This document shows, one piece after another, positions 1-64,000 of a DNA stretch of 64,000 nt. The notes beneath the pieces are model-generated. The model saw only the letters and a list, made by a program, of their open reading frames with translations, ran no database searches and was not told the origin of the DNA. Numbering within the stretch: position 1 is the stretch's first letter; every line of letters starts with the position of its first letter. A program made the position numbers and the translations under genes. The DNA comes from Candidatus Aenigmatarchaeota archaeon (lineage in GTDB: Archaea; Aenigmatarchaeota; Aenigmatarchaeia; PWEA01). The stretch covers positions 3,538 through 67,537 of the forward strand of contig PWHK01000002.1 of the NCBI GenBank assembly GCA_003554845.1, read 5' to 3'.

Positions 1-606
1 AGTTCCTGATACAGTGGCAGTGGCGTAACTATCGTTGATGGATGCTGATTCTATGTTTAGTCCGACCAGTCCACCTACCCTTGAGTTTCCTTCTACGTTT
101 CCACGTGCGAATGATCCCTTTACTGCCCCGTCTTCATTTCTTCCGATCAACCCACCTATCTGCATGTCTCCACGCACAGTGGCATCCATGATGCCTATAT
201 TTTTTACTGTACCGTCCTTGACTATTCCAAAAAGTCCTATGTGGTCAGTGCTTCTGTTGATGTAAAGACCTCCTATGGTATGTCCCTGACCGTCGAAGGT
301 TCCTTTAAATAGATTATTGTCATCACCTATCGGATCCCAGCCTTTGCCGTTGTTCGCAGTAGTAGAAGCATGGTCATTGTATCCAGCACTATTTTCATCT
401 AGGTCGTTTTCGAGTTCATAATAAGCATCTAAACCGTCTCTTACTTCGTCCAGTTCATTCCAGTCCGTGATTACATAGGGATCTGACTGTGTTCCCGAAC
501 CGGAGCCTGAAAATCCAAGGGCACCTTCCGCGAGAAATACAAATGCGAATGAGAAGATTACTGCAAGTAGTAATATCTTTGCTTTAGAACTGCATACACT
601 ACACAT
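1..606 (-). CDS. Secreted GLUG-repeat domain protein, N-terminal part (start at 606, runs out of the window; absent from ORF track because no stop codon lies in the window)
   Basis: Minus-strand ATG at 606. N-terminus MCSVCSSKAKILLLAVIFSFAFVFLA resembles a signal peptide. Repeated G-rich GLUG-like segments follow (GGLVGLN, GGLIGRN, NSYATATVSG). Confidence 0.5.
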   Translation of the reverse strand, partial: MCSVCSSKAKILLLAVIFSFAFVFLAEGALGFSGSGSGTQSDPYVITDWNELDEVRDGLDAYYELENDLDENSAGYNDHASTTANNGKGWDPIGDDNNLFKGTFDGQGHTIGGLYINRSTDHIGLFGIVKDGTVKNIGIMDATVRGDMQIGGLIGRNEDGAVKGSFARGNVEGNSRVGGLVGLNIESASINDSYATATVSGT

Positions 607-747
607 ACCTAAATAATTGTGGATTCATTATAAAAAGTTTCAAATATTAGTGGTAGAGAGCGTATGTTCTTCTCTATGTTTCTCTATTCAACCATGTGTT
701 CAGAGACGCTCTAGTCCTGTTATTTGGGTATTCTGAGTAAAATCGGG

Positions 748-757
748 GTATATAAGG
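748..757 (+). promoter_or_regulatory. TATA box (gggTATATAAggg) upstream of the MC1 gene
   Basis: TATATAA about 55 nt upstream of the ATG at 812; region is AT-rich. Confidence 0.45.
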
Positions 758-797
758 GCATAATTTTAAAAAGGATGGTGTACAAAGGGTACATTGT

Positions 798-805
798 GGA
801 GGTGA
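798..805 (+). promoter_or_regulatory. Shine-Dalgarno-like ribosome binding site GGAGGTGA
   Basis: Perfect GGAGGTGA 7 nt upstream of the ATG at 812. Similar GAGGTGA precedes the ORF at 44685. Confidence 0.5.
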
Positions 806-811
806 AAAAAC

Positions 812-1123
812 ATGGCCGATACTCGTTACTTTGAGATGATTGAGAAGGGTAAGAAGCATGTATTCAAAGGCAAGACACCACGCCAGGCTGCACTTAAGGC
901 AGCAACCAGATTCGGTACAAGAGGAAAAGCTGGTAAGAAGATAGAACTCAGGGAACGTGGAAGAAGAAACCAGGACGGTACCTACTCACTGCACCAGTAC
1001 CACGTAGGTTACGAAGAGAAGTCCGCACCATCCGATGCACCTGATTGGCTTGGAAACAAAGTCAAGGAGCCTCTTGTAGAAAAGCAGGGTGTCAAAAGAG
1101 TGGACAAAATACCTAAGGCTTAA
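812..1123 (+). CDS. Non-histone chromosomal protein MC1
   Basis: 103 aa, basic. Motifs GKTPRQAALKAATRFG, ELRERG and PDWLGNKVKEPLVEK resemble the GKQPRQAALKAANRG, IRLRERG and PDWMPEKISKPFVKK blocks of Methanosarcina MC1 as I recall them. Confidence 0.8.
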   Translation: MADTRYFEMIEKGKKHVFKGKTPRQAALKAATRFGTRGKAGKKIELRERGRRNQDGTYSLHQYHVGYEEKSAPSDAPDWLGNKVKEPLVEKQGVKRVDKIPKA

Positions 1124-1226
1124 AAACTCTTTTCGGGGTTTAATAGATCCCGAATTCCTTTCTTTATTTTATACAGTTCCGTAAAATTCAAAAACCTCCG
1201 GGTATTAGTGTAAATGGGGTGATACT

Positions 1227-1871
1227 GTGCTTACTTTCAAATGGTTTGGACAGGCCTGTTTTGGGATAAGCGACGGAAAAACCATAGTTACAGATCCACA
1301 TGACGGAAAGTCAGTAGGATTGAAAAGACCTGGTACAAAGGGCGACATAATAACAGTTTCCCATGATCACTATGATCATGCAAGTGGTAAGATGCTGGTT
1401 TCTAAGGATGATACCATTGTTGTCCAGGGTATGCATAGCGGAGAAGCGGATAGTATAAATCTTGAGAGGTTCCAGACATACCATGACAAGGTCGATGGAG
1501 ATGCAAGGGGAAGGAACACCATCTTCAAGTTCAAATTAGATGATGTATCTATATGCCATTTGGGAGATCTTGGCCATACTCTCGATCAAGAAACTATCAG
1601 AGAGATAAAACCCGTTGATATTTTAATGGTCCCCGTCGGCGGAAAGTTTACGGTGGATGGAGACGAGGCAGCAGACGTTGTAAGGGCACTGGAGCCACAG
1701 GTTGTTATACCCATGCACTATAAGGTAGAAGGTCTGGAAGTTCCTATATTTGGTCCTGGCAGGTTCCTGAATAACATAGGTGATGATTACGAGGTAACCG
1801 AAATGGAGGTACTGGAACTGGATGGTCTTCCTGAGAAAAGGATGGTATACGTCCTTGACTGTCTGGCCTGA
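1227..1871 (+). CDS. Metallo-beta-lactamase-fold metal-dependent hydrolase (GTG start)
   Basis: HxHxDH motif VSHDHYDHASG plus downstream His/Asp ligands (CHLGDLGH, PMHYK); 214 aa. Confidence 0.7.
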   Translation: MLTFKWFGQACFGISDGKTIVTDPHDGKSVGLKRPGTKGDIITVSHDHYDHASGKMLVSKDDTIVVQGMHSGEADSINLERFQTYHDKVDGDARGRNTIFKFKLDDVSICHLGDLGHTLDQETIREIKPVDILMVPVGGKFTVDGDEAADVVRALEPQVVIPMHYKVEGLEVPIFGPGRFLNNIGDDYEVTEMEVLELDGLPEKRMVYVLDCLA

Positions 1872-1954
1872 TCTTCGCAAACAAAATCAATCTTGCTTTA
1901 CTCTTCAGTTTTCTGCAGATAAATCTTTATCAACATCGCCGGGTAGTTATTCAT

Positions 1955-2380
1955 ATGTTATACGAAGGCTATTCCGAGAGGGTTGCTTCATACGGTTTCA
2001 TATCCGGGTTAATACTAGGACAGATTGTTGGGATAGTTTTTTCTTTTTTGACGGAGCTGGATGTAGTCTCTGGTATAGTAAATGGAGCCGGTGCCGGTGT
2101 AGTTATCGCGATGATACCTGCATATATGCTGATTAACAGGAAGTTCACCGACGGGAAGATGATCATTCCTTTTGCGATGGGATGGGGCACTGTAGTGGGA
2201 ATAATGGTTGGATTGGCTGTTGCATGGGCCCGGGGATTGGTTTACATGGGAGGATTTTCCTATGGTTCCATCGGGGGTCTTGTAACCGGAACTGCCATTG
2301 GACTTTTTCTTTGGTGGATTCCAGAAGACGATGAATTAAACGGTTTAAGCGAAGAGGAATTTGTGGAAATAAGTGAATAG
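1955..2380 (+). CDS. Small integral membrane protein, unknown function
   Basis: 141 aa, 3-4 hydrophobic helices rich in G/A/V, acidic C-terminal tail. Confidence 0.45.
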   Translation: MLYEGYSERVASYGFISGLILGQIVGIVFSFLTELDVVSGIVNGAGAGVVIAMIPAYMLINRKFTDGKMIIPFAMGWGTVVGIMVGLAVAWARGLVYMGGFSYGSIGGLVTGTAIGLFLWWIPEDDELNGLSEEEFVEISE

Positions 2381-2382
2381 AT

Positions 2383-2479
2383 TGGCGTCCTCGGAGGGAT
2401 TTGAACCCTCGACTCCCAGCTTAGGAGGTTCACCTTCCGTTTGGAATCTGGTGCTCTGTCCAGACTGAGCTACGAGGAC
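2383..2479 (-). tRNA. tRNA-Trp(CCA) with a ~20 nt intron in the anticodon loop; CCA encoded
   Basis: Minus-strand RNA gtcctcg-ta-gctc...gagc-a-ccaga-ttCCAaa-[intron ~2420-2440]-gctgg-gagtc-gaggg-ttcaaat-ccctc-cgaggac-g-cca. Acceptor, D and T stems pair; anticodon CCA. The 97-nt length implies an intron of about 20 nt. Confidence 0.75.
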
Positions 2480-2518
2480 AGCATTTACGTATCTACAGGC
2501 AAAACTACTTAAAACTTT

Positions 2519-2890
2519 TTATATGGAACCTTTGAGTTCCTTTAGTTTTTTAGAAGCTGCGTAGTACATATGGTGTTTTTTGTTGCCGCTCAGTATTCCT
2601 TTGTTTTCCTCTGCCTTCTTTATGGCTCTGTTGAGAAGATGTTCTTCGAAACTTCCTGTTGCTTCCATCTGATTTTTGACTGCTTTGTGTGTGTAGCTCA
2701 GGTTGACGAGTGCATGATCGAGAGACTCCGAATGTACACCCTTTTTCCAAAGTTCTTCAAACTCTTCCTTCGATCTTCCAAAGTTTTTGAAGAAGTTCCA
2801 GAATCTTGTAAATAAAAAAAGAGATGCAGTTGACCCAACTGCCAGACTCAAAAGACCCGTGAACTTTATGAACTCTCCTGTAAAGGACAT
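2519..2890 (-). CDS. Small protein with one N-terminal TM helix, unknown function (internal start of track ORF 2519..3202)
   Basis: The track ORF reads as low-complexity antisense of the 2978..3286 gene beyond 2890. From MSFTGEF (ATG at 2890) it reads as a real 123-aa protein: TM helix, then a charged domain KEEFEELWKKG...KKLKELKGSI. Confidence 0.4.
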   Translation of the reverse strand: MSFTGEFIKFTGLLSLAVGSTASLFLFTRFWNFFKNFGRSKEEFEELWKKGVHSESLDHALVNLSYTHKAVKNQMEATGSFEEHLLNRAIKKAEENKGILSGNKKHHMYYAASKKLKELKGSI

Positions 2891-2977
2891 ACTACTACAA
2901 GTTTTGGTGTCGTTGGTTAAAAACTTTCCCATGGCCTTCCAACAACTATTAAAGAATAACCCAACAAAATTGATGGT

Positions 2978-3286
2978 ATGTGTGGAGAGATAATAAACGA
3001 TTCCGGTGGTGGAAGTGAAACTTCCGATGTGACTTTCTACGAAGACATCCACGAAAAAGTATCTGAATACTTTGATGACGACGAAGCTACGGACAAGGTG
3101 ATTGATTCCATAAAGGAATATATAGACAAAAGAATCGAAGGCCTTGAAAAAGAGTACGATCAAAGAATGGAGGAGCTGGAGGACAAGCAAAACTGTGACC
3201 ACTTTTTTATAAACAAGTCACAGAGTAGTGGAAAGAAAGTATACAGATGCAACGAATGCAAGGATATCATAATCTTTGATGATTAG
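2978..3286 (+). CDS. Small acidic protein with C-terminal C-x-H...CxxC zinc-ribbon-like motif
   Basis: 102 aa, highly acidic, ends CDHFF...YRCNECKDIIIFDD. Convergent with the radical SAM gene. Confidence 0.4.
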   Translation: MCGEIINDSGGGSETSDVTFYEDIHEKVSEYFDDDEATDKVIDSIKEYIDKRIEGLEKEYDQRMEELEDKQNCDHFFINKSQSSGKKVYRCNECKDIIIFDD

Positions 3287-3289
3287 TTT

Positions 3290-4810
3290 CTAACTCAGTT
3301 TTCCGTGCCACAGACCATCTTTCAAACTTTTACCTTCTCTTTGTTCCCATTCATCTATGGGTATGGAGTTTTTCTCACGGATCTTCTCACCTACTCCAAG
3401 GCCGTTGTATGCACAGAAAGGTACCATCCCCTTGGGGGTGGTGTACTGTATTACGCAGCTACTTAGTCTGTTTATATCAAGATTCCATGCATCCTGGAAC
3501 CACATGCTCCCTATGTAAAGGGTTTTTTTGTGGAACTTACCCAGGGATTTGTAGTCTCCTCCTACAAGGGCATTTGAAAGTATCTTCTTTATGGATATAT
3601 CTTCTGGAACCTTTTCGGAGTCTATAAAGTCCGGAAGGGTTGTCATGAGAGAGGACATTATCCTTGTCTTTTTGAAACGTCCATCCTTCTTCGATAGTCT
3701 GTTTATGAAGTCCATAAGACCTTCTACATCTACAAATCTTGTTATCGGTATAATCTTTCCATCCTCTACGAAGGCATATGTTGCTCCACCACATGTCGGA
3801 TGGGCGGTGAACTCGACCTGTTTTTCGTTTTTTACGCTTTCAATCAGCTTCGACACGGGATATACAAAGGGAACAGGATACCAGTCATCTCTGCTGAGTT
3901 CGCCGTCCAGTTGCTTGTTTAAAGCCTCCATCATTTCAGAATAGTCGACTCTCTGTTGTTTTCTGTAGTCGTCGTCTACCTCTGTTATTCTTCCTGTGAA
4001 GGCAAGCGGCTGGAAGTTAACACCTCTTACAACATCTATATTTTCCTGGGCAAACCTCACTATGTCCCCGGCTTCATGTAGATTATTTTGTGATAGTACA
4101 GGAACAAGAACAATGCTTCCCATGCCGAATTTCCGCATGTTTTCAATTGCCTTTTTGTTCTGTTCTATCCAGGAGTTTGTTTCTTCTGTAACTCCATCGA
4201 AGCTCAGGTAAAGTGTATTAACAGCACTTTCCGCCAACTTCTTGGCGAACTCCTCGTCCTCGGCTATGTCTATTCCATTTGTATTTAGTTGTATGTGTAC
4301 AAAGCCCTTTTCGTCTGCCATCTCTATTATGTCGAACAGGTCGTCTCTGACTGTAGGTTCTCCACCGGTTATCTGTATTGATTTGGAACCAACAGGTTCT
4401 ATATTTCTCGCCTGGTCCATGAGTTCCTCTATCTCATCAAGGGTGGGTTCATATACATAGCCGGATGCACCTGCATTCATAAAGCAGTAAGAACAGCGCA
4501 GGTTGCAGCGGTTCGTGACGGTTAGATTTGTTAGAACAGACTGTGATTTGTGATTGTCGTAAAGAGAAAGATCCTCTACCTTGACCTTTTCAACTCCGCT
4601 ACCCTCTCTTTCGTACCTTTTCCATTTTCTATAGTCTTCGGGTTTGCTGAATATTATCGCCCGGAAGGTTCCATGGTCTCCACATTCCTTTTTAAGCCAT
4701 ATTTTTCCGTCTTCTTCGATGACCTCTGCGTCTATTTTCTGTAAGTCTCCTTTCTTGAGGCATTCTGGACATACAGACTCAGTCTTTTCCAGGATCTCCA
4801 TAATTATCAA
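3290..4810 (-). CDS. Radical SAM enzyme with N-terminal Cys3His zinc-ribbon-like domain and C-terminal Cys-containing domain (possibly tetraether-lipid-synthase-like)
   Basis: 506 aa. CNLRCSYC (CxxxCxxC) near residue 100, GGE motif QITGGEPT, LNTNG. N-terminal CPEC...CGDHG. C-terminal cysteines HPTCGG and CVIQY...FCAYN. Confidence 0.85.
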   Translation of the reverse strand: MIIMEILEKTESVCPECLKKGDLQKIDAEVIEEDGKIWLKKECGDHGTFRAIIFSKPEDYRKWKRYEREGSGVEKVKVEDLSLYDNHKSQSVLTNLTVTNRCNLRCSYCFMNAGASGYVYEPTLDEIEELMDQARNIEPVGSKSIQITGGEPTVRDDLFDIIEMADEKGFVHIQLNTNGIDIAEDEEFAKKLAESAVNTLYLSFDGVTEETNSWIEQNKKAIENMRKFGMGSIVLVPVLSQNNLHEAGDIVRFAQENIDVVRGVNFQPLAFTGRITEVDDDYRKQQRVDYSEMMEALNKQLDGELSRDDWYPVPFVYPVSKLIESVKNEKQVEFTAHPTCGGATYAFVEDGKIIPITRFVDVEGLMDFINRLSKKDGRFKKTRIMSSLMTTLPDFIDSEKVPEDISIKKILSNALVGGDYKSLGKFHKKTLYIGSMWFQDAWNLDINRLSSCVIQYTTPKGMVPFCAYNGLGVGEKIREKNSIPIDEWEQREGKSLKDGLWHGKLS

Positions 4811-4874
4811 ACTTTTGTTAAGTTTTAAATCTTTTAAAAGTTTGGATCTACTTTAGAATGGGTTATATATAAAA

Positions 4875-6320
4875 CTAAGGAGTTCTTTTCCATCTGGTTT
4901 TTCCTTCACTGTCCTCTATCTCAACGCCTGCGTTTCTTAGCACCTTTCTTACTCTGTCTGCTTCATCGTAATCCCCTTCCTTTCTCAGGTCTTCCCTTAT
5001 GTCTATCATAAGTTCAATGGCCTCGCTTGGTATTTTTCCGCCCTCGGTTTCCAGGTCCAGTTTGAGTCCCAGGACACCCCCAAGTTCCTGTATCTTTTCC
5101 TTTGCCTTGTTGAGGACTTCCTTACTGTTGTCCAGACCTTTGTTGACCTTTTTAGTGAACTTCATTATGCTGTTAAGTGCCTTGGGTGTGTCCAAGTCGT
5201 TGTCCATGGCCTCTTCAAACCTTTTTTCCATCTTTTCTATGTCCTTTTCTAGGTCTTCCTTGTCGCCGCCCTTTGCGTTTTCTATATTCCAGAGTGTGTT
5301 GTAGATCTTTTCGAGGTTACCTTCTACAGTTTCCAAGGCCTCTTCGTTGAAGTCCACCTGTTTTCTGTAGTGGCTGCTTGCAAAGAACATGCGCAGAACC
5401 TCAAAGTCATATTTTTCCAGTAGATCTCCGACGGTGTAGAAGTTGCCCTTGCTCTTGGACATCTTTTCTCCATCTGTTGTTATGTGTTCACTGTGCAGCC
5501 AGTAGTTTACAGGTTCTTCATCTAGATCTCCCATTGCTATGTTCTGTGCCCTTTCGTTTGGATGGTGTGGGAAGAGATGATCTATGCCGCCTGTATGTAT
5601 ATCGAACTTCTCTCCAAGGTATTTTGTTCCCATGACACTGCACTCTAGATGCCAGCCCGGGTAACCCTTTCCCCATGGAGAGGGCCACTTCATAAGATGC
5701 TCAGGATCTGCATTTATCCAGAGGGCGAAGTCAATCGGAGACTTCTTCTCCTCTGTTTCGTCTTCGCTTACACGTCCCCCTGCCCCTGTCTTGAGTTGCT
5801 CAATATCCATGCTTCCTATCTTTGGGTAGCCGTGCTTCCGATGGAACTTCATTACATCGAAGTATACTGTGCCGTTTATTTCGTATCCATATCCGTTCTC
5901 GATTATACTTCTTACGGCCTCTATCATCTCGACCATATGTCCCGTGGCCCTTGGGTTCACGTTGTGTCTTTTCATATTCAGAGATTTCATCTCTCTGTAC
6001 CACCTTTGGACCTGTTCCGTTACCAGTTCCATGGGTTCCAATCTCAGTTCCTTTGCCTTCTTTTCCACCTTGTCTTCTCCTTGGTCCAAGTCGTCTGTTA
6101 GATGTCCCACATCGGTTATATTCATTACATGGAATACACTGTATCCCTTCCATGTTAGGTATCTATTGAGAATATCCCAGGCTGCATATGTTCTTGCGTT
6201 TCCAACATGCATGTCGTCGTATATCGTCTGTCCACATGAGTATATCCTCACCCTTTTATCGTCTATGGGTTTGAATTCTTCTTTTTTCCGTGTAAGCGTG
6301 TTGTAGAGTTTAAGAGTCAT
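4875..6320 (-). CDS. cysS: Cysteinyl-tRNA synthetase
   Basis: Class I motifs HVGNARTY (HIGH) and KMSKSKGN (KMSKS); 481 aa. Confidence 0.95.
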   Translation of the reverse strand: MTLKLYNTLTRKKEEFKPIDDKRVRIYSCGQTIYDDMHVGNARTYAAWDILNRYLTWKGYSVFHVMNITDVGHLTDDLDQGEDKVEKKAKELRLEPMELVTEQVQRWYREMKSLNMKRHNVNPRATGHMVEMIEAVRSIIENGYGYEINGTVYFDVMKFHRKHGYPKIGSMDIEQLKTGAGGRVSEDETEEKKSPIDFALWINADPEHLMKWPSPWGKGYPGWHLECSVMGTKYLGEKFDIHTGGIDHLFPHHPNERAQNIAMGDLDEEPVNYWLHSEHITTDGEKMSKSKGNFYTVGDLLEKYDFEVLRMFFASSHYRKQVDFNEEALETVEGNLEKIYNTLWNIENAKGGDKEDLEKDIEKMEKRFEEAMDNDLDTPKALNSIMKFTKKVNKGLDNSKEVLNKAKEKIQELGGVLGLKLDLETEGGKIPSEAIELMIDIREDLRKEGDYDEADRVRKVLRNAGVEIEDSEGKTRWKRTP

Positions 6321-6331
6321 GTTACCACGAA

Positions 6332-6408
6332 TGGAGCCGGGCGCCGGATTCGAACCGGCGTACGCGGATCTGCAGTCCGCTGCCTAAGCCTGACTCGGCC
6401 AGCCCGGC
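6332..6408 (-). tRNA. tRNA-Cys(GCA), no intron, CCA encoded
   Basis: gccgggc-tg-gcc...ggc-a-gcgga-ctGCAga-tccgc-gtac-gccgg-ttcgaat-ccggc-gcccggc-t-cca. All four stems pair; about 66% GC. Confidence 0.9.
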
Positions 6409-6602
6409 ATCTTTTTGTCTAGTGTTTACAAGTTTGAAAACAGAATCTGTACTTTCTATGGTTTGCTGTAGAAGTTTCTCGGTAATTTCATCTACGGAGA
6501 CAAAAATATCCACCGACCATTTTACCACATATTTTCTTTGTATACAGTCCTTAAATATCTTTCGAGAAAGGCTGCCTTAACTCTAGTTCCGACTATCCAT
6601 TG

Positions 6603-6812
6603 TCATTCGTCCTTCCTCTCTTCCAACTTTTCTATCTCTTCGTATCCTGTCATCAAAAAGGGACCCCCGAAATCCATTCCCATGTCGTCGTAGGGGTCTT
6701 CATAGAACCTCTTCGAGACCTCGTCCCAGTCGGTCATTCTTTCGTAGCTGTCCTTGAGAAATCCACAGAACTTCGAAAAACCTTCTTTGATTCCATTTGC
6801 CATAGTTACCAT
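6603..6812 (-). CDS. Small acidic hypothetical protein
   Basis: 69 aa, protein-like composition (MTDWDEVSKRFYEDPYDDMGMDFGGPF). The overlapping plus-strand ORF looks like noise. Confidence 0.3.
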   Translation of the reverse strand: MVTMANGIKEGFSKFCGFLKDSYERMTDWDEVSKRFYEDPYDDMGMDFGGPFLMTGYEEIEKLEERKDE

Positions 6813-6903
6813 TTAGTAAATATACCTTAAAATTTATAAGGATTTGTATTCAACTTTACTGAGACGTTTCCGATGCGTTGAAAAATACCCTGTATGATGT
6901 GAA

Positions 6904-7935
6904 ATGGACCCACACCAAATAGAACTTTCCAGGGAGATAATAATAGGTAACGACGCCTACGAAGAGTTCCCACAGGTCCTTGAAAAACTCGGTCTCAGAG
7001 GCCCTGCTCTTCTTATATGTGATCCTACCACCTTTGATGTTGCAGGAAGAAGGGTAACGGAGATCCTGAAAGCCGATGGATTTTCTGTTGACAGGGTGGT
7101 ATGTAACGACGTCACCGAAAAGGAACTGGAAAGAGTCAGAACCAAGGTAGACCACTTTAGATTTGTTCTCGGTGTCGGTGGGGGTAGAATAATAGATACA
7201 GCCAAATATGTGGGTACAGAAGAGTCTGTTCCGTATATATCCGTTCCTACTGCTCCGTCGCACGACGGTATAGCAAGTTCAAGGGCAACTATAAACAAGG
7301 AAGACAGGAGATATTCCTACAAGGCAGACGCACCTACAGCGATAGTTGCGGATCTAGACATAATAGGAAATGCCCCGATGGAACTTATATCTGCCGGGTG
7401 TGGTGATCTTCTTTCAAATATAACTTCCGTGGAGGACTGGAAGCTTGGGCAGAGAGACAATGGTGAGTACTACTCTGACTACGCAGCAGCCCTCTCGGTT
7501 CTGGCGGCCGAGATAACCATAAGTTCTGCCGACATGATAAAGAACAGGGAAGAAAGGGGTATAAGAAATCTTGTAAAGGCCCTGATATCTGCAGGTATAT
7601 CCATGTCTATAGCTGGTTCTTCCAGGCCGTGTTCAGGCGCAGACCATCAGTTTTCCCATGCTTTGGACTACATAGCAGACAGGCCCGGGAACCACGGCCA
7701 CCAGTGTGCCATGGGAGCGCTTCTTTCTGCTGAGATGAGAGGAATGGACTACAGCCAGCTCAAGAGAACCATGGAAGAGCTTGGTATACCAACAACCATA
7801 GAGGAGACAACCTTTTCGGAGGAAGAGGCCACAAGGGCGTGGAACGAAGCCGGTAGTATAAGGGATAGGTATACCGTTCTCGATGTAGAGGAAGAAGAAA
7901 CCAGAAGCTTATTTAAACGTGCGGGAATTATTTAG
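6904..7935 (+). CDS. egsA: Glycerol-1-phosphate dehydrogenase [NAD(P)+]
   Basis: 343 aa iron-ADH-fold protein. Nucleotide-binding GVGGGRIIDTAKY, His-rich metal site (HQFSHALD, HGHQCAMG). Confidence 0.9.
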   Translation: MDPHQIELSREIIIGNDAYEEFPQVLEKLGLRGPALLICDPTTFDVAGRRVTEILKADGFSVDRVVCNDVTEKELERVRTKVDHFRFVLGVGGGRIIDTAKYVGTEESVPYISVPTAPSHDGIASSRATINKEDRRYSYKADAPTAIVADLDIIGNAPMELISAGCGDLLSNITSVEDWKLGQRDNGEYYSDYAAALSVLAAEITISSADMIKNREERGIRNLVKALISAGISMSIAGSSRPCSGADHQFSHALDYIADRPGNHGHQCAMGALLSAEMRGMDYSQLKRTMEELGIPTTIEETTFSEEEATRAWNEAGSIRDRYTVLDVEEEETRSLFKRAGII

Positions 7936-7946
7936 TTCGTGATAAA

Positions 7947-8624
7947 ATGCCTGGTCAATGGAACCACATAACGAAGATAGACCCCGATAAGGAAATATCC
8001 CAGGAAAAGTTGAACAGAGTAGTGAACAGCGGAACAGATGCCCTTATGATTTCGGGTACACAGGGGGTTACAAGGGAAAAGCTCAAGAAAACTCTGGATA
8101 TGCTCAAGGACTGTGATCTTCCCAAAATACTGGAACCCTCGGATCCATCTAATGTTCTTTACAACGGTTTCGATGATATCTATGTCCCCTCTGTCATAAA
8201 TGCAAGGGATCCAAGGTGGATAATGGGGCACCACAAGGACTGGGCGATAAACTTCAACCCTAAGTGGGGTAAGATAACAAAGGAGGCCTATATAGTTCTG
8301 AACCCCGATTCTGCTGTAGGTATGGTTACACAGTCCAAGACAGATTTAACCACAGAAGAGGTTGCTGCATATGCTACGATAGCAGAGAAATACTACGACT
8401 TTCCTATAGTATACATAGAGTACAGCGGGACCTTTGGAGATCCCAGGGTTGTAAAGGCAGTTAGGGAAGCGCTCGATGATGCCTTCCTGTTCTATGGAGG
8501 GGGAATAAAGAGCGAGGAACAGAGCAGGAAGATGTCCAGATACGCAGATTCAGTCGTCGTCGGGAACGTCATATACGAGGACGATCTAGAAGTTTATCTA
8601 TCCACCGTTGAAGGAGCTAAGTGA
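7947..8624 (+). CDS. Geranylgeranylglyceryl phosphate synthase (PcrB family)
   Basis: 225 aa. N-terminus WNHITKIDPDK, C-terminal GGGIKS phosphate-binding loop, TIM-barrel pattern. Confidence 0.9.
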   Translation: MPGQWNHITKIDPDKEISQEKLNRVVNSGTDALMISGTQGVTREKLKKTLDMLKDCDLPKILEPSDPSNVLYNGFDDIYVPSVINARDPRWIMGHHKDWAINFNPKWGKITKEAYIVLNPDSAVGMVTQSKTDLTTEEVAAYATIAEKYYDFPIVYIEYSGTFGDPRVVKAVREALDDAFLFYGGGIKSEEQSRKMSRYADSVVVGNVIYEDDLEVYLSTVEGAK

Positions 8625-8778
8625 GTGGCTTCTACAGTTCTTCTTTGATTTCGCTTCTGAGCTCCTGGAAGTCGAGTTCGTTTGTCAGAACCCTGTCTTC
8701 AAGATATGATATCTTTGCTTCTATCTTTTCGATTCTTTCAAGAACTTCTTTGCAGTTGGTTTCTTCGGACATAGATAC

Positions 8779-9282
8779 TCAGTTGTCTTCCCTTGTTAAA
8801 AAATTTGTCCTTCCTCTCCACATAGTCCAGAGAACTATAACCGCCGCTACCATTGTGAGGTTCCACAAAATTCCGTGAAAAAAGTCATAAGCGCCCGGAC
8901 CAAATCTTGTGGTTGAAATTACAATAAATAGTATGCGGATCAGGTTCAAAGAGTATACAACAGGTAGTCCTATAAATAATCCCTTCCCTGTGTCCTTCAG
9001 TTTCTTTCCAGTTGAAACAAGAAGTGCAAAAAATAAGAACATTCCTTTCCAGGCGGTACAGTCTTCTGTTATAAGAAAGTCAAATTCACCTACGGTAATC
9101 CTTGTGTTTTCTATTACTGCAGGGACTCCAGAGTGTATCAGAGAGTCGTACACCCTCTCGGCGGTGAACTCCTGGAAGGAATAGAGGTTCACATTCCAAG
9201 ATATAAAGTACAGAACTACCGAAAGGGCCAGTAGTTTGAGGGTGAAGGAGAGAATCTCCATGTAGTCTTCCTTTCTAACCAT
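8779..9282 (-). CDS. Polytopic membrane protein, possibly a small exosortase/archaeosortase-family member
   Basis: 167 aa, about 5 TM helices. Cys in TEDCTAWKG between helices and a conserved-looking Arg in a TM helix (NLIRILF). Family call is tentative. Confidence 0.4.
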   Translation of the reverse strand: MVRKEDYMEILSFTLKLLALSVVLYFISWNVNLYSFQEFTAERVYDSLIHSGVPAVIENTRITVGEFDFLITEDCTAWKGMFLFFALLVSTGKKLKDTGKGLFIGLPVVYSLNLIRILFIVISTTRFGPGAYDFFHGILWNLTMVAAVIVLWTMWRGRTNFLTREDN

Positions 9283-10483
9283 TTCTATCCCTGTATCTTT
9301 TCATCCATCCTATGAAGCTGTCCTTTTTGACCCTTTTCATGTCATCTATCTCTGAACCTTCTATATACTTTACACCGTTTCTTTCCTTTATCCTAAGATC
9401 GTCCATTTCCGAGGTCCAGATTCCCTCCGAAACAAACCTGTCGGATACCTCTTCGTCTATGTCACCTACAACGGCCTTTACATCCGCGCTCTTCAGATGT
9501 TTTAATACGGTTTCGACATTCTTTGGAAAGCTGTGTACGAGGACAACACTTTCCTTCAGCGAAAGTCTATTATCCTGTTTTCTGATTTCAGCTTCGTTCA
9601 ATGGATTTATTTCCCTCAATGGGACCATGCCTTCTTTAATAACCTCCAAGAAGGTCCTGAGCTCCTCCACGTTCTTTCTCAGCGAGGATTTGTCCTGTTC
9701 AAGTGTTCTTATTCTGTTCTTCTTTGATCTGAGGTTTCTTTCTAGCTTTTTGATTTTTCTTGCTTCAAATACTTCATTCTTTACGCCTGCTTCGAGATCG
9801 TTCTTTTCCTCTTTGATCTTCGCCATCCTTCTTTCAAGATTTTCTATCCTTTTCTTGAGTTTTCTGTTGTGCTCCTTGAGTTTTTGTCTGTCCTTTCTCT
9901 CCTTTATTATTATATTTCTGTAGTTGTCTATCTTTTCATCCAGGTTTCCGCTTGGTTCTTCTTTCACCTCCTCTTCCCCCTCTTCTTCTCCGTTTCCAAG
10001 GGCTTTCTCCACGGCTTCCGAGACATTTCTTGCCTCGCCCTTTACTACAAGTTCCTTTATCCTTGGTGACATATCGACGAGGTTGAGGTCGTCCATCCTT
10101 GACTCTATGTTTTTGAACTTATTTTTGAAGCTGTTGTAGGCATTCATGGCAGCAGCCAGGGCATCCCTTTCGTGGAGATTTCTGTAGTCGTGTTCCTCCG
10201 TCAACTTCCTTTTCTTATCTATTGAAAGATCGTCCTCCGGTAGAAACACTTCTGCGCTGAAGTCGGTTGATATACTTTCCACTGTCGATGGAAGCTTTTC
10301 CTTGTCGGTGGTTACAAGAACTGGTTTACCTTCATCGGATATTGCCTTTACTATCTCATCCTGTCCCATGTGCTTTTTTGACATGACTGCCTTTGGTTTA
10401 CCCCGCATATCCAGAACAGCTATGGCTGAAGTCGATCCGGGATCGATTCCTACTATGGTCCTCTTTCTGTTATCTTCAGTCAT
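9275..10483 (-). CDS. COG2433/DUF460-like protein: N-terminal RuvC/YqgF-like RNase H-fold domain plus long coiled coil
   Basis: 402 aa. IVGIDPGSTSAIAVLD matches the first beta-strand/acidic motif of YqgF/RuvC-like resolvases. Central 200 aa is K/E-rich coiled coil. Confidence 0.65.
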   Translation of the reverse strand: MTEDNRKRTIVGIDPGSTSAIAVLDMRGKPKAVMSKKHMGQDEIVKAISDEGKPVLVTTDKEKLPSTVESISTDFSAEVFLPEDDLSIDKKRKLTEEHDYRNLHERDALAAAMNAYNSFKNKFKNIESRMDDLNLVDMSPRIKELVVKGEARNVSEAVEKALGNGEEEGEEEVKEEPSGNLDEKIDNYRNIIIKERKDRQKLKEHNRKLKKRIENLERRMAKIKEEKNDLEAGVKNEVFEARKIKKLERNLRSKKNRIRTLEQDKSSLRKNVEELRTFLEVIKEGMVPLREINPLNEAEIRKQDNRLSLKESVVLVHSFPKNVETVLKHLKSADVKAVVGDIDEEVSDRFVSEGIWTSEMDDLRIKERNGVKYIEGSEIDDMKRVKKDSFIGWMKRYRDRNG

Positions 10484-11150
10484 TTGCCCTCTCTGTAAGT
10501 ATTTTCCTTAACTTGGATGCAGTTTTATCCCCTATACCTCTTACCTTCTTAAGTTCCTCTTCTTTTGCATTGAAAACCGCCTCGGGAGTTCCAAACTCCC
10601 TGAGAAGTCTCTCCGACATCTTTTTATCTACATCAGGAAGTCCTGCTATAAGGAAAAGCTGTCTTTCTCTCAATGTCGAGGGCTTCTTTTTTCCTCTGAT
10701 TGAAACCGTTCTCCTTTCTTCCAGCTGTTCCCTTTTTGCTATCCAGTACAAAAACGAGGCCGTGTCGTTCTCGGAATTGGTCCATATAATAGGTATCGAT
10801 AGATCTATTCCTATAGATGCCACTGCTCCGCGCACAGAGTTGGGGTGCACGTCCCTCTGTGAGTATAGATCCTGGCCTTCGATTATAAGAAGAGGCTTTT
10901 TGAAGTTCCTCTTAAGGTCCTGGAGCTGTTTGAATATATTGTTGTTGAATACAGACGAAAGGAAATCGTTACATGTCTTTCTTTCTACACCGACTCTGTC
11001 GGAGAGTATGTAGTCACCTACCTCCAGTTGCCTTGGTTTAACTATACAGTCCTTTCTTGCCATCTCCTTGACTACGTTTGATCTGAACTCCCTGTTGTCG
11101 GCAAATATAAGTATTTCCTTTTCCTCTTTTGGGACTTCTTGTTTTTCCAT
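10476..11150 (-). CDS. hef: ERCC4/XPF-type nuclease with C-terminal HhH2 (Hef nuclease portion)
   Basis: 224 aa. ERCC4 motif GDYILSDRVGVERKTCNDF. Tandem helix-hairpin-helix LIAGLPDVDKKMSERLLREFG...VRGIGDKTASKL. Confidence 0.85.
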   Translation of the reverse strand: MEKQEVPKEEKEILIFADNREFRSNVVKEMARKDCIVKPRQLEVGDYILSDRVGVERKTCNDFLSSVFNNNIFKQLQDLKRNFKKPLLIIEGQDLYSQRDVHPNSVRGAVASIGIDLSIPIIWTNSENDTASFLYWIAKREQLEERRTVSIRGKKKPSTLRERQLFLIAGLPDVDKKMSERLLREFGTPEAVFNAKEEELKKVRGIGDKTASKLRKILTERAND

Positions 11151-11197
11151 GGTAGAAAATTGTCTAGTCAGTTTAAAATATTTCGTTTTTACTGTTC

Positions 11198-12760
11198 TCA
11201 GAACTCATCGAGTTCACTTTGGTTGTTTTCACTTTCTGTCTTCATATCCTTTAGCGTTTCCTTCATCCTTCTTTCACGGTGTTTGCTCATCCAGTAGTAG
11301 GCTTCGTCCCGTGTATCCTTGGCCATGAGTACTACGACCTTTCCACTTCTCTGTCTTCCAGTACGTCCTCTTCTCTGTATAGATCTTATCTCCGACGGCA
11401 CGGGCTCGTAGAAGATAACTATGTCCACTGAAGGTATATCGAGACCCTCTTCGCCTACGGAAGTGGCAATAAGTGTGTTGTGTACACCCCTTTCCATGTC
11501 CTCGAGTATTGAGACCTGTTCCTTCTGCGAGAGTCCCTTGTCACCTGCCTGTCCTATGAAACCCACAGGTTTACATCCCTCGATATCTCCCAATCTATCC
11601 TTTATCTTCTCAACCTGATCTCTGTAGTGTGAAAAAACAATTATCTTCGAGTCGGGTTTTTCTTCGAGTTTTTCCCTGACTGTTTTCTCGAGGATATCCA
11701 TCTTTGGGTGTTCTATGCCCCTTTCCAGAAGCGAGCTTGTTTTCCTGAAGGCAGTTGCTATCTTACCGTCCTTCATAACATTTTTTGCGGCCTTTGTTTT
11801 CCCTTTCCTGGCCTCTTCTCTGAGTCTTTTGAAATATTTGTACAGAGAGGAGGAGCCCTGTGTCTCAAGCAGCATGAGGGCATGTCCTATCTTCATCGCT
11901 TCTGCCGACTTGGAAAGACCTGCATATAGGAGCTTGTCTTCTTCGCCTTTTGATATTTTCTTTCTGAGTCTTCCCTGTATCTTGAGTAGCTCCTTTCTGT
12001 GAACATCTCCCGAAGGGGCATGGTTCCACTTTCTGAGCTTCTTGATCCTTTCATCGTAGGCATCTTCCAGGAGCTTCTTGACATTTTTGAACTCCTGTGG
12101 AAGTTCCACCTTTTTCCATTCCTTGTCAACCTTCTTTATATATTTCTTTACGTCCTCGTCTTCTTCTGTCCTTATCTCCACATCTTCTATAAACAGATTT
12201 TCCATTACCTTCTCTATATCCCTCTTTGATCCACCTGGTGAAGCGGTTATTCCAAGTATCCTCGGGTCCTTTGCCCTTTTCATATACATCTCTGCTATGA
12301 AGCTGTATGGGTAGTCACCTGTTGCGCGGTGGCATTCGTCGAATATCACAAGGCTGAATTTATCTAAGTCTATTCTCCCGGCTATGATATCGTTCTGTAC
12401 AACCTGGGGCGTTGCAAAGAAACACATTCCCCGTTTGTACTCCTTTTCCCTCTTCTCTGGCCTTACCTTTCCCGTCAATACCTTCATATCCTCGCAGGCT
12501 ATCTCCAAAAATTCATTGAAGAAGCGTTTGTGTTGTTCGACAAGAGGGCGCGTCGGAGCCAGAAACAGTATCTTTCCGCCTTTTTTGTCCAGTCTGTGTG
12601 CAGAAAGAAGTACAGCCGATATAGTTTTTCCCATTCCTGTGGGAACCACGGCAAGTGTGTTTTTATTTATCGTGGTATGTAGAATCGTTTCCTGGTACAG
12701 TCTCTTCTCGAGCTTATTCTTTTCTATGAGAGGATGTTCAAAGTAGTTCTCATCGTTCAT
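11198..12760 (-). CDS. hef: ERCC4-related SF2 helicase (Hef helicase portion; COG1111-like)
   Basis: 520 aa. Walker A PTGMGKT, DECH box IFDECHRA, insertion domain, motif VI QRRGRTGR. Stops 48 nt before the nuclease ORF. Confidence 0.85.
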   Translation of the reverse strand: MNDENYFEHPLIEKNKLEKRLYQETILHTTINKNTLAVVPTGMGKTISAVLLSAHRLDKKGGKILFLAPTRPLVEQHKRFFNEFLEIACEDMKVLTGKVRPEKREKEYKRGMCFFATPQVVQNDIIAGRIDLDKFSLVIFDECHRATGDYPYSFIAEMYMKRAKDPRILGITASPGGSKRDIEKVMENLFIEDVEIRTEEDEDVKKYIKKVDKEWKKVELPQEFKNVKKLLEDAYDERIKKLRKWNHAPSGDVHRKELLKIQGRLRKKISKGEEDKLLYAGLSKSAEAMKIGHALMLLETQGSSSLYKYFKRLREEARKGKTKAAKNVMKDGKIATAFRKTSSLLERGIEHPKMDILEKTVREKLEEKPDSKIIVFSHYRDQVEKIKDRLGDIEGCKPVGFIGQAGDKGLSQKEQVSILEDMERGVHNTLIATSVGEEGLDIPSVDIVIFYEPVPSEIRSIQRRGRTGRQRSGKVVVLMAKDTRDEAYYWMSKHRERRMKETLKDMKTESENNQSELDEF

Positions 12761-12795
12761 GTCACATAATGATACACATACTGATTAAAGAAACT

Positions 12796-14082
12796 TTAGA
12801 ACTCTTCCTCGTCCTCGAAGGCGCTGGGGGTGCCTCCTGCATGCCACGACATCCTTGGCCTTACCTTTATGGAGTATATCCTTTCGGAGTTGTCGTCCAG
12901 AACTATTGCACTACCCTTTTTTCTGGGCAGGTTGTTTATGTACTTCTTTATGTCGAAGGTCATGTATGTCTGCATTATGTTTCTCAGGGCCTCGAAATCA
13001 GGCCTTGCTGTCAGCCTGTGTGATATTATTAGATCGGACTGTGATATTGCATCCGGGTGTATTCTACCGGGACGCTGTGTTATGAAAACCACAGAGATAC
13101 CAGGCTGTCTGCCTTCTTTGACAAGGGTTTTAAGCGGGTCGGATGCAGGGGTCTTTCCTTCGTCCGGTAGGAACTGGTGGGCTTCGTCTATAACTACCCA
13201 TGTCATCGGTATATCTATTTTTTTCCTTCCTCTTATCGTGGATATTTCCTCCTTTCTCCTTGCCTCCACTCTTTTTCTGTATATACGCCTTGATAGAAGA
13301 CCTACCAGAAGTCCCCTTACGCTCCATCCCGATGACATATGTCCGAAGTAGGATACATCAAGAACAGACACCTTTCCAGGTGAAAGTATTTCCTCTATCG
13401 AAAGACCCTCCTTTGAAAATATTCCCCATTCCTCTGCAGAAAGAAATCTGTTTTCAAGCCCTTGTTTGACGTCCTCTGAGGCCCTTTCATCCCTTTGTAT
13501 AGTTTCTATTATTTCTTCTATTCCGTAGTTTTCGCTTTCTTCAAGCCTCCGGATAACCCTCTCGAGGAGTACACCCAGAGGATCTACAAGCGATATACCG
13601 AAGGCCAGCGACCAGTCCTCTGCCGAGAGCTCCGATGCCCTTATCGAAAAAGAATCGTCAAAGGGTACGTCCTTCTTTTCGTACTCTTCTTTGAAGCCCT
13701 TTGGTACGTAGACGGATGCATCGAACTTTCTGGGATCCAGACCCCATTTCTTCAGAAGTCCTATCTGCTGTTCGTTTGGATTCTTAAGGCTCCACCATAT
13801 ACCCATTGTATCTATAAGAAGCATTGATAGGTTCTGGCGTATTTCATCGGGCAACCTGAAAAACTCCTCTGCAATCACTGCGCCTGTGTAGCTCTTACCC
13901 TGTCCCCTCTTTCCGCAGATCAGTGACACATGTGGTCTTGCAACGTCGAGGTATACAGGGTTTGTCAGGTTTGAGTCCTTGCCTTCGCCTACAAGGTGTT
14001 TTCCGAAGTATATGGAACCCTTCTTTCCGTATTTTTCCCTGTCGTCCTGGTCCCTTCCTATGATAATCTCTCTAAGAGGCAT
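12796..14082 (-). CDS. HerA/FtsK-like DUF87 ATPase
   Basis: 428 aa. Walker A preceded by His (ARPHVSLICGKRGQGKSYTG), Walker B DEAH (WVVIDEAHQF), HAS-barrel-like N-terminus. Confidence 0.7.
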   Translation of the reverse strand: MPLREIIIGRDQDDREKYGKKGSIYFGKHLVGEGKDSNLTNPVYLDVARPHVSLICGKRGQGKSYTGAVIAEEFFRLPDEIRQNLSMLLIDTMGIWWSLKNPNEQQIGLLKKWGLDPRKFDASVYVPKGFKEEYEKKDVPFDDSFSIRASELSAEDWSLAFGISLVDPLGVLLERVIRRLEESENYGIEEIIETIQRDERASEDVKQGLENRFLSAEEWGIFSKEGLSIEEILSPGKVSVLDVSYFGHMSSGWSVRGLLVGLLSRRIYRKRVEARRKEEISTIRGRKKIDIPMTWVVIDEAHQFLPDEGKTPASDPLKTLVKEGRQPGISVVFITQRPGRIHPDAISQSDLIISHRLTARPDFEALRNIMQTYMTFDIKKYINNLPRKKGSAIVLDDNSERIYSIKVRPRMSWHAGGTPSAFEDEEEF

Positions 14083-14122
14083 AGTTTAGATTGTTTGTCT
14101 GGATTTTAAAAGTTAACAGTTT

Positions 14123-14713
14123 TCAGAGCAGTACTGCAAGTCCAACGAGTCCGGTTATACCGGTAACAACAGCCAAAAGCCACATCCAGCTGTCCCAGAG
14201 AACGGTGTTTCCTCCGTCGAAGGGATGTACAGGTAAAAGGTTGGAAAGTCCGAGCCAGAAGTTTATTAATGAGACCATCCACACGGCATATGTTCCTGTA
14301 AGCGAGTATATTCCAAGAAAAGCAGTGGCTACTGCGAGGTTTATCAGAGGACCAGAGGTAGATATGAGTCCCAGTTCCCTGTCGTTGGCTCCTTCGGTTT
14401 TTCTCAGCCATCTTCCTGTTTCTGTGCCTCTTATGTGTGTTAAAAGCGGAACCGCCAGAACTGCGAAACCCTGGGTAAGTATTCCTGTTACAAGTGTAAG
14501 AACAATTCCTATGCCGTAGATCTCAGACTTTGTTTGCATACCTTCTGTATGGGAAAGACTGTGGTGTGCTATATGATGTAGGAGATAGCTAAAAAAGACT
14601 ATGGTGAAACATAGAAGAAAGAAACCGGGTCTTATGTCCTGTATTGCGAAGGCACCGGAGATAACTACAACTGAAATCAAGAAGTTTCTGAGGTCCTCCT
14701 TACCAGAGATCAT
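14123..14713 (-). CDS. Site-2-protease (M50)-like membrane protein with HHxxH in place of HExxH
   Basis: 196 aa, 4-5 TM helices. Second S2P motif NLLPVHPFDGG is present. The first motif reads LLHHIAHH (codons cat cat ata gca cac cac). Confidence 0.6.
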   Translation of the reverse strand: MISGKEDLRNFLISVVVISGAFAIQDIRPGFFLLCFTIVFFSYLLHHIAHHSLSHTEGMQTKSEIYGIGIVLTLVTGILTQGFAVLAVPLLTHIRGTETGRWLRKTEGANDRELGLISTSGPLINLAVATAFLGIYSLTGTYAVWMVSLINFWLGLSNLLPVHPFDGGNTVLWDSWMWLLAVVTGITGLVGLAVLL

Positions 14714-14880
14714 TATTCTTCATCTTCCTTGATTACTTCTATTTCCTTTCCAATTACCTTCTCGGTAGCACGTACGTTTGATCCACCGGGTCCGATTGCC
14801 TTTCCAATGAGCCCTTCGTCTATGTCTATGCGGATAAGATCGTCTTCTTCCATGACCTCGTTGATCTTTACGTCCATCAT
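14713..14880 (-). CDS. Small KH-domain RNA-binding protein (55 aa; not in ORF track)
   Basis: MMDVKINEVMEEDDLIRIDIDEGLIGKAIGPGGSNVRATEKVIGKEIEVIKEDEE. GxxG loop IGKAIGPGGSNVR. Stop TAA overlaps the ATG of the downstream S2P-like gene (TAATG). Confidence 0.55.
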   Translation of the reverse strand: MMDVKINEVMEEDDLIRIDIDEGLIGKAIGPGGSNVRATEKVIGKEIEVIKEDEE

Positions 14881-14949
14881 CTTCTCCAGCTTTTCTTTAA
14901 GGTCTTCAGCGATGTTATCACCCCTTCTCTATGGGTTATTTGAAAAGGG

Positions 14950-15576
14950 TTATTTAAAAGTTTTATCCAGAAAATCCACATCCCTTTCCTGAAGCCTCCT
15001 TTTAATTCCTGGTATATGGCCGGCTCCGACTACTGCGAGGATGTTTTCGTGGTCTCTTTCAAGGTCCAGCAGAGCCTTTGTCATTATATCATCCCTCTCC
15101 TCTACAAGTATGGAGTACATACGCGGCGCCGCCCTTTTCATTATTTCTATGCTCCTTTCTATTATTTTGTAGGGTGGGACATCTTTTAGATCGAATTTTT
15201 GGCCCCTCATCTTTCCAATGGAGAAGAACACGAGTTTCAGCTTTTCGGATATTCCTACGTCGTCGAAGCGCCTGACTGTGATGTGTATAGGCCTGTCTAT
15301 GAGATATACCTTTATGTTTTTTTCTATGGCTCTTTCTGTGGCAAACAACATTTCTTCTCCAGGAAGAACACCGGTCTTTTCCGAAAGCTTCTTCTGAAGC
15401 CACGATAGTATCTTGAAGAAAAGCGACGGATAACTACCACTTTCACCTGCCTTGAGCGCCCTGTACCTCCCTTCGTCGATCTCTACAGCAACGCAGTCCG
15501 GTTCTTCCTCCAGTTCTTCTTCTATCCTTTCTATAGATTTCGGTGATATGTGTGAAGTACCTACAAGTTTTATCAT
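14950..15576 (-). CDS. TraB/PrgY/GumN-family protein
   Basis: 208 aa. LVGTSHIS...PDCVAVEID and VVGAGHIPGI fit the TraB-family pattern as I recall it. Confidence 0.75.
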   Translation of the reverse strand: MIKLVGTSHISPKSIERIEEELEEEPDCVAVEIDEGRYRALKAGESGSYPSLFFKILSWLQKKLSEKTGVLPGEEMLFATERAIEKNIKVYLIDRPIHITVRRFDDVGISEKLKLVFFSIGKMRGQKFDLKDVPPYKIIERSIEIMKRAAPRMYSILVEERDDIMTKALLDLERDHENILAVVGAGHIPGIKRRLQERDVDFLDKTFK

Positions 15577-15584
15577 GAAAACAC

Positions 15585-16346
15585 CTAAAGGAAGTAACCC
15601 AGGGCTTCCTCTATATTTTTGGCTTCGACTACTTCTATCTCAACTTCTCTATCTATATCTATTCTCTCCTCTTTGTATTCGGTTCTGCATATTTCTATTC
15701 CTCCTATGGTTCTGCATCTCTCCTCTTTTGTATATGTCACCTGTACAGACTGTCCCTGGGGAACTACGAATTTTTTAAATCCTGCCTGTTCCAATGCCTG
15801 TGCTTTGGTGAGTACTCCTCCTACCCTTCCTATTCTTCCGTCGGGTTCGATCGTTCCTGTCATGACAACGTCTTCGTCTATACTTCTGTTTTCAAGGGCG
15901 GCTATAGTTGCAACTGTAAGCGCAGCCCCGGCGCTGGGTCCTCCTATTATTGAAACGTCCAGATTTATGGTATATGTCAGGTCGTGTTCATTCCTTTCTA
16001 TCCCGAGGTAGTCCCTTGAAAAGGAACTCGCGGTTCTTATGGAGTGCTGTATATCAATCCAGAAGAAGAGGTTTTCTATGTCCACGAGTATTTTTCCCAC
16101 GCCCGGATCGGCCCTAACCCACGAAGGTGATACCATTCCTCTTCCATCGTCTGTCACTCCTACTATATGTGTTTTAACGCCATCTGGAAGAGGCCTTGCT
16201 GTTATGTTCCACTCTATGGGCCTCCTTGTTACCGGATCTCTATCCGTGGTTTGTATGAGAATTTCAGGCGCAACTATCAGAGTTGTAAGGCCTCCGGCTA
16301 TGAAAACAAGTACAACGGTTAAACCGAAAATAATTTTGTCTCTCAT
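15585..16346 (-). CDS. Membrane-anchored Lon-like S16 peptidase-domain protein (no ATPase domain)
   Basis: 253 aa. N-terminal TM helix. Catalytic Ser in GPSAGAA and Lys-containing GRIGRVGGVLTK, typical of the Lon proteolytic domain. Confidence 0.75.
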   Translation of the reverse strand: MRDKIIFGLTVVLVFIAGGLTTLIVAPEILIQTTDRDPVTRRPIEWNITARPLPDGVKTHIVGVTDDGRGMVSPSWVRADPGVGKILVDIENLFFWIDIQHSIRTASSFSRDYLGIERNEHDLTYTINLDVSIIGGPSAGAALTVATIAALENRSIDEDVVMTGTIEPDGRIGRVGGVLTKAQALEQAGFKKFVVPQGQSVQVTYTKEERCRTIGGIEICRTEYKEERIDIDREVEIEVVEAKNIEEALGYFL

Positions 16347-16360
16347 GGTATCATAATAGT

Positions 16361-16628
16361 GGCAGGGAACTTCCGGGTCGACGGAACCGACTGGAAAAGT
16401 TTACCTGTCTTCCTCCTCGGCTCTGCTACCCCCCGAACATCCATACTACAGCTTAGGGCTGCTCCCGCCAGGGCCTGGCCCGTTTCACTGCACCATAGAT
16501 CCCGGAGGACAGAGCTTCGACGTTGGAAAACAGGGCTTTTCCAGCCGGATCTGCCTGGCCGGCTCTTCGGTTGCTCTGTAGAGGATTTGAGCTCCAGATG
16601 ACCCCTAGCCATCCAACCTATCCCTGCC
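16361..16628 (-). ncRNA. Signal recognition particle RNA (7S/SRP RNA)
   Basis: GC-rich island. Minus strand contains helix-8-like GGUGCAGUGAAACGGGCCAGGCCCUGGCGGGAGCAGCC, compared from memory with the E. coli 4.5S GGUGCUG...GGAAGGAAGCAGCC motif. Terminal 8-bp helix ggcaggga/tccctgcc. TTTAAA about 23 nt upstream of the 5' end. Confidence 0.8.
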
Positions 16629-16650
16629 GAGGTAAAGTTCTTTCCCGAAC

Positions 16651-16656
16651 TTTAAA
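16651..16656 (-). promoter_or_regulatory. TATA box (TTTAAA) for the SRP RNA gene
   Basis: cccTTTAAAgttcgggaaagaactttacctc|GGCAGGGA on the minus strand; spacing fits an archaeal promoter. Confidence 0.4.
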
Positions 16657-16740
16657 GGGTTTTCGGTCCGGTTTTAGGCACTACATTTATCTATGTATTT
16701 AAGCTTTAACCTACTTATTTTTTTACTATTCAGTGATAGA

Positions 16741-17514
16741 ATGAAACCTCTGTATACTCTTCCGGAGCATCACTTTAAGGTAGGAGAAGATCTTGAGGAA
16801 AAGCTGAGAACTGCCGATAACGAACCTTCCCGTCAGATTCTATCCCACTGCGACAGAAGAATGGAGAAGTTTCGAAAAGCCGTTGATGAATACAATCCAG
16901 AAGTGATTTTTTTGGAAGGAGACGATGATTTCAAAAACATTTTAGACAAACTTGACTATGACGGTGAAGTAGTCTTTTTGGACAAGGACATAGAAGAATA
17001 CCATTCCATTGTGGAGAAAATAGAGGAAGTGCAAAGAAAGTACCAGCCCAAGATGAATGAGATCTGGGAAAGAACCCAGGAAATTCGTGAATCCGAAACC
17101 AAGTCCGATTACAGAAAGGAAGCCAAGGATCTGGCAAGACTTTTTACCGAGGAGAGCGAAGATCTTGGGGAGCTTATCGAATCCTATAAGAAGGAAGTAG
17201 GTGTTTTAAGAGAAGGGAAGTGGTCGGATCTGATAGCTGAAAAATACAGGGAACCTTCGCTGCTTAACTGTGGTTTTCATCATTTGAATAAAGATTTTAA
17301 GAGGGTAGGAAGGATGTCGTATTATTCTTTTATGGGAGGCGATGGCAATGAAGATCTTCCGGAGAGAAATTTCTATTCAGATTCTCTAATGATAACTAAG
17401 TCCCTTCTCAAATCCTTCTTTTCGAAGTTCTTTTCGAGTGACGATATTGGATATCTCCCCGAAAAACTGAAGTCCAGAGATATTGATGTCTTTGTGGTTG
17501 ACTTCCTTAAGTAG
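16741..17514 (+). CDS. Hypothetical protein (likely start MKPLYTLPE at 16741; track ORF starts at 16693)
   Basis: About 257 aa, charged, protein-like composition, no motif recognised. Confidence 0.5.
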   Translation: MKPLYTLPEHHFKVGEDLEEKLRTADNEPSRQILSHCDRRMEKFRKAVDEYNPEVIFLEGDDDFKNILDKLDYDGEVVFLDKDIEEYHSIVEKIEEVQRKYQPKMNEIWERTQEIRESETKSDYRKEAKDLARLFTEESEDLGELIESYKKEVGVLREGKWSDLIAEKYREPSLLNCGFHHLNKDFKRVGRMSYYSFMGGDGNEDLPERNFYSDSLMITKSLLKSFFSKFFSSDDIGYLPEKLKSRDIDVFVVDFLK

Positions 17515-17573
17515 GATTGGGAACTTGATTTGGGAAACTGAAACTAATAAGCTTTTGGGTTCTAAATAACATC

Positions 17574-17780
17574 ATGGTCTCCGAAAAAAGAGCAACGGTT
17601 TTTTGGATACTTGGTACAGTTCTTTTGTTTGTAGGCATGAGAATTGCGGTGGAGGCAGATAGAACTATTCTAGGTGTCACAGAACTCAGGTATTACAGTG
17701 CACTTCTACTGTCCTTTGGCCTCCTGTTGTTCGGTGGGATGCTATGGGTCTCTGTTGGTGGAGCTCTGGGAAAGGACTGA
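17574..17780 (+). CDS. Small two-TM membrane protein
   Basis: 68 aa with two hydrophobic helices. Confidence 0.35.
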   Translation: MVSEKRATVFWILGTVLLFVGMRIAVEADRTILGVTELRYYSALLLSFGLLLFGGMLWVSVGGALGKD

Positions 17781-17818
17781 AGCGATTCTATTAAAGTGTT
17801 CAGATCTATTTATGTAGT

Positions 17819-18463
17819 ATGAAGATAGTTGTTAAGATCGGTGGATCGGTTTCTATGAAAAAGTCAGGACCGGACTACAGATATATATCGGATTTTCTTG
17901 ACGTTGTGGATGAACTCAACGAGGACCATAAAATATCGATATGTGTAGGTGGTGGTGATTTTGTCAGGAGCTATTCCGAAGCAATAGAGGGATTTGGTCT
18001 TGGGGACGAGGAAAGAGAGCTCTGTTTTATAGAACTGATGCGCTCAAACGTGATGCTCATCTCCCTTTTGACGGGTAAGGAGCCCTTATTTGATCTATCC
18101 GGCTACGAGGGAGAAGAGGTAGTTGTCTCTGGTATAGAACCCGGGAGGTCAACGGACGCCAATGCAGCGGCTGTGGCTATGTACATGGATGCTGATCTCC
18201 TTGTAAAGCTTACGGATGTCGACGGAATATATGACAAAGATCCCAGGAACAACAGAGATGCTGAGCTTATAGATAGCATAGGTTTCGAAGATATAGACTT
18301 TGTGGGAGGTGAGGAAAGGCCCCTTGATTACGGTCCTTTGGATCCAAATGCCCTAAAAACGATAAAAGAAAACAGGATAAAAACAGTTCTGGTAAACGGA
18401 AGGGACCCTGAAAATCTGAGAAGGGTTGTCATGGGACAGGATATAGGCACACACATAGGGTAG
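17819..18463 (+). CDS. pyrH: Uridylate (UMP) kinase, archaeal type
   Basis: 214 aa amino-acid-kinase fold. KIGGS, ICVGGGDF, RSTDANAAAVAMYMDADLLVKLTDVDGIYDKDP resemble archaeal PyrH. Confidence 0.7.
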   Translation: MKIVVKIGGSVSMKKSGPDYRYISDFLDVVDELNEDHKISICVGGGDFVRSYSEAIEGFGLGDEERELCFIELMRSNVMLISLLTGKEPLFDLSGYEGEEVVVSGIEPGRSTDANAAAVAMYMDADLLVKLTDVDGIYDKDPRNNRDAELIDSIGFEDIDFVGGEERPLDYGPLDPNALKTIKENRIKTVLVNGRDPENLRRVVMGQDIGTHIG

Positions 18464-18512
18464 GTAAGGGTTCTTTGAACCTATTTAAATCTCAGAAGAC
18501 AATTTTTTCTTC

Positions 18513-19136
18513 ATGTCTGAAATTATAGGCCGTGGTGCTGAAGCAGTCCTGAGAAAGGAAGAGTTCATGGATAAATACTCTGTTGTCAAGGAAAGACTGA
18601 AAAAAGGATACAGGGTCGATGAACTGGATACAAGGCTCAGGAAGGAGAGAACAAAGATAGAGGCAAAGCTTCTTTCCGAGGCAAGGCGCGTTGGTGTTTC
18701 AACGCCCCAGGTCTACGGCAGGGAGGACAACATTCTGAAAATAGAGTTTCTGGACGGCGACAAGGTCAGGGATGTAGTGCCTAAATACAACACCAAAAAG
18801 AGAAAAAACCTTTCCGAGACCATAGGAGAAAACATAGCTAAGCTTCATGGTCGCGGCATCGTTCACGGTGACCTTACGACTTCTAATATGATAATAGTGG
18901 ATGGAGATCTTTATTTCATAGATTTTGGTCTCGGGTATTTTTCGGACAGCGTAGAGGACAAGGCCGTTGACCTCTATCTTCTATGGGAGGTTCTCGAAAG
19001 CACACACCCTGACTACAGGAAGGAGATGTGGATTTCTATCACCGGAAGTTACAAGGAAGCATACAGGGATGCAGAAAGAGTTCTCAAAAGGGTTGATGAA
19101 ATAGGTAAGAGGGGTAGATATGTCTCTGAAAGATAG
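18513..19136 (+). CDS. bud32: Kae1-associated kinase Bud32 (KEOPS subunit)
   Basis: 207 aa atypical small kinase. GAEAV N-lobe, catalytic loop HGDLTTSNMI, IDFGL. Confidence 0.85.
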   Translation: MSEIIGRGAEAVLRKEEFMDKYSVVKERLKKGYRVDELDTRLRKERTKIEAKLLSEARRVGVSTPQVYGREDNILKIEFLDGDKVRDVVPKYNTKKRKNLSETIGENIAKLHGRGIVHGDLTTSNMIIVDGDLYFIDFGLGYFSDSVEDKAVDLYLLWEVLESTHPDYRKEMWISITGSYKEAYRDAERVLKRVDEIGKRGRYVSER

Positions 19137-20097
19137 AATACTGGGTAGGGAAAAATTGAAGAGAAGGGTAGAGTCTCTGGAGTCGGAGATCGAAGATATG
19201 AAGAGCCTTAAAAGAGATCTCGAAAGGAAGGCATCCAAGGAGGAAAAAAGAGCCAAGGAGGCGGTATCGAAGATGCAGGGCCTCCATGAAGAGATAAACC
19301 GTAAGAAAGACAGAATAAAATCCCTCGAGGACAAGATTACTAAGAAAGATCTTATCGAGAAGGCCGTTGGTTCGAAGTCCGGCGAAAGAACCATGGGAAG
19401 ACAGAAGACGAAAAAACTTCTGGAAAAGATAGAGAACATGGTAAGCAGCGAAGAAGATCTTCTCACTGTTTCGATTCCATCTGGATCGTCGCTGCGGGAT
19501 ATAGATTCCGATGGATTTATACAGACAAGTCTGACATTAAACCAGCTCAAGAGACTCAGAGACGAGAAATCAGAAACAGGTAAAGTTTTCTTCCACTGTC
19601 CGGACCTCTTCAACATTCTTCTCAAACCACCTATTCCTGTTCAAAATGAAGACTGGCATGTAGACTCGAACTTTGACATAGGCCTTGTTTCGGACATACT
19701 ACAGTCTCGTGTTGGTTTTGTATTTCTGTCTGCGGGTGGATCTGCAGTCGCGGTCTTTGGTGATACAATAGAGGACTACAGTATCGTGAAGAGCAGCGTA
19801 AAAAGTAAACATAAAAAGGGAGGATTCAGTCAGGACAGATTCAAAAGATCCAGGGACGAGGACATAAAGAACCATATAGAAAAGACCGTGAAGGCCCTGG
19901 GGGAAACAGTTCCCGGGGATATAGGTTTGTTTGCAGTGAGCGGCTCAAAGAAGATGGTATCTATGCTAACAGAACATAGTTTTTTTGAAGACAGGAAGAT
20001 ATTTGAAAGGAGCCTTAATCTCTCCAGGATCGTCGAAGAGGACGATCTTAAAAAGGCATTCAGGGAGTTCTGGTCCACCGAGGTTACTCACCTTTGA
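19120..20097 (+). CDS. eRF1-domain-2-like protein (VLRF1/baeRF-like) with N-terminal coiled coil; GGQ replaced by GGF
   Basis: 325 aa. KHKKGGFSQDRFKRSRDEDIKNHIEKTVKAL compares with aRF1 KHKAGGQSQRRFERLREEAAHEFFKRV as I recall it. DIGLFAVSGSKKM resembles GIIIGGPGPTK. First 100 aa K/E coiled coil. Overlaps bud32 by 17 nt. Confidence 0.65.
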   Translation: MSLKDRILGREKLKRRVESLESEIEDMKSLKRDLERKASKEEKRAKEAVSKMQGLHEEINRKKDRIKSLEDKITKKDLIEKAVGSKSGERTMGRQKTKKLLEKIENMVSSEEDLLTVSIPSGSSLRDIDSDGFIQTSLTLNQLKRLRDEKSETGKVFFHCPDLFNILLKPPIPVQNEDWHVDSNFDIGLVSDILQSRVGFVFLSAGGSAVAVFGDTIEDYSIVKSSVKSKHKKGGFSQDRFKRSRDEDIKNHIEKTVKALGETVPGDIGLFAVSGSKKMVSMLTEHSFFEDRKIFERSLNLSRIVEEDDLKKAFREFWSTEVTHL

Positions 20098-21337
20098 ACT
20101 CGACCTCTTCTGTATCCCGAACCACCGGACCTTGCTTTATTCTGTGTTCTATGTAGATGGTTCCCAGTGTCGTTACAACCGAGGTTCCAAGTATAACAGA
20201 AAACACTATCTCAGGGAATATCTCTGTTCCAGGTATACCGTATTCGATTACTGGAGCAGATGCCAGAACGGCAGCCGCCAGACCTCTCGGGGACATGAAT
20301 ATCATTATCCACTTTTCCATGGTACTGAAGCCGCTACGTATCGATACTATTTGGACTGCAATAAACCTTGTTATAATTATGATGCCTGTGAGTATAGCTC
20401 CGTAGAGAAATAGTGGGGGATTTTCAAAGGTTATGATTATTCCAAGAATAACAAAGAAAAAGGTCTTAACAAAGAAGGATATCTGGTTCTGGAACTCCTT
20501 TGTTTTTTCGGCAAGTCCCAGATATTTTTTCTCGAGACCAAGCATGACACTTACCTTTTTGGCATTTCCAAGAACAAGTCCTGCCACAAAGGATGCAACT
20601 GCTCCCTGTCCTCCTAGTATCTGTGTGGATGCGTATACAAAGAAGAGAAACGAAAGGGTAAGCATATAGTGAAAATCCTCACCTCTTATATGTCTCAGAA
20701 CGTTGAGCCACAGTATTCCCGAGACAAATCCAACTACAATGGAAACAGAGAAGGTTGAGACAACTCCTGATATTCCTTGGCCTGTAAGGGAATTAATTCC
20801 TGTTCCTCCTATGATCATATCTATGAGAACCAGTGCGACTATTATACAGAGTGGATCGGTTATAACCGATTCTATATCCAGGACAAGTCGAGACTTCTGT
20901 CCGAAATCCTCGAGTTCCGAAACAACAGGTATGACTATTGCAGAGGACACGCCTCCTACTATTGATCCCAACAACAGGGACTCAACGGGACCAAGTCCAT
21001 CGAACACCAGAAATGAAAGGCCGCTAACCGCGGCAGCTGATAACACAAAGCCTAAAACTGCCAGCAGTGAGCCGCGTGGAACTTCCCTTAAAACCCTGTC
21101 TATCTTTAGATTCAGGCCTCCGTCGAACAGTATCATGAGAAGGGCCAGGGCAGATACGTAGGGTGTTATCTCCAGAAAAACGCTTCTTTCGAATATCCCG
21201 AGAACAGGGCCGAGGAGAACACCAAGTAGGAGAAGAAAAAGTATGTCAGGGATCTTCGTCTTTTTGAAGACATAGTTTCCAAGGAATCCTATGCCTATTA
21301 CGGACGCAATTATAAGAAACAGGAGTCCTATGTCCAT
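20084..21337 (-). CDS. Cation:proton antiporter (Na+/H+ exchanger family)
   Basis: 417 aa, about 11-12 TM helices. N-terminal MDIGLLFLIIASVIGIGFLGNYV...LLLGVLLGP typical of CPA-type exchangers. Confidence 0.7.
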   Translation of the reverse strand: MDIGLLFLIIASVIGIGFLGNYVFKKTKIPDILFLLLLGVLLGPVLGIFERSVFLEITPYVSALALLMILFDGGLNLKIDRVLREVPRGSLLAVLGFVLSAAAVSGLSFLVFDGLGPVESLLLGSIVGGVSSAIVIPVVSELEDFGQKSRLVLDIESVITDPLCIIVALVLIDMIIGGTGINSLTGQGISGVVSTFSVSIVVGFVSGILWLNVLRHIRGEDFHYMLTLSFLFFVYASTQILGGQGAVASFVAGLVLGNAKKVSVMLGLEKKYLGLAEKTKEFQNQISFFVKTFFFVILGIIITFENPPLFLYGAILTGIIIITRFIAVQIVSIRSGFSTMEKWIMIFMSPRGLAAAVLASAPVIEYGIPGTEIFPEIVFSVILGTSVVTTLGTIYIEHRIKQGPVVRDTEEVEFKGE

Positions 21338-21415
21338 ATTTTCATCTACCCTTAAACAAGGTTATGAGAGAAAACTTAAAAAGGTCCCTGTAACTATAAG
21401 GTTTAGTGGGTATCT

Positions 21416-21775
21416 ATGGAAGACGAAACTATTGAAGGCGAGGTTCTCGAACTGGATGAATCACAGTTCAACTGTTTGGTGTGTGACGAGCTACTGGAGT
21501 TCGACTTTGACACGGATGGACCTATAGAGCCTGAGTCAGACGGCGAGCTTCCCAAGGAGTTCAAAGAAAATATTGCTACACCGGAGAACTTTACAGATGA
21601 GGTGGATAGTGGCATGGATGAAAACACAGAGGAAACAATGAGAATAGACTGTGTCTGTGGAGCCGAGTATTTGATCAGGAAGATTCCAGGAGTCCCTGGA
21701 TTTGAAGTTATACATATGATAGAAAGTGAGCCGGAGCTTGCCGAAAAAGAGTTTGAGCAGGAGTTTGAAATTTAA
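21416..21775 (+). CDS. Small acidic Cys-containing protein, unknown function
   Basis: 119 aa, very acidic, CLVCDE...CVCGAEY. Confidence 0.4.
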   Translation: MEDETIEGEVLELDESQFNCLVCDELLEFDFDTDGPIEPESDGELPKEFKENIATPENFTDEVDSGMDENTEETMRIDCVCGAEYLIRKIPGVPGFEVIHMIESEPELAEKEFEQEFEI

Positions 21776-21808
21776 TTTTTAATATTGGACATACAATTTA
21801 CTTTTTCT

Positions 21809-23647
21809 ATGGTTCCAGATCTTTTTCCGTTTGAAAATGTCCGCTCCGGTCAGGACAGAATTATATCCGATGCCAGGGAGGTTCTCATAGAGGGAAAAAA
21901 TCTTATAGCACATGCTCCTTCGGGCCTTGGAAAAACTGCTGCCTCTCTTTCATCGAGCCTTTCCTATGGAATGGAAAACAACAAAACAGTCTTCTTTCTT
22001 ACACCTAAGCATTCTCAGCACAGGATAGCCGTAGAGACAGCAGAGAAGATCATGGACAAGCATCCGGTTGATATCACAGTTGCCGATATAATAGGAAAGA
22101 GATGGCTTTGTAGCGCAGACGGGATACGTGATATGAGCTCCTCGGATTTCCACAACTACTGTAAGACCCTCAAGGAAGAGGAGAGATGTAGGTACTACAA
22201 CAACACATTTTCCGATAGGTCTTCACTTTCCGATAAAGCCGTAAAAAAGCTGTCCGAGCTCAAGGGAAGGGCTCTGATGGCAGAGGAGATAAAGAAGAAG
22301 ACTGAGAATTTATGTACGTACGAGATCCTGGTTAACCACGCAAAACAGGCAGACCTTATAATAGGTGACTACTTCCATATATTCCATCCAGGTGTCAGAG
22401 AAGCTTTTCTTACCAAGTCAGGGAAGACATTGAAGGACTCCATACTTGTCGTGGATGAGGCACATAACCTGCCTTCTAGAACACGCAGCCTTCTTTCGAA
22501 GAGGCTCAGTACCTATCAGATCTCAAGGGCACAGACAGAAGCAGACGAGTTTGGTTACCTCGAGGAGAGGAGGATCCTGGAGGGTCTCGAAGACATGCTT
22601 TTCGATATAGGAGGTGGCATGGAGGACAAAGAGGAGGAGATATCAAAGGACGACCTGATGGATAGGATAGAAGACTACGATACACTCATCGATAGGATGG
22701 AAAGGGTTGCCCAGGATGTATACGAGGAAGAAGACAGAAGCCACTGCTCGTCCATAAAGGACTTTCTCGAGGCATGGAAGGGCAAGGACACAGGCTTTGT
22801 CAGATTCATGCGAAAGAAAAGATCCAGAAACGGAAATACATACTACACGTGCTTCTACGAGTGCCTTGATCCACAGTTATCAACAAGGGAGGTTTTTGAT
22901 ACAGTTCACTCGTCTATTCTGATGTCGGCGACGCTTACTCCTATGCAGATGTATTCCGACCTTCTTGGACTGGCAGAAGGCAAGACGGTCAAGAACGTAT
23001 ATTCTTCTCCATTTCCCGAGGAAAATCGATCCTATCTTGTTGTTGACTCTGTTACCACGAAGTATAAGGAGAGAAACGAAGAACAGTACCAGAAGATAGC
23101 CTGGTTTCTGTCTAAGAGTCTTGAGAAGGTTCCTGGAAATGCCTCAGCGTTTTTTCCTTCCTATAGATTACGTGACAAGGTCAAGGACATGGTAAATACA
23201 GATAAGAGGGTTTTACTCGAAAGGAGAAACATGTCAAAGAAGGAGAAATCAGATCTCCTTGATATTTTCAAAAACGAGAGCAACTGTGTCCTCCTTGGGA
23301 TATCCGGGGCTTCCTTTTCCGAGGGTGTTGATTTTCCAGGTAGGTGCATGGATGCTGTCTTTGTTGTAGGCCTTCCTCTAAGGGAACCGGACCTTGAAAC
23401 AAGGGCACTTATAGACTTCTATGAGTACAAGTTCGGGAAGGGTTGGGACTATGCCTACATCTATCCTGCCATGAAGAAGGCCATGCAGGCCGCAGGGAGA
23501 TGTATAAGAACAAAGAACGACAGAGGGGCGATGGTCTTTATGGACAAAAGATATACATGGAACAACTACAGGAAGGTCTTTCCTCCCGAGGTAGATCTTG
23601 AAAAAACAAAGGCACCATGGAAGGAAATAGAACAGTTTTTTCAGTAG
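21809..23647 (+). CDS. xpd: XPD/Rad3-family 5'-3' DNA helicase with FeS domain
   Basis: Walker A HAPSGLGKT. Four-Cys cluster region (WLCSADG...YCKTL...RCRYYN...LCTYE). DEAH box VVDEAHNL. C-terminal motifs. Likely start MVPDLFPF (21809); track ORF starts at 21785. Confidence 0.9.
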   Translation: MVPDLFPFENVRSGQDRIISDAREVLIEGKNLIAHAPSGLGKTAASLSSSLSYGMENNKTVFFLTPKHSQHRIAVETAEKIMDKHPVDITVADIIGKRWLCSADGIRDMSSSDFHNYCKTLKEEERCRYYNNTFSDRSSLSDKAVKKLSELKGRALMAEEIKKKTENLCTYEILVNHAKQADLIIGDYFHIFHPGVREAFLTKSGKTLKDSILVVDEAHNLPSRTRSLLSKRLSTYQISRAQTEADEFGYLEERRILEGLEDMLFDIGGGMEDKEEEISKDDLMDRIEDYDTLIDRMERVAQDVYEEEDRSHCSSIKDFLEAWKGKDTGFVRFMRKKRSRNGNTYYTCFYECLDPQLSTREVFDTVHSSILMSATLTPMQMYSDLLGLAEGKTVKNVYSSPFPEENRSYLVVDSVTTKYKERNEEQYQKIAWFLSKSLEKVPGNASAFFPSYRLRDKVKDMVNTDKRVLLERRNMSKKEKSDLLDIFKNESNCVLLGISGASFSEGVDFPGRCMDAVFVVGLPLREPDLETRALIDFYEYKFGKGWDYAYIYPAMKKAMQAAGRCIRTKNDRGAMVFMDKRYTWNNYRKVFPPEVDLEKTKAPWKEIEQFFQ

Positions 23648-24006
23648 GATATGGTTATGATCTTAAGTATTTTGTCTCTCTGGTCCGATGGATGGAACTT
23701 CCAAACTACCTTTGCGTTAGATCTCTCTGTAAAAATTTCTGCGATTTCCATGGCCTTCCAGTGAAGTCCTGGGTTTCCCTCTACGAGCAGGAGAAGATTT
23801 TCTGCTCTATCCAGGTTCATGTTGATGTTTTCGAGTATTAACCCTTCGTTTACAGTTGGAAATACCTGAAGGTAACTTGAGTTGATATTTCCTGAGGCCA
23901 TTTCGCCCATATGGTCCTCTGTCAGGCTGAATCCATTGTTGAGAAGTATTCTCATTTTCTTTTGGACTGCCTTATTTTCTATTCTTCTAAGCAATTTCTC
24001 CTTCAT
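23641..24006 (-). CDS. Hypothetical protein
   Basis: 121 aa ORF, protein-like, convergent with xpd (7-nt overlap). Confidence 0.3.
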   Translation of the reverse strand: MKEKLLRRIENKAVQKKMRILLNNGFSLTEDHMGEMASGNINSSYLQVFPTVNEGLILENINMNLDRAENLLLLVEGNPGLHWKAMEIAEIFTERSNAKVVWKFHPSDQRDKILKIITISY

Positions 24007-24116
24007 GGGGGCTTCTCCTCACGTTACTGCGAGTAGCATAGAAATTGTAGGTTGTGATTAAAAAGCTTTGTGGCGTCCAAACAGTTAAATTATTTCAAAA
24101 TTACAATAGTTGTAAA

Positions 24117-25115
24117 ATGAAGAGGATATCTGCACCGGGTAATATCTTCCTGTTGGGTGAGCATTCAGTTGTATACGGAAGGCCTGCGTTGCTTGCCTCT
24201 ATAGACAGAAGAACATATGTCTCGGGCCGAAAAAAAGAAGGCAGGAGTGTTGAAGTGGAGTCCTGTGGCTATGGCAGTATAGATTCGGACCTCTCTGGAC
24301 TTCTTAAGAGGGTATACAGAACCCAGGATGCATATAATGATCCCATGGACCCGATAAGGGATCTCATTGGAAGTTTCAGCAGTATAAAGAATATGGACAC
24401 AGGTTTTGAGGCAAGTATAGAGTCCGATATACCTAGGGACTCGGGTGGTCAGAGCAGTTCCACTGCGGTACTGGCTGCTTTTTTTGATTTTCTCTGTGGG
24501 ATATACGGGGTGTCAATGGAGAGAAAACTGTATTTTTCACATCTCTATCCCTTCCAGGTCAAGATACACGGCGGAGCAGCATCCGGTTCGGAGTTTGCAT
24601 CCAGTATACTTGGAGGGTACAACAGAGTTGCAAAGACTCCTGGCGGTGAAGTGCCTGTGGATTTCAAAAATATGGGGAACCTAGAACTCGATCTTGTCAT
24701 AGGCGATACAGGTATAGAGGCCAAGACAGACAAGACAGTTGGCCACGTAAGGCAGTGTTTGAAAGAAGACAGAGAGACCTACGAGACATATTTCAATAGT
24801 ATAGATGATCTTGTCGAAGGTGCAGAGAAGGCGATCAAAAACCAAAACCTTCCCAGACTTGGAAGCCTCATGGACAAAAACCACAGGATACTTCGGAGAA
24901 TGGGAGTCTCACATAGGAAACTTGATAGACTGGTCGATGCCGCGAGGGACGCCGGAGCCCTCGGGGCAAAACTTTCCGGTGGTGGAGGCGGAGGAATTAT
25001 GGTTGCACTCTGCGACGAAACTAATAAAAGGGATATCAAACAAGCAATAGAAGAGGCAGGCGGAGATGGCTGTATTACGGAGGTAGGTGTTGATGGAGTC
25101 AGAAGAGAGGTTTAG
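24117..25115 (+). CDS. mvk: Mevalonate kinase (GHMP kinase)
   Basis: N-terminal SAPGNIFLLGEHSVVYG. GHMP phosphate loop PRDSGGQSSSTAV. Gly-rich KLSGGGGGGIMVAL. ATG at 24117 (track ORF has a GTG start at 24054). Confidence 0.85.
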   Translation: MKRISAPGNIFLLGEHSVVYGRPALLASIDRRTYVSGRKKEGRSVEVESCGYGSIDSDLSGLLKRVYRTQDAYNDPMDPIRDLIGSFSSIKNMDTGFEASIESDIPRDSGGQSSSTAVLAAFFDFLCGIYGVSMERKLYFSHLYPFQVKIHGGAASGSEFASSILGGYNRVAKTPGGEVPVDFKNMGNLELDLVIGDTGIEAKTDKTVGHVRQCLKEDRETYETYFNSIDDLVEGAEKAIKNQNLPRLGSLMDKNHRILRRMGVSHRKLDRLVDAARDAGALGAKLSGGGGGGIMVALCDETNKRDIKQAIEEAGGDGCITEVGVDGVRREV

Positions 25116-25118
25116 AAA

Positions 25119-26030
25119 ATGTCAAGACAGGTAAAGGACTACAGCGTTTCAGGCGGCATAGATCTGGAAGAACTTGTCAAGCAGATGGAGGAGTCAGGAG
25201 GCTTCCAGGCGAAAAACGTTGGAACTGCTGCTGATATTTTAAAGGAGATGTCGGAAGACGGAGAGTCAACAAACTTTCTTTCGTTTCCTGCATGTATAAT
25301 ATCTACAGGCACAAGGGGAATAGTCCGTGATCTCTTAAAGGAAAATGTATTTGATGCCGTCGTCACTACGTGCGGCACCCTGGACCACGATGTGGCACGT
25401 TATTTTTCGGACTACCATCACGGAAGCTTTACAGCCGACGACAGAGATCTTCACCAGAAGGAGACACACCGTCTTGGTAATATCTTTATTCCACAGTCCT
25501 CCTATGGGCAGGTGGTGGAGGAAAACGTACAGCCTTTACTCGAGGAGATAAACAAGGAAAAGGATAACCTTGCACCCTATGAGCTGGTATGGGAGCTCGG
25601 AAAAAGGATGGACGAGACTACTATATGCTACTGGGCCTGGAAGAACAGAATACCGATCTTCGTTCCGGGTATAACAGATGGTGCAGTAGGGACCCAGGTA
25701 TGGTTCTTCAGACAGGATCACGACTTCACAGTCGACGTCTGGAAGGACGAGGATATGATATCGGAGATGGTATTTGATGCAGAACGAACCTCGGGCCTTA
25801 TACTGGGTGGGGGAATATCCAAACACCATACAATATGGTGGAATCAGTTCATAGACGGTTTGGACAGGGCCGTATACGTGACCACAGCCGTTGAATGGGA
25901 CGGTTCTCTCTCCGGCGCCAGACCGGAAGAGGCTATTTCATGGAGTAAGATAAAGGAAGAGGGTAGGACAGTCGAGGTAAAAGGCGATGCTACAGTAATT
26001 TTACCGCTTGTTGTTTCCTCTGTGCTCTGA
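25119..26030 (+). CDS. dys: Deoxyhypusine synthase
   Basis: 303 aa. ISTGTRGIVRDLL and ILGGGISKHH resemble the DHS NAD/spermidine site motifs (GGGxPKHH). Confidence 0.8.
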   Translation: MSRQVKDYSVSGGIDLEELVKQMEESGGFQAKNVGTAADILKEMSEDGESTNFLSFPACIISTGTRGIVRDLLKENVFDAVVTTCGTLDHDVARYFSDYHHGSFTADDRDLHQKETHRLGNIFIPQSSYGQVVEENVQPLLEEINKEKDNLAPYELVWELGKRMDETTICYWAWKNRIPIFVPGITDGAVGTQVWFFRQDHDFTVDVWKDEDMISEMVFDAERTSGLILGGGISKHHTIWWNQFIDGLDRAVYVTTAVEWDGSLSGARPEEAISWSKIKEEGRTVEVKGDATVILPLVVSSVL

Positions 26031-26101
26031 TAATATAGTCAGATGACGAGCGGCATTGAAGGCAATTTTTATATATTTATTTGAGTCATTAATGGGGTAG
26101 T

Positions 26102-27403
26102 ATGAGTCTCAGGGAGTTTTTAGGGGACGTGGAAGAGAAAAATGTTCTCAGCCAGTCTGTTAGTCCCGACTACGAGCTTCCTGCCCTGATTTCAAAGGAC
26201 GAGACAAAGCCGGTTATTTTTGAAGATGTCGATGGTTATCCCGATTGCCGAGTGGTTTCAAACATTGTTTCTTCCCGGAGTATGCTTGCCAGGGCCCTTT
26301 GCACAACCAGGGAGAATATAATAGATAAGATAAGCAGTTCTCTTGACAACCAGATGAAGTGTGTGGTCGGCGAACCTATGTTTGAAAAGGTAGCCGAAGA
26401 GCCTAATATAAAGGAGCATATACCAGTTCCGATATTTTATAAGAGAAAAAAAAGACGGTACTTTGCTTCTGCTATGGTAGTGGCCAAGGACCCGGAAACA
26501 AGAATACAGAACGTTTCTTTCCACCGTCTAATGCTAAAGGATGAAAACAGGATGGTCATGCGGCTTGTGAAGAGACATCTCTACGACATCTACAGCAAAA
26601 CAGACGGTGACCTGAAGGTCGCTGTAATCATGGGCGTCCATCCTGCAGTTGAAGTTGCTGCAGCTACATCCTTTTCTCCCGAGATGGATGAACTTGAACT
26701 TGCAAACTCCTATATGGACGGAGGACTGGAACTGGCCGAGGTCAACGGGCTTAAGGTTCCAAGGGACTCGGAGGTTGTCATGTTTACAAGGATAAAGAAG
26801 AAGGAAGACGAAGAAGGTCCTTTTGTGGATCTTTCGGATACATGGGACAGGATACGAGAGCAACCCGTTATGGTTGTTGATGAACTATGGATGAGAAAGG
26901 ATCCACATATACGCATACTACTTCCGGGAAAGGGTGAACACAAGAACCTCATGGGAGTTCCACAGGAACCGAGGATATACAAGATCGTGAAGAATACAGT
27001 TCCCGCCGTTAAAAATGTTGTTCTTACACAAGGGGGATGTTCTTGGCTACATGGTGTTGTACAGATAAAGAAGAGAAACGAGGGAGATCCAAAGAATGCA
27101 GGTATTGCGGCACTGGCTGCTCATCCATCCATGAAGAAAGTAACCATAGTAGATGGAGATATAGATCCTTCGGATTCCGGTGAAGTGGAATGGGCAACTG
27201 CAACTCGCATGCAGCCAGATAAGGATATACTTTTCATAGAGCGTGCTAAGGGTTCCTCCCTTGATCCATCCCAGGACTATGAAAACAAGCTCACAACAAA
27301 ATGGATTGTAGACGCAACGGTTCCCTTTGAAAACAAGGATCCGGATGAGTTCAAAAAGGCCAGACTACCGGGCGAGGACCTGGATCTCGATGACTACAGG
27401 TGA
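26102..27403 (+). CDS. UbiD-family decarboxylase (candidate trans-anhydromevalonate-5-phosphate decarboxylase)
   Basis: 433 aa UbiD-like pattern. Sits between mvk and the AcnX/UbiX/IPK genes. Confidence 0.75.
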   Translation: MSLREFLGDVEEKNVLSQSVSPDYELPALISKDETKPVIFEDVDGYPDCRVVSNIVSSRSMLARALCTTRENIIDKISSSLDNQMKCVVGEPMFEKVAEEPNIKEHIPVPIFYKRKKRRYFASAMVVAKDPETRIQNVSFHRLMLKDENRMVMRLVKRHLYDIYSKTDGDLKVAVIMGVHPAVEVAAATSFSPEMDELELANSYMDGGLELAEVNGLKVPRDSEVVMFTRIKKKEDEEGPFVDLSDTWDRIREQPVMVVDELWMRKDPHIRILLPGKGEHKNLMGVPQEPRIYKIVKNTVPAVKNVVLTQGGCSWLHGVVQIKKRNEGDPKNAGIAALAAHPSMKKVTIVDGDIDPSDSGEVEWATATRMQPDKDILFIERAKGSSLDPSQDYENKLTTKWIVDATVPFENKDPDEFKKARLPGEDLDLDDYR

Positions 27404-27990
27404 ATTCCATGGACAAGGAAGAATTTTCCAGGATAAGGGAACTTTACGGAGAGGAAGATGTTATACCGGCCCATTCCTTTGATAATCATGTTTTAGAAGT
27501 CTACAGAAATGCAAAGAAACTTTTAGAAGATGAGGACGTCGACAGCGAGGTGGTAAAGTACTCAGCTCTTCTTCACGACGTTGGAAGGCATATATCCGGG
27601 GAGGAGAGCCATGCAGAGAAGGGTGCTGAAAAGGCCAATGAGTTTCTGATCGAACAACTTGGAAAGGACAGTAGTTTTGCAGAAAGGGTTTCGGAGTGTA
27701 TAAGGTTCCATTCAAACAGACCACATCTTAAGCCTCCCACAAGAGAAGCCGAGATTCTTTGGACAGCGGACAAGATGGATGCGATGGGTGCCACTGGTCT
27801 TTGTAGGTTTTTACTGACCCTCGGCGCAAAGAACTACTCGTGTGAAAGTGCGGTTGATATTCTTGATAGGAGGGTTTCCGAGGCCGAGGAAAGTCTCAAA
27901 GACTTTGGATTCGACGAGCTTATAGATGGTCTGAATACCTTAAAGAGCTTTACAGAACAGTACAAGGAGGAGAATCATGTATCTAACTGA
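27400..27990 (+). CDS. HD-domain metal-dependent phosphohydrolase
   Basis: 196 aa. H...HD motif SALLHDVGRH plus downstream His/Asp (RFHSNRPH, ADKMDAMG). Confidence 0.75.
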   Translation: MNSMDKEEFSRIRELYGEEDVIPAHSFDNHVLEVYRNAKKLLEDEDVDSEVVKYSALLHDVGRHISGEESHAEKGAEKANEFLIEQLGKDSSFAERVSECIRFHSNRPHLKPPTREAEILWTADKMDAMGATGLCRFLLTLGAKNYSCESAVDILDRRVSEAEESLKDFGFDELIDGLNTLKSFTEQYKEENHVSN

Positions 27991-29155
27991 TGAAGAAAAA
28001 GAGATGCTTGAGTCGGACAACCCGGCGGTAAGGAAGGCCATGAAGCTACTGGTCAAACTGGGTGATATATACGGAGCCGATGAGATGGTAGAGATAACTT
28101 CTGCCCAGGCCTCCGGTGTTTCATATAAATCCATAGGCGATCCCGGTATTATGTTTCTCAGGGAGTTCGCCGACGAAGGAGCAAAGGTTTCAGTACCTAC
28201 CTTTGCTAATCCTGCAGGAATGGACCTTGAGAAGTGGGAAGAGATGCACATAAGCAAGGAGTTTGCAGAGAAGCAGAAACAGATTATAGAGGCCATGAAG
28301 AGCATGGGGATAACAATATCTTCATCGTGTACTCCATACCTCTGGAGCAATCTCCCTACGAGAAATGAGCATATAGCGTGGGCGGAATCCTCTGCCGTAT
28401 CCTTCGCAAACTCTGTTATAGGCGCAAGGACAAACAGAGAAGGTGGACCTTCTGCTCTTGCTGCCGCCATAACAGGAAGAACTCCTAAACACGGACTCCA
28501 TCTGGATGAAAACAGAGTACCAACCCATGTTGTTGAGATAGACGCCGAACTGAATAGTATATCAGACTTCGGTGCCCTTGGCTCGTGGACAGGTGGAAAG
28601 GTAGAGGACGGCAAGCCTTACTTTATCGGCGTTGACTCTGCAGGTACGGATAAACTTAAGTCACTCGGTGCTGCAATGGCAGCTTCCGGGGCCGTGGCTC
28701 TTTACTTTGTTGAAGGTATAACTGCGGATCCCATGGAAGTCTCGGGCCTTGAGAGACTCAAGTTCACCGAAAGGGACAAAAGAGAAGAGTACGGCAGGCT
28801 GACAGAGTCCGAGGATCCGGATCTTGTGGTCTTTGGGTGTCCCCACTGTTCTATAAACGAAATAGAAAATATTGCAAAGAAGCTGGAGGGCAAGACTCTG
28901 GATAAGGATCTATGGGTTTTCACGAGTAAGGCGGTTGAGGCATGGTCCGATAGGATGGGTTATACGGATATAATTGAAAAGGCAGGAGGCAAGGTATTTT
29001 CTGATACATGTAACGTTGTCTGCCCCATAGAGGAGATGAACTACGGAAGGATGGGAACCAACTCGGGTAAGGCGGCAAACTACCTCCCTGGATTCTGTAA
29101 GCAGAAGGTTATGTTTGCAGATACCGGCGATCTAATCGACAAGGTGTTAAAATGA
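27977..29155 (+). CDS. Aconitase X catalytic subunit (phosphomevalonate dehydratase large subunit, DUF521)
   Basis: 392 aa. N-terminus MYLTDEEKEMLESDNPAVRKAMKLLVKLGDIYGADEMVEITSAQ typical of AcnX. Followed by the small-subunit gene with a 4-nt overlap. Confidence 0.8.
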   Translation: MYLTDEEKEMLESDNPAVRKAMKLLVKLGDIYGADEMVEITSAQASGVSYKSIGDPGIMFLREFADEGAKVSVPTFANPAGMDLEKWEEMHISKEFAEKQKQIIEAMKSMGITISSSCTPYLWSNLPTRNEHIAWAESSAVSFANSVIGARTNREGGPSALAAAITGRTPKHGLHLDENRVPTHVVEIDAELNSISDFGALGSWTGGKVEDGKPYFIGVDSAGTDKLKSLGAAMAASGAVALYFVEGITADPMEVSGLERLKFTERDKREEYGRLTESEDPDLVVFGCPHCSINEIENIAKKLEGKTLDKDLWVFTSKAVEAWSDRMGYTDIIEKAGGKVFSDTCNVVCPIEEMNYGRMGTNSGKAANYLPGFCKQKVMFADTGDLIDKVLK

Positions 29156-29553
29156 ATGTAGAAGTCAGATGTATTACAGAGGGAAGTGCAGACGGAGAGC
29201 TACTGGTTTCAACCGAACCCATAGGGTTCTACGGAGCCGTGGATATAGATACAGGTGAGTTTATAGAGGAAGGACATCAGCTTGAGGGTGAAAACATCTC
29301 GGGAAAGATACTGGTTTTTCCAAAGGGCAAGGGATCTACTGTTGGTTCCTACGTTCTCTATGGTCTCTCAAAGAAGGGAAATGCTCCTGCGGCCATAGTA
29401 AATCAGGAGACCGAAACCATAGTTGCAACAGGCTGTATACTTGGTGAAATACCATGTGTCGATGGTTTTGACATACCTCTCGGTGAACTTGAAAATGGGA
29501 TAGGTGTCCACGTGGATGCTGACATAGGAAAGGTTGAAATAAGAGGTGTGTAG
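29152..29553 (+). CDS. Aconitase X swivel-domain subunit (phosphomevalonate dehydratase small subunit, DUF126)
   Basis: 133 aa. ILVFPKGKGSTVGSYVLYGL...APAAIVN...ATGCILGEIP pattern. Confidence 0.8.
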   Translation: MNVEVRCITEGSADGELLVSTEPIGFYGAVDIDTGEFIEEGHQLEGENISGKILVFPKGKGSTVGSYVLYGLSKKGNAPAAIVNQETETIVATGCILGEIPCVDGFDIPLGELENGIGVHVDADIGKVEIRGV

Positions 29554-30123
29554 ATGAAGATAACACTTGCCCTTACAGGTGCTTCTGGTATACCAGTGGG
29601 AGTTCGTCTTGCCGAGGAGCTTTCAGAGGAATGTGATCTTATAACGGTTGTTTCCGACTCTGCGTTGAAGGTCATGGACGAAGAGACACACAGCAGAGAG
29701 GAGACAATGGAGATCCTTCAAGAACTTTCGGAAGAAGTCTATACAGAAGATATGATCGATGCACCCGTTGCCTCTGGATCCTTCAGAACCGATGGAATGG
29801 TTGTATGTCCCTGTTCTATGAAGACATTAAGCGGTCTGGCTACAGGAAGGTCCTCGAACCTTGTGGAGAGAGCATGTGATGTCTGTCTGAAGGAGAGAAG
29901 GAAGCTTGTTCTGGTTCCAAGGGAGATCCCCTTTAATGAGATACATCTTGAGAATATGCTGAATCTATCCAGAATGGGAGTTGATATAGTTCCTCCTGTG
30001 GTTGGTTTTTACTTTGGGCCCGAGGATATAGATGATATCGTTGACTATATAGTCGGAAAGGTTTTGGAAAGGTTTGAAATATTTAAGGGTCTATATAATG
30101 AGTGGGAAGGTGGAAAAAGATGA
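29554..30123 (+). CDS. ubiX: Flavin prenyltransferase UbiX
   Basis: 189 aa flavoprotein. MKITLALTGASG, VVCPCSMKTLSGLATG. Confidence 0.9.
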   Translation: MKITLALTGASGIPVGVRLAEELSEECDLITVVSDSALKVMDEETHSREETMEILQELSEEVYTEDMIDAPVASGSFRTDGMVVCPCSMKTLSGLATGRSSNLVERACDVCLKERRKLVLVPREIPFNEIHLENMLNLSRMGVDIVPPVVGFYFGPEDIDDIVDYIVGKVLERFEIFKGLYNEWEGGKR

Positions 30124-30899
30124 GCCATATCAAGGTACTCAAGGTAGGTGGGTCGATAATAACAGACAAGGAAAGGAATGAGCCCTCGCCTGATCTGGAA
30201 CAGATGGAGAGGATTGCGAGGGAGATAAAGGAATCACTTCCCCATCTTTCTGGTCTTGTACTCATACACGGTGCAGGCAGCTACGGTCATCCTATAGTAA
30301 AGAGAACAGGAATACATCAAGGCATCAAAACAGAAAAAGACAAGGTACATTTTGCCGAAACACAGAGGCTTCAGAATGAACTCAACTCCATATTTACAAA
30401 TATACTTACAGACAACGACATACCTGCCTTTCCTGTTCAGCCTTCTGCTTCTGCAATAATGCACGGAAGCCTGCAGAGCATGAACCACGAGGTCGTTGAA
30501 AGCCTTGTCAAGGAGGATGTAGTACCTGTATTGTACGGCGTACCTGCCTATGATAGAACCAGGGGATGTTCCATACTCTCTGGTGACGAGATACTACCGT
30601 ACCTCGCCGAAAGGATAGGAGCCCGTGAGGTTCTACATGGAACAAACGTCGACGGTATATATACCTCAGATCCACGGAAGGATCCCGATTCTGAACTGAT
30701 CGAGGAAATAAGATCTATGGAAGAGGTCGACAAGTATCTCGGTGGAAGCAAGGATACAGATGTTACAGGAGGAATGAGAAACAAGGCCAAGCATCTTATA
30801 GAATCCGAGATCTCGGGTAAGATATTCGATGCCTCCAAGAAAGGAAACGTCAGGAGGGCGCTCCGGGGCGATAAGGTCGGTACACATATACGTTCTTGA
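30102..30899 (+). CDS. Isopentenyl phosphate kinase
   Basis: 265 aa amino-acid-kinase fold. KVGGSIITDK, His-containing HGAGSYGH, C-terminal GTHIRS. Confidence 0.85.
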   Translation: MGRWKKMSHIKVLKVGGSIITDKERNEPSPDLEQMERIAREIKESLPHLSGLVLIHGAGSYGHPIVKRTGIHQGIKTEKDKVHFAETQRLQNELNSIFTNILTDNDIPAFPVQPSASAIMHGSLQSMNHEVVESLVKEDVVPVLYGVPAYDRTRGCSILSGDEILPYLAERIGAREVLHGTNVDGIYTSDPRKDPDSELIEEIRSMEEVDKYLGGSKDTDVTGGMRNKAKHLIESEISGKIFDASKKGNVRRALRGDKVGTHIRS

Positions 30900-30948
30900 C
30901 TCCGAATATATCGAGTTATTTAAGTTTTTTTGTGTAAAAGTTTTCTCC

Positions 30949-31677
30949 ATGGTAAACGTAAATTGGGACAAAAACAGATATGAAGAAGATCCCGATACCG
31001 TTGTTTTTCTGGGTGGAGACCAGAGGGAGGGAGACGAACCCGGTATAGTCTTTCTACAAGGATCAGGCGTATCCAGAGACTACTACGAGTCCGTTGGTGG
31101 CTGCATAGAGGATGTTCTGGATACAGTGGACTCTTCTCTGGAGGTAAGGGATCTGAGATATTCTGAGAGAAGTCCCTATGATATATCCCCTGAAGAGATG
31201 GTTGAAGAGGCCCTTTTGGAAGAAAGGAGACAGGTCGATGGAAGGGAACTCAACGACCTTATGCAGAGTAGATTCAAAGGTGCCGATACAAAGTCCTTTG
31301 GTGTATTTGTTACAGATAAAGACATGACCATAGAAGGTAAATATAACTTTATACTCGGAGCCACAATGCCTGGTTACGTTAGCTCGCTTTCGACTTACAG
31401 GTTCAGAAATTTTGATGGCCTGGATCCTTTTATGAAGAGAGAGTCTTTCAAAAGTGTAGTATACCACGAACTCGGCCATCTGTTTGGAGCTACGGATGAG
31501 TTCAGAAGGGATGATCTCGTCGATAGGCTCGGAAAGCACTGTGGAAACAAGGATGTCATGAGACAGGGTGTAAACGTTTCTGAATGGGTTGACTACACGG
31601 AGGATAGGCTTGAGACGGGGATGGTTTACTGTAGTAGTTGTGAAGATGCAATGGTGGAGTATCTCTCTGGTCTATGA
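30949..31677 (+). CDS. Archaemetzincin-like zinc metallopeptidase
   Basis: HELGHLFG followed by Cys ligands (GKHCGN, YCSSCED), which is the archaemetzincin signature. Track ORF starts at 30829 overlapping IPK; start at MVNVNWDK is more likely. Confidence 0.6.
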   Translation: MVNVNWDKNRYEEDPDTVVFLGGDQREGDEPGIVFLQGSGVSRDYYESVGGCIEDVLDTVDSSLEVRDLRYSERSPYDISPEEMVEEALLEERRQVDGRELNDLMQSRFKGADTKSFGVFVTDKDMTIEGKYNFILGATMPGYVSSLSTYRFRNFDGLDPFMKRESFKSVVYHELGHLFGATDEFRRDDLVDRLGKHCGNKDVMRQGVNVSEWVDYTEDRLETGMVYCSSCEDAMVEYLSGL

Positions 31678-31724
31678 TTTTCTTTCCCTCAACTATTTTT
31701 ATTTCGACGTCAAAGTGTTTTATC

Positions 31725-33386
31725 ATGAAGTATTCTGATCTCTGCATTTACTACGAACGGCTGGAAGAAACAACGAAAAATCTTGAGATGAGGGACATAG
31801 TTGCCGAACTCTTCAAAGAGGTTTCCTCCGACGAGCTTGAGGTAATTGCCCTGGCAGCCATGGGGAGAATATACCCTTCTTCAGTTGACAAGGATGTAGG
31901 AATCGCAGGAAAGCTTATGCAGAAGATAATATCAAGGGCCTACGGCGCAACACAGAAGGAAGTCGTCGAGAAGTTCAAAGAAACAGGCGATCTTGGTAAG
32001 ACGGCAGAGTATTTCTGTAGGAATAAAAGACAGAGAAGTCTCATGAAGAAGGATATTACTGTGGAGAAGGTCTTCCGGAATCTCAGGAGTCTTTCGGAGA
32101 CCGTTGGAAGCGGCTCCGAGGGAAGGAAGGAGGGTCTTGTAAAGGAACTCCTGGTTTCTGCAGAACCCGTTGAGGCGCGTTATATAGTCAGAACAACTAT
32201 ACAGGAGATGCGCATAGGCGTAGGTGAAGGTACGGTGAGAGATGCAATAGCAAAGGCCTTCGGCGTTTCTTCGGATAAGGTTGAGGATGCTTATTTTAAG
32301 CTTATAGACTACGGTAAGGTTGCTAGAATAGCAAAGGAGGAGGGAGAAGAGGGACTCGAAGATATTGAAATAGAGGTAGGTAGACCTCTTATGGTTATGC
32401 TGGCCGAGAGGTCCGAATCGCTTGAACAGGCCTTTGGAGAATACGAAAACGTGGCCCTTGAGGTCAAACTCGACGGCTTCAGAGGTCAAATACACAAGGA
32501 CGGGGACAGGATAACGCTTTTTTCAAGGAGACTTGAGGACAAAACCGAGCAGTTCCCCGAGGTAGTTGAATGGGCAAGGGAATGTCTGAAACCGGATAGA
32601 TGTATAATAGATTCGGAGATAGTTGCCGTTGATGATAGCGGAAAGCCCCTTGTTTTTCAGAACCTATCCAAGAGAATCCAGAGAAAGTACGATATCGAAA
32701 GACTCAAAAGCGAAATCCCTGTTCAGGTAAACTGCTTTGACCTCTTCTTTGTGGATGGGGAGAACTATATGGAAAAAGATCTGAGAACCAGATGGAAAAA
32801 ACTATGTGAAATAGTCAAAGAGAAGGAGGGCAAATTCAGGCTTGTAGAGCACATAGAGACAGATGACCTTGAGGAGGCCAACAAGTTTTATCAGAAGGCC
32901 CTCAGGGAAAACCAGGAGGGACTGATGGTTAAAAATCTGGACGCATCATACCAACCGGGAAAACGGGTTGGCTATTGGCAGAAGGTAAAGGAAGTCATGG
33001 AACCCCTGGACCTTGTTATCGTTGAAGGAATATGGGGCGAGGGGAAGAGATCCAACTGGATATCATCCCTTATGCTTGCAGTCAGAGATCCCGATACAGG
33101 CGAGTTTCTTAAGACAGGTAAGATGGCAACAGGAATGACAGAGGAGGAGTTCGCCGAGATAACCAGAAAGATGGAAGATCTTATAGTAAAGGAGGAAGGA
33201 AGACGTGTTAAGGTAAGGCCAGAGCTTGTTGTGGAGGTCGGCTACGAGGAGATACAGAAGAGTCCTAAGTATAAATCAGGCTACGCCCTTCGTTTTCCCA
33301 GGATGATACGGTTTAGATACAACAAGTCTCCAGAAGATGCCGATACAATCGAAAGACTTAAAAATCTTTACAATAAACAAAAGTAA
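31725..33386 (+). CDS. lig: ATP-dependent DNA ligase
   Basis: KxDG adenylation motif EVKLDGFRGQIH. Nucleotidyltransferase and OB-domain motifs follow (LMVK, EGIWGEGKR). About 553 aa from MKYSDL. Confidence 0.9.
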   Translation: MKYSDLCIYYERLEETTKNLEMRDIVAELFKEVSSDELEVIALAAMGRIYPSSVDKDVGIAGKLMQKIISRAYGATQKEVVEKFKETGDLGKTAEYFCRNKRQRSLMKKDITVEKVFRNLRSLSETVGSGSEGRKEGLVKELLVSAEPVEARYIVRTTIQEMRIGVGEGTVRDAIAKAFGVSSDKVEDAYFKLIDYGKVARIAKEEGEEGLEDIEIEVGRPLMVMLAERSESLEQAFGEYENVALEVKLDGFRGQIHKDGDRITLFSRRLEDKTEQFPEVVEWARECLKPDRCIIDSEIVAVDDSGKPLVFQNLSKRIQRKYDIERLKSEIPVQVNCFDLFFVDGENYMEKDLRTRWKKLCEIVKEKEGKFRLVEHIETDDLEEANKFYQKALRENQEGLMVKNLDASYQPGKRVGYWQKVKEVMEPLDLVIVEGIWGEGKRSNWISSLMLAVRDPDTGEFLKTGKMATGMTEEEFAEITRKMEDLIVKEEGRRVKVRPELVVEVGYEEIQKSPKYKSGYALRFPRMIRFRYNKSPEDADTIERLKNLYNKQK

Positions 33387-33454
33387 TAGTTACTACAACG
33401 GAGTAAAAAAGTACTTAAGTGTGTGGGACGAAATAGGTAATAGGTTGTGATAAA

Positions 33455-34276
33455 ATGGTTGCATCTGAAGAAATTTTAGATCAGTTGAAAACACTTGGAT
33501 TAAATTCATATCAAAGGAAGCTATGGACCTCGCTTTTATCCAATGGAACTTCTACTGCAGGTGAACTATCGGATCTTTCTGATGTTCCCAGAAGCAGGAC
33601 GTACGACGTATTGGAAAGTTTAGAGGATCTTGGTCTTGTAAGAATACAGTCAGGAAAACCTATGAAATACATACCGGTTGATCCTAAGGAAGGTCTTGAA
33701 AGGCTCAAAAAGAATTACAAAAAAGAGTACGAAGAGATGAAGAATAAGGTCGACAGGTTGAAGAACAGCCAGACGTTCAAAGATCTGGAGAAACTTTACG
33801 AAACTGCAGTCGAATCAACCGATCCAGGTGAGTTTTCTGGAGCACTCAAAGGAAGGTATCAGATGCTTCAGCAGATCGAGTCCATGTTCAAAAAATCAAA
33901 GGACAGGGTTCATGTCATGACTTCGAAGGAGGGTCTCCGGGAGATACACAATAACCATATAAACCATCTCAGAGATGCAAGTGAAAGAGGAGTTGATATA
34001 AAGATAGCAGCTCCTTTAAACGGAGATTTAGAGAATATAGTGGATAAACTGTCTCAGTTTGCCGAAGTAAGGCATATCCCGGACAACGAAAGTGCAATAG
34101 GAAGGTTTTCGATCGTCGATGGAAACGAGTTTACATTTGCTCTGACGCATGAGAACGAGGTAGATCCTGCACAGGATGTTTCGTTCTGGTCTAAGAGCGA
34201 TCATGCAGCGAGGGATTTTCTTGAACCTCTTTTCCAGGACTACTGGAAGAAGTTGGATAAACCCAAAAGAAAGTAG
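33455..34276 (+). CDS. TrmB-family transcriptional regulator
   Basis: 273 aa. N-terminal winged HTH LGLNSYQRKLWTSLL...STAGELSDLSDVPRSRTYDVLESLEDLGLV, coiled-coil linker, C-terminal sensor-like domain. Confidence 0.75.
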   Translation: MVASEEILDQLKTLGLNSYQRKLWTSLLSNGTSTAGELSDLSDVPRSRTYDVLESLEDLGLVRIQSGKPMKYIPVDPKEGLERLKKNYKKEYEEMKNKVDRLKNSQTFKDLEKLYETAVESTDPGEFSGALKGRYQMLQQIESMFKKSKDRVHVMTSKEGLREIHNNHINHLRDASERGVDIKIAAPLNGDLENIVDKLSQFAEVRHIPDNESAIGRFSIVDGNEFTFALTHENEVDPAQDVSFWSKSDHAARDFLEPLFQDYWKKLDKPKRK

Positions 34277-34287
34277 CAGTCAAGCAA

Positions 34288-35160
34288 CTAGTTTCTAATA
34301 GAGTAGAGCTTTGGTAGATCTGTCTCTGTTGATCTATGTATTCTTCCACTTTGGGATTCTACATGATCATGGCTTCCCAGTAGAATTTCAAGTAGACCAG
34401 GGTCCTTTTTATATTCCTTAAATCTTACCGTTTCGTTGAAGTGGTTTTCGAATATGGATTCGGCTTCTTTTCTGCCTCCCATGAAGTCCACAAGTCCAAT
34501 ATCCTTGGCGTCCTTCCCTGTGAATATTCTTCCTCTGGCCACTTCTTCCAGATCTTGATCAGTTATGTTTCTGTTTGCAGATACTGTTTCTAAGAAGTCC
34601 GAATGTGTCTGGCCGAGAATATCCTTGAATACAAGTCTTTCCTCATCTGTTAAATTTTTGTATGGACTCCCCATTTCCTTCATGTCTCCTTCCTCGAGCC
34701 TTACGTATTCTATACCGTATTCATCCATGAGTTCTGTGTACTCCAGATAGGATGCTGTGACACCTAAGGATCCTGTTATTGTCAGGGGATCTGATACTAT
34801 CTTGTCACAGGCCGAAGCTGCCCAGTAGGCTCCCGACGTGGCATAGTCGTTGAACTGACATACCGTAGGTTCCCTTACTTCTGATATAACTTCCTCGAGC
34901 TGCCTCGATGCTACCACCGTTCCTCCAGGGGAGTTTATTTCAAAAAGAAATCCCTCCGCACCTTCTGATCTAGCCGTCGTTATTTGTTCTCTTACATTAC
35001 CCGGTGATGCTTCGAATGCTCCGGGATATATTGCCCCCCTTACAGGTATGACGGCAACCTCTGTGTCAAGAGGGGATCCTATACTTAGTAATATAAGACC
35101 TAGAAATACGACACCAAGGCCTGCCAGTACCGTTACAACTATCTTTCTTTTTTTCATCAA
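34288..35160 (-). CDS. sppA: Signal peptide peptidase SppA (S49 family)
   Basis: 290 aa. N-terminal TM anchor, SPGGTVVAS, catalytic region ATSGAYWAASACDKIVSDPLTITGSLGV. Confidence 0.8.
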   Translation of the reverse strand: MMKKRKIVVTVLAGLGVVFLGLILLSIGSPLDTEVAVIPVRGAIYPGAFEASPGNVREQITTARSEGAEGFLFEINSPGGTVVASRQLEEVISEVREPTVCQFNDYATSGAYWAASACDKIVSDPLTITGSLGVTASYLEYTELMDEYGIEYVRLEEGDMKEMGSPYKNLTDEERLVFKDILGQTHSDFLETVSANRNITDQDLEEVARGRIFTGKDAKDIGLVDFMGGRKEAESIFENHFNETVRFKEYKKDPGLLEILLGSHDHVESQSGRIHRSTETDLPKLYSIRN

Positions 35161-35199
35161 GAAACATTTGTTTTCTTTCTAATAAAAGGTTTTGTGGAC

Positions 35200-36891
35200 C
35201 TATTTTCCTGGTTTGGTTTCTCTGTTGAGTTCATCGATAAACTTGTCGGGATCAACACCGTACTCTACATCGTCCTTCCACATCCTCCGTACTGCCAAGG
35301 TTCCTTTTTGCTCCTCCTTGTCGCCTATAACAACTATGTACGGAACTCTTTCGATTTCGGCTTCCCTTACCTTTTCACTCAGGGTTGTGGAATCAAAGTT
35401 ACAGTCTGCCCTTATGCCTTCATCTCTGAGCCTTTCGAGAACCTCCTTTCCCTTGGATATGTTTCTGTCGGTTATACTCAGGACACGTACCTGAACCGGT
35501 GCCAGCCAAGTTGGAAGATTTCCGTTGGTATGTTCGAGAATTATTCCCAGAAACCTTTCAAGCGATCCGAGTATTGCCCGGTGTATCAGTATAGGTCTAT
35601 GTTCCTTGTTGTCCTTGCCTACGTATGTCAGATCGAACCTTTCGGGCATGGAGAAGTCCAGTTGTATTGTCCCACACTGCCATCTTCTACCAAGGGAGTC
35701 TTCTATATGGAAGTCTATCTTGGGTCCGTAGAAGGCACCGTCTCCTTCGTTTATATCGTAGTCGGAGCTGTTTTTATCGAGGACATCCTTTAAAATCTCC
35801 TCGGATTTGTCCCATATTTTTTCATCTCCTATTCTTTTTTCTGGCCTCGTCGATAGCTCTATCGAGTAGTCCAGATTGAAGGTACTATATATCTTATCCG
35901 TAAGATCCATGACTCCCTTTATCTCTTCCTTGAGTTGATCTTCCTTGCAGTAGATATGCGCATCATCCTGTGTAAAGCAGTTTACACGGAAGAGTCCCGA
36001 GAGCACACCAGATAGTTCTTCTCTGTAGACTGTTCCGAGTTCGCCGAAGCGCAGTGGTAGCTCCCTGTAGGACCGAGATCTGGACTTATATACTAGTATT
36101 CCACCAGGACAGTTCATTGGCTTTAGTGCCATGTCTCTTTCCTCATACTCTGTGGGAAACATATTGTCCCTGTATTTTTCCCAGTGTCCTGATATCTTCC
36201 AGAGCTTCTCATCAAGTACCATTGGTGTTGATATTTCTCTGTATCCTGCTTTCCTGTGCATCTCTCTCCAGAACCTCTTGAGTTCGTTCAAAACCCTCGT
36301 TCCGTTCTCGTGCCAGAAAACCATTCCGGGTGCTGTGTTGTAGAAGGAGAACAGATCCATCTTCTGACCGATTATCCTATGGTCGTTTTCCTTGAGGTCC
36401 TTTCTGTCGAGCTTTGTTTTTGAAATCTGACCAAGGAGCTTTTCGGGGTCTACCTTTTGCTCTACCTTTTCTCCTTCTGGTCTTATCTCCCTGCTGAGCT
36501 CCGAAAGAGGATGTCCCTTGACGTGTATTTCAAACTCCTTGTACCATCCGAAGGCCGATCTTGTAACCTCGTAGTCGTCTTTTAGTTTTTCTTCTAGCAT
36601 CTTTTGGCTTTCCATGGCCTTTTCAAGATCACCCGGCTTCGATGTGAGATGTACCCATGGATATATAACAATCCTGTTGGTCTTTACCTGATCCGCAACA
36701 TCCCTTATCTCCTTGTTGGCCTTTTCTATCACATAGGATATATCCTTCTCATCTCCGGCCTCGAATGCATTGAATACAACAAGACATTCCTCTATCCTCT
36801 TTGCCTCCTTGTCACACTCTTCGGCACTGTCCACGGCCTTCTTATGTGGCTGGAATTCCAGGTGGCTTGCGTGAAGTAGTAGTAACTTCAT
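35200..36891 (-). CDS. thrS: Threonyl-tRNA synthetase (archaeal type with N-terminal editing domain)
   Basis: 563 aa. Archaeal-specific N-terminus MKLLLLHASHLEF, class II motifs (FRNE.., HRAILGSLERF), anticodon-binding C-terminus. Confidence 0.9.
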   Translation of the reverse strand: MKLLLLHASHLEFQPHKKAVDSAEECDKEAKRIEECLVVFNAFEAGDEKDISYVIEKANKEIRDVADQVKTNRIVIYPWVHLTSKPGDLEKAMESQKMLEEKLKDDYEVTRSAFGWYKEFEIHVKGHPLSELSREIRPEGEKVEQKVDPEKLLGQISKTKLDRKDLKENDHRIIGQKMDLFSFYNTAPGMVFWHENGTRVLNELKRFWREMHRKAGYREISTPMVLDEKLWKISGHWEKYRDNMFPTEYEERDMALKPMNCPGGILVYKSRSRSYRELPLRFGELGTVYREELSGVLSGLFRVNCFTQDDAHIYCKEDQLKEEIKGVMDLTDKIYSTFNLDYSIELSTRPEKRIGDEKIWDKSEEILKDVLDKNSSDYDINEGDGAFYGPKIDFHIEDSLGRRWQCGTIQLDFSMPERFDLTYVGKDNKEHRPILIHRAILGSLERFLGIILEHTNGNLPTWLAPVQVRVLSITDRNISKGKEVLERLRDEGIRADCNFDSTTLSEKVREAEIERVPYIVVIGDKEEQKGTLAVRRMWKDDVEYGVDPDKFIDELNRETKPGK

Positions 36892-37047
36892 TTGATCAAC
36901 ACCTTATACTCAGGTCTGTTTAGATTTATAATTGTTTGGAATATGGACCCTGTTCTAGAAAGTTTCTCAATATGTAAAACGTCCACCGGACTTGTACCTC
37001 ATTTCAGACACACAGTTAAGATCTGTCGTCAGGATTTAAATATTTTA

Positions 37048-37485
37048 TTAATCGAGGTATACTGCTCTTTCCTTGAACTTCCGGGGTGCATCTTTGAGAA
37101 GCCTTATCTTTAGTTCGTGTGGTAGTATTGTATAGTCCTGGAGGTTATCTGCTTCTACAAACCTCACGTCCTCCAGTATACCTTTTTTGTTCTCCGTATC
37201 CTTAAGTGGTCTTGCTTCGCCGTCTCTGTACTCACACAGAAAAAAGAACTCCATATGGTGTTTTGTGCCGCCGAAAAAATCGTTGTAGTACACGGGTCTC
37301 TTAACCTTTACATCTACGTCTGTCCTTTTTTTGACAATCCTCTTTACGGATTCGTGTATACGTTCGCCTGCTTCTGCAGCTCCGCCGGGTGGAGTCCAGT
37401 AGGACATGTTGCCTTGTCTGTGTTTCAGGAGTAGAACTGAACCGCGCTTCGGTACTATTGCTGCGACCCTTGTCTTCAGTTCCAT
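37048..37485 (-). CDS. Nudix-fold protein with degenerate Nudix box
   Basis: 145 aa. Fold pattern VAAIVPKRGSVLLLKHR...WTPPGG. Box reads GAAEAGE-RIHESVK-RIVKKRTDV instead of GX5EX7REUXEEXGU. Confidence 0.65.
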   Translation of the reverse strand: MELKTRVAAIVPKRGSVLLLKHRQGNMSYWTPPGGAAEAGERIHESVKRIVKKRTDVDVKVKRPVYYNDFFGGTKHHMEFFFLCEYRDGEARPLKDTENKKGILEDVRFVEADNLQDYTILPHELKIRLLKDAPRKFKERAVYLD

Positions 37486-37549
37486 GGTTGAAACAAGACT
37501 TTCCCCAGTTAAATATTTTTAAGCTTGACTGTTCATTAGCTTACGGTGT

Positions 37550-37738
37550 AGCCCGGTAGTCTAGTGGTCAAATTTCCACATGAAAGGCTAAGGATGTCGG
37601 GCTTTGGACATCTGTTCAAAGCATTGAGCTATTGGCGATGAAAGATACCCGGCGACCCAGGTTCGAAGCAAGCCCTTTCCCTTCGGGAAACCCCTTGCGT
37701 TCCCTCCCGAGGATGCGAAAATCCTGGCCGGGCTACCA
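37550..37738 (+). tRNA. tRNA-Gln(UUG) apparently interrupted by three introns (D-loop, anticodon loop 37/38, T-loop 59/60); CCA encoded
   Basis: Exons: agcccgg-ta-gtct-agtggtcaa[19 nt]a-ggat-g-tcggg-cTTTGg[39 nt]a-cccgg-cgac-ccagg-ttcgaa[54 nt]t-cctgg-ccgggct-a-cca. A1:U72 and CUUUGGR loop match archaeal tRNA-Gln. T-arm halves ccagg/cctgg pair only across the 54-nt insertion. TATA about 35 nt upstream. Confidence 0.6.
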
Positions 37739-38464
37739 TTATTCACCTTTCTCTGGAAAGAAAGAACCGCAGACAGGTATTTCAGAAACAAAACAGACTG
37801 TGTTTTTCTGGAATCCGAACTTCATTGGATGTACTTCCAGTCCTTCATCCACTGCTTTCCTGAAGACCTCTGCGAACTCAGGATCAGTGTCTTCCTTGGG
37901 TGCGAAGCATTGTGCATCGGATCGGAATACCAGAACCAACAAAGCGGCTCTGTCACCGTTTTCCATGGCCTTCCTTAACTCTTCCACATGCCTCTTTCCT
38001 CTCTCAGTAGGAGCGTCCGGGAACAGTGCCACGCCGTCCTCCGCCAGCGTGCAACCCTTGACCTCCAACCATAGTTTCTCTTCGTTCATCTCCAGGAGGA
38101 AGTCTATCCTACTGTCACCTAATTGTACCTCTGGTGTTATGCCTTCAATCTCGGAATAAGGACTTATCCCATCGTCCTCAAGAATTCTTTCAGCTATCTC
38201 CCTATGATATCCTGAATTGACAAAAACCCAGTTCTCCTTGACTTTCCCGGCGATAAGGTCCCAGTTCGTCTTCCTGTTCTTGTTTTTGGCCTTCTTCACC
38301 AGAACTTTGTTCCCCTCGTAAAGTATTTCCTCTAAACGTCCAGGGTCACGTACATGGACTTCCTCCTTACCATATCCTTCTATTTCCACAGTTCCCAGAA
38401 AACGGTTCTTCCTCTCCACGAATCTACCTTCGGCATCCACCATTACCCCAAGAATCTTATTCAT
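37739..38464 (-). CDS. sfsA: SfsA (sugar fermentation stimulation protein homolog; nuclease-fold DNA-binding protein)
   Basis: 241 aa. N-terminal RFLGTVEIEG...VHV pattern and C-terminal PD-(D/E)xK-like region typical of SfsA. Confidence 0.7.
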   Translation of the reverse strand: MNKILGVMVDAEGRFVERKNRFLGTVEIEGYGKEEVHVRDPGRLEEILYEGNKVLVKKAKNKNRKTNWDLIAGKVKENWVFVNSGYHREIAERILEDDGISPYSEIEGITPEVQLGDSRIDFLLEMNEEKLWLEVKGCTLAEDGVALFPDAPTERGKRHVEELRKAMENGDRAALLVLVFRSDAQCFAPKEDTDPEFAEVFRKAVDEGLEVHPMKFGFQKNTVCFVSEIPVCGSFFPEKGE

Positions 38465-38699
38465 TCCTAACCAACCTCTCCTTCCTGGTCTTTTTCCAGC
38501 TTTTGATCTCAGCCTCCCGCTTCAGTGCCGAACTCCTGTCCTTGTGTTCCTCCGTATAGACCAACTCACAGGGCAGCCTACTCCTTACATACTTACTTCC
38601 GTCACCGCTGCGGTGTTCCTCCAGACGACGCTCCAGATCCTTCGTGATTCCTGTGTACAAGGAGCCGTCTTCCATCCGCAGAACGTAAACCTTCCACAT
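38457..38699 (-). CDS. Stand-alone GIY-YIG nuclease domain protein
   Basis: 80 aa. VYVLRMEDGSLYTGITKDLERRLEEHRSG...KYV is the classical GIY-YIG core with Arg and Glu. Confidence 0.85.
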   Translation of the reverse strand: MWKVYVLRMEDGSLYTGITKDLERRLEEHRSGDGSKYVRSRLPCELVYTEEHKDRSSALKREAEIKSWKKTRKERLVRNE

Positions 38700-38760
38700 A
38701 GAGATAGAACCGTTCTCAGGATTAAATAATGTTTTATAAATAATTCTGACTCACTCTATT

Positions 38761-39174
38761 GTGATGTCAACTGCATTTATGTTTGCGCTTTTAGCACTTT
38801 TTGGTTGGGGATTCTGGGCCTTTTTTGCAGAGCTTGCGACCAGGTACATGCGACCTGAACTTGCAATGGTTATATCTTATTTCTCGGGTGCAGCAATGAT
38901 ATCTGTATACCTACTGACCAGAAAAACAGAGTTGACATTTTCAGCGAAAGGTGTTGGTTATGCAGTTCTCGGGGGTCTGGTTTCCGGTGTAGGTGCCGTT
39001 GCTTTTTACATAGGCCTCAGCCAGGGAAGTACTTCCGTAGTCACGACTGTAAGTGCACTGTACTTCACCATTGCAGCTGTCCTAGGCATAGTATTTCTCG
39101 GTGACTCGGTCAATATGGTCAACGTAATAGGAATAATATTCGCAGTCCTTGCGGTAGTTTTGCTAGCTCAATAA
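38761..39174 (+). CDS. Small EamA/SMR-like (DMT superfamily) 4-TM transporter
   Basis: 137 aa, four TM helices, Gly-rich helices typical of DMT half-transporters. Confidence 0.5.
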   Translation: MMSTAFMFALLALFGWGFWAFFAELATRYMRPELAMVISYFSGAAMISVYLLTRKTELTFSAKGVGYAVLGGLVSGVGAVAFYIGLSQGSTSVVTTVSALYFTIAAVLGIVFLGDSVNMVNVIGIIFAVLAVVLLAQ

Positions 39175-39238
39175 CCCGTTACTGGCTTGTGGTGACTAGT
39201 CGTTAAGGCTTATGTAATTGTTTTCATCTTTCATAATA

Positions 39239-40600
39239 TCAAAGTTTTTTTCTATATCCCATCGATGACCTACCCTTCGATTCAAAGTCATACCGATTTA
39301 TCTCTGCTCCTAAATCTTCTTCGTATAGTGACTTTTCTCTGGGGTTACCTTCTTCTTTAAGTTTAAAGGGATCTTCGTTTCGTACAAACTCATAACTGTC
39401 GTCTTCCTTGATATTTTCTAAGAACTGTTCAGGTGCAGTGTTTCTTGATACTCCGATTGCTGGGTAAAAAATTTCAGATACGCCTTTGCTTTCTGCATAG
39501 TCTTCTATAGATTTTTTTATTGTTTCCGAAACATCCTTACGGTTGAGTGGTAGATTTTTGGATTCAACAGAGTCCACCAGGAGAATATTCTTCTTATCTT
39601 CCTCTTCGGTTTTACCATACCGATCTCCGTATCCCATTATAGCCCACGCCTCTCTATCTTTTCCTACATTAAACTTCATGAGATCTATGTCGTCCCTTGC
39701 CATATATTTGAAGATGCCAGCGGACTGATTTACAGTCCTGTCATTTCTCCCGGTTAGAAATGCACAACACTGTGTATCCCTATAGGTTGGCATATCATCG
39801 AGGTTTTTTGACCATATCTCTGTCTTAAGGACATTTCCTATGCTGTTGTATCCATCGGTATCGAGTTTCTGAATCTTATCTTCAACTTCTTTTAATGTAT
39901 CGCCACCCACATAAGATTTTATATCGTCAAGGCACCTTTCCATTTCTTCGTAGGATTCATCCGAGGAATCTATTTCATATTTTTCAACTGCTGAAACCAC
40001 TTCTCTTCTTTCAAAATCCTTAATCTCCTTTTTTATCTCTTCTTTCCTTTTCCCCACATCCTTACCTTCTTCAACCCTTCCTTTTTTGAATAGTTCTCCG
40101 GCCTTCATATCAAGGTTTTCTATTCTACCCTTCATTTCAAGGTAGTCTATAGGGTTCTTGCTGTTGATTACCTTTTCTAGATCTTCCATATCATCCGGCA
40201 GCTCTATGCGTCTTTTACCTTGTACTATTTTTCCCAGGAGTTCATGTGCATTTCTGTAAGCTTTTTTCCTGGCCCTTTCTATGTAATCTTCGTCTTCGAC
40301 TCTTTCCCCTTTGCTTATCATATATTCGTTGCAGTATCTTGATTCCCTGTCAAAATACTCTTCAACAAATTCGTCGATTGGCATCCCAACTGTATCTTTG
40401 AAGCCACCGCCTTCGTTTTTTTCTTCAAGGGCCTTGAGATCATCTATGAGGAGTTCCGATTTGTCGTTATCGATAAGTTTATTGCTTGTTTCCTTGTCTA
40501 TTCCGAAATAATTGGATACTACATCTTCCAACGACTCTTCCTCTGCGTTCTCATAGTCTTCTTCAAATAGTGATATTGTGTAGTTTTCATCCCTTGACAT
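39239..40600 (-). CDS. Large acidic hypothetical protein
   Basis: 453 aa, Glu/Asp-rich. Contains QCCAFLTGRNDRT and AWAIMGYGDRYGK segments. No recognised motif. Confidence 0.5.
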   Translation of the reverse strand: MSRDENYTISLFEEDYENAEEESLEDVVSNYFGIDKETSNKLIDNDKSELLIDDLKALEEKNEGGGFKDTVGMPIDEFVEEYFDRESRYCNEYMISKGERVEDEDYIERARKKAYRNAHELLGKIVQGKRRIELPDDMEDLEKVINSKNPIDYLEMKGRIENLDMKAGELFKKGRVEEGKDVGKRKEEIKKEIKDFERREVVSAVEKYEIDSSDESYEEMERCLDDIKSYVGGDTLKEVEDKIQKLDTDGYNSIGNVLKTEIWSKNLDDMPTYRDTQCCAFLTGRNDRTVNQSAGIFKYMARDDIDLMKFNVGKDREAWAIMGYGDRYGKTEEEDKKNILLVDSVESKNLPLNRKDVSETIKKSIEDYAESKGVSEIFYPAIGVSRNTAPEQFLENIKEDDSYEFVRNEDPFKLKEEGNPREKSLYEEDLGAEINRYDFESKGRSSMGYRKKL

Positions 40601-40725
40601 TATGTTGTCACCATATAATAGTTACATTTAATACTATTTAAAGCTTACCCCGACACAAGGTATCGTTTATCTTTTTGGATCCAGGTGTATCCGTAAAGTT
40701 AAAAAAATACATGGCAGTTAATTAA

Positions 40726-41349
40726 TTGATGACAGAGATCGATGAAATCGCAGATGATATCTGGACCAGGGCAGAGGAACAGATTGAGGCATTGTATCTG
40801 GCAGGAAGCAGGGCTGTGGGTGCAGAAACGAAAGGTTCGGACTACGACTTCTTCGGAGTTGTAAATGAAGACTACAGATTTGAGAAGGAAAAAAAGTTGA
40901 ACCAGGGACTTACCGAGAAGTATGACGAAGAGATCAGACTACGCGGACTGAGCCTAGGGGAATTGAACGGCGGTAAGCAGAAAAGTATTATAACAAAATA
41001 CAATCCTATTTCCGTGATTCTCAAATCTTTCCCTAACTGGAAGCATCTCAGGGGCAAGGAATACAGTCTTGAGGACTTCAAGGTTGAGCCTGTGACTGCA
41101 GAAGAAGAAGCGAGGTTTTATCTAGATGTCCTCGAAAATAACCGTAGCAAGGCAGAGAAAGACGAGCTACCAATGCCCTTTGAAGACTACGTAAAAAATG
41201 TACTTCGTCTGATCGGAGCTGAAGAACAGTTGGAAGGCGAGAATTTTACACAGGACTTCGAAAAGATGGCCGAAAGGGCTCCTGATCATGCAAAAGAACT
41301 TGCAGAGATCTGCCTGGTGTTCAGGAAAACAGGAAGTATAGAAGAATAG
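40726..41349 (+). CDS. Nucleotidyltransferase-domain protein (Pol-beta superfamily, KNTase/MNT-like)
   Basis: 207 aa. LAGSRAVGAETKGSDYDFFGVV (GS...[DE]x[DE]) followed by a helical domain. Confidence 0.6.
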   Translation: MMTEIDEIADDIWTRAEEQIEALYLAGSRAVGAETKGSDYDFFGVVNEDYRFEKEKKLNQGLTEKYDEEIRLRGLSLGELNGGKQKSIITKYNPISVILKSFPNWKHLRGKEYSLEDFKVEPVTAEEEARFYLDVLENNRSKAEKDELPMPFEDYVKNVLRLIGAEEQLEGENFTQDFEKMAERAPDHAKELAEICLVFRKTGSIEE

Positions 41350-41459
41350 AAGTTTTTCTATGAACTAGACAGATATTTACCATACCTTAAAAACGAATAT
41401 CTTTCAGGTACTTGATTTCCGGGCTTAGATTTATAATACACAGAAGACAATCTTGCCTT

Positions 41460-41840
41460 ATGGAAGACAAGGATCCAAGAAAGATGAAGGGTTTTGAAAA
41501 GTTCTTTCAGAAGAAAAAGGCAATAGCAGGCATTGTCTTGCTTCTTGCCGCAACCTTCGGTGTACTTATCTCTATTACAGAGATTCCAACAGATGCCACA
41601 GGTTATTTTCTGGCAGAAGAGACCACAGAAGAAGCTCTTTTAGAAGATCTTGAGATGACCCTGACAGAGTACGAAGAAATATACGAAGAAGATGAGGCCT
41701 TGGAGCGTGCTGTAGAAGACTGGGCCGAGAGGAAGACAGAGGAGGGATACACAGAAGAAGAACTTAAAACTGTTCTCGTGTCCTTGGAAGAAGATCCCGA
41801 TCTTTTGGATTCTGTATCGGAACAGTCTTGTTGTTCTTAG
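41460..41840 (+). CDS. Membrane-anchored acidic protein, unknown
   Basis: Start MEDKDPRK (track ORF starts at 41412). One TM helix, then a Glu-rich tail. Confidence 0.4.
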   Translation: MEDKDPRKMKGFEKFFQKKKAIAGIVLLLAATFGVLISITEIPTDATGYFLAEETTEEALLEDLEMTLTEYEEIYEEDEALERAVEDWAERKTEEGYTEEELKTVLVSLEEDPDLLDSVSEQSCCS

Positions 41841-41893
41841 AGACCATGTGCTGTCAATTTAACTTTATAAAACTCCGGTGAATAGATAACCCT

Positions 41894-42121
41894 ATGGAAT
41901 TCGGAGAGCTTATAGGATGGCTAAAGGGCGATAACAAAAGAGATATGCTCGAGAACCTTTCGTACTGTTTTATAGTTGTTGCTGCATTGATGACCGTGGT
42001 TGGTCTGGGAATAGGCACTGTTTATCCTGGATGGTCTGTTCTTGTAGCCATCGGTGGTTCGTTTTTTGCTCTAACAGGAATAGTTTTATATATCTTGTCC
42101 GAACTTATAAGAATCCTGTGA
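41894..42121 (+). CDS. Small two-TM membrane protein
   Basis: 75 aa with two hydrophobic helices. Confidence 0.35.
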   Translation: MEFGELIGWLKGDNKRDMLENLSYCFIVVAALMTVVGLGIGTVYPGWSVLVAIGGSFFALTGIVLYILSELIRIL

Positions 42122-42136
42122 GGATAGAGTGATATT

Positions 42137-42589
42137 ATGGCACGAATGTATTCCAGAAAGCACGGCAAGTCAGGTTCAAAGAAGCCGCATAGAGATGAAC
42201 CTCCCGAATGGGTTAACATGAGTCCCGATGAAATAGAGAAGAAGGTAGTTGAGCTTGGTAAGGATGGAATGAAGCCCTCGGAGATTGGAGAGGTTCTCAG
42301 AGACAAGTACGGAGTTCCTTCTGTTAAATATTTTGATCTCAAGATAACAGAAATCCTCGAGGAGAACGACCTGGGAAGCGATATACCAGAGGACCTCAAA
42401 AGCCTCGTAAAGAAATCGGATAAGATAAGAAGCCACCTCAGTGATAGAAAAAGGGACTCTTCTGCTATCCATGGACTGGAACAGACAGAGTCTAAGATAA
42501 GAAGGCTAAGCAAGTACTACAAGAGAAAGGATAGGATTCCACAGGATTGGAAACACGAGACTAAGAAGGAGTTTCACAAGAGAAGGTAG
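42137..42589 (+). CDS. rps15: Ribosomal protein uS15 (S15P/S13e)
   Basis: 150 aa. MARMYSRKHGKSGSKKP...PPEWV matches the archaeal/eukaryotic S13e N-terminus. Confidence 0.9.
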   Translation: MARMYSRKHGKSGSKKPHRDEPPEWVNMSPDEIEKKVVELGKDGMKPSEIGEVLRDKYGVPSVKYFDLKITEILEENDLGSDIPEDLKSLVKKSDKIRSHLSDRKRDSSAIHGLEQTESKIRRLSKYYKRKDRIPQDWKHETKKEFHKRR

Positions 42590-42647
42590 TTTTTTTCCTT
42601 TAGGGTTTTATTTATAGATCTAGTTTTAAACATTCGGAGTGTTGAAA

Positions 42648-44015
42648 ATGAATATTCCAGAAGAGCTTGACGTTTTGCTTGGAGAAGCTGCTGAGAAGTT
42701 CAGAGATATGGAAAAGATCAGGATAGTATCACACTACGATGCCGATGGTTTGTCTTCGGCTGCTATAGTCCTTGCTGCATCTCTCCGGGAAGGAAAAACA
42801 GTACATCTTTCCATAGTAAAGCAGTTGAGGCCGGAGGTTGCAGAAAGACTCAAGAAGGAGAACAATGAAAATATTGTTTTCACAGACCTCGGATCCGGGC
42901 ATCTTTCTCTTGTCAATGAGATAGGAGCAGACAATACGTTGGTTCTTGATCACCACCATCTTTCGGGTAAACTTAACAGCGGGGTTCATGTAAATCCCCA
43001 TCTTGTTGGGATGGAGGAAGATACATTATCCGGTGCCGGAGTAACGTATCTTTTTGCAAGAAAGCTCGATGACAAAAACAAGGATCTATCGGCTCTGGCT
43101 GTTGTCGGCGCTATAGGAGACATACAAGAAGAAAACTGGAGAATGAACGGATTAAACAAAGAGATAGTCAAGGAGGCAGAGGATATAGGTACACTCAGTA
43201 GAGGTGAAGGCCTGCGTCTTTTTGGAAGGCTTTCACGACCTATACATAAATCCCTCCAGTATACAACCAGGCCATATATACCCGATGTATCGGAAAGTGA
43301 GTCGGGCGCAGTTCAGCTTATATCGAACCTCGATATAGATCTCAAAAACGGAGATGGGTCGTGGAAGAAGCTTGTTGATTTAGATAAAGAGGAGAAGAAG
43401 GAACTGGCCTCTGCGATAATAAAGAAAAGGGTTACAAACGGCATAGAAGATGCCGGTGAAATATTTGGCAACACGTATACACTTTCTTGTTTTGATGGTA
43501 GACTACAGGACGCCAGGGAACTTTCGACCTCCCTGAATGCATGTGGCAGGATGTCACAGGCAGATGTGGGAATACTTTCCTGTTTAGGTGATAAAGATGC
43601 CTTGGGTGAAATGAAGTCGGTTGTCAGAGGCTACAAGCGGACACTTGGTAAGCTTATACGTATGGTAAGAAACAACGACGATATGATCGAGGATATGGAC
43701 GGTTTTAATCTTCTGGACGGAGTGGGAAAGATACCTGAGAACTTCATCGGTACCATATGTTCAATACTCCAGTCTGATATCTCCAAGGACAAGGTTCTGA
43801 TGGGAATTGCAGAGTCCGTCAACGGAAGAGTAAAGATATCCATGAGGGTTCCCGATGACCTTGATGTAAATGTAGGCGAGATCGTTGGTGACATAGAAGA
43901 GACCATGGACATAGAAGGAGGGGGTCACGAAAAGGCAGGTGGTGCCTACGTTTTGTCGGAGGAAAAAGACGATTTCATCGGCATGGTGAGCGATAAAATA
44001 GATGACAGAACCTGA
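42648..44015 (+). CDS. DHH/DHHA1 phosphoesterase, RecJ/Cdc45-like (GAN-type)
   Basis: DHH motifs HYDADGLSSAAI, LVLDHHH. DHHA1 GGGHEKAGGA. About 455 aa. Confidence 0.75.
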   Translation: MNIPEELDVLLGEAAEKFRDMEKIRIVSHYDADGLSSAAIVLAASLREGKTVHLSIVKQLRPEVAERLKKENNENIVFTDLGSGHLSLVNEIGADNTLVLDHHHLSGKLNSGVHVNPHLVGMEEDTLSGAGVTYLFARKLDDKNKDLSALAVVGAIGDIQEENWRMNGLNKEIVKEAEDIGTLSRGEGLRLFGRLSRPIHKSLQYTTRPYIPDVSESESGAVQLISNLDIDLKNGDGSWKKLVDLDKEEKKELASAIIKKRVTNGIEDAGEIFGNTYTLSCFDGRLQDARELSTSLNACGRMSQADVGILSCLGDKDALGEMKSVVRGYKRTLGKLIRMVRNNDDMIEDMDGFNLLDGVGKIPENFIGTICSILQSDISKDKVLMGIAESVNGRVKISMRVPDDLDVNVGEIVGDIEETMDIEGGGHEKAGGAYVLSEEKDDFIGMVSDKIDDRT

Positions 44016-44060
44016 GAAATCTTTTTAAATGTTAACCTCAAAGTATGAGAGGAAACTAAT

Positions 44061-44621
44061 ATGGCAAAGGATGGTCAACTTAAGGGAAAGGAGTGGTATA
44101 CAGTCGAGGCTCCTGAAATGTTCGGAGGCAAGGAAGTCGGTGAGATACCTGCATCTACAAAGGATGCCGTTAGAGGAAGAACTATTGAGCTCGGTGCCAC
44201 GGATCTGCACAGCAGCTCCAGAAAGTACTACTTTAAAGTAAAGATGAAGGTCGATGAAGTCGATGGTAAGACATGTAAGTTGAAGTTCGTGGGACACGAC
44301 TGTTCCCGTGACTACATAACAAGGATTGTCAGGAAGAGGAGCAAAAGGGTCGATGAAATCACACGCGTCAAAACAAAGGACGGTGCTGTGGTCAGAGTAA
44401 AGACCATATGTGCAACCATAAAGCCTGTTGGTGCTTCTACTCAGACTTCTATACGTAAGAAGATAGATGAGGTAATGAAGAAGGAGGCATCGGAGAAGGA
44501 TCTTGGAAAGTTCGTTAAGGATATGTTTATGAATAAGGTACAGAGCAGGGTCAAGAAGGAAGTAGACAAGATATATCCTCTCAGGGAAATTGAGATAAGG
44601 AAGACTGAGGTAGTAGAGTAG
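44061..44621 (+). CDS. rps3ae: Ribosomal protein eS1 (S3Ae)
   Basis: 186 aa. KEWYTVEAPEMFG and overall eS1 pattern. Confidence 0.9.
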   Translation: MAKDGQLKGKEWYTVEAPEMFGGKEVGEIPASTKDAVRGRTIELGATDLHSSSRKYYFKVKMKVDEVDGKTCKLKFVGHDCSRDYITRIVRKRSKRVDEITRVKTKDGAVVRVKTICATIKPVGASTQTSIRKKIDEVMKKEASEKDLGKFVKDMFMNKVQSRVKKEVDKIYPLREIEIRKTEVVE

Positions 44622-44684
44622 AGCTGTGTTTCTCGGGGCAGTTTTTTAAACTAAAAACCCACTTCTTATTTGTGAGGTGATTGA

Positions 44685-44957
44685 ATGAGCGCTGCAGCTA
44701 AGCTTATATTGGGTGTAGTAGTTATACTCATAGGACTCTGGCTTCTACTTCCTGCAGGTATGGTTTCGGAAATAAAGCCCGAGGAAGGTATCTCTATCAG
44801 ACTGGACTGGTGGCAACCGTTTAAAACTGTTGTCCTGGGTTTGATCCCACCTTTCCTTGTAGTTATCGGGGCCCTTGTAGTCTGGATAGAAGCTGAGGAG
44901 ATGAAGGCACCAGAAGTTCCCGATATAGGAGAAGATCTTGATGAGGAAGAGGAGTAG
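44685..44957 (+). CDS. Small membrane protein with acidic C-terminus
   Basis: 90 aa, two TM helices. GAGGTGA RBS-like site upstream. Confidence 0.4.
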   Translation: MSAAAKLILGVVVILIGLWLLLPAGMVSEIKPEEGISIRLDWWQPFKTVVLGLIPPFLVVIGALVVWIEAEEMKAPEVPDIGEDLDEEEE

Positions 44958-44967
44958 TAGTAACCCT

Positions 44968-45375
44968 TTACTTTTTATTTTTATAGTACTCTGAGAAAAT
45001 CTCCTCGTCTCTTTTGTCTTTTGTCATATATGGAGGGTAGTTCAGAAGTTTAAATCTTCCCAGATCTGATTTTCTTATAAGATGTGGCGATATCTCATAC
45101 TCGTCGAAGTCCTTTACAATTTCATCAAGGGGCTCTGCTATTTCATCGTATTTTTCCACGTCCTCGCAGATGAATACAAGGTCTATATCCGAACCTTCCT
45201 TTGCTTCGTTTCTGGCAACAGAACCATATATAGCACCTACCTCAACAACTTCCCCTAGATTTTCGTAGGTTTTTTCTATGAACTCGGCTCCCTTGTATAC
45301 CATTTTTCTCGACAGTGGATCAAAACCATCGGGATCGATCTCTGTGGTATTTTTGTTACCTTTGAGTAAATACAT
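44968..45375 (-). CDS. Minimal nucleotidyltransferase (MNT-like)
   Basis: 135 aa. GAIYGSVARNEAKEGSDIDLVFICED. Confidence 0.65.
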   Translation of the reverse strand: MYLLKGNKNTTEIDPDGFDPLSRKMVYKGAEFIEKTYENLGEVVEVGAIYGSVARNEAKEGSDIDLVFICEDVEKYDEIAEPLDEIVKDFDEYEISPHLIRKSDLGRFKLLNYPPYMTKDKRDEEIFSEYYKNKK

Positions 45376-45411
45376 AAATTAACTTAGGTTTCTATCTATT
45401 TAAATTTAGTC

Positions 45412-46602
45412 CTACTGTCCCGATGTCAGTATCTTTACTATGTCTCCGTTTTCGAGAACCCTATCAGAACCTACCCTTCTTCCTGATCTGCAGTCTTTTG
45501 CTCCTATGAAGTCTTCTCCTATGTCACTGTGTACCTCGTAGGCGAGGTCCTCTGTAGTCGATCCGTTTTCTAGTAGTACAGCATCCGGAAGCACATTTCC
45601 CTTTTTGTCTGTGTAGCTGTTCTCGTTTTCAACAGGATAGACAACTATCATATCGAGAAGATCAAAGACGGCTCTGTTGACTGTTTCCTGTACCCCTGTT
45701 GAACCATAATTGTCGAGTATTTTCCTGACAAAATCGAGACCCTTTCTTTCCCTTTCGGATATACTTTCTTCATCCAGGATCTTGAAGTCTTCGTCTCCGG
45801 CTACGTAACTTACTTTTTTCTGTTCTGAAGCCTTCCTCAGGGCCAGCTCGGCCTCGGCACAGCAAGGTATCACGTCGATATCTATCTTTTTCTTGAGATC
45901 CTCCAGTTTTTCCTCTGCTCCGGGTATATCTATCTTGTTTGCTGCTACCACCATGGGCTTAGTTATCTTGCGGAGCTCCGTTGAAAAATTGTTTATGTCT
46001 TCTTTATTCCATTTGCTAGGATGGTCTCTGTCCAAGTCCAGTCTACCTAGTGTTTTTTTTATGTCGTCTCTGTCTATCTTGAGGCCGGAGAACCTTGACA
46101 GGAGCTGTTGCTCGAAGTCCTTGTTTTCCATTTCTATCTCCGAGGATAAATTGCTCCACTCTCTTCTGAATATATCTCTGTACCAGAAGTCCAACTCTCT
46201 CTCAAGAAACTCTATATTTTTATATGGGTCGTATCCTTCCGTTGGTTCACCCTCCGAGTCCGTTCTTCCTGATATATCAAGTACATGTATAAGAACATCG
46301 GCCTCCCGCAGATCGTCCAGGAACTGATTGCCAAGTCCCCGTCCTTCGTGTGCATCTGGAACAAGACCTGCTACATCCAGCATCTTTACAGGAACAAACC
46401 TCATGCCATCTATACATTTTCCGTTGGGGTCACATGAAACACCCAGTTCTCTACACGGACATTCAACTGTAACGTATCCTATCCCCTGGTTTGCGTCTAT
46501 GGTTGTAAAGGGGTAGTTGTTTATCTCTATGTCGGCCATTGTACAGGCCTTCATGAACGTTGATTTCCCTGTGTTTGGAGCACCTACAAGACCAACTTTC
46601 AT
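45412..46602 (-). CDS. OBG-family GTPase with C-terminal TGS domain (YchF/DRG-like)
   Basis: 396 aa. G1 GLVGAPNTGKST, G-domain motifs. C-terminal TGS-like ENGDIVKILT. Confidence 0.75.
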   Translation of the reverse strand: MKVGLVGAPNTGKSTFMKACTMADIEINNYPFTTIDANQGIGYVTVECPCRELGVSCDPNGKCIDGMRFVPVKMLDVAGLVPDAHEGRGLGNQFLDDLREADVLIHVLDISGRTDSEGEPTEGYDPYKNIEFLERELDFWYRDIFRREWSNLSSEIEMENKDFEQQLLSRFSGLKIDRDDIKKTLGRLDLDRDHPSKWNKEDINNFSTELRKITKPMVVAANKIDIPGAEEKLEDLKKKIDIDVIPCCAEAELALRKASEQKKVSYVAGDEDFKILDEESISERERKGLDFVRKILDNYGSTGVQETVNRAVFDLLDMIVVYPVENENSYTDKKGNVLPDAVLLENGSTTEDLAYEVHSDIGEDFIGAKDCRSGRRVGSDRVLENGDIVKILTSGQ

Positions 46603-46732
46603 GTTTTAGACTTCGCGAAGAAATATTTAAATCCAAAGTTCCTGTTTACTTCGTCGTCTTTTGCGACGACGTATAACTTTAAAAACGTAAAGACTTAAAC
46701 AATATAAGAATTCAAGAAGGCAAGGTGAGACT

Positions 46733-47236
46733 ATGGAAACCGGTATATGTGAAGTATGTTTGAAGAACGATATGCTCTGTGAGGGCTGTTCCAAGAAGCT
46801 GGAGAATGGAGAAATATCGGAGAAGGCAGTTGAGATATCTAGGTATCTATATTCGCTTGCAGAGGAGTATTCCTACCTTGAGGATATAGAGGTAAATGAG
46901 ATCTACGTAGGAGAAGAGGTTATTGTGATTGTTGTTAAAAAAGAGGACGTAGGTAAGGTGGTGGGTAAGGGAGGAGAGATAGTCAAGAAACTTGCAGGAA
47001 GGGTGGAGAGAGCAATACGTGTCGTTGAGATGGCAAAGGATGTAAAGAAGTTTTCACAGAATCTCCTTCCAGATGTAAAGGTATACGGTGTAAACAGAGT
47101 CTTTTCACCCGATGAAGATTATTACAAGATCATAGTTAGTTCCGATGACTCCAGGAGAATAATGTTGAAGGAGGATGAGTTTTCCGAGGTAGTTGAAAGG
47201 GTTACAGGAGAAAGGGTTAAACTTTCTTTTAGATAG
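46733..47236 (+). CDS. KH-domain RNA-binding protein with N-terminal CxxC...CxxC zinc ribbon
   Basis: 167 aa. CEVCLKNDMLCEGC, then the KH GxxG loop VGKVVGKGGEIVKKL. Confidence 0.5.
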   Translation: METGICEVCLKNDMLCEGCSKKLENGEISEKAVEISRYLYSLAEEYSYLEDIEVNEIYVGEEVIVIVVKKEDVGKVVGKGGEIVKKLAGRVERAIRVVEMAKDVKKFSQNLLPDVKVYGVNRVFSPDEDYYKIIVSSDDSRRIMLKEDEFSEVVERVTGERVKLSFR

Positions 47237-47279
47237 AAGAAACAAGGGATCAGGAAATTAAAGTTTATTTTTTGTCCAT

Positions 47280-47516
47280 ATGGAGAGGGCTTTTTATGTT
47301 TTTTCGATTCATTGTCACTATATGATAGTAACTTTTATAAACAAAGGACTACAATATAATACTGGTAACATGGAATACAAAAATAAAAACATAGACAGCC
47401 GTTCTTCGGATGAATTTCAGACCTTCGCAATAGAGCAGTTTGAGAAGGCATGTGGAGGATGTTACGAGCCAGTTGAGACAAACACAGGATACAAAGTGTT
47501 TGACGAAAACAGGTAG
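47280..47516 (+). CDS. Small hypothetical protein (possibly starting at MEYKNKN, 47371)
   Basis: Short ORF. C-terminal half is protein-like (CGGCYEP). Confidence 0.25.
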   Translation: MERAFYVFSIHCHYMIVTFINKGLQYNTGNMEYKNKNIDSRSSDEFQTFAIEQFEKACGGCYEPVETNTGYKVFDENR

Positions 47517-47600
47517 AGTCTTGATTTAAACATCCCCACCATTTTTTCTTTTATTCCGTAATAATTATAAGGTCAGAAAACAATACAATTACGGTGTATT

Positions 47601-47927
47601 ATGGTTTATATTCAGTCTCTTGGTAGCTTCTTTGTGAGCCTGGTTGTTTCCGGTTTAGTCATATACTTAGTGACCATGTTTCTCGGCAGCGGAAAGGGCA
47701 TAGTGACTGCCCTTTTAACGGCTTTTGTAGGATCAGTTATATACGCCCTTGCATACGTCGTACCCACAACTTTTCTATCTACACTTGTCGCCGGTATAGC
47801 ATGGCTTCTGGCCATACGTCACTTCTACAACACGGGTTGGTTAAGGGCAATTGTCATGGCAGCCGCGATATGGTTTGTAGCTGGTATAGTGAGTACGTTT
47901 CTTCCAACATTGGCCGGTCCGTTCTAG
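47601..47927 (+). CDS. Small 4-TM membrane protein
   Basis: 108 aa, hydrophobic helices throughout. Confidence 0.4.
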   Translation: MVYIQSLGSFFVSLVVSGLVIYLVTMFLGSGKGIVTALLTAFVGSVIYALAYVVPTTFLSTLVAGIAWLLAIRHFYNTGWLRAIVMAAAIWFVAGIVSTFLPTLAGPF

Positions 47928-47985
47928 GAATTAAAAAAGGACAGGGCAACCTTTTATTTTTTAATTATCTTAAGAAGTAGTAGAT

Positions 47986-49743
47986 ATGCGAATTGCAATC
48001 GTTGATAGAGAGAGATGTAATCCCGAGAAATGTAACTGGGAATGCTTCAAGGCATGTCCGATCAATAGAAAGGGGGAAGAATGCATCGTTAAAGGTAAGA
48101 AGGCAGAAATAGAGGAGGCACTATGTATAGGCTGTGGAATATGTGTATCCAAATGCCCCTTCGACGCAATAAAGATTGTTAATACACCCGAAGAACTGGA
48201 AGAGAGGCCTGTCCACCGCTTTGGAAAAAACGCATTTGTTCTTTACAGGCTTCCTATACCTAAGCCAGGAGGGGTTGTTGGTCTTCTTGGTGGAAACGGA
48301 CTTGGGAAGTCGACGGCTCTCAAGATACTTTCTGGTAACATAAAGCCCAATCTCGGCGAGTCCGAGGAGGAATCTTCTCTAGATGATATATCAGGACTTT
48401 TTAGAGGCACCCAGCTACAGGAATATTTCCATGAGATGGAAGATGAGAAGAGAACTGTCTACAAACCACAGAGGGTCGAGGAAATACCAAGGATGTATAA
48501 AGGCAGAGCACGGGACTTTCTGGAGAAAACAGACGAAAGAGGAGTTCTCGATCAAGTTCTACGTAGATTGAGCATAGAAAATGTCATGGATAGAAACCTC
48601 GGCGAGCTTTCAGGTGGGGAGCTACAGAGGGTTGCGATAACTGCTACAATCTGCAGAGATGCGGAGATATACTACTTCGACGAGCCGTCTTCCTATTTGG
48701 ATGTCTATCAGAGGCTTCAGATGGGCAAGCTTATACAGAACCTGGCAGAGGATAGAACAGTTATGGTCGTGGACCATGATCTTGCTACGCTCGACTACCT
48801 TGCCGATACTATACATGTATTTTACGGAGAACCAGGTGCCTACGGTATAGTTTCAAAACCCTACTCCACGAGAAAGGGAATAAATGCATACCTTGAGGGC
48901 TATATAAGAGAGGACAACGTACGTTTCCGGGAAGATCCTGTTAAGTTTGGTATAAGGGCCCCTACAAAGGAGAGGAAGGTAAGTTCTCTTCTTGAATTTC
49001 AGAAAACCGAAAAGAAGCTTGGCGACTTTGAACTCACAGTCGAGAAGGGAAACCTTGCGAAAAAGGAACAGCTTGGAATTTTTGGAGCCAATGCCCTCGG
49101 TAAAAGTACGTTTGCTAAGATACTTGCAGGTGAAATGGAAGCAGATAGCGGAGGACCTGATAGGAACGTGGAGATTTCTTACAAGCCTCAGAAGATAGAA
49201 ACAGGTGGTGAAGGGAGGGTTATAGATTTTCTGTCGAGGGTAGTTGACAATCCATATTCAAACGATTTCAAGAACCAGATACTCCGTCCCCTTGGACTCG
49301 AAGATCTTCTGGAAAACAAGGTATCGACGCTTTCCGGTGGTGAAAGACAGAGGCTTGCAATAGGTGTCTGCCTTTCAAGAGATGCAGATATATATCTAAT
49401 GGACGAGCCCTCTGCGTATCTGGATGTAGATCAGAGACTGAGAGTGGCCAAGCTTATTAGATCCGTTTCTTCACGCAACGAAGCATCCTGTATGGTTATA
49501 GACCATGATATACTTTTCCTTGATTATCTCTCAGATAGAGGCATGGTTTTTCTCGGTGAGCCCGGTATAAGAGGTAGGGCACTTAAGCCTGGAGAACTGG
49601 AGAAGTCCTTCAACAAGTTTCTGGATGACGTTGGAGTTACATTCAGGAGGGATCCCCAGACCGGACGTCCACGTGCAAACAAACCCGACTCGGTTAAGGA
49701 CAGGGAACAGAAGGAGAGTGGCAACTACTACTATATAGAATAA
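47986..49743 (+). CDS. abcE1: ABCE1/RLI ribosome recycling ATPase
   Basis: 585 aa. N-terminal di-cluster ferredoxin CNPEKCNWECFKACP + CIGCGICVSKCP. Two ABC cassettes (LLGGNGLGKST, IFGANALGKST; LSGGE signatures). Confidence 0.95.
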   Translation: MRIAIVDRERCNPEKCNWECFKACPINRKGEECIVKGKKAEIEEALCIGCGICVSKCPFDAIKIVNTPEELEERPVHRFGKNAFVLYRLPIPKPGGVVGLLGGNGLGKSTALKILSGNIKPNLGESEEESSLDDISGLFRGTQLQEYFHEMEDEKRTVYKPQRVEEIPRMYKGRARDFLEKTDERGVLDQVLRRLSIENVMDRNLGELSGGELQRVAITATICRDAEIYYFDEPSSYLDVYQRLQMGKLIQNLAEDRTVMVVDHDLATLDYLADTIHVFYGEPGAYGIVSKPYSTRKGINAYLEGYIREDNVRFREDPVKFGIRAPTKERKVSSLLEFQKTEKKLGDFELTVEKGNLAKKEQLGIFGANALGKSTFAKILAGEMEADSGGPDRNVEISYKPQKIETGGEGRVIDFLSRVVDNPYSNDFKNQILRPLGLEDLLENKVSTLSGGERQRLAIGVCLSRDADIYLMDEPSAYLDVDQRLRVAKLIRSVSSRNEASCMVIDHDILFLDYLSDRGMVFLGEPGIRGRALKPGELEKSFNKFLDDVGVTFRRDPQTGRPRANKPDSVKDREQKESGNYYYIE

Positions 49744-49768
49744 AGAAACTTACTTACAGGACATGGAT

Positions 49769-50203
49769 CTATCTTCTTGGCTGTCTGCTTATCTTCCTAT
49801 CTATGTCTTCGAGTCTTCTGAGTATTTCCTGTAACATCTCCATGGTATCATCTTCTCTTCTATCTCTCGGTGGCCATCTTCTTGCCCTCTGTGTCCTGGG
49901 TTCTCTGTCTGGTTTTCTGTCTCTGTTGTAGTTATTTCTGTTCTCCGCAGGTCTCTGTCTTCCTATTTTTCTGCTTGGTTCAGAGCGCGGTCTTCCGGGG
50001 TTGTTTGTGTTCTGTCTTGTTCCTATCCTTCCGACGCTCTCCTCGGATGGTAGATCAAGATCCCTTCTTTTGTTTCTGTTCGATATAGGAGATCTGTTGT
50101 ACTCGGTGTCTTCGTCGATGCTGGATACCCTTTTTATATTTCTATTTCCAGAACCTTCCTTTTTATCTCCACCGACCATGTCCTTTATTTTGCCCAGTAC
50201 CAT
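49769..50203 (-). CDS. Highly basic, Arg/Asn/Pro-rich low-complexity protein
   Basis: 144 aa, about 25% Arg, RNA-binding-like disordered composition. C-terminal helical segment MEMLQEILRRLEDIDRKI. Confidence 0.4.
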   Translation of the reverse strand: MVLGKIKDMVGGDKKEGSGNRNIKRVSSIDEDTEYNRSPISNRNKRRDLDLPSEESVGRIGTRQNTNNPGRPRSEPSRKIGRQRPAENRNNYNRDRKPDREPRTQRARRWPPRDRREDDTMEMLQEILRRLEDIDRKISRQPRR

Positions 50204-50278
50204 AATTTTATTATTGTCGGGGAGTATTTATTAGTGTTGTAGCTCAGAAAATTTAATGTTCCACGGGGTAAACCATCT

Positions 50279-51556
50279 ATGCCTGTTAAAACTGTAGATG
50301 AGTCGAAGAGCAAAGGACCGACAAAGAGTGTAAGTTCCCTCAGAGAAAAGAATCTCCCCTTTGCAGGTAAACCCGGTTTTCCTTCGGGCATATACTTCGG
50401 TATGATAGACATACTAGAGGACAACATGGGCTACGAGGTCAGAAAGGTAAAGGATTGGATAGAGGTCAATCCCCAGTCGTCCTTTTACGACGAACTTGCC
50501 CAAAGAAAGCAGTCCATAGAGCAGCAGGTAGGTGCAGTTACAAACAGAATTTCTGATACAAGAAAAACTCTTGAGATGCTCCGGCACGACAAAAGAAAGC
50601 TCCAGAGAATCATCGATCATAAAGAGGAAGGTGATCTGGATGTCTTGAAAAGCGACTTTGTCGACCTCGTGGATAGAAATACAAATATGAGTCTTCTTGA
50701 TCTGGCAAACAGTGGGAGACTTCCTTCCATAATCGTTGACTTCTATAAAGTCGAGGATAAGGAGGACATCGAAAATCTGGAAGTTTCAAAGGGAGAGAAG
50801 CAGATACTCAAAAAGAAATGGTCCCTTTTCCAGGACTGGAAGAAGAGGTTTGTCGGCGAGATAGAAAGAAGGATGTCCACTATAGAAAGTGAGATAAGGT
50901 CACACGAGGAGACCATAGACAATCTTAAGGATACTCTACATCCATATGCAAAGGCCCTTAAGAGGATAAGGTTAGGTGAACCAAAGGAATACCACGGCAT
51001 AGACGATCCAAGGGTCATAGAGAGATATGCGAACTCTATATGTGGAGTCGACCTCTATGCCTGGAAAGACCTGAGTTCTATGTCCTTCTACGCAGAGGAA
51101 GATGTTATAAAACCCGAGGTTTATGAAGAACTTTCTGGTGAGGAGCCGGGTTACGAGTTCTACTCATTTTTTGAAATAAGCGTCAGAAAGAAGAGTTCCG
51201 TTGTCTCCGGTGAGAGCATGGAGATTGTTGTCATAAGCATAAATCCACAGCTTCTCCACCGTAAGGATCTCATTGAGAAGAAGAAGCAGCTGGAAAAGGA
51301 AAAGAAGAAGTTGTACAACTCTATACAGAGACTGAGCGGAGAGCCTGTCGAAGTCGAGGAAGAAGAGGAAGAGGAAGACAGTATGGGAGATCGTGTCAAG
51401 GACTTCGGAAAGAAAATACTGGGTATTCCCGATGTGAGGAATGGTCCACATAGAAGCGAGTTCGAAAATATAGTCGCCGAGGAAACAAACATACTTTATG
51501 AAAGAGTAAAGGACCTGGGAGATGGCCTAAAGCTCTGGAAGTTCAGAAAGGGTTGA
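50279..51556 (+). CDS. Hypothetical coiled-coil protein
   Basis: 425 aa, long heptad-like K/E segments, poly-Glu stretch. No motif recognised. Confidence 0.5.
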   Translation: MPVKTVDESKSKGPTKSVSSLREKNLPFAGKPGFPSGIYFGMIDILEDNMGYEVRKVKDWIEVNPQSSFYDELAQRKQSIEQQVGAVTNRISDTRKTLEMLRHDKRKLQRIIDHKEEGDLDVLKSDFVDLVDRNTNMSLLDLANSGRLPSIIVDFYKVEDKEDIENLEVSKGEKQILKKKWSLFQDWKKRFVGEIERRMSTIESEIRSHEETIDNLKDTLHPYAKALKRIRLGEPKEYHGIDDPRVIERYANSICGVDLYAWKDLSSMSFYAEEDVIKPEVYEELSGEEPGYEFYSFFEISVRKKSSVVSGESMEIVVISINPQLLHRKDLIEKKKQLEKEKKKLYNSIQRLSGEPVEVEEEEEEEDSMGDRVKDFGKKILGIPDVRNGPHRSEFENIVAEETNILYERVKDLGDGLKLWKFRKG

Positions 51557-53256
51557 TCAATTTGCTTAAAACAATAAAGAAGTCCCTTGGTTTTTCAGAA
51601 GAGAGGAGGAAACTGGAACCCGAAGGATACATTGTACAGGCAAATTCCTGGCCTGAGATGGCCCAAAAGAGAATACTCGAAGAAGTTTCTTCTCTTTCTC
51701 AAAAGGGAGTCTCTTCCATCGAGATCACTCTAAACCATCCCGAATCACTGACCCCACATGCTGTCAGGGAAATAAAGAACTTCCACGAACAGGAAGATGT
51801 TAAGGTCAATATACACGCATCGCTCCAGTTGAGGACAGCCATGGCTGAGAAGAAGAGCTATAAGCGTGTAGATGAGTACATGAGAGGGTTTATACAGAAG
51901 GCTGATGAGATAGGATCCAGTTATGTAAATGTTCATACCTCCCTGTTTCCAAGCCCTGAACTTGGTAGGATGAGGGGAGTAATGTACGAGGTCATGTACC
52001 ATCCTGATGGATATCCTATAGTTGACTTCCTCGAAGAGCTCAAGGACAAATACTTTGACTCGGAGACCTTTGAATGGATAGTCAGGGATCTGAAGAAGAA
52101 GGTCGGGGTTCCTCAGGGCGGTAGGATAGCTGAAGTTATCTCTTCCAACGAAGAATATCTGGAAGATCTTGTTAGTGAAGAAGAGATTTCCATGTTGAAG
52201 AGTCGGATGGAAGACGATCCTCGTGTGTCTTCAGAAGAGGTAACCAGAGAAATGGCAAGGAATAGGATTTTAAATGAGCTTATGGGAAGTAGACAGCGAA
52301 TTTTAATGAAATACCGTGAAAAGGATCAGGACTTCAAGCTTAAAGTCGAGAAGGATGCTCTCAGGGAAGTGATCGAAGAAGGTGATATAGACCTTGAGAG
52401 AATTTTTAACGAGTTCAGAACCTACCAGTTGATAGGCTGGTGGATGTATGAAAAAAATGATCCTATATGGAGGAAGATATGTGGAAAAAGGAGCCCGAAG
52501 GATCTGGAAGAGGAAAAGAGCATGGATCTCTTGGTGGATGCTGTTGCCGGTAGATATATACAGGGACATGTCAAAAACTGGAACAAGGAGTTAGAGGGTA
52601 CAGATGTAGTTGTGACCTTTGAGACACCTGATGCAAGAGAATCAGAGTTTCTTGGATACTACAGACTGGTTAATCCAAAGCATATATACAGAGTTGTCAA
52701 AGCCATAGATCATTCACAGATAAGGCTTTGTTTTGACTTTGAACATATAGCGACCCAGGGACTTAATCCAAAGAAAATTCTCAGGGAAACTGAAGATAAC
52801 ATTGGAGAGGAAACTTATCTGGTCCATCTATCCAGTAGGCCTTCTCCAGGTCATGAGCACTTTCCACTTCAGAAGGGTGAACACCATCTCTACGAGATGC
52901 TGTGGGAACTCAGGAAAAAAGGTTTTGAGAGGGGTTATATCAGCTTCGAGAGAGGAGGTGGCCAGGGAAGCGGTGGTGAAGGAGATCAGGTCTGGAAACA
53001 GTCTATATCTATAGTCAAGGACATGGCCATGTATCTCGAAGACGGAATATCTCCAGGTGAGCTTCCAATTGAGTTTTATGGTTACAGTGACAAGGAGTTC
53101 AAGAGGGATCAGGCAGTTGTTCAGAGCAATACCTTTGAGCCTATAAAGGGACTTATCGAGTCTCCACAGATGCAGGACACCTTCCTTGGAAAACACGCTA
53201 CTGAAACGGAGCCCAGGATGCGCGGCGATGGTTGGAAAGAAGAAGAACACCAGTAG
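51553..53256 (+). CDS. Xylose-isomerase-like TIM-barrel (AP-endonuclease family 2 / sugar-phosphate isomerase-like) protein with ~190-aa insertion
   Basis: 567 aa. N-terminal barrel strands (VNIHASL, YVNVHTS). C-terminal metal-ligand pattern LCFDFEH, YLVHLSS, HEHFP, ISFE. Long charged insert between. Confidence 0.45.
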   Translation: MINLLKTIKKSLGFSEERRKLEPEGYIVQANSWPEMAQKRILEEVSSLSQKGVSSIEITLNHPESLTPHAVREIKNFHEQEDVKVNIHASLQLRTAMAEKKSYKRVDEYMRGFIQKADEIGSSYVNVHTSLFPSPELGRMRGVMYEVMYHPDGYPIVDFLEELKDKYFDSETFEWIVRDLKKKVGVPQGGRIAEVISSNEEYLEDLVSEEEISMLKSRMEDDPRVSSEEVTREMARNRILNELMGSRQRILMKYREKDQDFKLKVEKDALREVIEEGDIDLERIFNEFRTYQLIGWWMYEKNDPIWRKICGKRSPKDLEEEKSMDLLVDAVAGRYIQGHVKNWNKELEGTDVVVTFETPDARESEFLGYYRLVNPKHIYRVVKAIDHSQIRLCFDFEHIATQGLNPKKILRETEDNIGEETYLVHLSSRPSPGHEHFPLQKGEHHLYEMLWELRKKGFERGYISFERGGGQGSGGEGDQVWKQSISIVKDMAMYLEDGISPGELPIEFYGYSDKEFKRDQAVVQSNTFEPIKGLIESPQMQDTFLGKHATETEPRMRGDGWKEEEHQ

Positions 53257-53291
53257 GCAAACTTTTAAATAGTATAAGTTGTAACTATTAA

Positions 53292-54671
53292 GTGGTAAAA
53301 GGTGAAACCATGCCAGAAAGAAATGATATTGATTCTAATGGACTGAAGCCTGATGAGACGTTTGTCGGTAAAGCCAAGGACTTCCGTTCCACAAAAAGAA
53401 AGATAAAGGACTTCCAGAAAAAGCGGAGAATGGATGCCGCCGAGAAGTTTAAGAAAGAGGCACTAGAGAAGCACGGCAAATATATCAATGCTATAATTGG
53501 AACAGGATCTGTTACCAGGGATGAATTCTCCTCGGAATCGGATCTTGATATAACGGTTTTTGTCGACGATACAAAGGAGGGTGTCGACAGGAAGAAGAGA
53601 AAGGAGATAGAAAAAGACCTCAAGGAAATAGCAGATGACTGCGGAAAGACTAAGTCTGGCAGCCACATACTACATGTTCAGCCACCCTGGACTATAACGG
53701 AGTACTGGGACATGATGAGGAGAGGAAGCCCTGTGGCACATTCCTGGACACAGGATGCTACTGCTTTCTACGACGAAGGATTTTTCGGTCCAATACAGAG
53801 GCTTTATAAGATGGGCAAGCTCCCGGCGACAAGGAAGTCTGCGGAGAAGAGAATGTCCAAGGTTCCGAAGAGGCTTAACCGTGCGGAGAGAATGAAGGTT
53901 CTCATAGTTGCAAAGGACATATACAATGCTATGACAAACTCTCTTCAGGCAGTTATTGTCTATATGGGCGAGGAGGTTCCTGCACCTAAGCAGCTTGCAA
54001 AGATAGCCAGGGAGGAACTGGTATCACGTGATCTCCTTGCTGAGGAATATGTAAAACAGTACGAGGAAGTTTATTCTCTCTACAAGGACGTTGAGCACAA
54101 CAACATAGATACAATGAAAGGTGAGAAGGTCGATGAGTACATAGACATGGGTAAGAAGTTTGTAAACGAGATGCAGAAACTCATGAAGAAGATAGAGATA
54201 AGTAGAAAGGCGAGAAAGATACAGTCAAACTACGAGTCTATGATAAAGACATCTGTTGCTGCTCTCAAGGCCCTGGACAAACTTCCCGAGGATCCAAAGG
54301 ATTTACCGGATGCATTCAACAAGCATCTCATAGAAGAAGAGCTAATAGATCCACGGTACAAGAAGACACTGGGTAAGGTTCTTGAGATGAAGAAGAAGCT
54401 CAACGACAAAGATGTGGAGGATATAACAGAGCATCAGATAAATGTTGCAAAGGACTTTGTCAAGGGATTTATGAGAGATATACATGGACTTCTCAAGGAA
54501 AGGGATCTCAAGCCAGAGGACATAAAGGAGAGTATGAAACCGAAGAATGCACCCAAGCCCGATGAAATCGACCCGGAAAAAAACAAAGACAGTTTCAAAT
54601 GCGATGAGTGTGGTAAGGATTTCAAGAGTGAGAAGGGTCTTAAGATACATAAAAGCCGGGTTCATGGTTGA
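53292..54671 (+). CDS. Nucleotidyltransferase-domain protein with helical body and C-terminal C2H2 zinc finger
   Basis: 459 aa. IIGTGSVTRDEFSSESDLDITVFVDD (GS...DxD). C-terminus FKCDECGKDFKSEKGLKIHKSRVHG. Confidence 0.55.
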   Translation: MVKGETMPERNDIDSNGLKPDETFVGKAKDFRSTKRKIKDFQKKRRMDAAEKFKKEALEKHGKYINAIIGTGSVTRDEFSSESDLDITVFVDDTKEGVDRKKRKEIEKDLKEIADDCGKTKSGSHILHVQPPWTITEYWDMMRRGSPVAHSWTQDATAFYDEGFFGPIQRLYKMGKLPATRKSAEKRMSKVPKRLNRAERMKVLIVAKDIYNAMTNSLQAVIVYMGEEVPAPKQLAKIAREELVSRDLLAEEYVKQYEEVYSLYKDVEHNNIDTMKGEKVDEYIDMGKKFVNEMQKLMKKIEISRKARKIQSNYESMIKTSVAALKALDKLPEDPKDLPDAFNKHLIEEELIDPRYKKTLGKVLEMKKKLNDKDVEDITEHQINVAKDFVKGFMRDIHGLLKERDLKPEDIKESMKPKNAPKPDEIDPEKNKDSFKCDECGKDFKSEKGLKIHKSRVHG

Positions 54672-54733
54672 GTAAGATTTCTAGGCACCTTCGACTGTTA
54701 ACTTTAAAAAACTCCCTTCCAAACTTCTAACGA

Positions 54734-56773
54734 ATGACCCAGCTTATAATTGCAGAAAAGCCCAACGCTGCCGGAAGGATTGCATACGCCCTTGCAGATG
54801 ATGAGGTATCAAAGAAGAACAGAGGCAAGGCCGTGTGGTATGAGACAAGGGTAGGCGATGAGGAAACCTATGTAGTTCCTGCAGTGGGTCATATATTTAC
54901 CCTTGAGCAAGAGGGCAAAGGATGGGATTATCCTGTATTTGATATTCAATGGAAGCCTACATATGAAGTTCGTAAAAATTCAAGTTGGATGAAAAACTAC
55001 CATACAAACCTAAAGAACCTTGCTGAAAAGGCAGACAGCTTCATAAACGCATGTGACTATGATCAGGAAGGCAGTGTTATAGGCTACAATATACTCAAGT
55101 TTGTCGTAGGCACGGAAAATGCAGCCAGGATGAAGTTTTCAACCCTTACGGCATCGGACCTCCAGGAAGCATACGACAACCTTTCCGAGGATCTTGACCA
55201 TGGTATGGTGCAGTCGGGACTTGCGAGACATATACTTGACTGGTTTTGGGGTATAAACCTGTCACGTGCCCTGACACTTTCTGTAAAAAACAATACAAAC
55301 ACATTCAAAGTTCTATCGACCGGAAGGGTACAGGGACCTGCCCTCAAGATACTTGTAGACAGAGAGAGGGAAATAGAAAAGTTCGAGCCCGAAGACTACT
55401 GGATTCTCGAGGCCCATCTCGAATCAGATAAAGGGGATATCAAAACAAGGCACAGAAAGGGCAAGTTCTGGAAAGAAGAAGAAGCAGACAAAAGCAAGGA
55501 AAACGCAGAGAAGGACGGTGCAATAGTAAAGGAGGTCAGTAAAAACAGGTTCAAGCACAAGCCTCCATGTCCCTTTGACCTTTCCACACTTCAGAAGGAG
55601 GCATATTCTGCGTTCAGGTTTTCGCCATCGAAGACCTTGGATGTTGCACAGTCTCTCTATGAATCAGGCCTTATTTCATATCCTAGAACCTCAAGTCAGA
55701 AGCTTCCGCCTAAGATAGGATACAAAAATATTCTGAAAAAGATAAAGAACCAGAAAAAATACACTAACCTTGCACAGAAGCTTCTCGACAGAGGTAAGCT
55801 CAAGCCTAAGCAGGGAAAGAAGGAGGACAAGGCACATCCTGCTATATACCCAACCGGGTCAAAGCCCGACAGTATGTCCAAGGACGACAAAAAACTTTAC
55901 GATCTGATAGTCAAAAGGTATTTTGCAGTCTTTGGCAAGGCGGCAGTTCGTGAATCTGTTAAACTTACCTTTGATCTATCCGGTGAAATGTTCCTTGGTA
56001 AGGGAAAAAGAACCCTGGAGCCGAACTGGTTCGATTTCTACAGTCCCTATGTAAAAAAGAAGGAGCAGGTAGTCCCCGATCTCGACGAAGGCGACAGTCT
56101 GGATATATCGAAGGTGGATAAGCTGGACAAGGAGACGCAACCTCCTAATAGATATACACAGGCATCTCTTGTCTCTGAGATGGAAAGCAGAAACCTCGGT
56201 ACAAAGGCCACGAGATCCCAGATCATCGACAAGCTCTACGACCGTGGATATATCGATGGTTTGTCTATAAAGGTCACGGATATAGGCCTTGGAGTTGTAG
56301 AGGCCCTGGAGAAGTATTCTCCAAAGGTTCTTTCCGAAGACATGACAAGAAGCTTTGAAGAGGATATGGAGAAGATAATAGATGGAGAAAAGACGAGGGG
56401 GGATGTTGTAGAGGAGGCCAAAAAGGCCCTTGGAGAAATCCTCCAGGAAATAAAGGAAAATGAAAAGGAGATAGGCCAGAGCCTGAAGGAAGCAGTTATA
56501 GAGACGAACAGAAAGAAAAGGGAGCTTGGAAAGTGTCCCAAATGTGGAGGTACTCTTAAGGTTATAAAGACAGGCAAGAGCCAGTTTGTTGGGTGTTCTG
56601 GTTACCCAGACTGCGACAACTCGTACCCACTTCCACAGAATGCCAAAATAGTTCCTACTAAGGAGACCTGTGACGACTGTGATCTACCTACATTCAAGGT
56701 AATAAGAAGAGGCAAAAGGCCATTTGAGATGTGTCCTGATCCCGACTGTAAGTCCAAGGAAGACTGGAACTGA
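54734..56773 (+). CDS. topA: DNA topoisomerase I (type IA) with C-terminal zinc ribbons
   Basis: 679 aa. TOPRIM N-terminus LIIAEKPNAAGRIA, catalytic Tyr region, C-terminal CPKCGG...C..C and CDDCD...CPDPDC. Confidence 0.9.
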   Translation: MTQLIIAEKPNAAGRIAYALADDEVSKKNRGKAVWYETRVGDEETYVVPAVGHIFTLEQEGKGWDYPVFDIQWKPTYEVRKNSSWMKNYHTNLKNLAEKADSFINACDYDQEGSVIGYNILKFVVGTENAARMKFSTLTASDLQEAYDNLSEDLDHGMVQSGLARHILDWFWGINLSRALTLSVKNNTNTFKVLSTGRVQGPALKILVDREREIEKFEPEDYWILEAHLESDKGDIKTRHRKGKFWKEEEADKSKENAEKDGAIVKEVSKNRFKHKPPCPFDLSTLQKEAYSAFRFSPSKTLDVAQSLYESGLISYPRTSSQKLPPKIGYKNILKKIKNQKKYTNLAQKLLDRGKLKPKQGKKEDKAHPAIYPTGSKPDSMSKDDKKLYDLIVKRYFAVFGKAAVRESVKLTFDLSGEMFLGKGKRTLEPNWFDFYSPYVKKKEQVVPDLDEGDSLDISKVDKLDKETQPPNRYTQASLVSEMESRNLGTKATRSQIIDKLYDRGYIDGLSIKVTDIGLGVVEALEKYSPKVLSEDMTRSFEEDMEKIIDGEKTRGDVVEEAKKALGEILQEIKENEKEIGQSLKEAVIETNRKKRELGKCPKCGGTLKVIKTGKSQFVGCSGYPDCDNSYPLPQNAKIVPTKETCDDCDLPTFKVIRRGKRPFEMCPDPDCKSKEDWN

Positions 56774-57475
56774 TCAGAGAAAGCTAAAACTTTTATCGGG
56801 TTTCTCAAGTCCGTTTTCCGTGATGAGTATCTGAACCTCCTTTCCTTCTGGTTTTGATCTGTGCTTTCTCATTATCATTATACGCTTACCCTTTTCGAAC
56901 TTCTTCATTTCTATAAGGCACTTGGACTGATATTTAGCTATATCCCTTGAAACCAGTTCCACGCCACCGTTTTCTATATCGGAATATATCTGGTTGGTTA
57001 TGAGTACAGGTATTTCACGTTTTCTCGATAGGTTGGAAAGTTTGGAAAGTTGTTTTGCAAGCATGCTGTTTATCTTCCTAGTGTTTCCATCGTTTAGTTC
57101 CAGTCGGTAAAGTGTTACAAGGGAATCGAGGACTATAAGGCCGACATCCTTTTTCTCACATATCTTGTCGAGCCTCTCGACGTTTTCCTTCTGTTTTTCG
57201 AATGCATCTGGTTCTATAAGTATTATTTCATCCAGGATTCCCTCGGAGTCGTCGCTTGATATCTGGTCAAGTCTTTCCCTCGAGAAGCCTCCTTCTGTAT
57301 CTATAAAGACCACTTTTTTGTCTTCTTCGATGCAGGATACGGCCGTCTGTAGACAAAGTGTCGTCTTTCCACAGCCAGGTGGCCCGTAGACGTTTGTCAG
57401 AGTGTCTTTTTCTATACCCCCACCCAGCATATCGTCCAGAGCTTTGCATCCAGTTGAAAGGCGCTCTACTTTCAT
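56774..57475 (-). CDS. radB: RadB (RecA-family recombination ATPase paralog)
   Basis: 233 aa. LSTGCKALDDMLGGGIE...VYGPPGCGKTTLCLQ Walker A, Walker B VLDS. No N-terminal HhH domain. Confidence 0.8.
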   Translation of the reverse strand: MKVERLSTGCKALDDMLGGGIEKDTLTNVYGPPGCGKTTLCLQTAVSCIEEDKKVVFIDTEGGFSRERLDQISSDDSEGILDEIILIEPDAFEKQKENVERLDKICEKKDVGLIVLDSLVTLYRLELNDGNTRKINSMLAKQLSKLSNLSRKREIPVLITNQIYSDIENGGVELVSRDIAKYQSKCLIEMKKFEKGKRIMIMRKHRSKPEGKEVQILITENGLEKPDKSFSFL

Positions 57476-57568
57476 AGAATCTAAGTTTTGTGTCCAAACT
57501 TAAAATATTAAACTGTTTAGTTTACTTAAACAAAACTTTATAAAGTTTAGTATATATAAATAAAAACC

Positions 57569-57958
57569 ATGGAAAAAAACCAGCTCGAGATGAACAGGAA
57601 AGGAGACCTTGCGGCTCTTGTAACCTTCTGTGTTGATTCGGAGAAGTTCAAGTCCAACTACGAGAGAAATAAGTTTTACAGAGGTTTATATGGATGGAAA
57701 CAGAGGGTAAGAAAGGGAGGAAAGGAATACTTATACGACCACAGAGGTCTTCTGGACAGGATTCCACATATAAAGGTCGACAAGTCTGTCTGTATAGTTC
57801 CGGCGGGTATGGTGGACACGTTTGTTGACTACCTTGAACAGTGGGGCGACAGGGTCGACTACAGTATTTTCAAGGTCCTACTTCAGAAGGATAGATTTAA
57901 AAAAATGAAAACGAAAGAATACGAAGACAGTGGGTGGATCGAAGTTAAGATAGAATAG
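57569..57958 (+). CDS. Hypothetical protein
   Basis: 129 aa, protein-like composition, between radB and cdc48. Confidence 0.4.
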
Positions 57959-57968
57959 GTGTTTTACT

Positions 57969-60248
57969 ATGGATGAACAAAACGGAAACGGAGCCGTCCG
58001 TCTCAAGGTCGGTGAACTTACTTCAAGGGAAGAGTTTGGTAAAGGTATTGCCAGACTTGACTCCAAGGTAATGAAGGAGCTTAACGTCAGCGAGGGTGAT
58101 GTTATAGAGATAGAGGGAAAGAAGAAGACAGGTGTTCTGGCTGTTAGATCATATCCCGAGGACGTCGGAAGTAATCTCGTACGTGTAGATGGTCTTATAA
58201 GAAAGAACGCAGGTACTTCCGTTGGCCAGAGGGTGAAGGTAAGAAAAGCAGATGCTAAACCCGCAGAGAAGGTAACACTTGCACCTGCACAGAAGGGCGT
58301 AGCACTACACATATCACCGAATATACTGAAGAAAAATTTATACATGAGACCTGTATCTAAAAAGGATATTATAGTCCCTACATCCATAAGAAGTAAGAGA
58401 AGAGGTAATCTTTTTGAGGACTTCTTTGGTGAGGATATATTCTCAGATATGATGCCCGGGCTTGGTGGAACCGAGACAAGACTTATGGTTGTTTCGACAA
58501 ACCCGGGTGGTATAGTCAAGATAGACGACCAGACAACTATAGACCTCAAACCCAAGGCTGTGGAGGTAAAGGATGAGGATATACCAACTGTGACCTACGA
58601 GGACATAGGTGGACTGCACCAAGAAATTAAAAAGGTAAGGGAGATGATAGAGGTTCCTCTTAAGCATCCCGAGGTCTTCGAGAGACTGGGAATAGAGCCT
58701 CCCAAGGGTATTCTTCTGCACGGACCACCGGGGACAGGAAAGACACTTCTTGCAAAGGCCGTTGCCAATGAGGCAGGAGCACACTTCAAGACAATAAACG
58801 GACCAGAAATAATGAGCAAGTTCTACGGCGAGTCAGAGAAGAAGGTAAGGGAAATATTTGAAGATGCAGAGGAAAATTCGCCTTCTATAATATTTATAGA
58901 TGAAATAGATGCTATAGCTTCAAAGAGGGAGGAGGTAAGCGGAGAGGTGGAGAAGAGAGTTGTGTCACAGCTTCTAACACTTCTCGATGGTTTGGAGGCC
59001 AGAGGACAGGTCATAGTTATAGCAGCCACCAACCGTGTGGATGCAGTTGACCCTGCACTCAGAAGACCCGGTAGATTTGACAGGGAAATAGAAATAGGCG
59101 TACCTGATAAGGACGGAAGGAAGGAAGTACTCCAGATACACACCAGACATATGCCTCTGACCGACGACGTAGATCTGGACAACATTTCCGAAAGAACCTA
59201 TGGGTATGTAGGAGCAGACATAGAAGCCCTGGCAAAGGAAAGCGCAATGCATGCTTTGAGAAGGGTTCTGCCTGATATATCGGATCTTGAAAAGATGGAC
59301 CAGCTTCCCGAGGAAAAACTTGAGAAGCTTCAGGTCAACTACGAAGACTTCGACTACTCTATGAGAATGGTTGAGCCCTCTGCTATGAGGGAGGTACTTA
59401 TCGAAGTTCCGGATGTCAACTGGGAGGATATAGGTGGACTTGAAGATGTAAAGGAAAGACTCAAGGAGGCCGTCGAATGGCCACTTAACTATCCTGAGTC
59501 CTATGTAAAGCTTGGAATAAGACCACCTTCTGGACTTCTTCTTTACGGACCACCGGGGACAGGAAAGACTATGATGGCAAAGGCCGTGGCAAATAAATCT
59601 GACTCTAATTTCATAAGCGTAAAGGGACCAGAGCTTCTTTCAAAGTATGTAGGAGAGTCCGAGAAGCGTGTAAGAGAAATATTCAAGAAGGCAAAGCAGG
59701 TCGCACCGACTGTTATTTTCTTTGACGAACTGGATGCCCTTGCTTCTCAGAGAGGAAGTTCTGTCGGTGAAAACGTCTCAGAGAGAGTAGTTTCGCAGAT
59801 ACTTACAGAGATGTCGGGCCTTGAGGAACTCAACGATGTTATAGTTATTGGCGCAACCAACAGGCCGGATATGATAGATCCTGCACTTCTACGTCCGGGG
59901 AGATTTGATAATCAGCTGCTTGTTCCGGCACCCGACGAAGAAGCACGTATCGAAATATTCAAAATACATACCAGGGATATGCCTCTTGCCGAGAAAGTTG
60001 ATCTCGAAGCCCTTGCCAAGGAAACAGAGGGCTACTCGGGAGCTGATATATATGCAATATGCAGAGAAGCGGCTCTGAATGCTCTGAGGGAAGACAAAGA
60101 CTCGGAGATCGTCGATAGTAAGCATTTCGAAGTTGCCTTAAAAGACTCTTCGAAGTCCATAACCGACGACATGATGGAGTACTACGACGAGTTCGAAGCC
60201 TCGAGAAGAAGGATATACCAGGAAGATGAAATAGGTTATGTAGGTTAG
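57969..60248 (+). CDS. cdc48: CDC48/VCP-like AAA+ ATPase
   Basis: 759 aa. N-domain, two AAA cassettes with Walker [15 protein letters not shown] and [14 protein letters not shown], and second-region-of-homology arginines. Confidence 0.95.
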
Positions 60249-60253
60249 ATTCT

Positions 60254-60907
60254 ATGAACTTTCCTGTTCTTTTTGTAAACTTCAAGACATACAGAGAGGC
60301 AACAGGGGAGAAGGCAGTTGAGCTGGCCAGGATATGTCAGAATGTTTCAAGACAGACCAACAAACAAGTAGTTCCTGTAGTACAGGTTTCGGATCTCTAC
60401 AGGGTTTCAAAGACCGTTGATATTCCTGTATACGTCCAGAGGGTTGATCCTGTCACATACGGTTCCAACACAGGAAGCGTTCTTCCTGAGGGTCTTAAAC
60501 AGAACGGAGCCTCTGGTGTGGTCATAAACCATTCCGAGGACAGGAGAACCGATGATGTTGTGAGAAGATGTCTGGAGAGATGCAGGGACCAGAAACTTGA
60601 AGCTATGGTATGTGCAAAGAATCCGTCGGAAGCGGAAAGTATATCTAGTATGAACCCCGACATTGTAGCAATAGAACCACCTGAGTTTATAGGCGGTGAT
60701 ATTTCCGTCAGTAATGCAAAACCGAAGATCATAACCCGCTCAAGGAAAAAGGTTTCACAGCCTTTGATCTGTGGAGCCGGTATAAGGAAAAAAGAGGACG
60801 TTCAGAAAGCAATCGATCTCGGAGCAGATGGAATATTTGTTGCCTCGGGTGTTGTAAAGACTGAAGATCCTGAAAACAGCATAAAAAAACTTGTAAGTCC
60901 CTTCTAA
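60254..60907 (+). CDS. tpiA: Triosephosphate isomerase (short archaeal type)
   Basis: 217 aa. FVNFKTY, catalytic INHSE, GAGI, phosphate loop. Confidence 0.9.
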   Translation: MNFPVLFVNFKTYREATGEKAVELARICQNVSRQTNKQVVPVVQVSDLYRVSKTVDIPVYVQRVDPVTYGSNTGSVLPEGLKQNGASGVVINHSEDRRTDDVVRRCLERCRDQKLEAMVCAKNPSEAESISSMNPDIVAIEPPEFIGGDISVSNAKPKIITRSRKKVSQPLICGAGIRKKEDVQKAIDLGADGIFVASGVVKTEDPENSIKKLVSPF

Positions 60908-61884
60908 ATATATAGCGACCTTCCCTGGCTTCCTGTGACCTCGTTCAACTCCTCTATGACCTCTGAAATCCTTTCCCTTACCTTTCTTGACACAACCCTA
61001 GGGTCGAAGAAGTCCTTGTCCGGCGACCATATACCTTCGCCGAATGGCTGTCCTTTTTCAACATCTTCCGGTGGAATTATACTGTCTTCGTATTCTCTGT
61101 AAAATTCAGCGGCAGTCTTTGCGTATTCGTACTGATACCTTGTATCCTTGTTGAACTTACATACGCCCTTCTTTCCAAGCTTCTTCATCTGTCCGTATGT
61201 TAGTCCCGATGAACCGTGGACAACCAGTGGAACCTCCTGGCCTGCTCTGTTCAGTTTTCTACTGACATTTTTGGCTATATCCAATCTGAGATCCAGATCC
61301 TTACCCTTCGAGACGCCGTGTTTAGTGCCTATGGATATTGCAAGCAGATCACAGTCTGTTCTCCTCGTAAACTCTACGGCTTCTTCTGGATCCGTGTAGT
61401 AACCTTTCTCTGAACTGATACCTTCTTCAACACCCTTTATTCTCCCCAGTTCCGCCTCTACGAGAACATCTTTGCTCTTGGCCATCTCCTTGACCTTTTT
61501 TGATCTTTTTACGTTGTCCTCGAAACTCTCCTCTGATGCATCTACCATAACTGAAGAAGGTATTCCGGTTTCCATGGCTTCTTCTATGAACTCCGGGTCC
61601 TTGAGATGGTCCATGTTTACAAAGACTCCTATGTTGTACTGGTTTGCTATCTCTTCTATATACTTTCCCATGGCCCTCAGTCCTGCGACGGCGTCTCCAT
61701 CTCCGGCGAACTCACAGGCGCTTCTGCTCAACTGCAGAACAAGGTCGGAGCCGCTCTTCTGGGACCCCTGGACAAGGCCTATCATTGTATTTGGTTCTGC
61801 AACGTTACTGGCAACGAAAGCATATCCTCCTTTCCTTGCCCTTGTGTAGATCTTCTTTATCTCTTCGCCACTTTTTATGAACAT
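60904..61884 (-). CDS. fba: Class II (metal-dependent) ketose/fructose-bisphosphate aldolase
   Basis: Motifs NMDHL, EAELGRIKGVEEG, ISIGTKHG, VVHGSSG. Likely start MFIKSGEE (61884); the track ORF extends to 61947, overlapping the upstream kinase. Confidence 0.8.
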   Translation of the reverse strand: MFIKSGEEIKKIYTRARKGGYAFVASNVAEPNTMIGLVQGSQKSGSDLVLQLSRSACEFAGDGDAVAGLRAMGKYIEEIANQYNIGVFVNMDHLKDPEFIEEAMETGIPSSVMVDASEESFEDNVKRSKKVKEMAKSKDVLVEAELGRIKGVEEGISSEKGYYTDPEEAVEFTRRTDCDLLAISIGTKHGVSKGKDLDLRLDIAKNVSRKLNRAGQEVPLVVHGSSGLTYGQMKKLGKKGVCKFNKDTRYQYEYAKTAAEFYREYEDSIIPPEDVEKGQPFGEGIWSPDKDFFDPRVVSRKVRERISEVIEELNEVTGSQGRSLYI

Positions 61885-61888
61885 CTTG

Positions 61889-63232
61889 TCACCTGAGTGC
61901 GTTTTCGACTGCAAAGGACGTTGAAGATATAACGTCTCCGAGACCAACCGTCAGTTGGGGATCCTTGTAAAGTTTGTTTGGAACCATAACTATATCAAAC
62001 CCATCCCTATGAACTCCTGTCGCGACAAGTTTTTGATCCTGTAGCGAATCTGCCAGGGATCTTCTATACTCCTTACCCTTCTCCGAAGGTTCCACATCTT
62101 CGGCCTTTTCCAGATTCTCATGGCTTAGTTTCCTCCCACTGGCCCTTGTCCAGGCCGCATCTCGGGCAAATTCGAAGCCTTCCTTGATATACATCGGATC
62201 GATGTAGTTGCGAGATACAGACATGTAGTAGTGGTGGGTATGTACATTGACCCCTCCTATGCCCAGTTCTTCTACAAGTTTCTTCAGAACTTCTGACATT
62301 TCATAGGGTTTTTCAGGATCGGGTGACCCCTCGGATATATTGAGATCGTTCTGTATTAGACCTAACTCGTTTTGATCCAAGGAGAAGACATCTGCCAGAG
62401 GAACCACCTCCTTGAGTATAGCCCTTCTCAGCTCTTTCCTGTGGATAGCCGAAAACTCTATCTGTATTTTTATTTCCTGTGAACATCCTTTTACAGTCCT
62501 CAAAAAATTCTTAGATGATTCCAGGTGATCGCGCCATGTAGTTCCGTCTGGATACTCCTCTAGTAAGTTATGGTAGCCTGCAAGTATCATACAGTCAACC
62601 CTCTCAGCCAGATCCTCCACTCTTTCCTCCAGTTCACCTATCTCCAGATTTTCGTGTCTGTAGGGCGACGAAGCTATAAAACGGCTGTTTTCCCTTGCTC
62701 TGACTCCGAACAGCTCCTGACCTTCGGAGAACTCCAGTATCCAGTTCTTCTTCGTTGGAATTTCCCTGTAGCATTTCTGTGGATGTTCCAACCTCAGTCC
62801 GGTGTTTCCTGCGATGGGAAACTTCAGATTTTTATTTTTACCGAAAAGGAAGGCTTGTTCTTTTGAGAGGTTTGTGGTATATAGAATTGTTTCACATCCT
62901 AGATCCGAAAGGATGTTGGACATTATACCGGCCTGTCCGCCGAGCCTCTTCCCCACTTCTTTCATATTCTCAGACATCCAGTTCTTGAGCCCCTGGCTGA
63001 TTATCTGTATTTCGTTGCCCTGTCCTTTTTCCATACAGTCCAGAACACCTGTAAGAAGATCTATTTTATCCCCTAGAAGCTTGGGATCCTGTTCCTTTGC
63101 CCTTTCGGCATCTTTTTCTGTAAAGAGATTCCGGAAGTCCTTGTCTATGTGCGTTATAACGTCGATATTTGTGTTGTAGCCGACGAATATAGACAGATCC
63201 TTGAGTTTCCTGATCTTCTCTTCTGTCTGCAT
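61889..63232 (-). CDS. ADP-dependent sugar kinase (ADP-PFK/GK family, ribokinase superfamily)
   Basis: 447 aa. NTNIDV, GGQAGIMSN, C-terminal VHTHHY and GLGDVISS, which are diagnostic of ADP-dependent kinases. Confidence 0.85.
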   Translation of the reverse strand: MQTEEKIRKLKDLSIFVGYNTNIDVITHIDKDFRNLFTEKDAERAKEQDPKLLGDKIDLLTGVLDCMEKGQGNEIQIISQGLKNWMSENMKEVGKRLGGQAGIMSNILSDLGCETILYTTNLSKEQAFLFGKNKNLKFPIAGNTGLRLEHPQKCYREIPTKKNWILEFSEGQELFGVRARENSRFIASSPYRHENLEIGELEERVEDLAERVDCMILAGYHNLLEEYPDGTTWRDHLESSKNFLRTVKGCSQEIKIQIEFSAIHRKELRRAILKEVVPLADVFSLDQNELGLIQNDLNISEGSPDPEKPYEMSEVLKKLVEELGIGGVNVHTHHYYMSVSRNYIDPMYIKEGFEFARDAAWTRASGRKLSHENLEKAEDVEPSEKGKEYRRSLADSLQDQKLVATGVHRDGFDIVMVPNKLYKDPQLTVGLGDVISSTSFAVENALR

Positions 63233-63275
63233 AAAGAATAAATTTAAGCGCTTCTATAAAAAAATAGGTGGGATT

Positions 63276-64000
63276 TTGATAGAGAGTATACTAAAGGATA
63301 TCAGAGAGAGAAGCAAGGACTCAAGCAAGTTCGATAATGGCCATCTCCTTGTCTTGGGTGGCTCAAAGAAGTATTGTGGATCGCCTGCCTTCAACTCTCT
63401 GGCTGCATACAGAAGCGGCGTCGACTTAGTGACTACCGCTTCGCCCCGGAGGCCTTCTGAAATAGTAGCTAGTTATTCTCCTTCGTTGATAACTGTTCCT
63501 CTTGACGGCGATTTCCTTTCACCTGCGCACTATGATGAGATAAAGGAACTGATGAGGAGTGTGGACGCCTTGGTCGTTGGTGGTGGTCTTGGAAGAAGGA
63601 AACAGACAAACAAGACAGTTGTAAAGATACTTGAGAATGTGGAAGTTCCTACTGTCGTTGATGCCGATGCCGTGAGAGCCGTTGCCGACAGTACAGAGGT
63701 ACTGGACCAAAACAAGGTGGTTACACCACATAAAAGAGAGTTCGAGGTCTTAACAGGAATGGAAGCCAGCGAAGAAAATACAGAAGAAGCCGCAAAGGAT
63801 CTGGATTGTACAATCCTGTTGAAGGGGGAGAAGGATACTGTAACGAACGGCGACGAAACCTATACGAATAGAACCGGAAATGAATACATGACCGTCGGTG
63901 GAACCGGCGATACGCTTGCAGGGATAGTAGGTTCCCTTCTTGCCCAGAATTTTGAGCCGGTGAGGGCAGCCTATGGAGCTGCATGGATAAACGGAAGAGC
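63276..64000 (+). CDS. nnr: NAD(P)H-hydrate dehydratase-like (YjeF C-terminal carbohydrate-kinase domain), 3' end outside the window
   Basis: FDNGHLLVLGGSKKYCGSPAF, GGGLGR, TVGGTGDTLAGIVGS. Start codon is uncertain (TTG at 63276 or nearby). Confidence 0.65.
   Translation, partial: MIESILKDIRERSKDSSKFDNGHLLVLGGSKKYCGSPAFNSLAAYRSGVDLVTTASPRRPSEIVASYSPSLITVPLDGDFLSPAHYDEIKELMRSVDALVVGGGLGRRKQTNKTVVKILENVEVPTVVDADAVRAVADSTEVLDQNKVVTPHKREFEVLTGMEASEENTEEAAKDLDCTILLKGEKDTVTNGDETYTNRTGNEYMTVGGTGDTLAGIVGSLLAQNFEPVRAAYGAAWINGR

What the first reader, a model, noticed from the sequence alone, without database searches (positions are those of the whole stretch)
18513..20097. eRF1-domain-2-like protein with GGQ changed to GGF and an N-terminal coiled coil, translationally coupled to Bud32
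The ORF at 19120..20097 aligns by eye with the aRF1/eRF1 catalytic domain 2. Its KHKKGGFSQDRFKRSRDE compares with KHKAGGQSQRRFERLRE from my recalled M. jannaschii aRF1 sequence, and DIGLFAVSGSKKM resembles the following Rossmann-like strand. The stop-codon-recognition domain is replaced by a 100-aa K/E coiled coil. The catalytic Gln of GGQ is Phe, which should abolish peptidyl-tRNA hydrolysis. Its start overlaps the 3' end of the Bud32 (KEOPS kinase) gene by 17 nt, implying co-expression. This looks like a member of the barely characterised VLRF1/baeRF-type release-factor-like families, perhaps a ribosome-associated quality-control or rescue factor.
Basis: partly seen in the sequence, partly recalled or inferred. 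Interest (0 to 1): 0.65.

Follow-up and report, generated by a model that had tools for sequence, protein, structure and literature searches.

The report
Archaeal Vms1-like release factor (aVLRF-1)
This gene encodes an ordinary member of an already described but never experimentally tested archaeal family of Vms1-like, stop-codon-independent release factors, and both its "GGF" motif and its overlap with the Bud32 gene turn out to be unremarkable.

Summary
Both ORFs, the quoted peptide strings and the 17-nt overlap are real. [quoted passage not shown] It has a long N-terminal coiled coil, a degenerate eRF1 N-like domain, an RNase-H-fold release-factor domain and no Pelota domain. Pfam acVLRF1 scores 59.6 bits against a 27.1-bit cut-off. 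NCBI already names homologues "Vms1/Ankzf1 family peptidyl-tRNA hydrolase".

GGF is not a lesion. The published family signature is GGxSQ. In 96 diverse relatives the x position is always aromatic (F, W or Y) and the Gln two residues later is invariant. This loop is the best-conserved stretch of the protein, which argues against a dead enzyme.

The stop-codon domain is not replaced by the coiled coil. It is retained as a fold but has lost NIKS and GTS.

The Bud32 gene sits directly upstream only in six closely related, fully syntenic MAGs. It is absent from about 70 other family loci. Overlapping genes are also common in this compact genome.

The most likely function is stop-codon-independent release of nascent chains from stalled ribosomes or 50S subunits. 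The chemistry, ester hydrolysis or tRNA CCA cleavage, is unresolved.

The parts
18482..18489 (+). TATA-like box (TATTTAAA) centred about 27 nt upstream of the bud32 ATG. This is the likely promoter of a leaderless bud32-aVLRF1 bicistronic transcript.
   Evidence: Read directly from the sequence. A CTATTTAAG/A motif lies at the same distance in the window, L001, L003, L004 and L005, with weaker versions in L002 and L006. The promoter function is inferred and not tested.
18513..19136 (+). bud32, the KEOPS kinase/ATPase subunit, 207 aa.
   Evidence: TIGR03724 arch_bud32 219.4 bits (cut-off 125) and Pfam RIO1/Pkinase. 62-73% identical orthologues lie in the same position in L001-L006.
19109..19114 (+). 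Shine-Dalgarno-like GAGGGG, 5 nt upstream of the aVLRF-1 ATG, inside the bud32 3' end.
   Evidence: Sequence. The motif is invariant in all 7 syntenic sequences, including at the synonymous Arg-codon position.
19120..20097 (+). aVLRF-1 gene (archaeal Vms1-like release factor), 325 aa plus stop.
   Evidence: ORF. Pfam acVLRF1 59.6 bits against GA 27.1. Full-length homologues share a conserved N-terminus (M1, D5, G9), which fixes the start codon. NCBI's name for homologues is 'Vms1/Ankzf1 family peptidyl-tRNA hydrolase'.
19126..19365 (+). N-terminal coiled-coil helix, residues 3-82.
   Evidence: AF2 predicts a single helix over residues 3-82 with block pLDDT 79-89. A regular 3-4 hydrophobic heptad spacing is seen by eye in the translation. 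There are weak SMC/Rad50-type coiled-coil hits. Q53 (98%) and L20 (93%) are conserved family-wide.
19387..19704 (+). Degenerate eRF1 N-domain-like (stop-codon-binding-like) domain, residues 90-195.
   Evidence: AF2 predicts an alpha/beta domain with pLDDT about 72-92. In the hhalign alignment to eRF1 residues 13 to about 140, the TASNIKS helix/loop is deleted, GTS is replaced, and YxCxxxF survives as W179-x-V-x-x-x-F185. F185 is 89% conserved and W179 is not conserved family-wide.
19705..20094 (+). RNase-H-fold release-factor (eRF1 domain-2 / VLRF1) domain, residues 196-325. The protein ends here, with no Pelota/eRF1_3 domain.
   Evidence: Pfam acVLRF1 covers residues 197-323 and eRF1_2 covers 198-289. 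Foldseek matches the isolated eRF1 M-domain structure 2hst with TMt 0.56, and 4crm_X. pLDDT is 86-96 over most of the domain.
19810..19854 (+). Catalytic-loop signature H231-K-K-G-G-F-S-Q-D-R-F-K-R-S-R245. GGFSQ lies at 19819..19833.
   Evidence: Translation. G234, G235, S237 and Q238 are 100% conserved; H231, K233, R240, F241 and R245 are at least 95% conserved; position 236 is F 56, W 26, Y 15 among 97 sequences. This matches the published GGxSQ family motif.

Best explanation
The 325-aa protein is a canonical member of the archaeal Vms1-like release-factor family (aVLRF-1).

Its RNase-H-fold domain is a homologue of the eRF1/aRF1 M-domain. It is predicted to enter the ribosomal A site and place its strictly conserved H-x-K-G-G-[F/W/Y]-S-Q-x-R-F-x-R-x-R loop at the peptidyl-transferase centre. 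There it would release the nascent chain from P-site peptidyl-tRNA.

The N-like domain has lost the NIKS, GTS and YxCxxxF stop-codon readers. The C-terminal domain that binds the delivery GTPase and ABCE1 is absent. Release should therefore be independent of a stop codon and of a GTPase, as expected for a rescue or quality-control factor. The likely substrates are stalled ribosomes, or 50S-peptidyl-tRNA complexes left after Pelota/ABCE1 splitting. This would be the archaeal counterpart of the Vms1/ANKZF1 step of eukaryotic RQC.

The heptad-repeat N-terminal helix probably mediates oligomerisation or an extra ribosome contact.

In this lineage only, the gene is the second cistron of a two-gene bud32-aVLRF1 transcript. 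I read that arrangement as a local, compact-genome operon rather than a functional KEOPS link.

Shown: fold, homology, architecture, motif conservation, the limited extent of the Bud32 linkage, and operon anatomy.
Inferred: ribosome binding, release activity, substrate, and chemistry (ester hydrolysis versus Vms1/ANKZF1-type cleavage of the tRNA 3'-CCA).

My confidence in family membership is about 0.9. My confidence that the protein is an active nascent-chain release factor is about 0.55.
For: - Family and fold. Pfam acVLRF1 59.6 bits (GA 27.1), with eRF1_2 and baeRF10 just below their cut-offs. TIGR03676 aRF1 gives a partial hit, E=1.5e-11. PDB phmmer hits are all eRF1/aRF1. The AF2 model has pLDDT 85. 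Foldseek ranks eRF1/aRF1 at E about 3e-11, then Balon, Pelota, and Vms1 6r84_R at E=1.4e-3. hhalign to eRF1 gives 97.5% over residues 92-291.
- Published description. The architecture and motif match aVLRF-1: coiled coil, then a stop-codon-binding-like domain, then the RF-PH domain, with no Pelota domain and a GGxSQ motif (PMC6514570).
- Existing annotation. NCBI names homologues Vms1/Ankzf1 family peptidyl-tRNA hydrolase.
- Loop conservation. GG[F/W/Y]SQ is present in all full-length relatives found by an exhaustive HMM search. The loop segment has mean identity 0.70 against 0.28-0.41 elsewhere, with Q238, S237, G234 and G235 at 100%.
- Precedent for the Gln. Vms1 release depends on the Gln of its GxxQ motif (PMC7026593), and G235-F-S-Q238 fits GxxQ.
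- Decoding motifs lost. No C-domain hit.
- Operon anatomy.
Against: - No experiment exists for any aVLRF-1 member in the searched literature.
- In an ungapped alignment, with the same loop length as eRF1, the aromatic residue and not Q238 occupies the position of the canonical catalytic Gln. Q238 aligns with a non-essential position, Ala in eukaryotic eRF1. The equivalence of Q238 to the catalytic Gln is therefore an inference from the literature, not something shown here.
- I could not superpose the model on ribosome-bound eRF1 or Vms1.
- No conserved gene neighbour such as Pelota, ABCE1 or RqcH supports an RQC role.
- Burroughs & Aravind note that prokaryotic VLRF-1s occur independently of other RQC components.
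- The loop-motif counts are biased, because one of the two scan patterns required GGFSQ.
Confidence: 0.6

Rival explanations
1. Catalytically dead A-site mimic. Loss of the GGQ Gln (Phe236) would make the protein a non-hydrolytic ribosome binder. It would act like Dom34/Pelota or the Balon-type baeRFs, as a splitting, blocking or hibernation factor rather than a release enzyme.
For: - Phe236 aligns ungapped with the catalytic Gln of eRF1/aRF1.
- Structural neighbours include the non-catalytic Balon and Pelota.
- baeRF_family10 gives a near-threshold hit.
- No activity data exist.
Against: - Inactive aeRF-1 families have poorly conserved loops of variable length and lack a conserved Gln (PMC6514570). 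Here the loop is the best-conserved segment, with invariant GG, S and Q and an always-aromatic x.
- The protein lacks the C-domain through which Pelota and Balon engage GTPases or ABCE1.
- From my own knowledge of the release-factor literature, not tested here: in class-I RFs the Gln side chain is not strictly required for catalysis, whereas the two Gly residues are. An aromatic residue at that position therefore does not by itself predict a dead enzyme.
Confidence: 0.2
2. Vms1/ANKZF1-type nuclease chemistry. The protein would release the nascent chain not by ester hydrolysis but by cutting the tRNA acceptor end, removing CCA and leaving a 2',3'-cyclic phosphate. The conserved aromatic residue would stack on an acceptor-end base. 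This is a variant of the best explanation that differs only in chemistry.
For: - ANKZF1/Vms1, the only characterised VLRF-1 clade members, are reported to cleave off the 3'-CCA (PMC7026593).
- An invariant aromatic residue at the loop tip is what one would expect for base stacking. This point is inference.
Against: - aVLRF-1 is only distantly related to the eukaryotic family. Structurally it is much closer to eRF1 (E=3e-11) than to Vms1 (E=1.4e-3).
- Its loop has eRF1 length and keeps the GG pair.
- The nuclease-versus-hydrolase question is disputed even for Vms1.
Confidence: 0.2
3. Functional partnership with Bud32/KEOPS. The translationally coupled operon would reflect a real link, for example Bud32 phosphorylating or regulating the release factor, or a joint role in tRNA metabolism.
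For: - The 17-nt overlap, the invariant internal SD-like motif and the promoter upstream of bud32 are conserved in all six close relatives that have the upstream flank.
- Both proteins act on tRNA or translation.
Against: - Adjacency is confined to one narrow clade in which the whole 10-gene neighbourhood is syntenic: TraB, Lon-like, AA-kinase, Bud32, VLRF1, Na+/H+ exchanger and XPD.
- 0 of about 70 loci from other lineages have Bud32 adjacent. Two have it 2.7 kb away on the opposite strand.
- Overlaps are common in this window: 11 of 40 same-strand pairs overlap and coding density is about 90%. Overlapping pairs include unrelated genes such as archaemetzincin and DNA ligase.
Confidence: 0.07
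4. An alternative canonical termination factor: a second aRF1 that reads stop codons.
For: It retains an eRF1 N-like domain and a partial YxCxxxF remnant, W179...F185.
Against: - NIKS and GTS are absent, and the helix and loop that carry NIKS are deleted.
- W179 is not conserved across the family.
- There is no C-domain for aEF1alpha.
- TIGR03676 scores 43.8 bits against a 234.7-bit cut-off.
Confidence: 0.03

Closest known systems
aVLRF-1, the archaeal Vms1-like RF-1 family (Burroughs & Aravind 2019, Int J Mol Sci 20:1981; PMC6514570)
   Same: - Same architecture: a long N-terminal coiled coil, a stop-codon-binding-like domain, an RNase-H-fold RF-PH domain, and no Pelota domain.
- Same GGxSQ loop motif and the conserved Arg residues in the following helix.
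- Same archaeal distribution and standalone genomic occurrence.
   Different: - Nothing essential differs.
- Small additions from this work: the x of GGxSQ is always aromatic (F, W or Y) in the full-length archaeal family. The NIKS and GTS decoding elements are lost. One clade places the gene in a bicistronic unit behind bud32.
Classical aRF1/eRF1 class-I release factor
   Same: - Homologous N and M domains. These are the best structural matches, Foldseek E about 3e-11, with hhalign 97.5%.
- Same loop length, and the same H-x-[KR]-G-G-x-S-x-x-R-F context.
   Different: - GGQ is replaced by GG[F/W/Y].
- There is no NIKS or GTS.
- There is no C-domain, so no aEF1alpha/eRF3 or ABCE1 interface.
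- An 80-aa coiled coil is added.
- The protein fails the TIGR03676 cut-off, 43.8 against 234.7 bits.
Eukaryotic Vms1/ANKZF1 (eVLRF-1)
   Same: - Same VLRF-1 clade, according to the literature.
- The GxxQ-type loop fits: G235-F-S-Q238.
- Predicted stop-codon-independent release from stalled large subunits.
- NCBI uses this family name for homologues.
   Different: - It is only a weak structural match: 6r84_R at E=1.4e-3 and 8% identity.
- It lacks the Rei1 zinc finger, the ankyrin repeats, VIM, and the N-terminal extension shared by the b/e families. It has an N-like domain and a coiled coil instead.
acVLRF-1 (Pfam PF18859; NCBIfam NF041024), the actinobacterial/chloroflexi family
   Same: - It is the best Pfam hit, 59.6 bits.
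- It shares the GGxSQ motif.
   Different: - acVLRF-1 lacks the N-like domain and the coiled coil.
- The window protein fails the NF041024 cut-off, 40.7 against 125 bits.
- The short, low-scoring relatives of about 250 aa carry GG[S/Q/T]SQ rather than an aromatic residue.
Dom34/Pelota and Balon-type baeRF-1 (non-catalytic A-site factors)
   Same: The same aeRF-1 superfamily fold. Both appear among the Foldseek hits.
   Different: Those families have degenerate loops without a conserved Gln, and they keep the C-terminal domain. Here the loop is the most conserved element and the C-domain is missing.

Membership tests
aVLRF-1 (archaeal Vms1-like RF-1) | RNase-H-fold aeRF-1 peptidyl-hydrolase (M) domain | tested here: met
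   Pfam acVLRF1 59.6 bits > 27.1, residues 197-323. hhalign 97.5%. Foldseek eRF1 E=3e-11, and the isolated M-domain structure 2hst at TMt 0.56.
aVLRF-1 (archaeal Vms1-like RF-1) | GGxSQ motif in the catalytic loop, followed by conserved Arg residues | tested here: met
   G234-G235-F236-S237-Q238, R240, R243 and R245. GG, S and Q are invariant in 97/97 sequences. The motif is as published.
aVLRF-1 (archaeal Vms1-like RF-1) | Long coiled-coil extension at the N-terminus | tested here: met
   AF2 helix over residues 3-82. Heptad pattern in the translation. Weak coiled-coil-type hits.
aVLRF-1 (archaeal Vms1-like RF-1) | Stop-codon-binding (eRF1 N)-like domain between the coiled coil and the M domain | tested here: met
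   Folded domain over residues 90-195, aligned to eRF1 residues 13 to about 140. Foldseek alignments of about 260 columns cover N plus M.
aVLRF-1 (archaeal Vms1-like RF-1) | No C-terminal Pelota/eRF1_3 domain | tested here: met
   The protein ends at residue 325, directly after the M domain. There is no PF03465 hit.
aVLRF-1 (archaeal Vms1-like RF-1) | Archaeal, standalone occurrence | tested here: met
   247 loci in Methanosarcinales, Halobacteria, Hadarchaeota, Nanohaloarchaea and DPANN-labelled MAGs. No neighbour is shared across lineages.
aVLRF-1 (archaeal Vms1-like RF-1) | Peptidyl-tRNA release activity on ribosomes (predicted for the family) | not testable with these tools
   No experimental paper was found for any archaeal member.
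Classical aRF1/eRF1 | GGQ tripeptide | tested here: not met
   GGF in the window protein and GG[F/W/Y] family-wide.
Classical aRF1/eRF1 | Stop-codon recognition motifs NIKS, GTS and YxCxxxF | tested here: not met
   The NIKS helix/loop is deleted, GTS is replaced, and only W...F of YxCxxxF remains. W179 is not conserved.
Classical aRF1/eRF1 | C-terminal eRF1_3 domain, and the equivalog score | tested here: not met
   No eRF1_3 hit. TIGR03676 scores 43.8 bits against a 234.7-bit cut-off.
Eukaryotic Vms1/ANKZF1 (eVLRF-1) | GxuQ catalytic-loop motif | tested here: inconclusive
   G235-F-S-Q238 fits the pattern. Residue-level alignment to Vms1 could not be made: Vms1 was not retrieved by sequence search, and the Foldseek hit is weak.
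Eukaryotic Vms1/ANKZF1 (eVLRF-1) | Accessory domains: b/e-type N-terminal extension, Rei1 zinc finger, ankyrin repeats, VIM | tested here: not met
   No such Pfam hits. The architecture differs.
acVLRF-1 (PF18859 / NF041024) | Model cut-offs, and an architecture with no N-like domain and a short N-terminal extension | tested here: not met
   The Pfam GA is passed. NF041024 scores 40.7 against 125 bits. The protein also has an N-like domain and a coiled coil. The Pfam model therefore cross-hits a sister family.
Dom34/Pelota or baeRF-type inactive factors | Degenerate catalytic loop without a conserved Gln | tested here: not met
   The loop is the most conserved segment, 0.70 against about 0.3 elsewhere, and Q238 is invariant.
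KEOPS Bud32 (upstream gene) | Equivalog-level match to archaeal Bud32 | tested here: met
   TIGR03724 scores 219.4 bits against 125.

The most novel reading that the evidence does not exclude
The strictly aromatic residue at the position of the canonical catalytic Gln, paired with an invariant Ser-Gln two residues on, marks a release chemistry distinct from both eRF1 and Vms1. One possibility is base-stacking on A76 or C75 with Q238-assisted cleavage. On this reading aVLRF-1 would be the long-missing nascent-chain release enzyme of archaeal ribosome-associated quality control. In this clade it might additionally be regulated by its operon partner Bud32.
Probability: 0.12. Interest if true: 0.65.

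Novelty: already known. Interest (0 to 1): 0.27.

Why it matters
As a discovery it matters little. The family, its architecture and its GGxSQ motif were published in 2019, and public annotation already names homologues Vms1/Ankzf1 family peptidyl-tRNA hydrolases.

The residual value is as a pointer. No archaeal VLRF-1 has been tested experimentally. How archaea release nascent chains from split 50S-peptidyl-tRNA complexes is not established. The family occurs in genetically tractable Haloferax-type and Methanosarcina-type organisms.

The always-aromatic residue at the canonical Gln position gives a sharp mutational test, F236 against Q238. That test bears on the unresolved hydrolase-versus-nuclease debate for the whole VLRF-1 clade.

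Tried and rejected
- Verma et al. 2018 (PMC6226276) is not held. The Vms1 Q295/GxxQ facts are taken from the review PMC7026593.
- Sequence searches of the PDB with the whole protein and with the M domain alone did not retrieve Vms1. The equivalence of Q238 to Vms1 Q295 is motif-level only.
- A get_proteins call with more than 60 ids failed. The sequences were read from the session files instead.
- The cluster look-up returned no source names or accessions for the exact protein. The organism is known only through related MAGs labelled Ca. Aenigmatarchaeota or Nanobdellati, from soda-lake-type metagenomes. I did not verify that label.
- The search for a cross-lineage conserved neighbour found none. 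The FtsJ/RlmE-TRAM gene downstream in Methanosarcinaceae is family-level synteny only. Cluster c34, which I briefly suspected to be a Bud32, was not hit by the Bud32 phmmer search.
- I considered and rejected treating the 17-nt overlap as meaningful in itself, because overlaps are frequent in this window.
- I considered and rejected a second stop-codon-reading aRF1, because the decoding motifs are lost.
- Kae1, Pelota, RqcH and aRF1 were not found among the larger window ORFs that I scanned. Smaller ORFs were not all scanned.
Full report
**1. Observation**

The window contains ORF 18513..19136 (+, 207 aa) and ORF 19120..20097 (+, 325 aa), overlapping by 17 nt. Public gene calls on independent assemblies give the same pair.

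The upstream protein is Bud32 at equivalog level: TIGR03724 scores 219.4 bits against a 125-bit cut-off.

Its resemblance to eRF1 domain 2 is statistically solid:
- Pfam acVLRF1 (PF18859) scores 59.6 bits against a gathering score of 27.1. eRF1_2 (25.5 bits) and baeRF_family10 (26.4 bits) fall just below their cut-offs.
- All significant sequence hits in the PDB are eRF1/aRF1.
- A profile-sequence comparison with a full-length eRF1 gives 97.5% probability over residues 92-291.
- An AlphaFold2 model (mean pLDDT 85, pTM 0.66) finds eRF1/aRF1 as top Foldseek hits, E about 3e-11. Balon, Pelota/Dom34 and, weakly, yeast Vms1 (6r84_R, E=1.4e-3) follow.

**2. Anatomy**

The model has three parts:
- A single long helix, residues 3-82, with regular heptad spacing.
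- An alpha/beta domain, residues 90-195.
- An RNase-H-like domain, residues 198-324.

The middle domain aligns with the eRF1 N (stop-codon-binding) domain. The decoding elements are nevertheless gone:
- The helix and loop carrying TASNIKS fall in a 14-residue deletion.
- GTS is replaced.
- YxCxxxF survives only as W179-x-V-x-x-x-F185. W179 is not conserved across the family.

There is no C-terminal eRF1_3/Pelota domain.

**3. What it is**

This is exactly the architecture that Burroughs & Aravind (2019, PMC6514570) described for their archaeal VLRF-1 family. [quoted passage not shown] The window protein's G234-G-F-S-Q238 is that motif. NCBI already names homologues 'Vms1/Ankzf1 family peptidyl-tRNA hydrolase'. 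A 100%-identical protein is in public collections.

**4. GGF**

The 18 closest homologues all have GGFSQ. The 80 genome loci also do, but that scan used a GGFSQ-containing pattern and is biased.

The unbiased test is an exhaustive HMM search of 1.84 billion representatives. It gave 1135 hits at E<=1e-3 and 64 at E<=1e-30. Among the best 147 hits:
- The full-length coiled-coil proteins carry GGFSQ (64), GGWSQ (32) or GGYSQ (16).
- The short, low-scoring proteins of about 250 aa carry GGSSQ, GGQSQ or GGTSQ. These are presumably acVLRF-1-like.

I aligned 96 diverse full-length relatives with the window protein (19-38% identity to it). Results:
- G234, G235, S237 and Q238 are 100% conserved.
- H231, K233, R240, F241 and R245 are at least 95% conserved.
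- Position 236 is always aromatic.
- The loop segment has mean column identity 0.70, against 0.28-0.41 for the rest of the protein.

GGF is therefore the family state, not a lesion. The loop is the most constrained element, which contrasts with the degenerate loops of inactive Dom34 and most baeRF-1 families.

In ungapped alignments, with the same loop length as eRF1, Phe236 sits where eRF1 has its catalytic Gln, and Q238 aligns with a non-essential position. However, G235-F-S-Q238 matches the GxxQ/GxuQ context of Vms1 Q295, on which Vms1 release activity depends (PMC7026593). Whether Q238, the aromatic residue, or only the GG backbone does the work is untested.

**5. Bud32 linkage**

I ran tblastn and phmmer of the window's neighbouring proteins against the 80 fetched loci.
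- Bud32 lies immediately upstream, overlapping, only in L001-L006.
- Those are close relatives in which the whole neighbourhood is syntenic: TraB, Lon-like, AA-kinase, Bud32, VLRF1, convergent Na+/H+ exchanger, small ORF, XPD helicase. Neighbours are 58-83% identical, while VLRF1 itself is only 39-54% identical.
- L007, the Methanosarcinales, Halobacteria, Hadarchaeota and Nanohaloarchaea loci have no adjacent Bud32.
- Two Methanosarcinales loci, L063 and L064, have one 2.7 kb downstream on the opposite strand.

No other neighbour is shared across lineages. Methanosarcinaceae have an FtsJ/RlmE-TRAM methyltransferase one or two genes downstream, but that is within-family synteny.

Within the close clade the pair looks like a genuine bicistron:
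- A TATA-like TATTTAAA lies about 27 nt before the bud32 ATG, the spacing expected for a leaderless transcript.
- An invariant GAGGGG lies 5 nt before the VLRF1 ATG.
- Both are conserved.

However, the window is about 90% coding, and 11 of 40 same-strand neighbour pairs overlap, including unrelated genes. The overlap is therefore not a special signal.

**6. Mechanism**

The best-supported reading is that the M domain enters the A site and presents the conserved loop to the peptidyl-transferase centre, releasing the nascent chain from P-site peptidyl-tRNA.

The protein has no decoding motifs and no GTPase/ABCE1-binding C domain. It should therefore act independently of a stop codon and of a GTPase, as a rescue or quality-control factor. 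The likely substrates are stalled ribosomes or split 50S-peptidyl-tRNA complexes, analogous to Vms1/ANKZF1.

The chemistry is open: ester hydrolysis, or CCA cleavage as reported for ANKZF1. The role of the coiled coil is also open: oligomerisation or an extra ribosome contact. All of this is inference from homology. I found no experimental paper on any archaeal or actinobacterial VLRF-1.

Rivals, with my confidence in each:
- A non-catalytic A-site mimic (0.2). This is disfavoured by the loop conservation.
- A real Bud32 partnership (0.07). This is disfavoured by the distribution of the linkage.
- A second stop-codon-reading aRF1 (0.03). This is refuted by the loss of the decoding motifs.

**7. 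Context and verdict**

The window is ordinary archaeal housekeeping DNA. It carries:
- SRP RNA, CysRS and ThrRS
- deoxyhypusine synthase
- archaeal mevalonate-pathway genes
- DNA ligase and topoisomerase
- ABCE1 and Cdc48

None of these is linked to the locus.

The finding is a correct identification of a known, computationally described family. Interest is low to moderate. It comes only from the family being experimentally untouched, and from the aromatic-for-Gln substitution offering a clean test of VLRF-1 chemistry.

Noticed in passing
window 19276..19278 (Q53) and 19177..19179 (L20) of the aVLRF-1 coiled coil: Within the otherwise poorly conserved coiled coil, Gln53 is 98% and Leu20 is 93% conserved across 97 diverse family members. 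Gln53 lies next to a core heptad position. It may mark a specific contact or a register-setting residue.
   Followed up: partly
loci L008-L064 (Methanosarcinaceae), e.g. L069 7182..7979: In 43 Methanosarcinaceae loci the aVLRF-1 gene is followed, one or two genes downstream on the same strand, by an FtsJ/RlmE-type rRNA methyltransferase fused to a TRAM domain (PF01728, 187 bits). In Methanolobus-type loci a DUF7109 protein lies in between. This looks like family-level synteny, but the theme fits, since RlmE modifies the 23S A-loop.
   Followed up: partly
window 16361..16628 (-): Archaeal SRP RNA (RF01857, 129 bits) lies between the Lon-like protease gene and the 273-aa hypothetical gene. Several spurious ORFs overlap it.
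   Followed up: yes
window 20084..21337 (-): A convergent Na+/H+ exchanger gene overlaps the 3' end of the aVLRF-1 gene by 14 nt. Two other convergent pairs also overlap (23641..23647 and 60904..60907), so the genome is very compact at about 90% coding.
   Followed up: yes
window 47986..49743 (+), 57969..60248 (+), 45412..46602 (-): ABCE1/RLI (NF009945, 841 bits), a Cdc48-type double-AAA ATPase and a YchF-related GTPase lie in the same window, but 25-40 kb from the aVLRF-1 gene. No linkage is implied.
   Followed up: partly
window 24054..29553 (+): A cluster of archaeal-type mevalonate-pathway genes (GHMP kinase, UbiD-like decarboxylase, AcnX large and small subunits) has deoxyhypusine synthase (25119..26030) embedded in it. 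Several genes overlap by 4-14 nt.
   Followed up: no
window 39239..40600 (-) and 50279..51556 (+): Two large ORFs (453 aa and 425 aa) have no Pfam or NCBIfam hit at E<=1e-5. The second overlaps by 4 nt a 567-aa ORF that carries an AP_endonuc_2/TIM-barrel domain.
   Followed up: no
window 53292..54671 (+): A 459-aa ORF has only a nucleotidyltransferase (NTP_transf_2) domain hit and no NCBIfam match. I could not establish whether it is the CCA-adding enzyme.
   Followed up: partly
window 16693..17514 (+) and 21416..21775 (+): Two acidic hypothetical proteins (273 aa and 119 aa) have no family hit. The 119-aa one is conserved, at 54-73% identity, in the same position between the Na+/H+ exchanger and XPD in the syntenic MAGs.
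   Followed up: partly
loci L001-L006 versus window: In the syntenic clade aVLRF-1 evolves markedly faster (39-54% identity) than its neighbours Bud32 (62-73%), XPD (76-83%) and the Na+/H+ exchanger (58-78%).
   Followed up: no

Follow-up and report, generated by a model that had tools for sequence, protein, structure and literature searches.

The window, a stretch of 64,000 nucleotides of archaeal DNA, contains at 37550-37738 (+) a 189-nt locus in which the parts of a glutamine tRNA follow one another with insertions between them. The question which this locus raises is whether it is a working tRNA gene and, if so, where each insertion begins and ends. A sequence-only reading had proposed that three introns, one canonical and two non-canonical, interrupt a tRNA-Gln(UUG) gene here, and this proposal was borne out by the isotype call of the spliced product, by the bulge-helix-bulge (BHB) motifs at the junctions and by comparative data. 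Very probably the locus is a working gene for tRNA-Gln(UUG), belongs to a DPANN archaeon and carries three short protein-spliced introns; the splicing and the exact cut sites we infer. The observed exon/intron anatomy, with exons placed on the ARAGORN cloverleaf of the spliced product and introns assigned by a BHB rule, was as follows.

37550..37571, + strand: exon 1, tRNA positions 1-21
37572..37591, + strand: intron 1, 20 nt, in the D-loop at 21/22, relaxed HBh' motif
37592..37607, + strand: exon 2, with D-stem 3' strand GGAU, G26, anticodon-stem 5' strand UCGGG and C32-G37
37608..37646, + strand: intron 2, 39 nt, at the canonical position 37/38, strict hBHBh' motif
37647..37667, + strand: exon 3, with A38, anticodon-stem 3' strand CCCGG, variable region CGAC, T-stem 5' strand CCAGG and U54-A59
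37668..37721, + strand: intron 3, 54 nt, in the T-loop at 59/60, hBH-type motif
37722..37738, + strand: exon 4, with U60, T-stem 3' strand CCUGG, acceptor 3' strand CCGGGCU, A73 and CCA (37736-37738)

Exon 1 is made up of the acceptor 5' strand AGCCCGG, U8 and A9, the D-stem 5' strand GUCU and the D-loop AGUGGUCAA. When the three insertions were removed the product was called tRNA-Gln(ttg) by ARAGORN, both in the 76-nt version given by these boundaries and in a 77-nt version which is considered below. The ARAGORN cloverleaf has a perfect 7-bp acceptor stem with A1:U72, a discriminator A and the encoded CCA, an anticodon loop CUUUGGA with the anticodon UUG at 37604-37606 (wobble U34 at 37604), a variable region of 4 nt and a T arm of CCAGG-UUCGAAU-CCUGG. 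The A1:U72 pair, the anticodon loop, the T arm and the encoded CCA had each been named in the sequence-only reading, and all are found in the called product. An ARAGORN search, which had been suggested there as a check, succeeded on the spliced product and failed on the unspliced locus, where no tRNA was returned either by default or with intron search. The Rfam tRNA model likewise gave no match at the locus, even at E <= 10, and the only Rfam matches at this threshold over 37450-37850 were two of chance level, DdR13 (E 0.62, minus strand, within the SfsA open reading frame) and NEAT1_1 (E 9.6). No further tRNA-Gln was found in the window, which is part of a genome, by ARAGORN, by Rfam or by a T-arm/acceptor scan, and no more hidden tRNA genes were revealed in the window by the same crude scan for T arms and acceptor strands. 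The four exons are colinear within 189 nt, and the gene is neither split nor permuted. As four independent assemblies (one from ENA, two from Logan and one from JGI) contain the identical locus, it is no assembly artefact.

Homologues were collected by a search of species-representative genomes with the exact 5'-end 18-mer and by a search of metagenome contigs with a pattern of the anticodon arm plus canonical intron, the latter giving nine more members. Chance bacterial matches from the genome scan (L004, L010, L011) and from the metagenome scan (L013, L020, L022) were discarded. Two tRNA-Gln(UUG) genes, from a Pacearchaeota MAG (L007) and a Nanoarchaeota MAG (L005), are intronless and close exactly at the junctions predicted for the window. 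Exon 1 is identical to L007 over 37550-37571, and the spliced window tRNA matches the intronless Pacearchaeota tRNA-Gln at 65/73 positions, with all of the differences in the anticodon stem. A Bathyarchaeota gene (L009) has the 59/60 intron only, while the gene from an Aenigmatarchaeota MAG (L006) is interrupted three times, at 22/23, 37/38 and 59/60, which are nearly the sites of the window.

The ThrRS-NUDIX-tRNA synteny of the window recurs at five further loci (L012, L015, L016, L018, L023), of which four come from one soda-lake sediment metagenome and the fifth from another metagenome. At the nucleotide level the flanking genes of these loci have only 69-79% identity with the window, and the mature tRNA is identical among them at 76/76 or 75/76 positions while the introns vary in number, position and sequence. 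When the CCA is left aside the mature sequence is 73/73 in the window, L012, L015 and L016 and 72/73 in L018 and L023. No tRNA-Gln was found in the ThrRS neighbourhood of four more distant Aenigmatarchaeota-like contigs, and the synteny therefore does not extend that far. In more distant members compensatory changes were observed in both arms which are interrupted by non-canonical introns. The T stem covaries across intron 3 (CCAGG/CCUGG to CACGG/CCGUG to CGCGG/CCGCG), which upheld the earlier claim that the T-stem halves pair across the 54-nt insertion, and the D stem covaries across intron 1 (GUCU/GGAU to GUGU/GCAU). Upstream of the gene one further element was conserved.

37510..37524, + strand: putative TATA/BRE-type promoter element TAAATATTTTTAAGC, 26-40 nt upstream of the mature 5' end

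Among the six syntenic soda-lake orthologues this element does not vary, whereas the upstream sequence next to it diverges, and its position and conservation suggest a promoter role.

The BHB motif is described in the literature (PMC4033280, PMC3728597) and its geometry is also established knowledge. The rule applied asked for a central helix of 4 bp, flanked on either strand by a bulge of 3 nt which is cut after its second nucleotide. A search for BHB or relaxed motifs at the junctions, proposed with the original reading, found them at all three, and each junction in the window had a central helix with 4/4 pairs (GGUC/GGCU, CUUU/AAAG and UUCG/CGAA). Only the 37/38 motif is a strict hBHBh'; that at 59/60 is hBH and that at 21/22 is HBh'. 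Across the window and 10 homologues 26/31 introns gave 4/4 pairs and four more gave 3/4. The D-loop intron of L006 gave 0/4 when parsed as 21/22, and this parse was rejected; shifted by hand to 22/23 it gave 4/4 (GCCA/UGGU), and the D-loop intron of L006 is therefore 1 nt off that of the window.

The chance of a 4/4 central helix is approximately 0.02 per junction, or at most approximately 0.06 when 2-3 equivalent placements are allowed. A de novo scan of the 189-nt locus returned 6 strict-type BHB matches (3.8 +/- 2.1 in shuffles) and 23 relaxed matches, 19 of them non-strict (20.6 +/- 6.8 in shuffles). BHB-like motifs alone are thus weak evidence, being common by chance where junctions are not fixed beforehand, and the motif is informative here only because it coincides with junctions which were set independently by homology. 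The fold with the three BHBs enforced was -49.8 kcal/mol compared with an unconstrained minimum of -67.4 kcal/mol. Unconstrained minimum free energy folding of the locus did not make the BHBs visible, and for this reason it was not used as a test.

For introns 2 and 3 the boundaries are those of the original proposal (37608-37646 at 37/38 and 37668-37721 at 59/60), now with a strict hBHBh' motif at the first and a 4/4 central helix at the second. The central helix of intron 2, CUUU (37602-37605) with AAAG (37641-37644), has four Watson-Crick pairs and is flanked by the bulges GG^A and AU^A, by an inner helix of CAUC (37609-37612) and GAUG (37637-37640), and by a 7-bp outer helix which runs through the anticodon stem. 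The inner helix covaries among homologues (CAUC/GAUG, UCUCAU/AUGAGA, UUCACAG/CUGUGAA), and the intron is missing from L005, L007 and L009. In intron 3 the central helix of UUCG (37662-37665) and CGAA (37716-37719) again has four Watson-Crick pairs, with bulges AA^G and AA^U, an outer helix formed by the 5-bp T stem and an inner helix of 2 bp only. The T arm with T stem and central helix enforced was -21.6 kcal/mol compared with -22.4 kcal/mol when free. The interior of intron 3 folds as a hairpin (GCAAG..UUUCCC-UUC-GGGAAA..CUUGC) with a small second hairpin; the hairpin proposed at the outset is therefore there, but not in its form 'ttccc-ttcg-gggaa', which needs four Gs where the sequence has three. 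Intron 3 is missing from L005, L007 and L021, and different introns are found at 59/60 in L006, L009, L012, L015, L017, L018, L019 and L023.

The boundary of intron 1 required a correction. The D-loop insertion had been given as 19 nt (37572-37590) with a 77-nt product, but both the BHB rule and the intron-free homologues give 20 nt, and consequently a 76-nt product with D-loop AGUGGUCAA which is again called tRNA-Gln(ttg) by ARAGORN. Placements of intron 1 at 37570-37589 and 37571-37590 lead to the same product. Its central helix, GGUC (37566-37569) with GGCU (37586-37589), has 4 pairs of which 2 are G.U, with bulges AA^A and AA^G and an inner helix of UUUC (37573-37576) and GAAA (37582-37585). 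A contiguous outer helix is absent and the 3' splice site lies within an internal loop with no clean bulge, and the arm with D stem enforced was -4.4 kcal/mol compared with -5.9 kcal/mol when free. The intron is precisely missing from the orthologues L012, L015 and L016 as well as from the intronless L005 and L007, while L014 has an intron at 21/22 with the central helix of the window and a 10-bp inner helix. We see only a slim chance that the insertion is after all 19 nt, which would leave a tRNA of 77 nt with 10 nt in its D-loop, or that it is never removed. A boundary at 19 nt would keep one additional A, the sequence alone leaves the junction ambiguous within a run of A residues, and the 77-nt version is also accepted as tRNA-Gln. 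Against it, the second-strand tetramer would then be AGGC, and GGUC/AGGC has a G-G mismatch, so that only the 20-nt boundary gives 4/4 pairs; furthermore every homologue without intron 1 (L005, L007, L012, L015 and L016) reads GG(U/C)CAAGGAU with a 9-nt D-loop. If the insertion were retained the D-loop would be 29 nt, for which we know of no precedent. The two boundaries predict different sequences in the mature tRNA, AGUGGUCAAGGAU with a 20-nt intron and AGUGGUCAAAGGAU with a 19-nt intron.

It could be argued instead that the locus is a decaying tRNA pseudogene, disrupted by three insertions and no longer processed, since it is missed by standard tRNA finders, since two of the three junction motifs are relaxed and since the BHB-constrained fold lies 17.6 kcal/mol above the minimum free energy. 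This does not agree with exons that are 100% conserved across orthologues (L012, L015, L016) while the flanking protein genes are only 69-79% identical, with the covariation of the stems, with an invariant promoter element, with a 4/4-bp central helix at every junction, or with there being no second tRNA-Gln in the window. Given the conserved mature sequence, the exact intron absences, the covariation and the invariant TATA-like element, a pseudogene or a chance resemblance is very unlikely. Scarcely any weight can be given to the idea that the insertions are remnants of mobile elements or group I or II introns that splice themselves, for although group I introns are known from archaea (PMC6125680) and from the tRNA genes of bacteria with small genomes (PMC13011429), the introns here, at 20, 39 and 54 nt, are far under ribozyme size (core of at least approximately 200 nt), no Rfam intron model matched at E <= 10 and BHB geometry is present at all junctions.

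For a functional gene with three protein-spliced introns we can outline how processing might proceed, where transcription, the enzymes and the order of splicing are what we infer, the enzymatic pathway by analogy with characterized systems. A single precursor of approximately 189 nt or more would be transcribed from the conserved A/T-rich promoter approximately 30 nt upstream, and each exon-intron boundary would form a BHB with a 4-bp helix and two 3-nt bulges on opposite strands. A splicing endonuclease (EndA) would then cut after the second nucleotide of each bulge, at six sites, and an RtcB-type ligase would join the exons to give the 76-nt tRNA with its encoded CCA. No EndA or RtcB domain was found among the window ORFs of at least 90 aa. 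Because two of the three motifs are relaxed, the EndA of the host would need broad substrate specificity. Such specificity belongs to the (alpha-beta)2, epsilon2 and loop-bearing alpha4 forms of EndA, the last of which has been proposed for several DPANN lineages (PMC5829648, PMC3239211).

The tRNA locus sits in a 253-nt gap between a NUDIX gene (37048-37485, -) and SfsA (37739-38464, -). The window is approximately 44% GC, encodes acidic housekeeping proteins and contains an Archaea_SRP RNA at 16361-16628 (Rfam). The best named homologues of the window ThrRS are from Aenigmatarchaeota, at approximately 60% identity, and by this sequence relationship the host is placed as a DPANN archaeon near Aenigmatarchaeota and not as a hyperthermophile. 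The hyperthermophile and Thermoproteales context in which the locus had first been set was therefore dropped in favor of a DPANN host of approximately 44% GC found in soda-lake sediment metagenomes.

The window and its syntenic orthologues differ from one another by precise gain and loss of introns.

Window: 15/16 no; 21/22 yes; 37/38 yes; 59/60 yes
L012, L015, L016: 15/16 yes, approximately 60 nt; 21/22 no; 37/38 yes; 59/60 yes
L018, L023: 15/16 yes; 21/22 yes; 37/38 yes; 59/60 yes

By this assignment the tRNA genes of L018 and L023 appear to have four introns each. One long intron in the D-loop was considered for these two loci and rejected, as its central helix is mismatched; the 3' end of their first intron is the conserved CAGGUGGGRCAA which is also found in L012, L015 and L016. 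A 2014 review gives three introns as the maximum per tRNA gene (PMC4033280), and we found no report of four introns in an archaeal tRNA gene in the searchable literature. At 59/60 three unrelated intron sequences occur, with a distribution which is mosaic with respect to the D-loop introns. The type a intron at this site is 53/54 identical between the window and L016 while the flanking genes are approximately 69-79% identical. This suggests either that the introns are under selection or that lineages have exchanged introns or the tRNA locus.

Intron 2 carries in addition a module which is conserved among homologues.

37614..37641, + strand: conserved module in intron 2, antisense plus K-turn-like (box C'/D'-like) motif, from its sequence pattern

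The antisense GUUCAAAGC (37614-37622) can pair with G31-G37 and intron nucleotides 1-2. It is followed after 1 nt by a box D'-like UUGA (37624-37627), a hairpin GCU-AUU-GGC (37628-37636), a 3-nt bulge GAU (37637-37639) and GA (37640-37641). The K-turn consensus consists of a canonical stem, a 3-nt bulge and tandem G.A/A.G pairs, and the module matches it. The order (N)CAAAGC, 1 nt, YUGA, hairpin, 3 nt ending in U, and GA was found in 11/11 family members, L017 having the layout without the stem, as a K-loop only. The hairpin stem is 2-8 bp and varies in sequence and length between lineages, while the antisense duplex is 7-9 bp, the spacing to YUGA is invariant and the fifth nucleotide upstream of YUGA is always opposite U34. 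The first nucleotide of intron 2 covaries with its partner (A-U, G-C, U-A). The boxes read UUGA ... GC-GAU-GA-AA in the window and CUGA ... AAU-GA-UGG (AUGAUGG) in L019, of which the L019 version comes near the consensus of box C (RUGAUGA) and box D (CUGA). From this pattern a K-turn motif in intron 2 is likely; no such motif was recognized by inspection in introns 1 and 3. The module fold excludes the BHB fold, because the BHB inner helix uses the nucleotides of the K-turn bulge, and the two folds are 0.7-4.2 kcal/mol apart in most members and approximately 7.8 kcal/mol apart in L021.

We tentatively raise the possibility, on balance a doubtful one, that intron 2 is a minimal cis-acting guide of box C'/D'-like type with a single K-turn which would direct 2'-O-methylation of wobble U34 by the N+5 rule. 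CAAAGC would pair with the anticodon loop, the adjacent K-turn of L7Ae type would recruit fibrillarin-Nop5, and the RNA would refold into the mutually exclusive BHB structure before splicing. In archaeal tRNA-Gln, position 34 is on record as a site of ribose methylation (PMC7668247). Only one guide encoded by an intron is known, a full box C/D RNA within the pre-tRNA-Trp of Haloferax volcanii and other euryarchaea, which guides Cm34 and Um39 (Clouet d'Orval 2001 and Singh 2004, through PMC11408192 and PMC4090602). The resemblance to the Haloferax/euryarchaeal intron lies in the antisense to the anticodon loop beside a box D'-like motif and K-turn, in an N+5 target at position 34 and in guide and BHB folds which are mutually exclusive. 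The tRNA-Trp intron, however, has C/D plus C'/D' motifs in approximately 100 nt, whereas here there is one putative K-turn-like motif rather than two, in a 39-nt intron of a tRNA-Gln. Single-site C/D RNPs are active but site-unspecific in vitro (PMC1635284), and this, together with the single K-turn, is a caveat against a guide role. No fibrillarin, Nop5 or L7Ae was found among the window ORFs of at least 90 aa.

All of the features which define an archaeal multi-intron tRNA gene and could be tested are present at the locus. Multi-intron tRNAs have been described for Thermoproteales, ARMAN and Nanoarchaeum, and in general terms for other DPANN lineages, so that the kind of gene is not new; what is new is the lineage. 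Disruption of tRNA genes in DPANN lineages has been noted earlier (PMC5829648, PMC4033280), and no description of tRNA introns in Aenigmatarchaeota was found in the searchable literature. The multi-intron genes of Thermoproteales and other Crenarchaeota (Sugahara et al. 2007, 2008; reviewed in PMC4033280) also have several BHB or relaxed introns per gene with non-canonical D-loop and T-loop (59/60) sites, up to three per gene, and related introns turn over between genomes. Unlike these, the present gene is from a DPANN host of approximately 44% GC in soda-lake sediment and not from a hyperthermophilic crenarchaeon, and its orthologues L018 and L023 appear to reach four. ARMAN-1/2 (Micrarchaeota) have an epsilon2 EndA and other DPANN an L3-loop alpha4 EndA (PMC3239211, PMC3488258, PMC5829648); the ARMAN genes are alike in having a DPANN host, relaxed BHB motifs (hBH, HBh', BHL) at non-canonical sites and a requirement for a broad-specificity endonuclease, but belong to a different DPANN lineage. 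A very similar layout is found in a red-alga tRNA-Ile, whose D arm (there the D stem), 37/38 site and T-loop each hold an intron with a BHB and for which stepwise removal was shown experimentally, although that gene is eukaryotic nuclear, of another isotype and of independent origin (PMC3728597).

With this locus a tRNA gene that has several introns, two of them at non-canonical sites, is on record for a DPANN lineage near Aenigmatarchaeota which is mesophilic and alkaline-saline. DPANN genomes seem tRNA-poor partly because default finders miss such genes (PMC5829648). A broad-specificity splicing endonuclease is predicted for this lineage. Both the shifting set of introns and the guide of modification, minimal in size, which intron 2 may be are worth following up. 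The six syntenic loci form a natural series of gain and loss at 15/16, 21/22 and 59/60 on an unchanged tRNA, which is useful for studying the spread of BHB introns. If the guide role of intron 2 is true, only that of tRNA-Trp would precede it among the methylation guides known from introns, and it would be by far the smallest; modification would then be coupled to splicing, with modification of the wobble base tied to intron removal in a very small RNA.

The window carries three tRNA genes, each of which encodes the 3' CCA (3/3), and these are given here with two neighbouring or related protein genes and a further RNA gene.

2383-2479, (-) strand: tRNA-Trp(CCA) with a short anticodon-loop intron of approximately 19-23 nt
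4875-6320, (-) strand: cysteinyl-tRNA synthetase gene
6332-6408, (-) strand: tRNA-Cys(GCA)
16361-16628, (-) strand: archaeal SRP RNA (129 bits)
37550-37738, (+) strand: tRNA-Gln(UUG)
53292-54671: ORF of 459 aa with a nucleotidyltransferase domain

The tRNA-Trp gene was overlooked by ARAGORN at default settings and was detected by Rfam and by ARAGORN -i. Whereas euryarchaeal tRNA-Trp introns contain a box C/D guide, the intron found here is just 19-23 nt or so and is far too short to accommodate one. The tRNA-Cys gene and the gene for cysteinyl-tRNA synthetase share a strand, with the tRNA directly upstream, so that this tRNA adjoins its cognate synthetase. The nucleotidyltransferase-domain ORF is possibly a CCA-adding enzyme. 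The presence of an archaeal SRP RNA settled the host domain as archaeal.

The order of the DNA ligase, TrmB, S49 peptidase and ThrRS genes (window 30937-37485) is kept in locus L028 of the Aenigmatarchaeota MAG GCA_042215745.1; no tRNA-Gln gene was found beside ThrRS in that locus. The tRNA-Gln gene is shared with five metagenome contigs (L012, L015, L016, L018 and L023) in which the ThrRS-NUDIX-tRNA order is retained. Two elements belong to the window gene.

37510-37524: TAAATATTTTTAAGC, upstream of the tRNA-Gln gene
37614-37641: conserved module with an antisense and K-turn pattern, within the 37/38 intron

The upstream element was unchanged in the six orthologues while the rest of their upstream sequence had diverged, and it is likely the TATA/BRE promoter of the gene. 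In the module, an element antisense to the anticodon loop is combined with a K-turn or box C'/D'-like motif, and the same module was also found in L006, L012, L014-L019, L021 and L023. Under the N+5 rule it would point at wobble U34. The module fold and the BHB fold of this intron are mutually exclusive, and compensatory changes back both. Close to the gene, a weak Rfam match to the C/D-box snoRNA-like DdR13 (37782-37825, (-) strand, 16.4 bits, E 0.62) has AUGAAG at its start and CUGA at its end. The match falls inside the SfsA ORF, in the 3' end, and is probably due to chance.

Two of the orthologues, identified by synteny, appear to differ from the window gene in intron number.

L018:8063-8330 (approximate): tRNA-Gln(UUG)
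L023:12569-12875 (approximate): tRNA-Gln(UUG)

Judged from sequence, each appears to contain four BHB-type introns (15/16, 21/22, 37/38 and 59/60), with 4/4 or 3/4 bp in the central helix at every intron. The maximum per tRNA gene given in a 2014 review is three (PMC4033280).

At the 59/60 site three unrelated intron sequences were observed among the six syntenic orthologues, grouping the window (37668-37721) with L016, L012 with L018, and L015 with L023, and these types are spread mosaically relative to the D-loop introns. The window T-loop intron is identical to that of L016 at 53 of 54 positions despite flanking genes which are only about 69%–79% identical. This suggests that the introns are under selection or that exchange has taken place between lineages.

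Follow-up and report, generated by a model that had tools for sequence, protein, structure and literature searches.

What do four adjacent genes of no assigned function, set among core genes of an archaeon of the phylum Aenigmatarchaeota, do together? The original prediction, made from the DNA alone, read these genes as a small Arg-rich protein (here g1), a coiled-coil protein (g2), a split TIM barrel (g3) and a nucleotidyltransferase with a zinc finger (g4). An ORF check of the window (the whole stretch of 64,000 nucleotides that was analysed) found all four exactly where it had placed them, on the same strands, and the 425-, 567- and 459-aa products also appear among the gene calls of this contig's public record (GCA_022257675.1, JAKOPF010000011.1). 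The features to which we refer are as follows.

45412..46602, minus strand: YchF/Ola1-type GTPase/ATPase (context), the second conserved upstream neighbour
47986..49743, plus strand: ABCE1 (context), upstream of the cluster, on the same strand; conserved neighbour
49769..50203, minus strand: g1, 144 aa, Arg/Pro/Asp-rich and largely disordered; divergent from g2
50204..50278, no strand: g1-g2 intergenic region, 75 nt, AT-rich, with TATA-like stretches
50279..51556, plus strand: g2, 425 aa, member of a new protein family
51553..53256, plus strand: g3, 567 aa, TTG start as called; split xylose-isomerase-like (AP_endonuc_2) TIM barrel matching PF01261
51973..52557, plus strand: g3 insertion, residues 141-335, between barrel strands 3 and 4
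53023..53253, plus strand: g3 C-terminal extension, residues ~491-567, past the barrel and outside the PF01261 match
53257..53309, plus strand: g3-g4 spacer, with TATA-like TTTTAAATA and a GGTGA Shine-Dalgarno-like motif ahead of the ATG at 53310
53292..54671, plus strand: g4, 459 aa, GTG start as called; MNT-HEPN fusion matching PF01909
54081..54098, plus strand: position of the HEPN Rx4H motif in g4, residues 264-269, from the alignment
54594..54665, plus strand: C2H2 zinc finger of g4, residues 435-458, C-x2-C-x12-H-x4-H

Gene starts and transcription

The 4-nt overlap of g2 and g3 that had been described hinges on the TTG at 51553. However, g3 orthologues start at the residue of a second TTG (51562, MLKxIKK), 5 nt past the g2 stop, and this codon is the more likely start. 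The two genes abut with either TTG, and g2 is probably translationally coupled to g3. The N-termini of g4 orthologues align to Met7, i.e., the ATG at 53310, and g4 is probably 453 aa long. Both the g1 and g2 promoters are presumed to lie in the divergent region at 50204..50278. It had been proposed that the three plus-strand genes are co-transcribed; g4 may have its own promoter at the TATA-like stretch in the g3-g4 spacer.

Conservation of the cluster

The order and strand of g2, g3 and g4 are kept in about 25 of 32 species-level Aenigmatarchaeota genomes (GTDB species representatives) and in metagenome contigs, with g2 identities as low as 24-31% among syntenic relatives; public gene calls place g2 and g3 -1 to 24 nt apart. 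Since this order recurs across the phylum, the arrangement is not due to chance. Where g3 is present, it is always preceded directly by g2; two loci have no g3 beside g2 (L027 and L031), and g4 is not adjacent in three (L005, L038 and L039). Throughout the phylum, the cluster usually has ABCE1, YchF or both on its upstream side. In particular, of 35 distinct loci with g2, 25 have ABCE1 upstream at a distance of 0.1-3.7 kb (identity 46-86%), and its orthologues carry Fer4_RLI and two ABC_tran domains; at four deep loci it was not found within 4-7 kb. This linkage is possibly a frozen gene order of small genomes.

The regions downstream of the cluster vary. Topoisomerase IA and RadB follow it only in the window's clade and close relatives. 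In one clade it is followed by Trm1 and a TrmY-like RNA methyltransferase, and in others further phosphoesterases abut g4. One locus (L001) has a near-threshold CbiR-like barrel (104.1 bits versus a cut-off of 105) and a NUDIX hydrolase inserted beside the cluster, and another (L040) has a second small barrel nearby.

The cluster is inherited vertically, because the sequence identities of g2, g3 and g4 fall in step with that of ABCE1, and likewise in parallel with YchF; among close relatives, for example, g4 is 80-83% identical and ABCE1 83-86%. The cluster is single-copy per locus and fixed in position, with core genes flanking it phylum-wide, and a search of viral contigs for relatives found none. 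The neighbourhood comparison that had been recommended thus reveals genes that are strongly syntenic in related genomes, and shows that g2-g3-g4, together with the small divergent g1, form a single-locus cluster typical of the DPANN phylum Aenigmatarchaeota in a housekeeping neighbourhood.

g3, a predicted phosphodiesterase

PF01261 matches g3 in two stretches (62 bits versus a cut-off of 31.1). When residues 141-335 are removed, the match runs end to end (profile positions 5-247 of 249), which bears out the reading of g3 as an AP_endonuc_2 barrel split by an insertion of ~190 aa. The insertion measures 195 aa in the window's protein and 143-225 aa in all 22 family members. Its first part is variable and charged and its last ~50 residues are conserved (YxLIxWxMYE..DPIW..ICG...LVDAVAGxY); on its own, it has no match in Pfam. 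The tail of the C-terminal extension is also conserved in the alignment (LPxEFYG...FxPxxGL...W..EExR). The AP_endonuc_2 superfamily also includes sugar isomerases and dehydratases.

Residues H88, H128, E357, D395, H425, H436 and E466 of g3 are invariant, and H398 and H434 nearly so. In sequence order, H88/H128/E357/D395/H398/H425/H434/H436/E466 mirror the metal ligands H69/H109/E145/D179/H182/H216/D229/H231/E261 of E. coli endonuclease IV (Nfo), with nearly equal spacing once the insertion is removed; four of the nine pairs are aligned by HMM or hhalign. The top named NCBIfam families, both of them phosphodiesterases, are CbiR (E-value 2e-10) and DNase IV (5e-5), all far below cut-off: g3 scores 40 bits against 105 for CbiR, i.e., 65 bits short, and 18-23 bits against 130-244 for DNase IV. 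Its best PDB relatives are MJ1311 (3wqo) and then the ASFV AP endonuclease (6khy). On these grounds g3 resembles the phosphodiesterases endonuclease IV and CbiR more than a sugar isomerase, and we predict a multinuclear metal enzyme.

It is nonetheless distinct from both relatives. With the endonuclease IV proteins, including 6khy and 3wqo, it shares the superfamily and His/Asp/Glu at the nine Nfo ligand positions, but it differs in the insertion between strands 3 and 4, in the conserved C-terminal extension of ~75 aa, in the His that replaces Nfo D229 and in its constant position downstream of g2. CbiR (NF041277), a metal-dependent phosphodiester hydrolase of cobamide remodelling (PMC7733943), belongs to the same superfamily and is the top named family for the g3 core, yet, beyond the low score, it has neither the insertion nor the partner gene.

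g4, an MNT-HEPN fusion with a zinc finger

From its N-terminus, g4 consists of a basic disordered tail, a Pol-beta-type nucleotidyltransferase domain, HEPN-like and further helical domains, a disordered linker and a C2H2 finger. The predicted nucleotidyltransferase motif is supported by PF01909 (29.1 bits versus a cut-off of 21) and by a PDB profile match to kanamycin nucleotidyltransferase (2e-7). The motif GS...DxD (G72 S73 ... D84 x D86) is invariant among aligned orthologues, as are D92, D93 and D161. Foldseek searches with an AF2 model (pLDDT 79) gave KNTase, HalB, ANT(9), AadA, MntA and the HEPN protein AF0298 as top matches. We class g4 with kanamycin nucleotidyltransferase, as an MNT-HEPN fusion; what had been called a helical body is indeed helical, but is specifically a HEPN-like domain. 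The suggested possibilities of a class I CCA-adding enzyme and of a cGAS/DncV-type enzyme were both rejected by profile and fold searches.

The Rx4H site reads RKxxEH in most orthologues (14 of ~22 at the locus) and YKDVEH in the window, where the Arg is lost (Y264). The Tyr that follows this motif in HepT toxins is missing from the g4 consensus. The proposed C-terminal C2H2 finger is confirmed, scoring slightly under cut-off with Pfam zf-C2H2_6/_4/C2H2 (20-22 bits); however, it is conserved only in the closer orthologues (P0053-P0068), and more distant ones have a Lys-rich tail instead. Lys-rich N- and C-tails, or the finger, are found among g4 orthologues.

The best profile and Foldseek match, ANT(4')-Ia, shares with other MNT-HEPN fusions and with g4 a Pol-beta-type domain followed by a HEPN-like one. 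In contrast, g4 has close to double the length and carries basic tails, a finger and one more helical domain (about 277-405); its global TM-scores are only 0.2-0.35, and its context is housekeeping rather than resistance. The type VII toxin-antitoxin pair HepT/MntA has both domains too, with the RNase motif retained in most g4 orthologues, but g4 is one fused chain, reaches only 21.6 bits with the MntA equivalog, whose cut-off is 60, is vertical across the phylum and has a degenerate motif in the window. HalB of the Hailong defence system (PDB 9dbh-9dbj) resembles the nucleotidyltransferase and helical region (Foldseek E-value 3e-3), but TM-scores are 0.16/0.33, and the cluster is not mobile and has no HalA-like partner. 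Finally, g4 fits the description, as distinct from the NEQ050 sequence, of the DPANN-specific family cls.004259, which Makarova, Wolf and Koonin (2019) read as toxin-antitoxin-derived yet unusually conserved (PMC6393860); a link to g2 and g3 is absent from that paper.

g2 and g1

There is more to g2 than the coiled coil described: the AlphaFold model (pLDDT 69) predicts a beta-alpha-beta unit (24-63), a long helical hairpin (68-117 and 171-229), a beta-sheet (252-327), a helix and an acidic linker (354-380) that leads to C-terminal helices. Among the polar residues that are invariant in alignments are K56, W60, E62, H103, D104, R106, D129 and D154. None of 22 members matches Pfam, and a fold search against PDB and the viral set BFVD gave no significant match. 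The family comprises 411 clusters among 1.84 billion representatives, and it is both conserved and new. Weak matches of g2 to the SMC-like coiled coils ASRP, LmuB and JetC reflect composition, and an ATPase head is missing from g2.

As had been suspected, g1 is a real disordered protein, although its Arg content is 20.8% rather than ~25%. It has no Cys and no match in Pfam or NCBIfam. Homologues with the same place and orientation occur in the window's clade and an intermediate clade ('c7', 111-161 aa) and share three short motifs, which are MVLxKIKxM near the N-terminus, RxDLxLPSEE in the middle and a helix at the C-terminus, EILRRLDxIDRKL. In deep lineages, unrelated 170-aa proteins stand in place of g1, with g2 and g3 still present.

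Possible functions of the cluster

Because g3 keeps the full metal-ligand set and g4 the nucleotidyltransferase catalytic motif, both are probably active enzymes. Like the original prediction, we infer a nucleic-acid-directed activity. Our best explanation, a low-confidence one to which we assign a probability of roughly one in three, is a complex acting on the ends of nucleic acids, with RNA 3' ends as the likeliest substrate, i.e., a housekeeping module that would heal and tail them. In this scheme, g3 would strip a blocking phosphate or phosphodiester, e.g., the 3'-phosphate or 2',3'-cyclic phosphate left by HEPN-type cuts, and g4 would add nucleotides to the freed 3'-OH. The Lys-rich tails and finger would hold g4 on the polyanion, and its HEPN-like domain would bind the substrate and might also cut it in the lineages (most of them) where Rx4H is intact; such cutting cannot be general, because the clade of the window has lost the Arg. 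For g2 we envisage a scaffold made of coiled coils or else a regulatory partner, which would dock on the g3 insertion, and g1 would act as a disordered adaptor. We counted in favour the translation and RNA context, i.e., ABCE1 and YchF upstream, in one clade the RNA methyltransferases downstream, and in other clades the phosphoesterases that abut g4. Several points count against it. The nearest fold relatives of g4 transfer nucleotides to small molecules (KNTase, ANT(9), AadA) or to proteins (MntA) rather than to RNA, and none of the components matches a family whose function at RNA ends is proven. The superfamily of g3 has its sugar isomerases and dehydratases, and the named-family scores of g3 are low. 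The ABCE1 linkage may be a frozen order, and there are the loci where g3 is missing beside g2 or g4 is not adjacent.

It is possible, though we are doubtful, that the cluster instead performs base-excision-type DNA repair, with g3 as an endonuclease IV-type AP endonuclease or 3'-diesterase, g4 as a DNA-end nucleotidyltransferase tethered by its finger or Lys tail, and g2 as an SMC/Rad50-like scaffold. The EndoIV-like ligand pattern, the DNase IV matches and the ASFV enzyme as second-best PDB relative fit this idea, as does MJ1311, listed as a predicted EndoIV homologue of M. jannaschii (PMC2770678). However, the DNase IV scores are far below cut-off, the SMC-like matches of g2 are compositional, and the adjacency of topoisomerase IA and RadB, which would also fit, is confined to close relatives, whereas that of ABCE1/YchF is phylum-wide. 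Moreover, the HEPN domains known to us are RNA-directed, and we know of no MNT-type gap-filling polymerases.

MNT and HEPN domains together are the hallmark of type VII toxin-antitoxin pairs. The cluster might accordingly be a domesticated switch of this kind. Here g4 would be an RNase, controlled by nucleotidylation, that adjusts translation (dormancy) in these host-dependent cells; g3 would undo the modification, hydrolysing the phosphodiester of tyrosyl- or seryl-AMP, and g2 and g1 would be regulators. The matches of g4 to MntA and HEPN structures, the Rx4H motif of most orthologues, the neighbouring translation factors and the published reading of the DPANN family (PMC6393860) are consistent with such a switch. 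It is unlikely, however, given the low MntA score, the lack of the HepT Tyr, a distribution that is neither patchy nor mobile, and a separate toxin gene not being found; the window's clade has also lost the RNase motif, yet g4 is ~80% conserved there. We also know of no TIM barrel that sets a precedent for de-AMPylation.

DPANN archaea rely on salvage, and the cluster could salvage or remodel a nucleotide-containing small molecule (a cofactor, nucleotide sugar or lipid head group). Here g3 would cut a phosphodiester like CbiR, its best named family, by the chemistry described in PMC7733943, and g4 would re-nucleotidylate a hydroxyl like KNTase, in keeping with its aminoglycoside-modifying fold relatives; the additional barrels at L001 and L040 and the NUDIX hydrolase at L001 also fit. 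We consider this improbable, as the basic tails and finger suggest a polyanionic substrate, the HEPN RNase motif is conserved, g3 is well short of the CbiR cut-off, and no cobamide or other cofactor genes were found near the cluster.

An anti-virus system of Hailong, CBASS or MNT-HEPN type, in which a nucleotidyltransferase serves as effector or sensor, suggested by HalB and by matches of g4 to the candidate defence MNT models PDC-S09 and PDC-M70A (PADLOC), is very hard to credit: these matches cover only the generic ~60-residue nucleotidyltransferase core, the window's g4 has no CD-NTase match, and the cluster is vertical, single-copy and fixed among core genes, with no viral relatives found. 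MbnBC (DUF692/MNIO) is a metalloenzyme pair that modifies a peptide; by analogy, g3, a predicted multinuclear-metal barrel, and its abutting partner g2 might modify g1, an adjacent small protein with conserved short motifs, but this is equally remote, since DUF692 does not match g3 at E<=1, g1 has no Cys, and g2 and g3 persist where unrelated proteins replace g1.

Profile and fold searches place none of the genes in a housekeeping family, and no match to known defence systems was found. The cluster fits no described system, as had been stated, and with nucleic-acid end processing as our preferred reading we regard it as a moderately interesting lead.

Conservation and inheritance of the gene cluster

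The original prediction placed four genes between ABCE1 and topoisomerase I, and all four open reading frames are found exactly where it had put them:

49769-50203, minus strand: g1, 144 aa, ORF confirmed in the window
50279-51556, plus strand: g2, 425 aa, ORF confirmed in the window
51553-53256, plus strand: g3, 567 aa, ORF confirmed in the window
53292-54671, plus strand: g4, 459 aa, ORF confirmed in the window

A public record of the same contig (GCA_022257675.1 / JAKOPF010000011.1) has identical calls for the three plus-strand genes, and the cluster lies downstream of ABCE1 and is followed by a type IA topoisomerase. As proposed, g2 and g3 abut, but their suggested 4-nt overlap is probably not real: judging by the N-termini of orthologues, g3 begins with the second TTG (51562), 5 nt past the g2 stop. 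In public gene calls the gap between the two genes ranges from -1 to 24 nt, i.e., they are abutting or nearly so. The start of g4 is probably the ATG at 53310, which is preceded by a GGTGA motif and a TATA-like TTTTAAATA. Given these motifs, g4 may have a putative promoter of its own, besides transcription with g2 and g3.

We used patterns derived from the g2 alignment to search a single genome of each GTDB species, which yielded 32 loci, and searched the ORFs of all loci (L-numbers below) with HMMs of the g2, g3 and g4 families. Conservation of the gene neighborhood in related archaea had been suggested as a check, and it is borne out: counting loci with enough DNA, g2, g3 and g4 occur in this order on one strand in about 25, and most loci have ABCE1 (on the same strand), YchF or both within a few kb upstream. 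The order persists in deep lineages in which g2 identity is only 24-31%. Exceptions to adjacency are g4 in L005, L038 and L039, and g3 is apart from g2 in L027 and L031. A 650-aa gene in L005 was considered as a g4 homologue and ruled out by BLASTP. Three deep lineages carry altered forms of g4; where it is split, both consecutive nucleotidyltransferase genes match the g4 profile.

L008:10265-12264 and L040:10522-12878, plus strand: split g4, genes of ~285 and ~376-413 aa, in two deep lineages
L007:7977-9935 (orthologue P0084), plus strand: long form of g4, 644-660 aa, with an extra, degenerate N-terminal nucleotidyltransferase-like repeat, in a third deep lineage

Every named homologue comes from a 'Candidatus Aenigmatarchaeota archaeon', and the 32 loci are labelled Aenigmatarchaeota, uncultured archaeon, archaeon or Nanobdellati, with a single exception labelled Micrarchaeota. 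The identities of g2, g3 and g4 fall alongside those of ABCE1 and YchF, and among close relatives g4 is conserved nearly as well as ABCE1. The cluster is thus a fixed, vertically inherited locus, unlike a mobile island. We rejected a viral or mobile origin: none of 2.9 million viral contigs searched has a relative of g2 or g4, and a fold search of BFVD with g2 returned noise (TM-scores ~0.1).

Neighboring genes

Genes downstream of the cluster differ from clade to clade. In two clades, a calcineurin-type metallophosphoesterase (PF00149/PF12850), which is absent from the window, abuts g4:

L003:9901-10530, minus strand: metallophosphoesterase beside g4
L024:11090-12058, plus strand: metallophosphoesterase beside g4
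L029:11418-12263, plus strand: metallophosphoesterase beside g4

The same gene lies beside g4 in L017, L019, L020, L022 and L023, and is convergent or co-directional depending on the locus. In an intermediate clade it is followed by Trm1 and a TrmY-like RNA methyltransferase, neither of which occurs in the window. A close relative, L001, has a normal-sized CbiR-like TIM barrel (10059-10835, plus strand; 104.1 bits, cut-off 105) between g4 and topoisomerase, and a NUDIX hydrolase (4752-5165, plus strand) overlapping the end of ABCE1. In the distant L040, a related small barrel (14173-14679, plus strand) occurs close to the cluster.

Within the window, a gene between YchF and ABCE1 (46733-47236, plus strand) encodes a protein of 167 aa, which has a Cys cluster at its N-terminus and a weak KH_2 domain, and a 129-aa protein without a family (57569-57958, plus strand) precedes Cdc48. 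Both are kept with their neighborhood in close relatives, and the KH protein can also be traced into some deep lineages, with 28-29% identity in L033 and L037. A minimal nucleotidyltransferase of 135 aa (GSVARNEAKEGSDIDLVF; 44968-45375, minus strand) follows YchF by 36 nt on the same strand and is probably co-transcribed with it; this protein matches the g4 profile weakly (E 5e-6). The window also encodes an archaeal SRP RNA (16361-16628, minus strand; Rfam RF01857, 129 bits).

A split TIM barrel with a candidate metal site

The g3 protein was described as a xylose-isomerase-like barrel whose halves are parted by an insertion, and profile searches agree. It matches PF01261 (AP_endonuc_2) in two stretches with 62 bits (cut-off 31.1), and once residues 141-335 are deleted the match runs end to end (67.2 bits, profile positions 5-247 of 249). 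An insertion of 143-225 aa occurs at the identical point in all 22 family members; its final ~50 residues are conserved, as is a C-terminal extension of ~75 residues ending in W..EExR.

Among the alternative explanations for the cluster, DNA repair would fit an endonuclease IV (Nfo): deoxyribonuclease IV families are the next named families of the core besides CbiR (E-values of 5e-5 and 8e-4), and the best sequence relatives in the PDB are MJ1311 (3wqo) and 6khy, the latter being the African swine fever virus AP endonuclease (PMC7076025). Against this, the core scores far below the NCBIfam/TIGRFAM deoxyribonuclease IV cut-offs (18.7 bits vs. 129.65 for TIGR00587; 23 bits vs. 244 for NF002198). 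Cofactor salvage would fit the CbiR phosphodiesterase, the top named family for the insert-deleted core (NF041277, E 2e-10); however, the score of 40.4 bits is under the equivalog cut-off of 105, and cobamide genes are absent from every examined locus. Peptide modification would call for a barrel of the DUF692 (MNIO) type, and neither g3 nor its core matches that family in Pfam at E<=1.

In the g3 family alignment, H88, H128, E357, D395, H425, H436 and E466 are invariant, and H398 (Gln in two members) and H434 are nearly so. The E. coli nfo sequence confirms nine metal ligands in that enzyme, namely H69, H109, E145, D179, H182, H216, D229, H231 and E261. Because a global MAFFT alignment with E. 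coli Nfo misaligned most ligands, the pairing of the two sets relies on local HMM matches, hhalign and motifs. Only two pairings come from local HMM and hhalign matches: Nfo H69/H109 with g3 H88/H128, and D179/H182 with D395/H398. The remaining ligands were matched by motif and spacing, and the position of Nfo D229 is a His in g3. The distance between the first two His residues is 40 in both proteins and that from the last His to the final Glu is 30 in both, while the distance across the insertion is 36 in Nfo vs. 229 in g3. On the basis of this conserved pattern of ligand-like residues, we read g3 as a predicted multinuclear metal phosphodiesterase.

A nucleotidyltransferase fused to a HEPN-like domain

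The Pol-beta-type nucleotidyltransferase motif noticed in g4 is well supported: the protein matches PF01909 (29.1 bits, cut-off 21), and G72, S73, D84 and D86 of the hG[GS]...DxD core are invariant in 27 sequences. D92, D93 and D161, the candidate third carboxylates, are all invariant in the alignment as well. A profile search against PDB sequences found kanamycin nucleotidyltransferase (KNTase; 2e-7) and MntA antitoxins. In the AlphaFold model (pLDDT 79), long helices come after the nucleotidyltransferase domain, and the N-terminus and pre-finger linker are disordered. Foldseek matches the model to KNTase (~270 columns, E 8e-4, probability 1.0), HalB, ANT(9), AadA, MntA and the HEPN protein AF0298. 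By these matches g4 has the MNT-HEPN (KNTase-like) domain order, with low global TM-scores of 0.2-0.35.

The HEPN Rx4-6H motif is missing from g4 of the window, which reads Y264-K-D-V-E-H269, and the window's own clade has YKDVEH or HKDVER. The family consensus, RKxVEH, does correspond to an Rx4H motif, and RKxxEH is the reading of 14 locus orthologues out of about 22, as well as of the more distant sequences P0068-P0086.

Whether g4 might be a class I CCA-adding enzyme or a CD-NTase had been raised as a question, and profile and fold searches indicate that it is neither. For the CCA-adding enzyme, there is no tRNA_NucTransf2 match in Pfam or NCBIfam, and the top 50 Foldseek hits include no such enzyme. 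A canonical CCA1 has been reported in DPANN genomes outside Pacearchaeota (2026 preprint, 10.64898/2026.05.29.728689). The two tRNA genes of the window (2386-2479, minus strand, 94 nt with an apparent intron, matched by Rfam and missed by ARAGORN; and 6332-6408, minus strand) both encode the 3' CCA. For a CD-NTase, PADLOC gave no match, and cGAS and DncV are absent among the Foldseek hits.

A domesticated toxin-antitoxin switch is a further alternative for the cluster, to which the MntA matches lend some weight. However, g4 scores 21.6 bits against a cut-off of 60 for the type VII antitoxin MntA (NF047752), there is no HepT gene here, and the locus is fixed throughout the phylum rather than patchy. 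Another point of comparison is the DPANN cluster cls.004259 (NEQ050), whose unusual conservation was remarked on by Makarova, Wolf and Koonin in 2019, and whose family, 'MNT fused to HEPN in house-keeping context', was flagged there as a DPANN priority unknown (PMC6393860). Our g4 fits this published description.

The proposed classical C2H2 finger at the C-terminus, CDECGKDFKSEKGLKIHKSRVH, has the pattern C-x2-C-x12-H-x4-H and is kept in 12 orthologues, with Pfam C2H2 scores of 20-22.5 bits that are slightly under the cut-offs of 25-27. It is limited to closer orthologues; more distant ones have a Lys-rich tail there, and all orthologues have a basic N-terminal tail. These tails and the finger suggest that g4 binds a polyanion.

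Families without relatives

For g2, a profile-to-PDB search and Pfam scans of 22 members gave nothing consistent, and no relatives were found in Pfam, NCBIfam or the PDB. Its family is invariant at 26 positions, and many of these residues are polar, including K56, W60, E62, H103, D104, R106, D129 and D154. An exhaustive HMMER search among 1.84 billion representatives recovered 411 clusters (E<=1e-3), mostly of 500-650 aa; among ten distant clusters, the single taxon name attached is Aenigmarchaeota. The g2 model (pLDDT 69) is a helical hairpin plus beta elements, with no significant structural neighbors in the PDB or BFVD. The best PDB hits, to Ups1/START-like folds, chemoreceptors and SMC arms, were taken as noise, with E-values of 0.09 or more and probabilities that mostly stay below 0.4.

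The Arg content of g1, put at about 25%, is 20.8% by measurement. Three short motifs of g1 are conserved in the window's clade and the intermediate clade, with position and orientation unchanged, and g1 is a genuine gene. Deep lineages have in its place two tandem, paralogous genes of ~170 aa ('c5'), divergent from and directly upstream of g2, and a pair lies near a g4-like gene in L007:

L008:4372-5429, L033:5288-6315 and L038:5453-6468, minus strand: c5 pair, also in 10 further loci
L007:11695-12234, plus strand: c5 near a g4-like gene

In L031, one c5 gene directly follows g2. G23, W55, G88, G98 and Y138 are invariant in the c5 alignment (A5). No relatives of c5 were found in Pfam or the PDB, and homology to g2 was rejected (hhalign E = 0.12, not significant).

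Possible function of the cluster

We put at about one in three the probability that the cluster encodes a complex that processes nucleic-acid ends, with RNA favored over DNA as the substrate. In such a complex, g3 would clear a blocking phosphate or phosphodiester from the 3' end. The substrate would be bound by g4, which would also cut it in lineages with an intact Rx4H motif and nucleotidylate the unblocked end; g2 would serve as a scaffold for g3. We prefer RNA because it is the known substrate of HEPN domains, because translation factors are the conserved neighbors, and because one clade has genes for tRNA modification after the cluster. However, none of the proteins matches an RNA-end enzyme at the family level, g4 is closest in fold to enzymes that act on small molecules or proteins, the window's clade has lost the RNase motif, and a gene order kept in small genomes need not reflect a common function. 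Besides DNA repair, the toxin-antitoxin switch, cofactor salvage and peptide modification, the remaining alternative is defense, for which PADLOC-DB 2.0 gave only generic MNT models for g4, coiled-coil noise otherwise, and no match for g1 or g3; we do not regard the cluster as a known anti-phage system.

An unlikely elaboration of RNA-end processing is that the cluster is a lineage-specific machine for RNA 3'-end quality control coupled to ABCE1-driven ribosome recycling. A tRNA or rRNA would be cut or damaged, the scaffold-held, split endonuclease IV-type barrel would strip the 3'-phosphate or cyclic phosphate, and the domesticated MNT-HEPN enzyme would afterwards re-tail or mark the RNA end. 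The machine would then do in archaea, with unrelated components, what the ANKZF1/ELAC1/TRNT1 route of tRNA repair does in eukaryotes.

As originally stated, the gene set matches no described system in Pfam, NCBIfam, PADLOC or the searchable literature, and literature searches on NEQ050, the function of MJ1311 and Aenigmarchaeota endonuclease IV found nothing specific. The g3 and g4 proteins are new architectural variants within known superfamilies, i.e., an endonuclease IV-type barrel split by an insert of ~200 aa and an MNT-HEPN fusion with a zinc finger, both unusual forms of familiar folds. The g2, g1 and c5 proteins are new families, adding two or three without relatives of known structure or function. 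The putative tie between the DPANN 'MNT fused to HEPN' family and fixed g2 and g3 partners appears to be previously undescribed, and it gives experimenters a concrete co-expression set with defined activities. The cluster is a well-defined and moderately interesting lead, unsurprising by itself. Since DPANN genomes are tiny and the cluster is kept phylum-wide beside core translation genes, it likely does something that these cells cannot lose. Should its enzymes indeed repair and extend RNA ends, they would make up a new pathway of RNA repair or turnover; otherwise, the cluster would still be a clean case of a core role taken on by a module of the toxin-antitoxin type.
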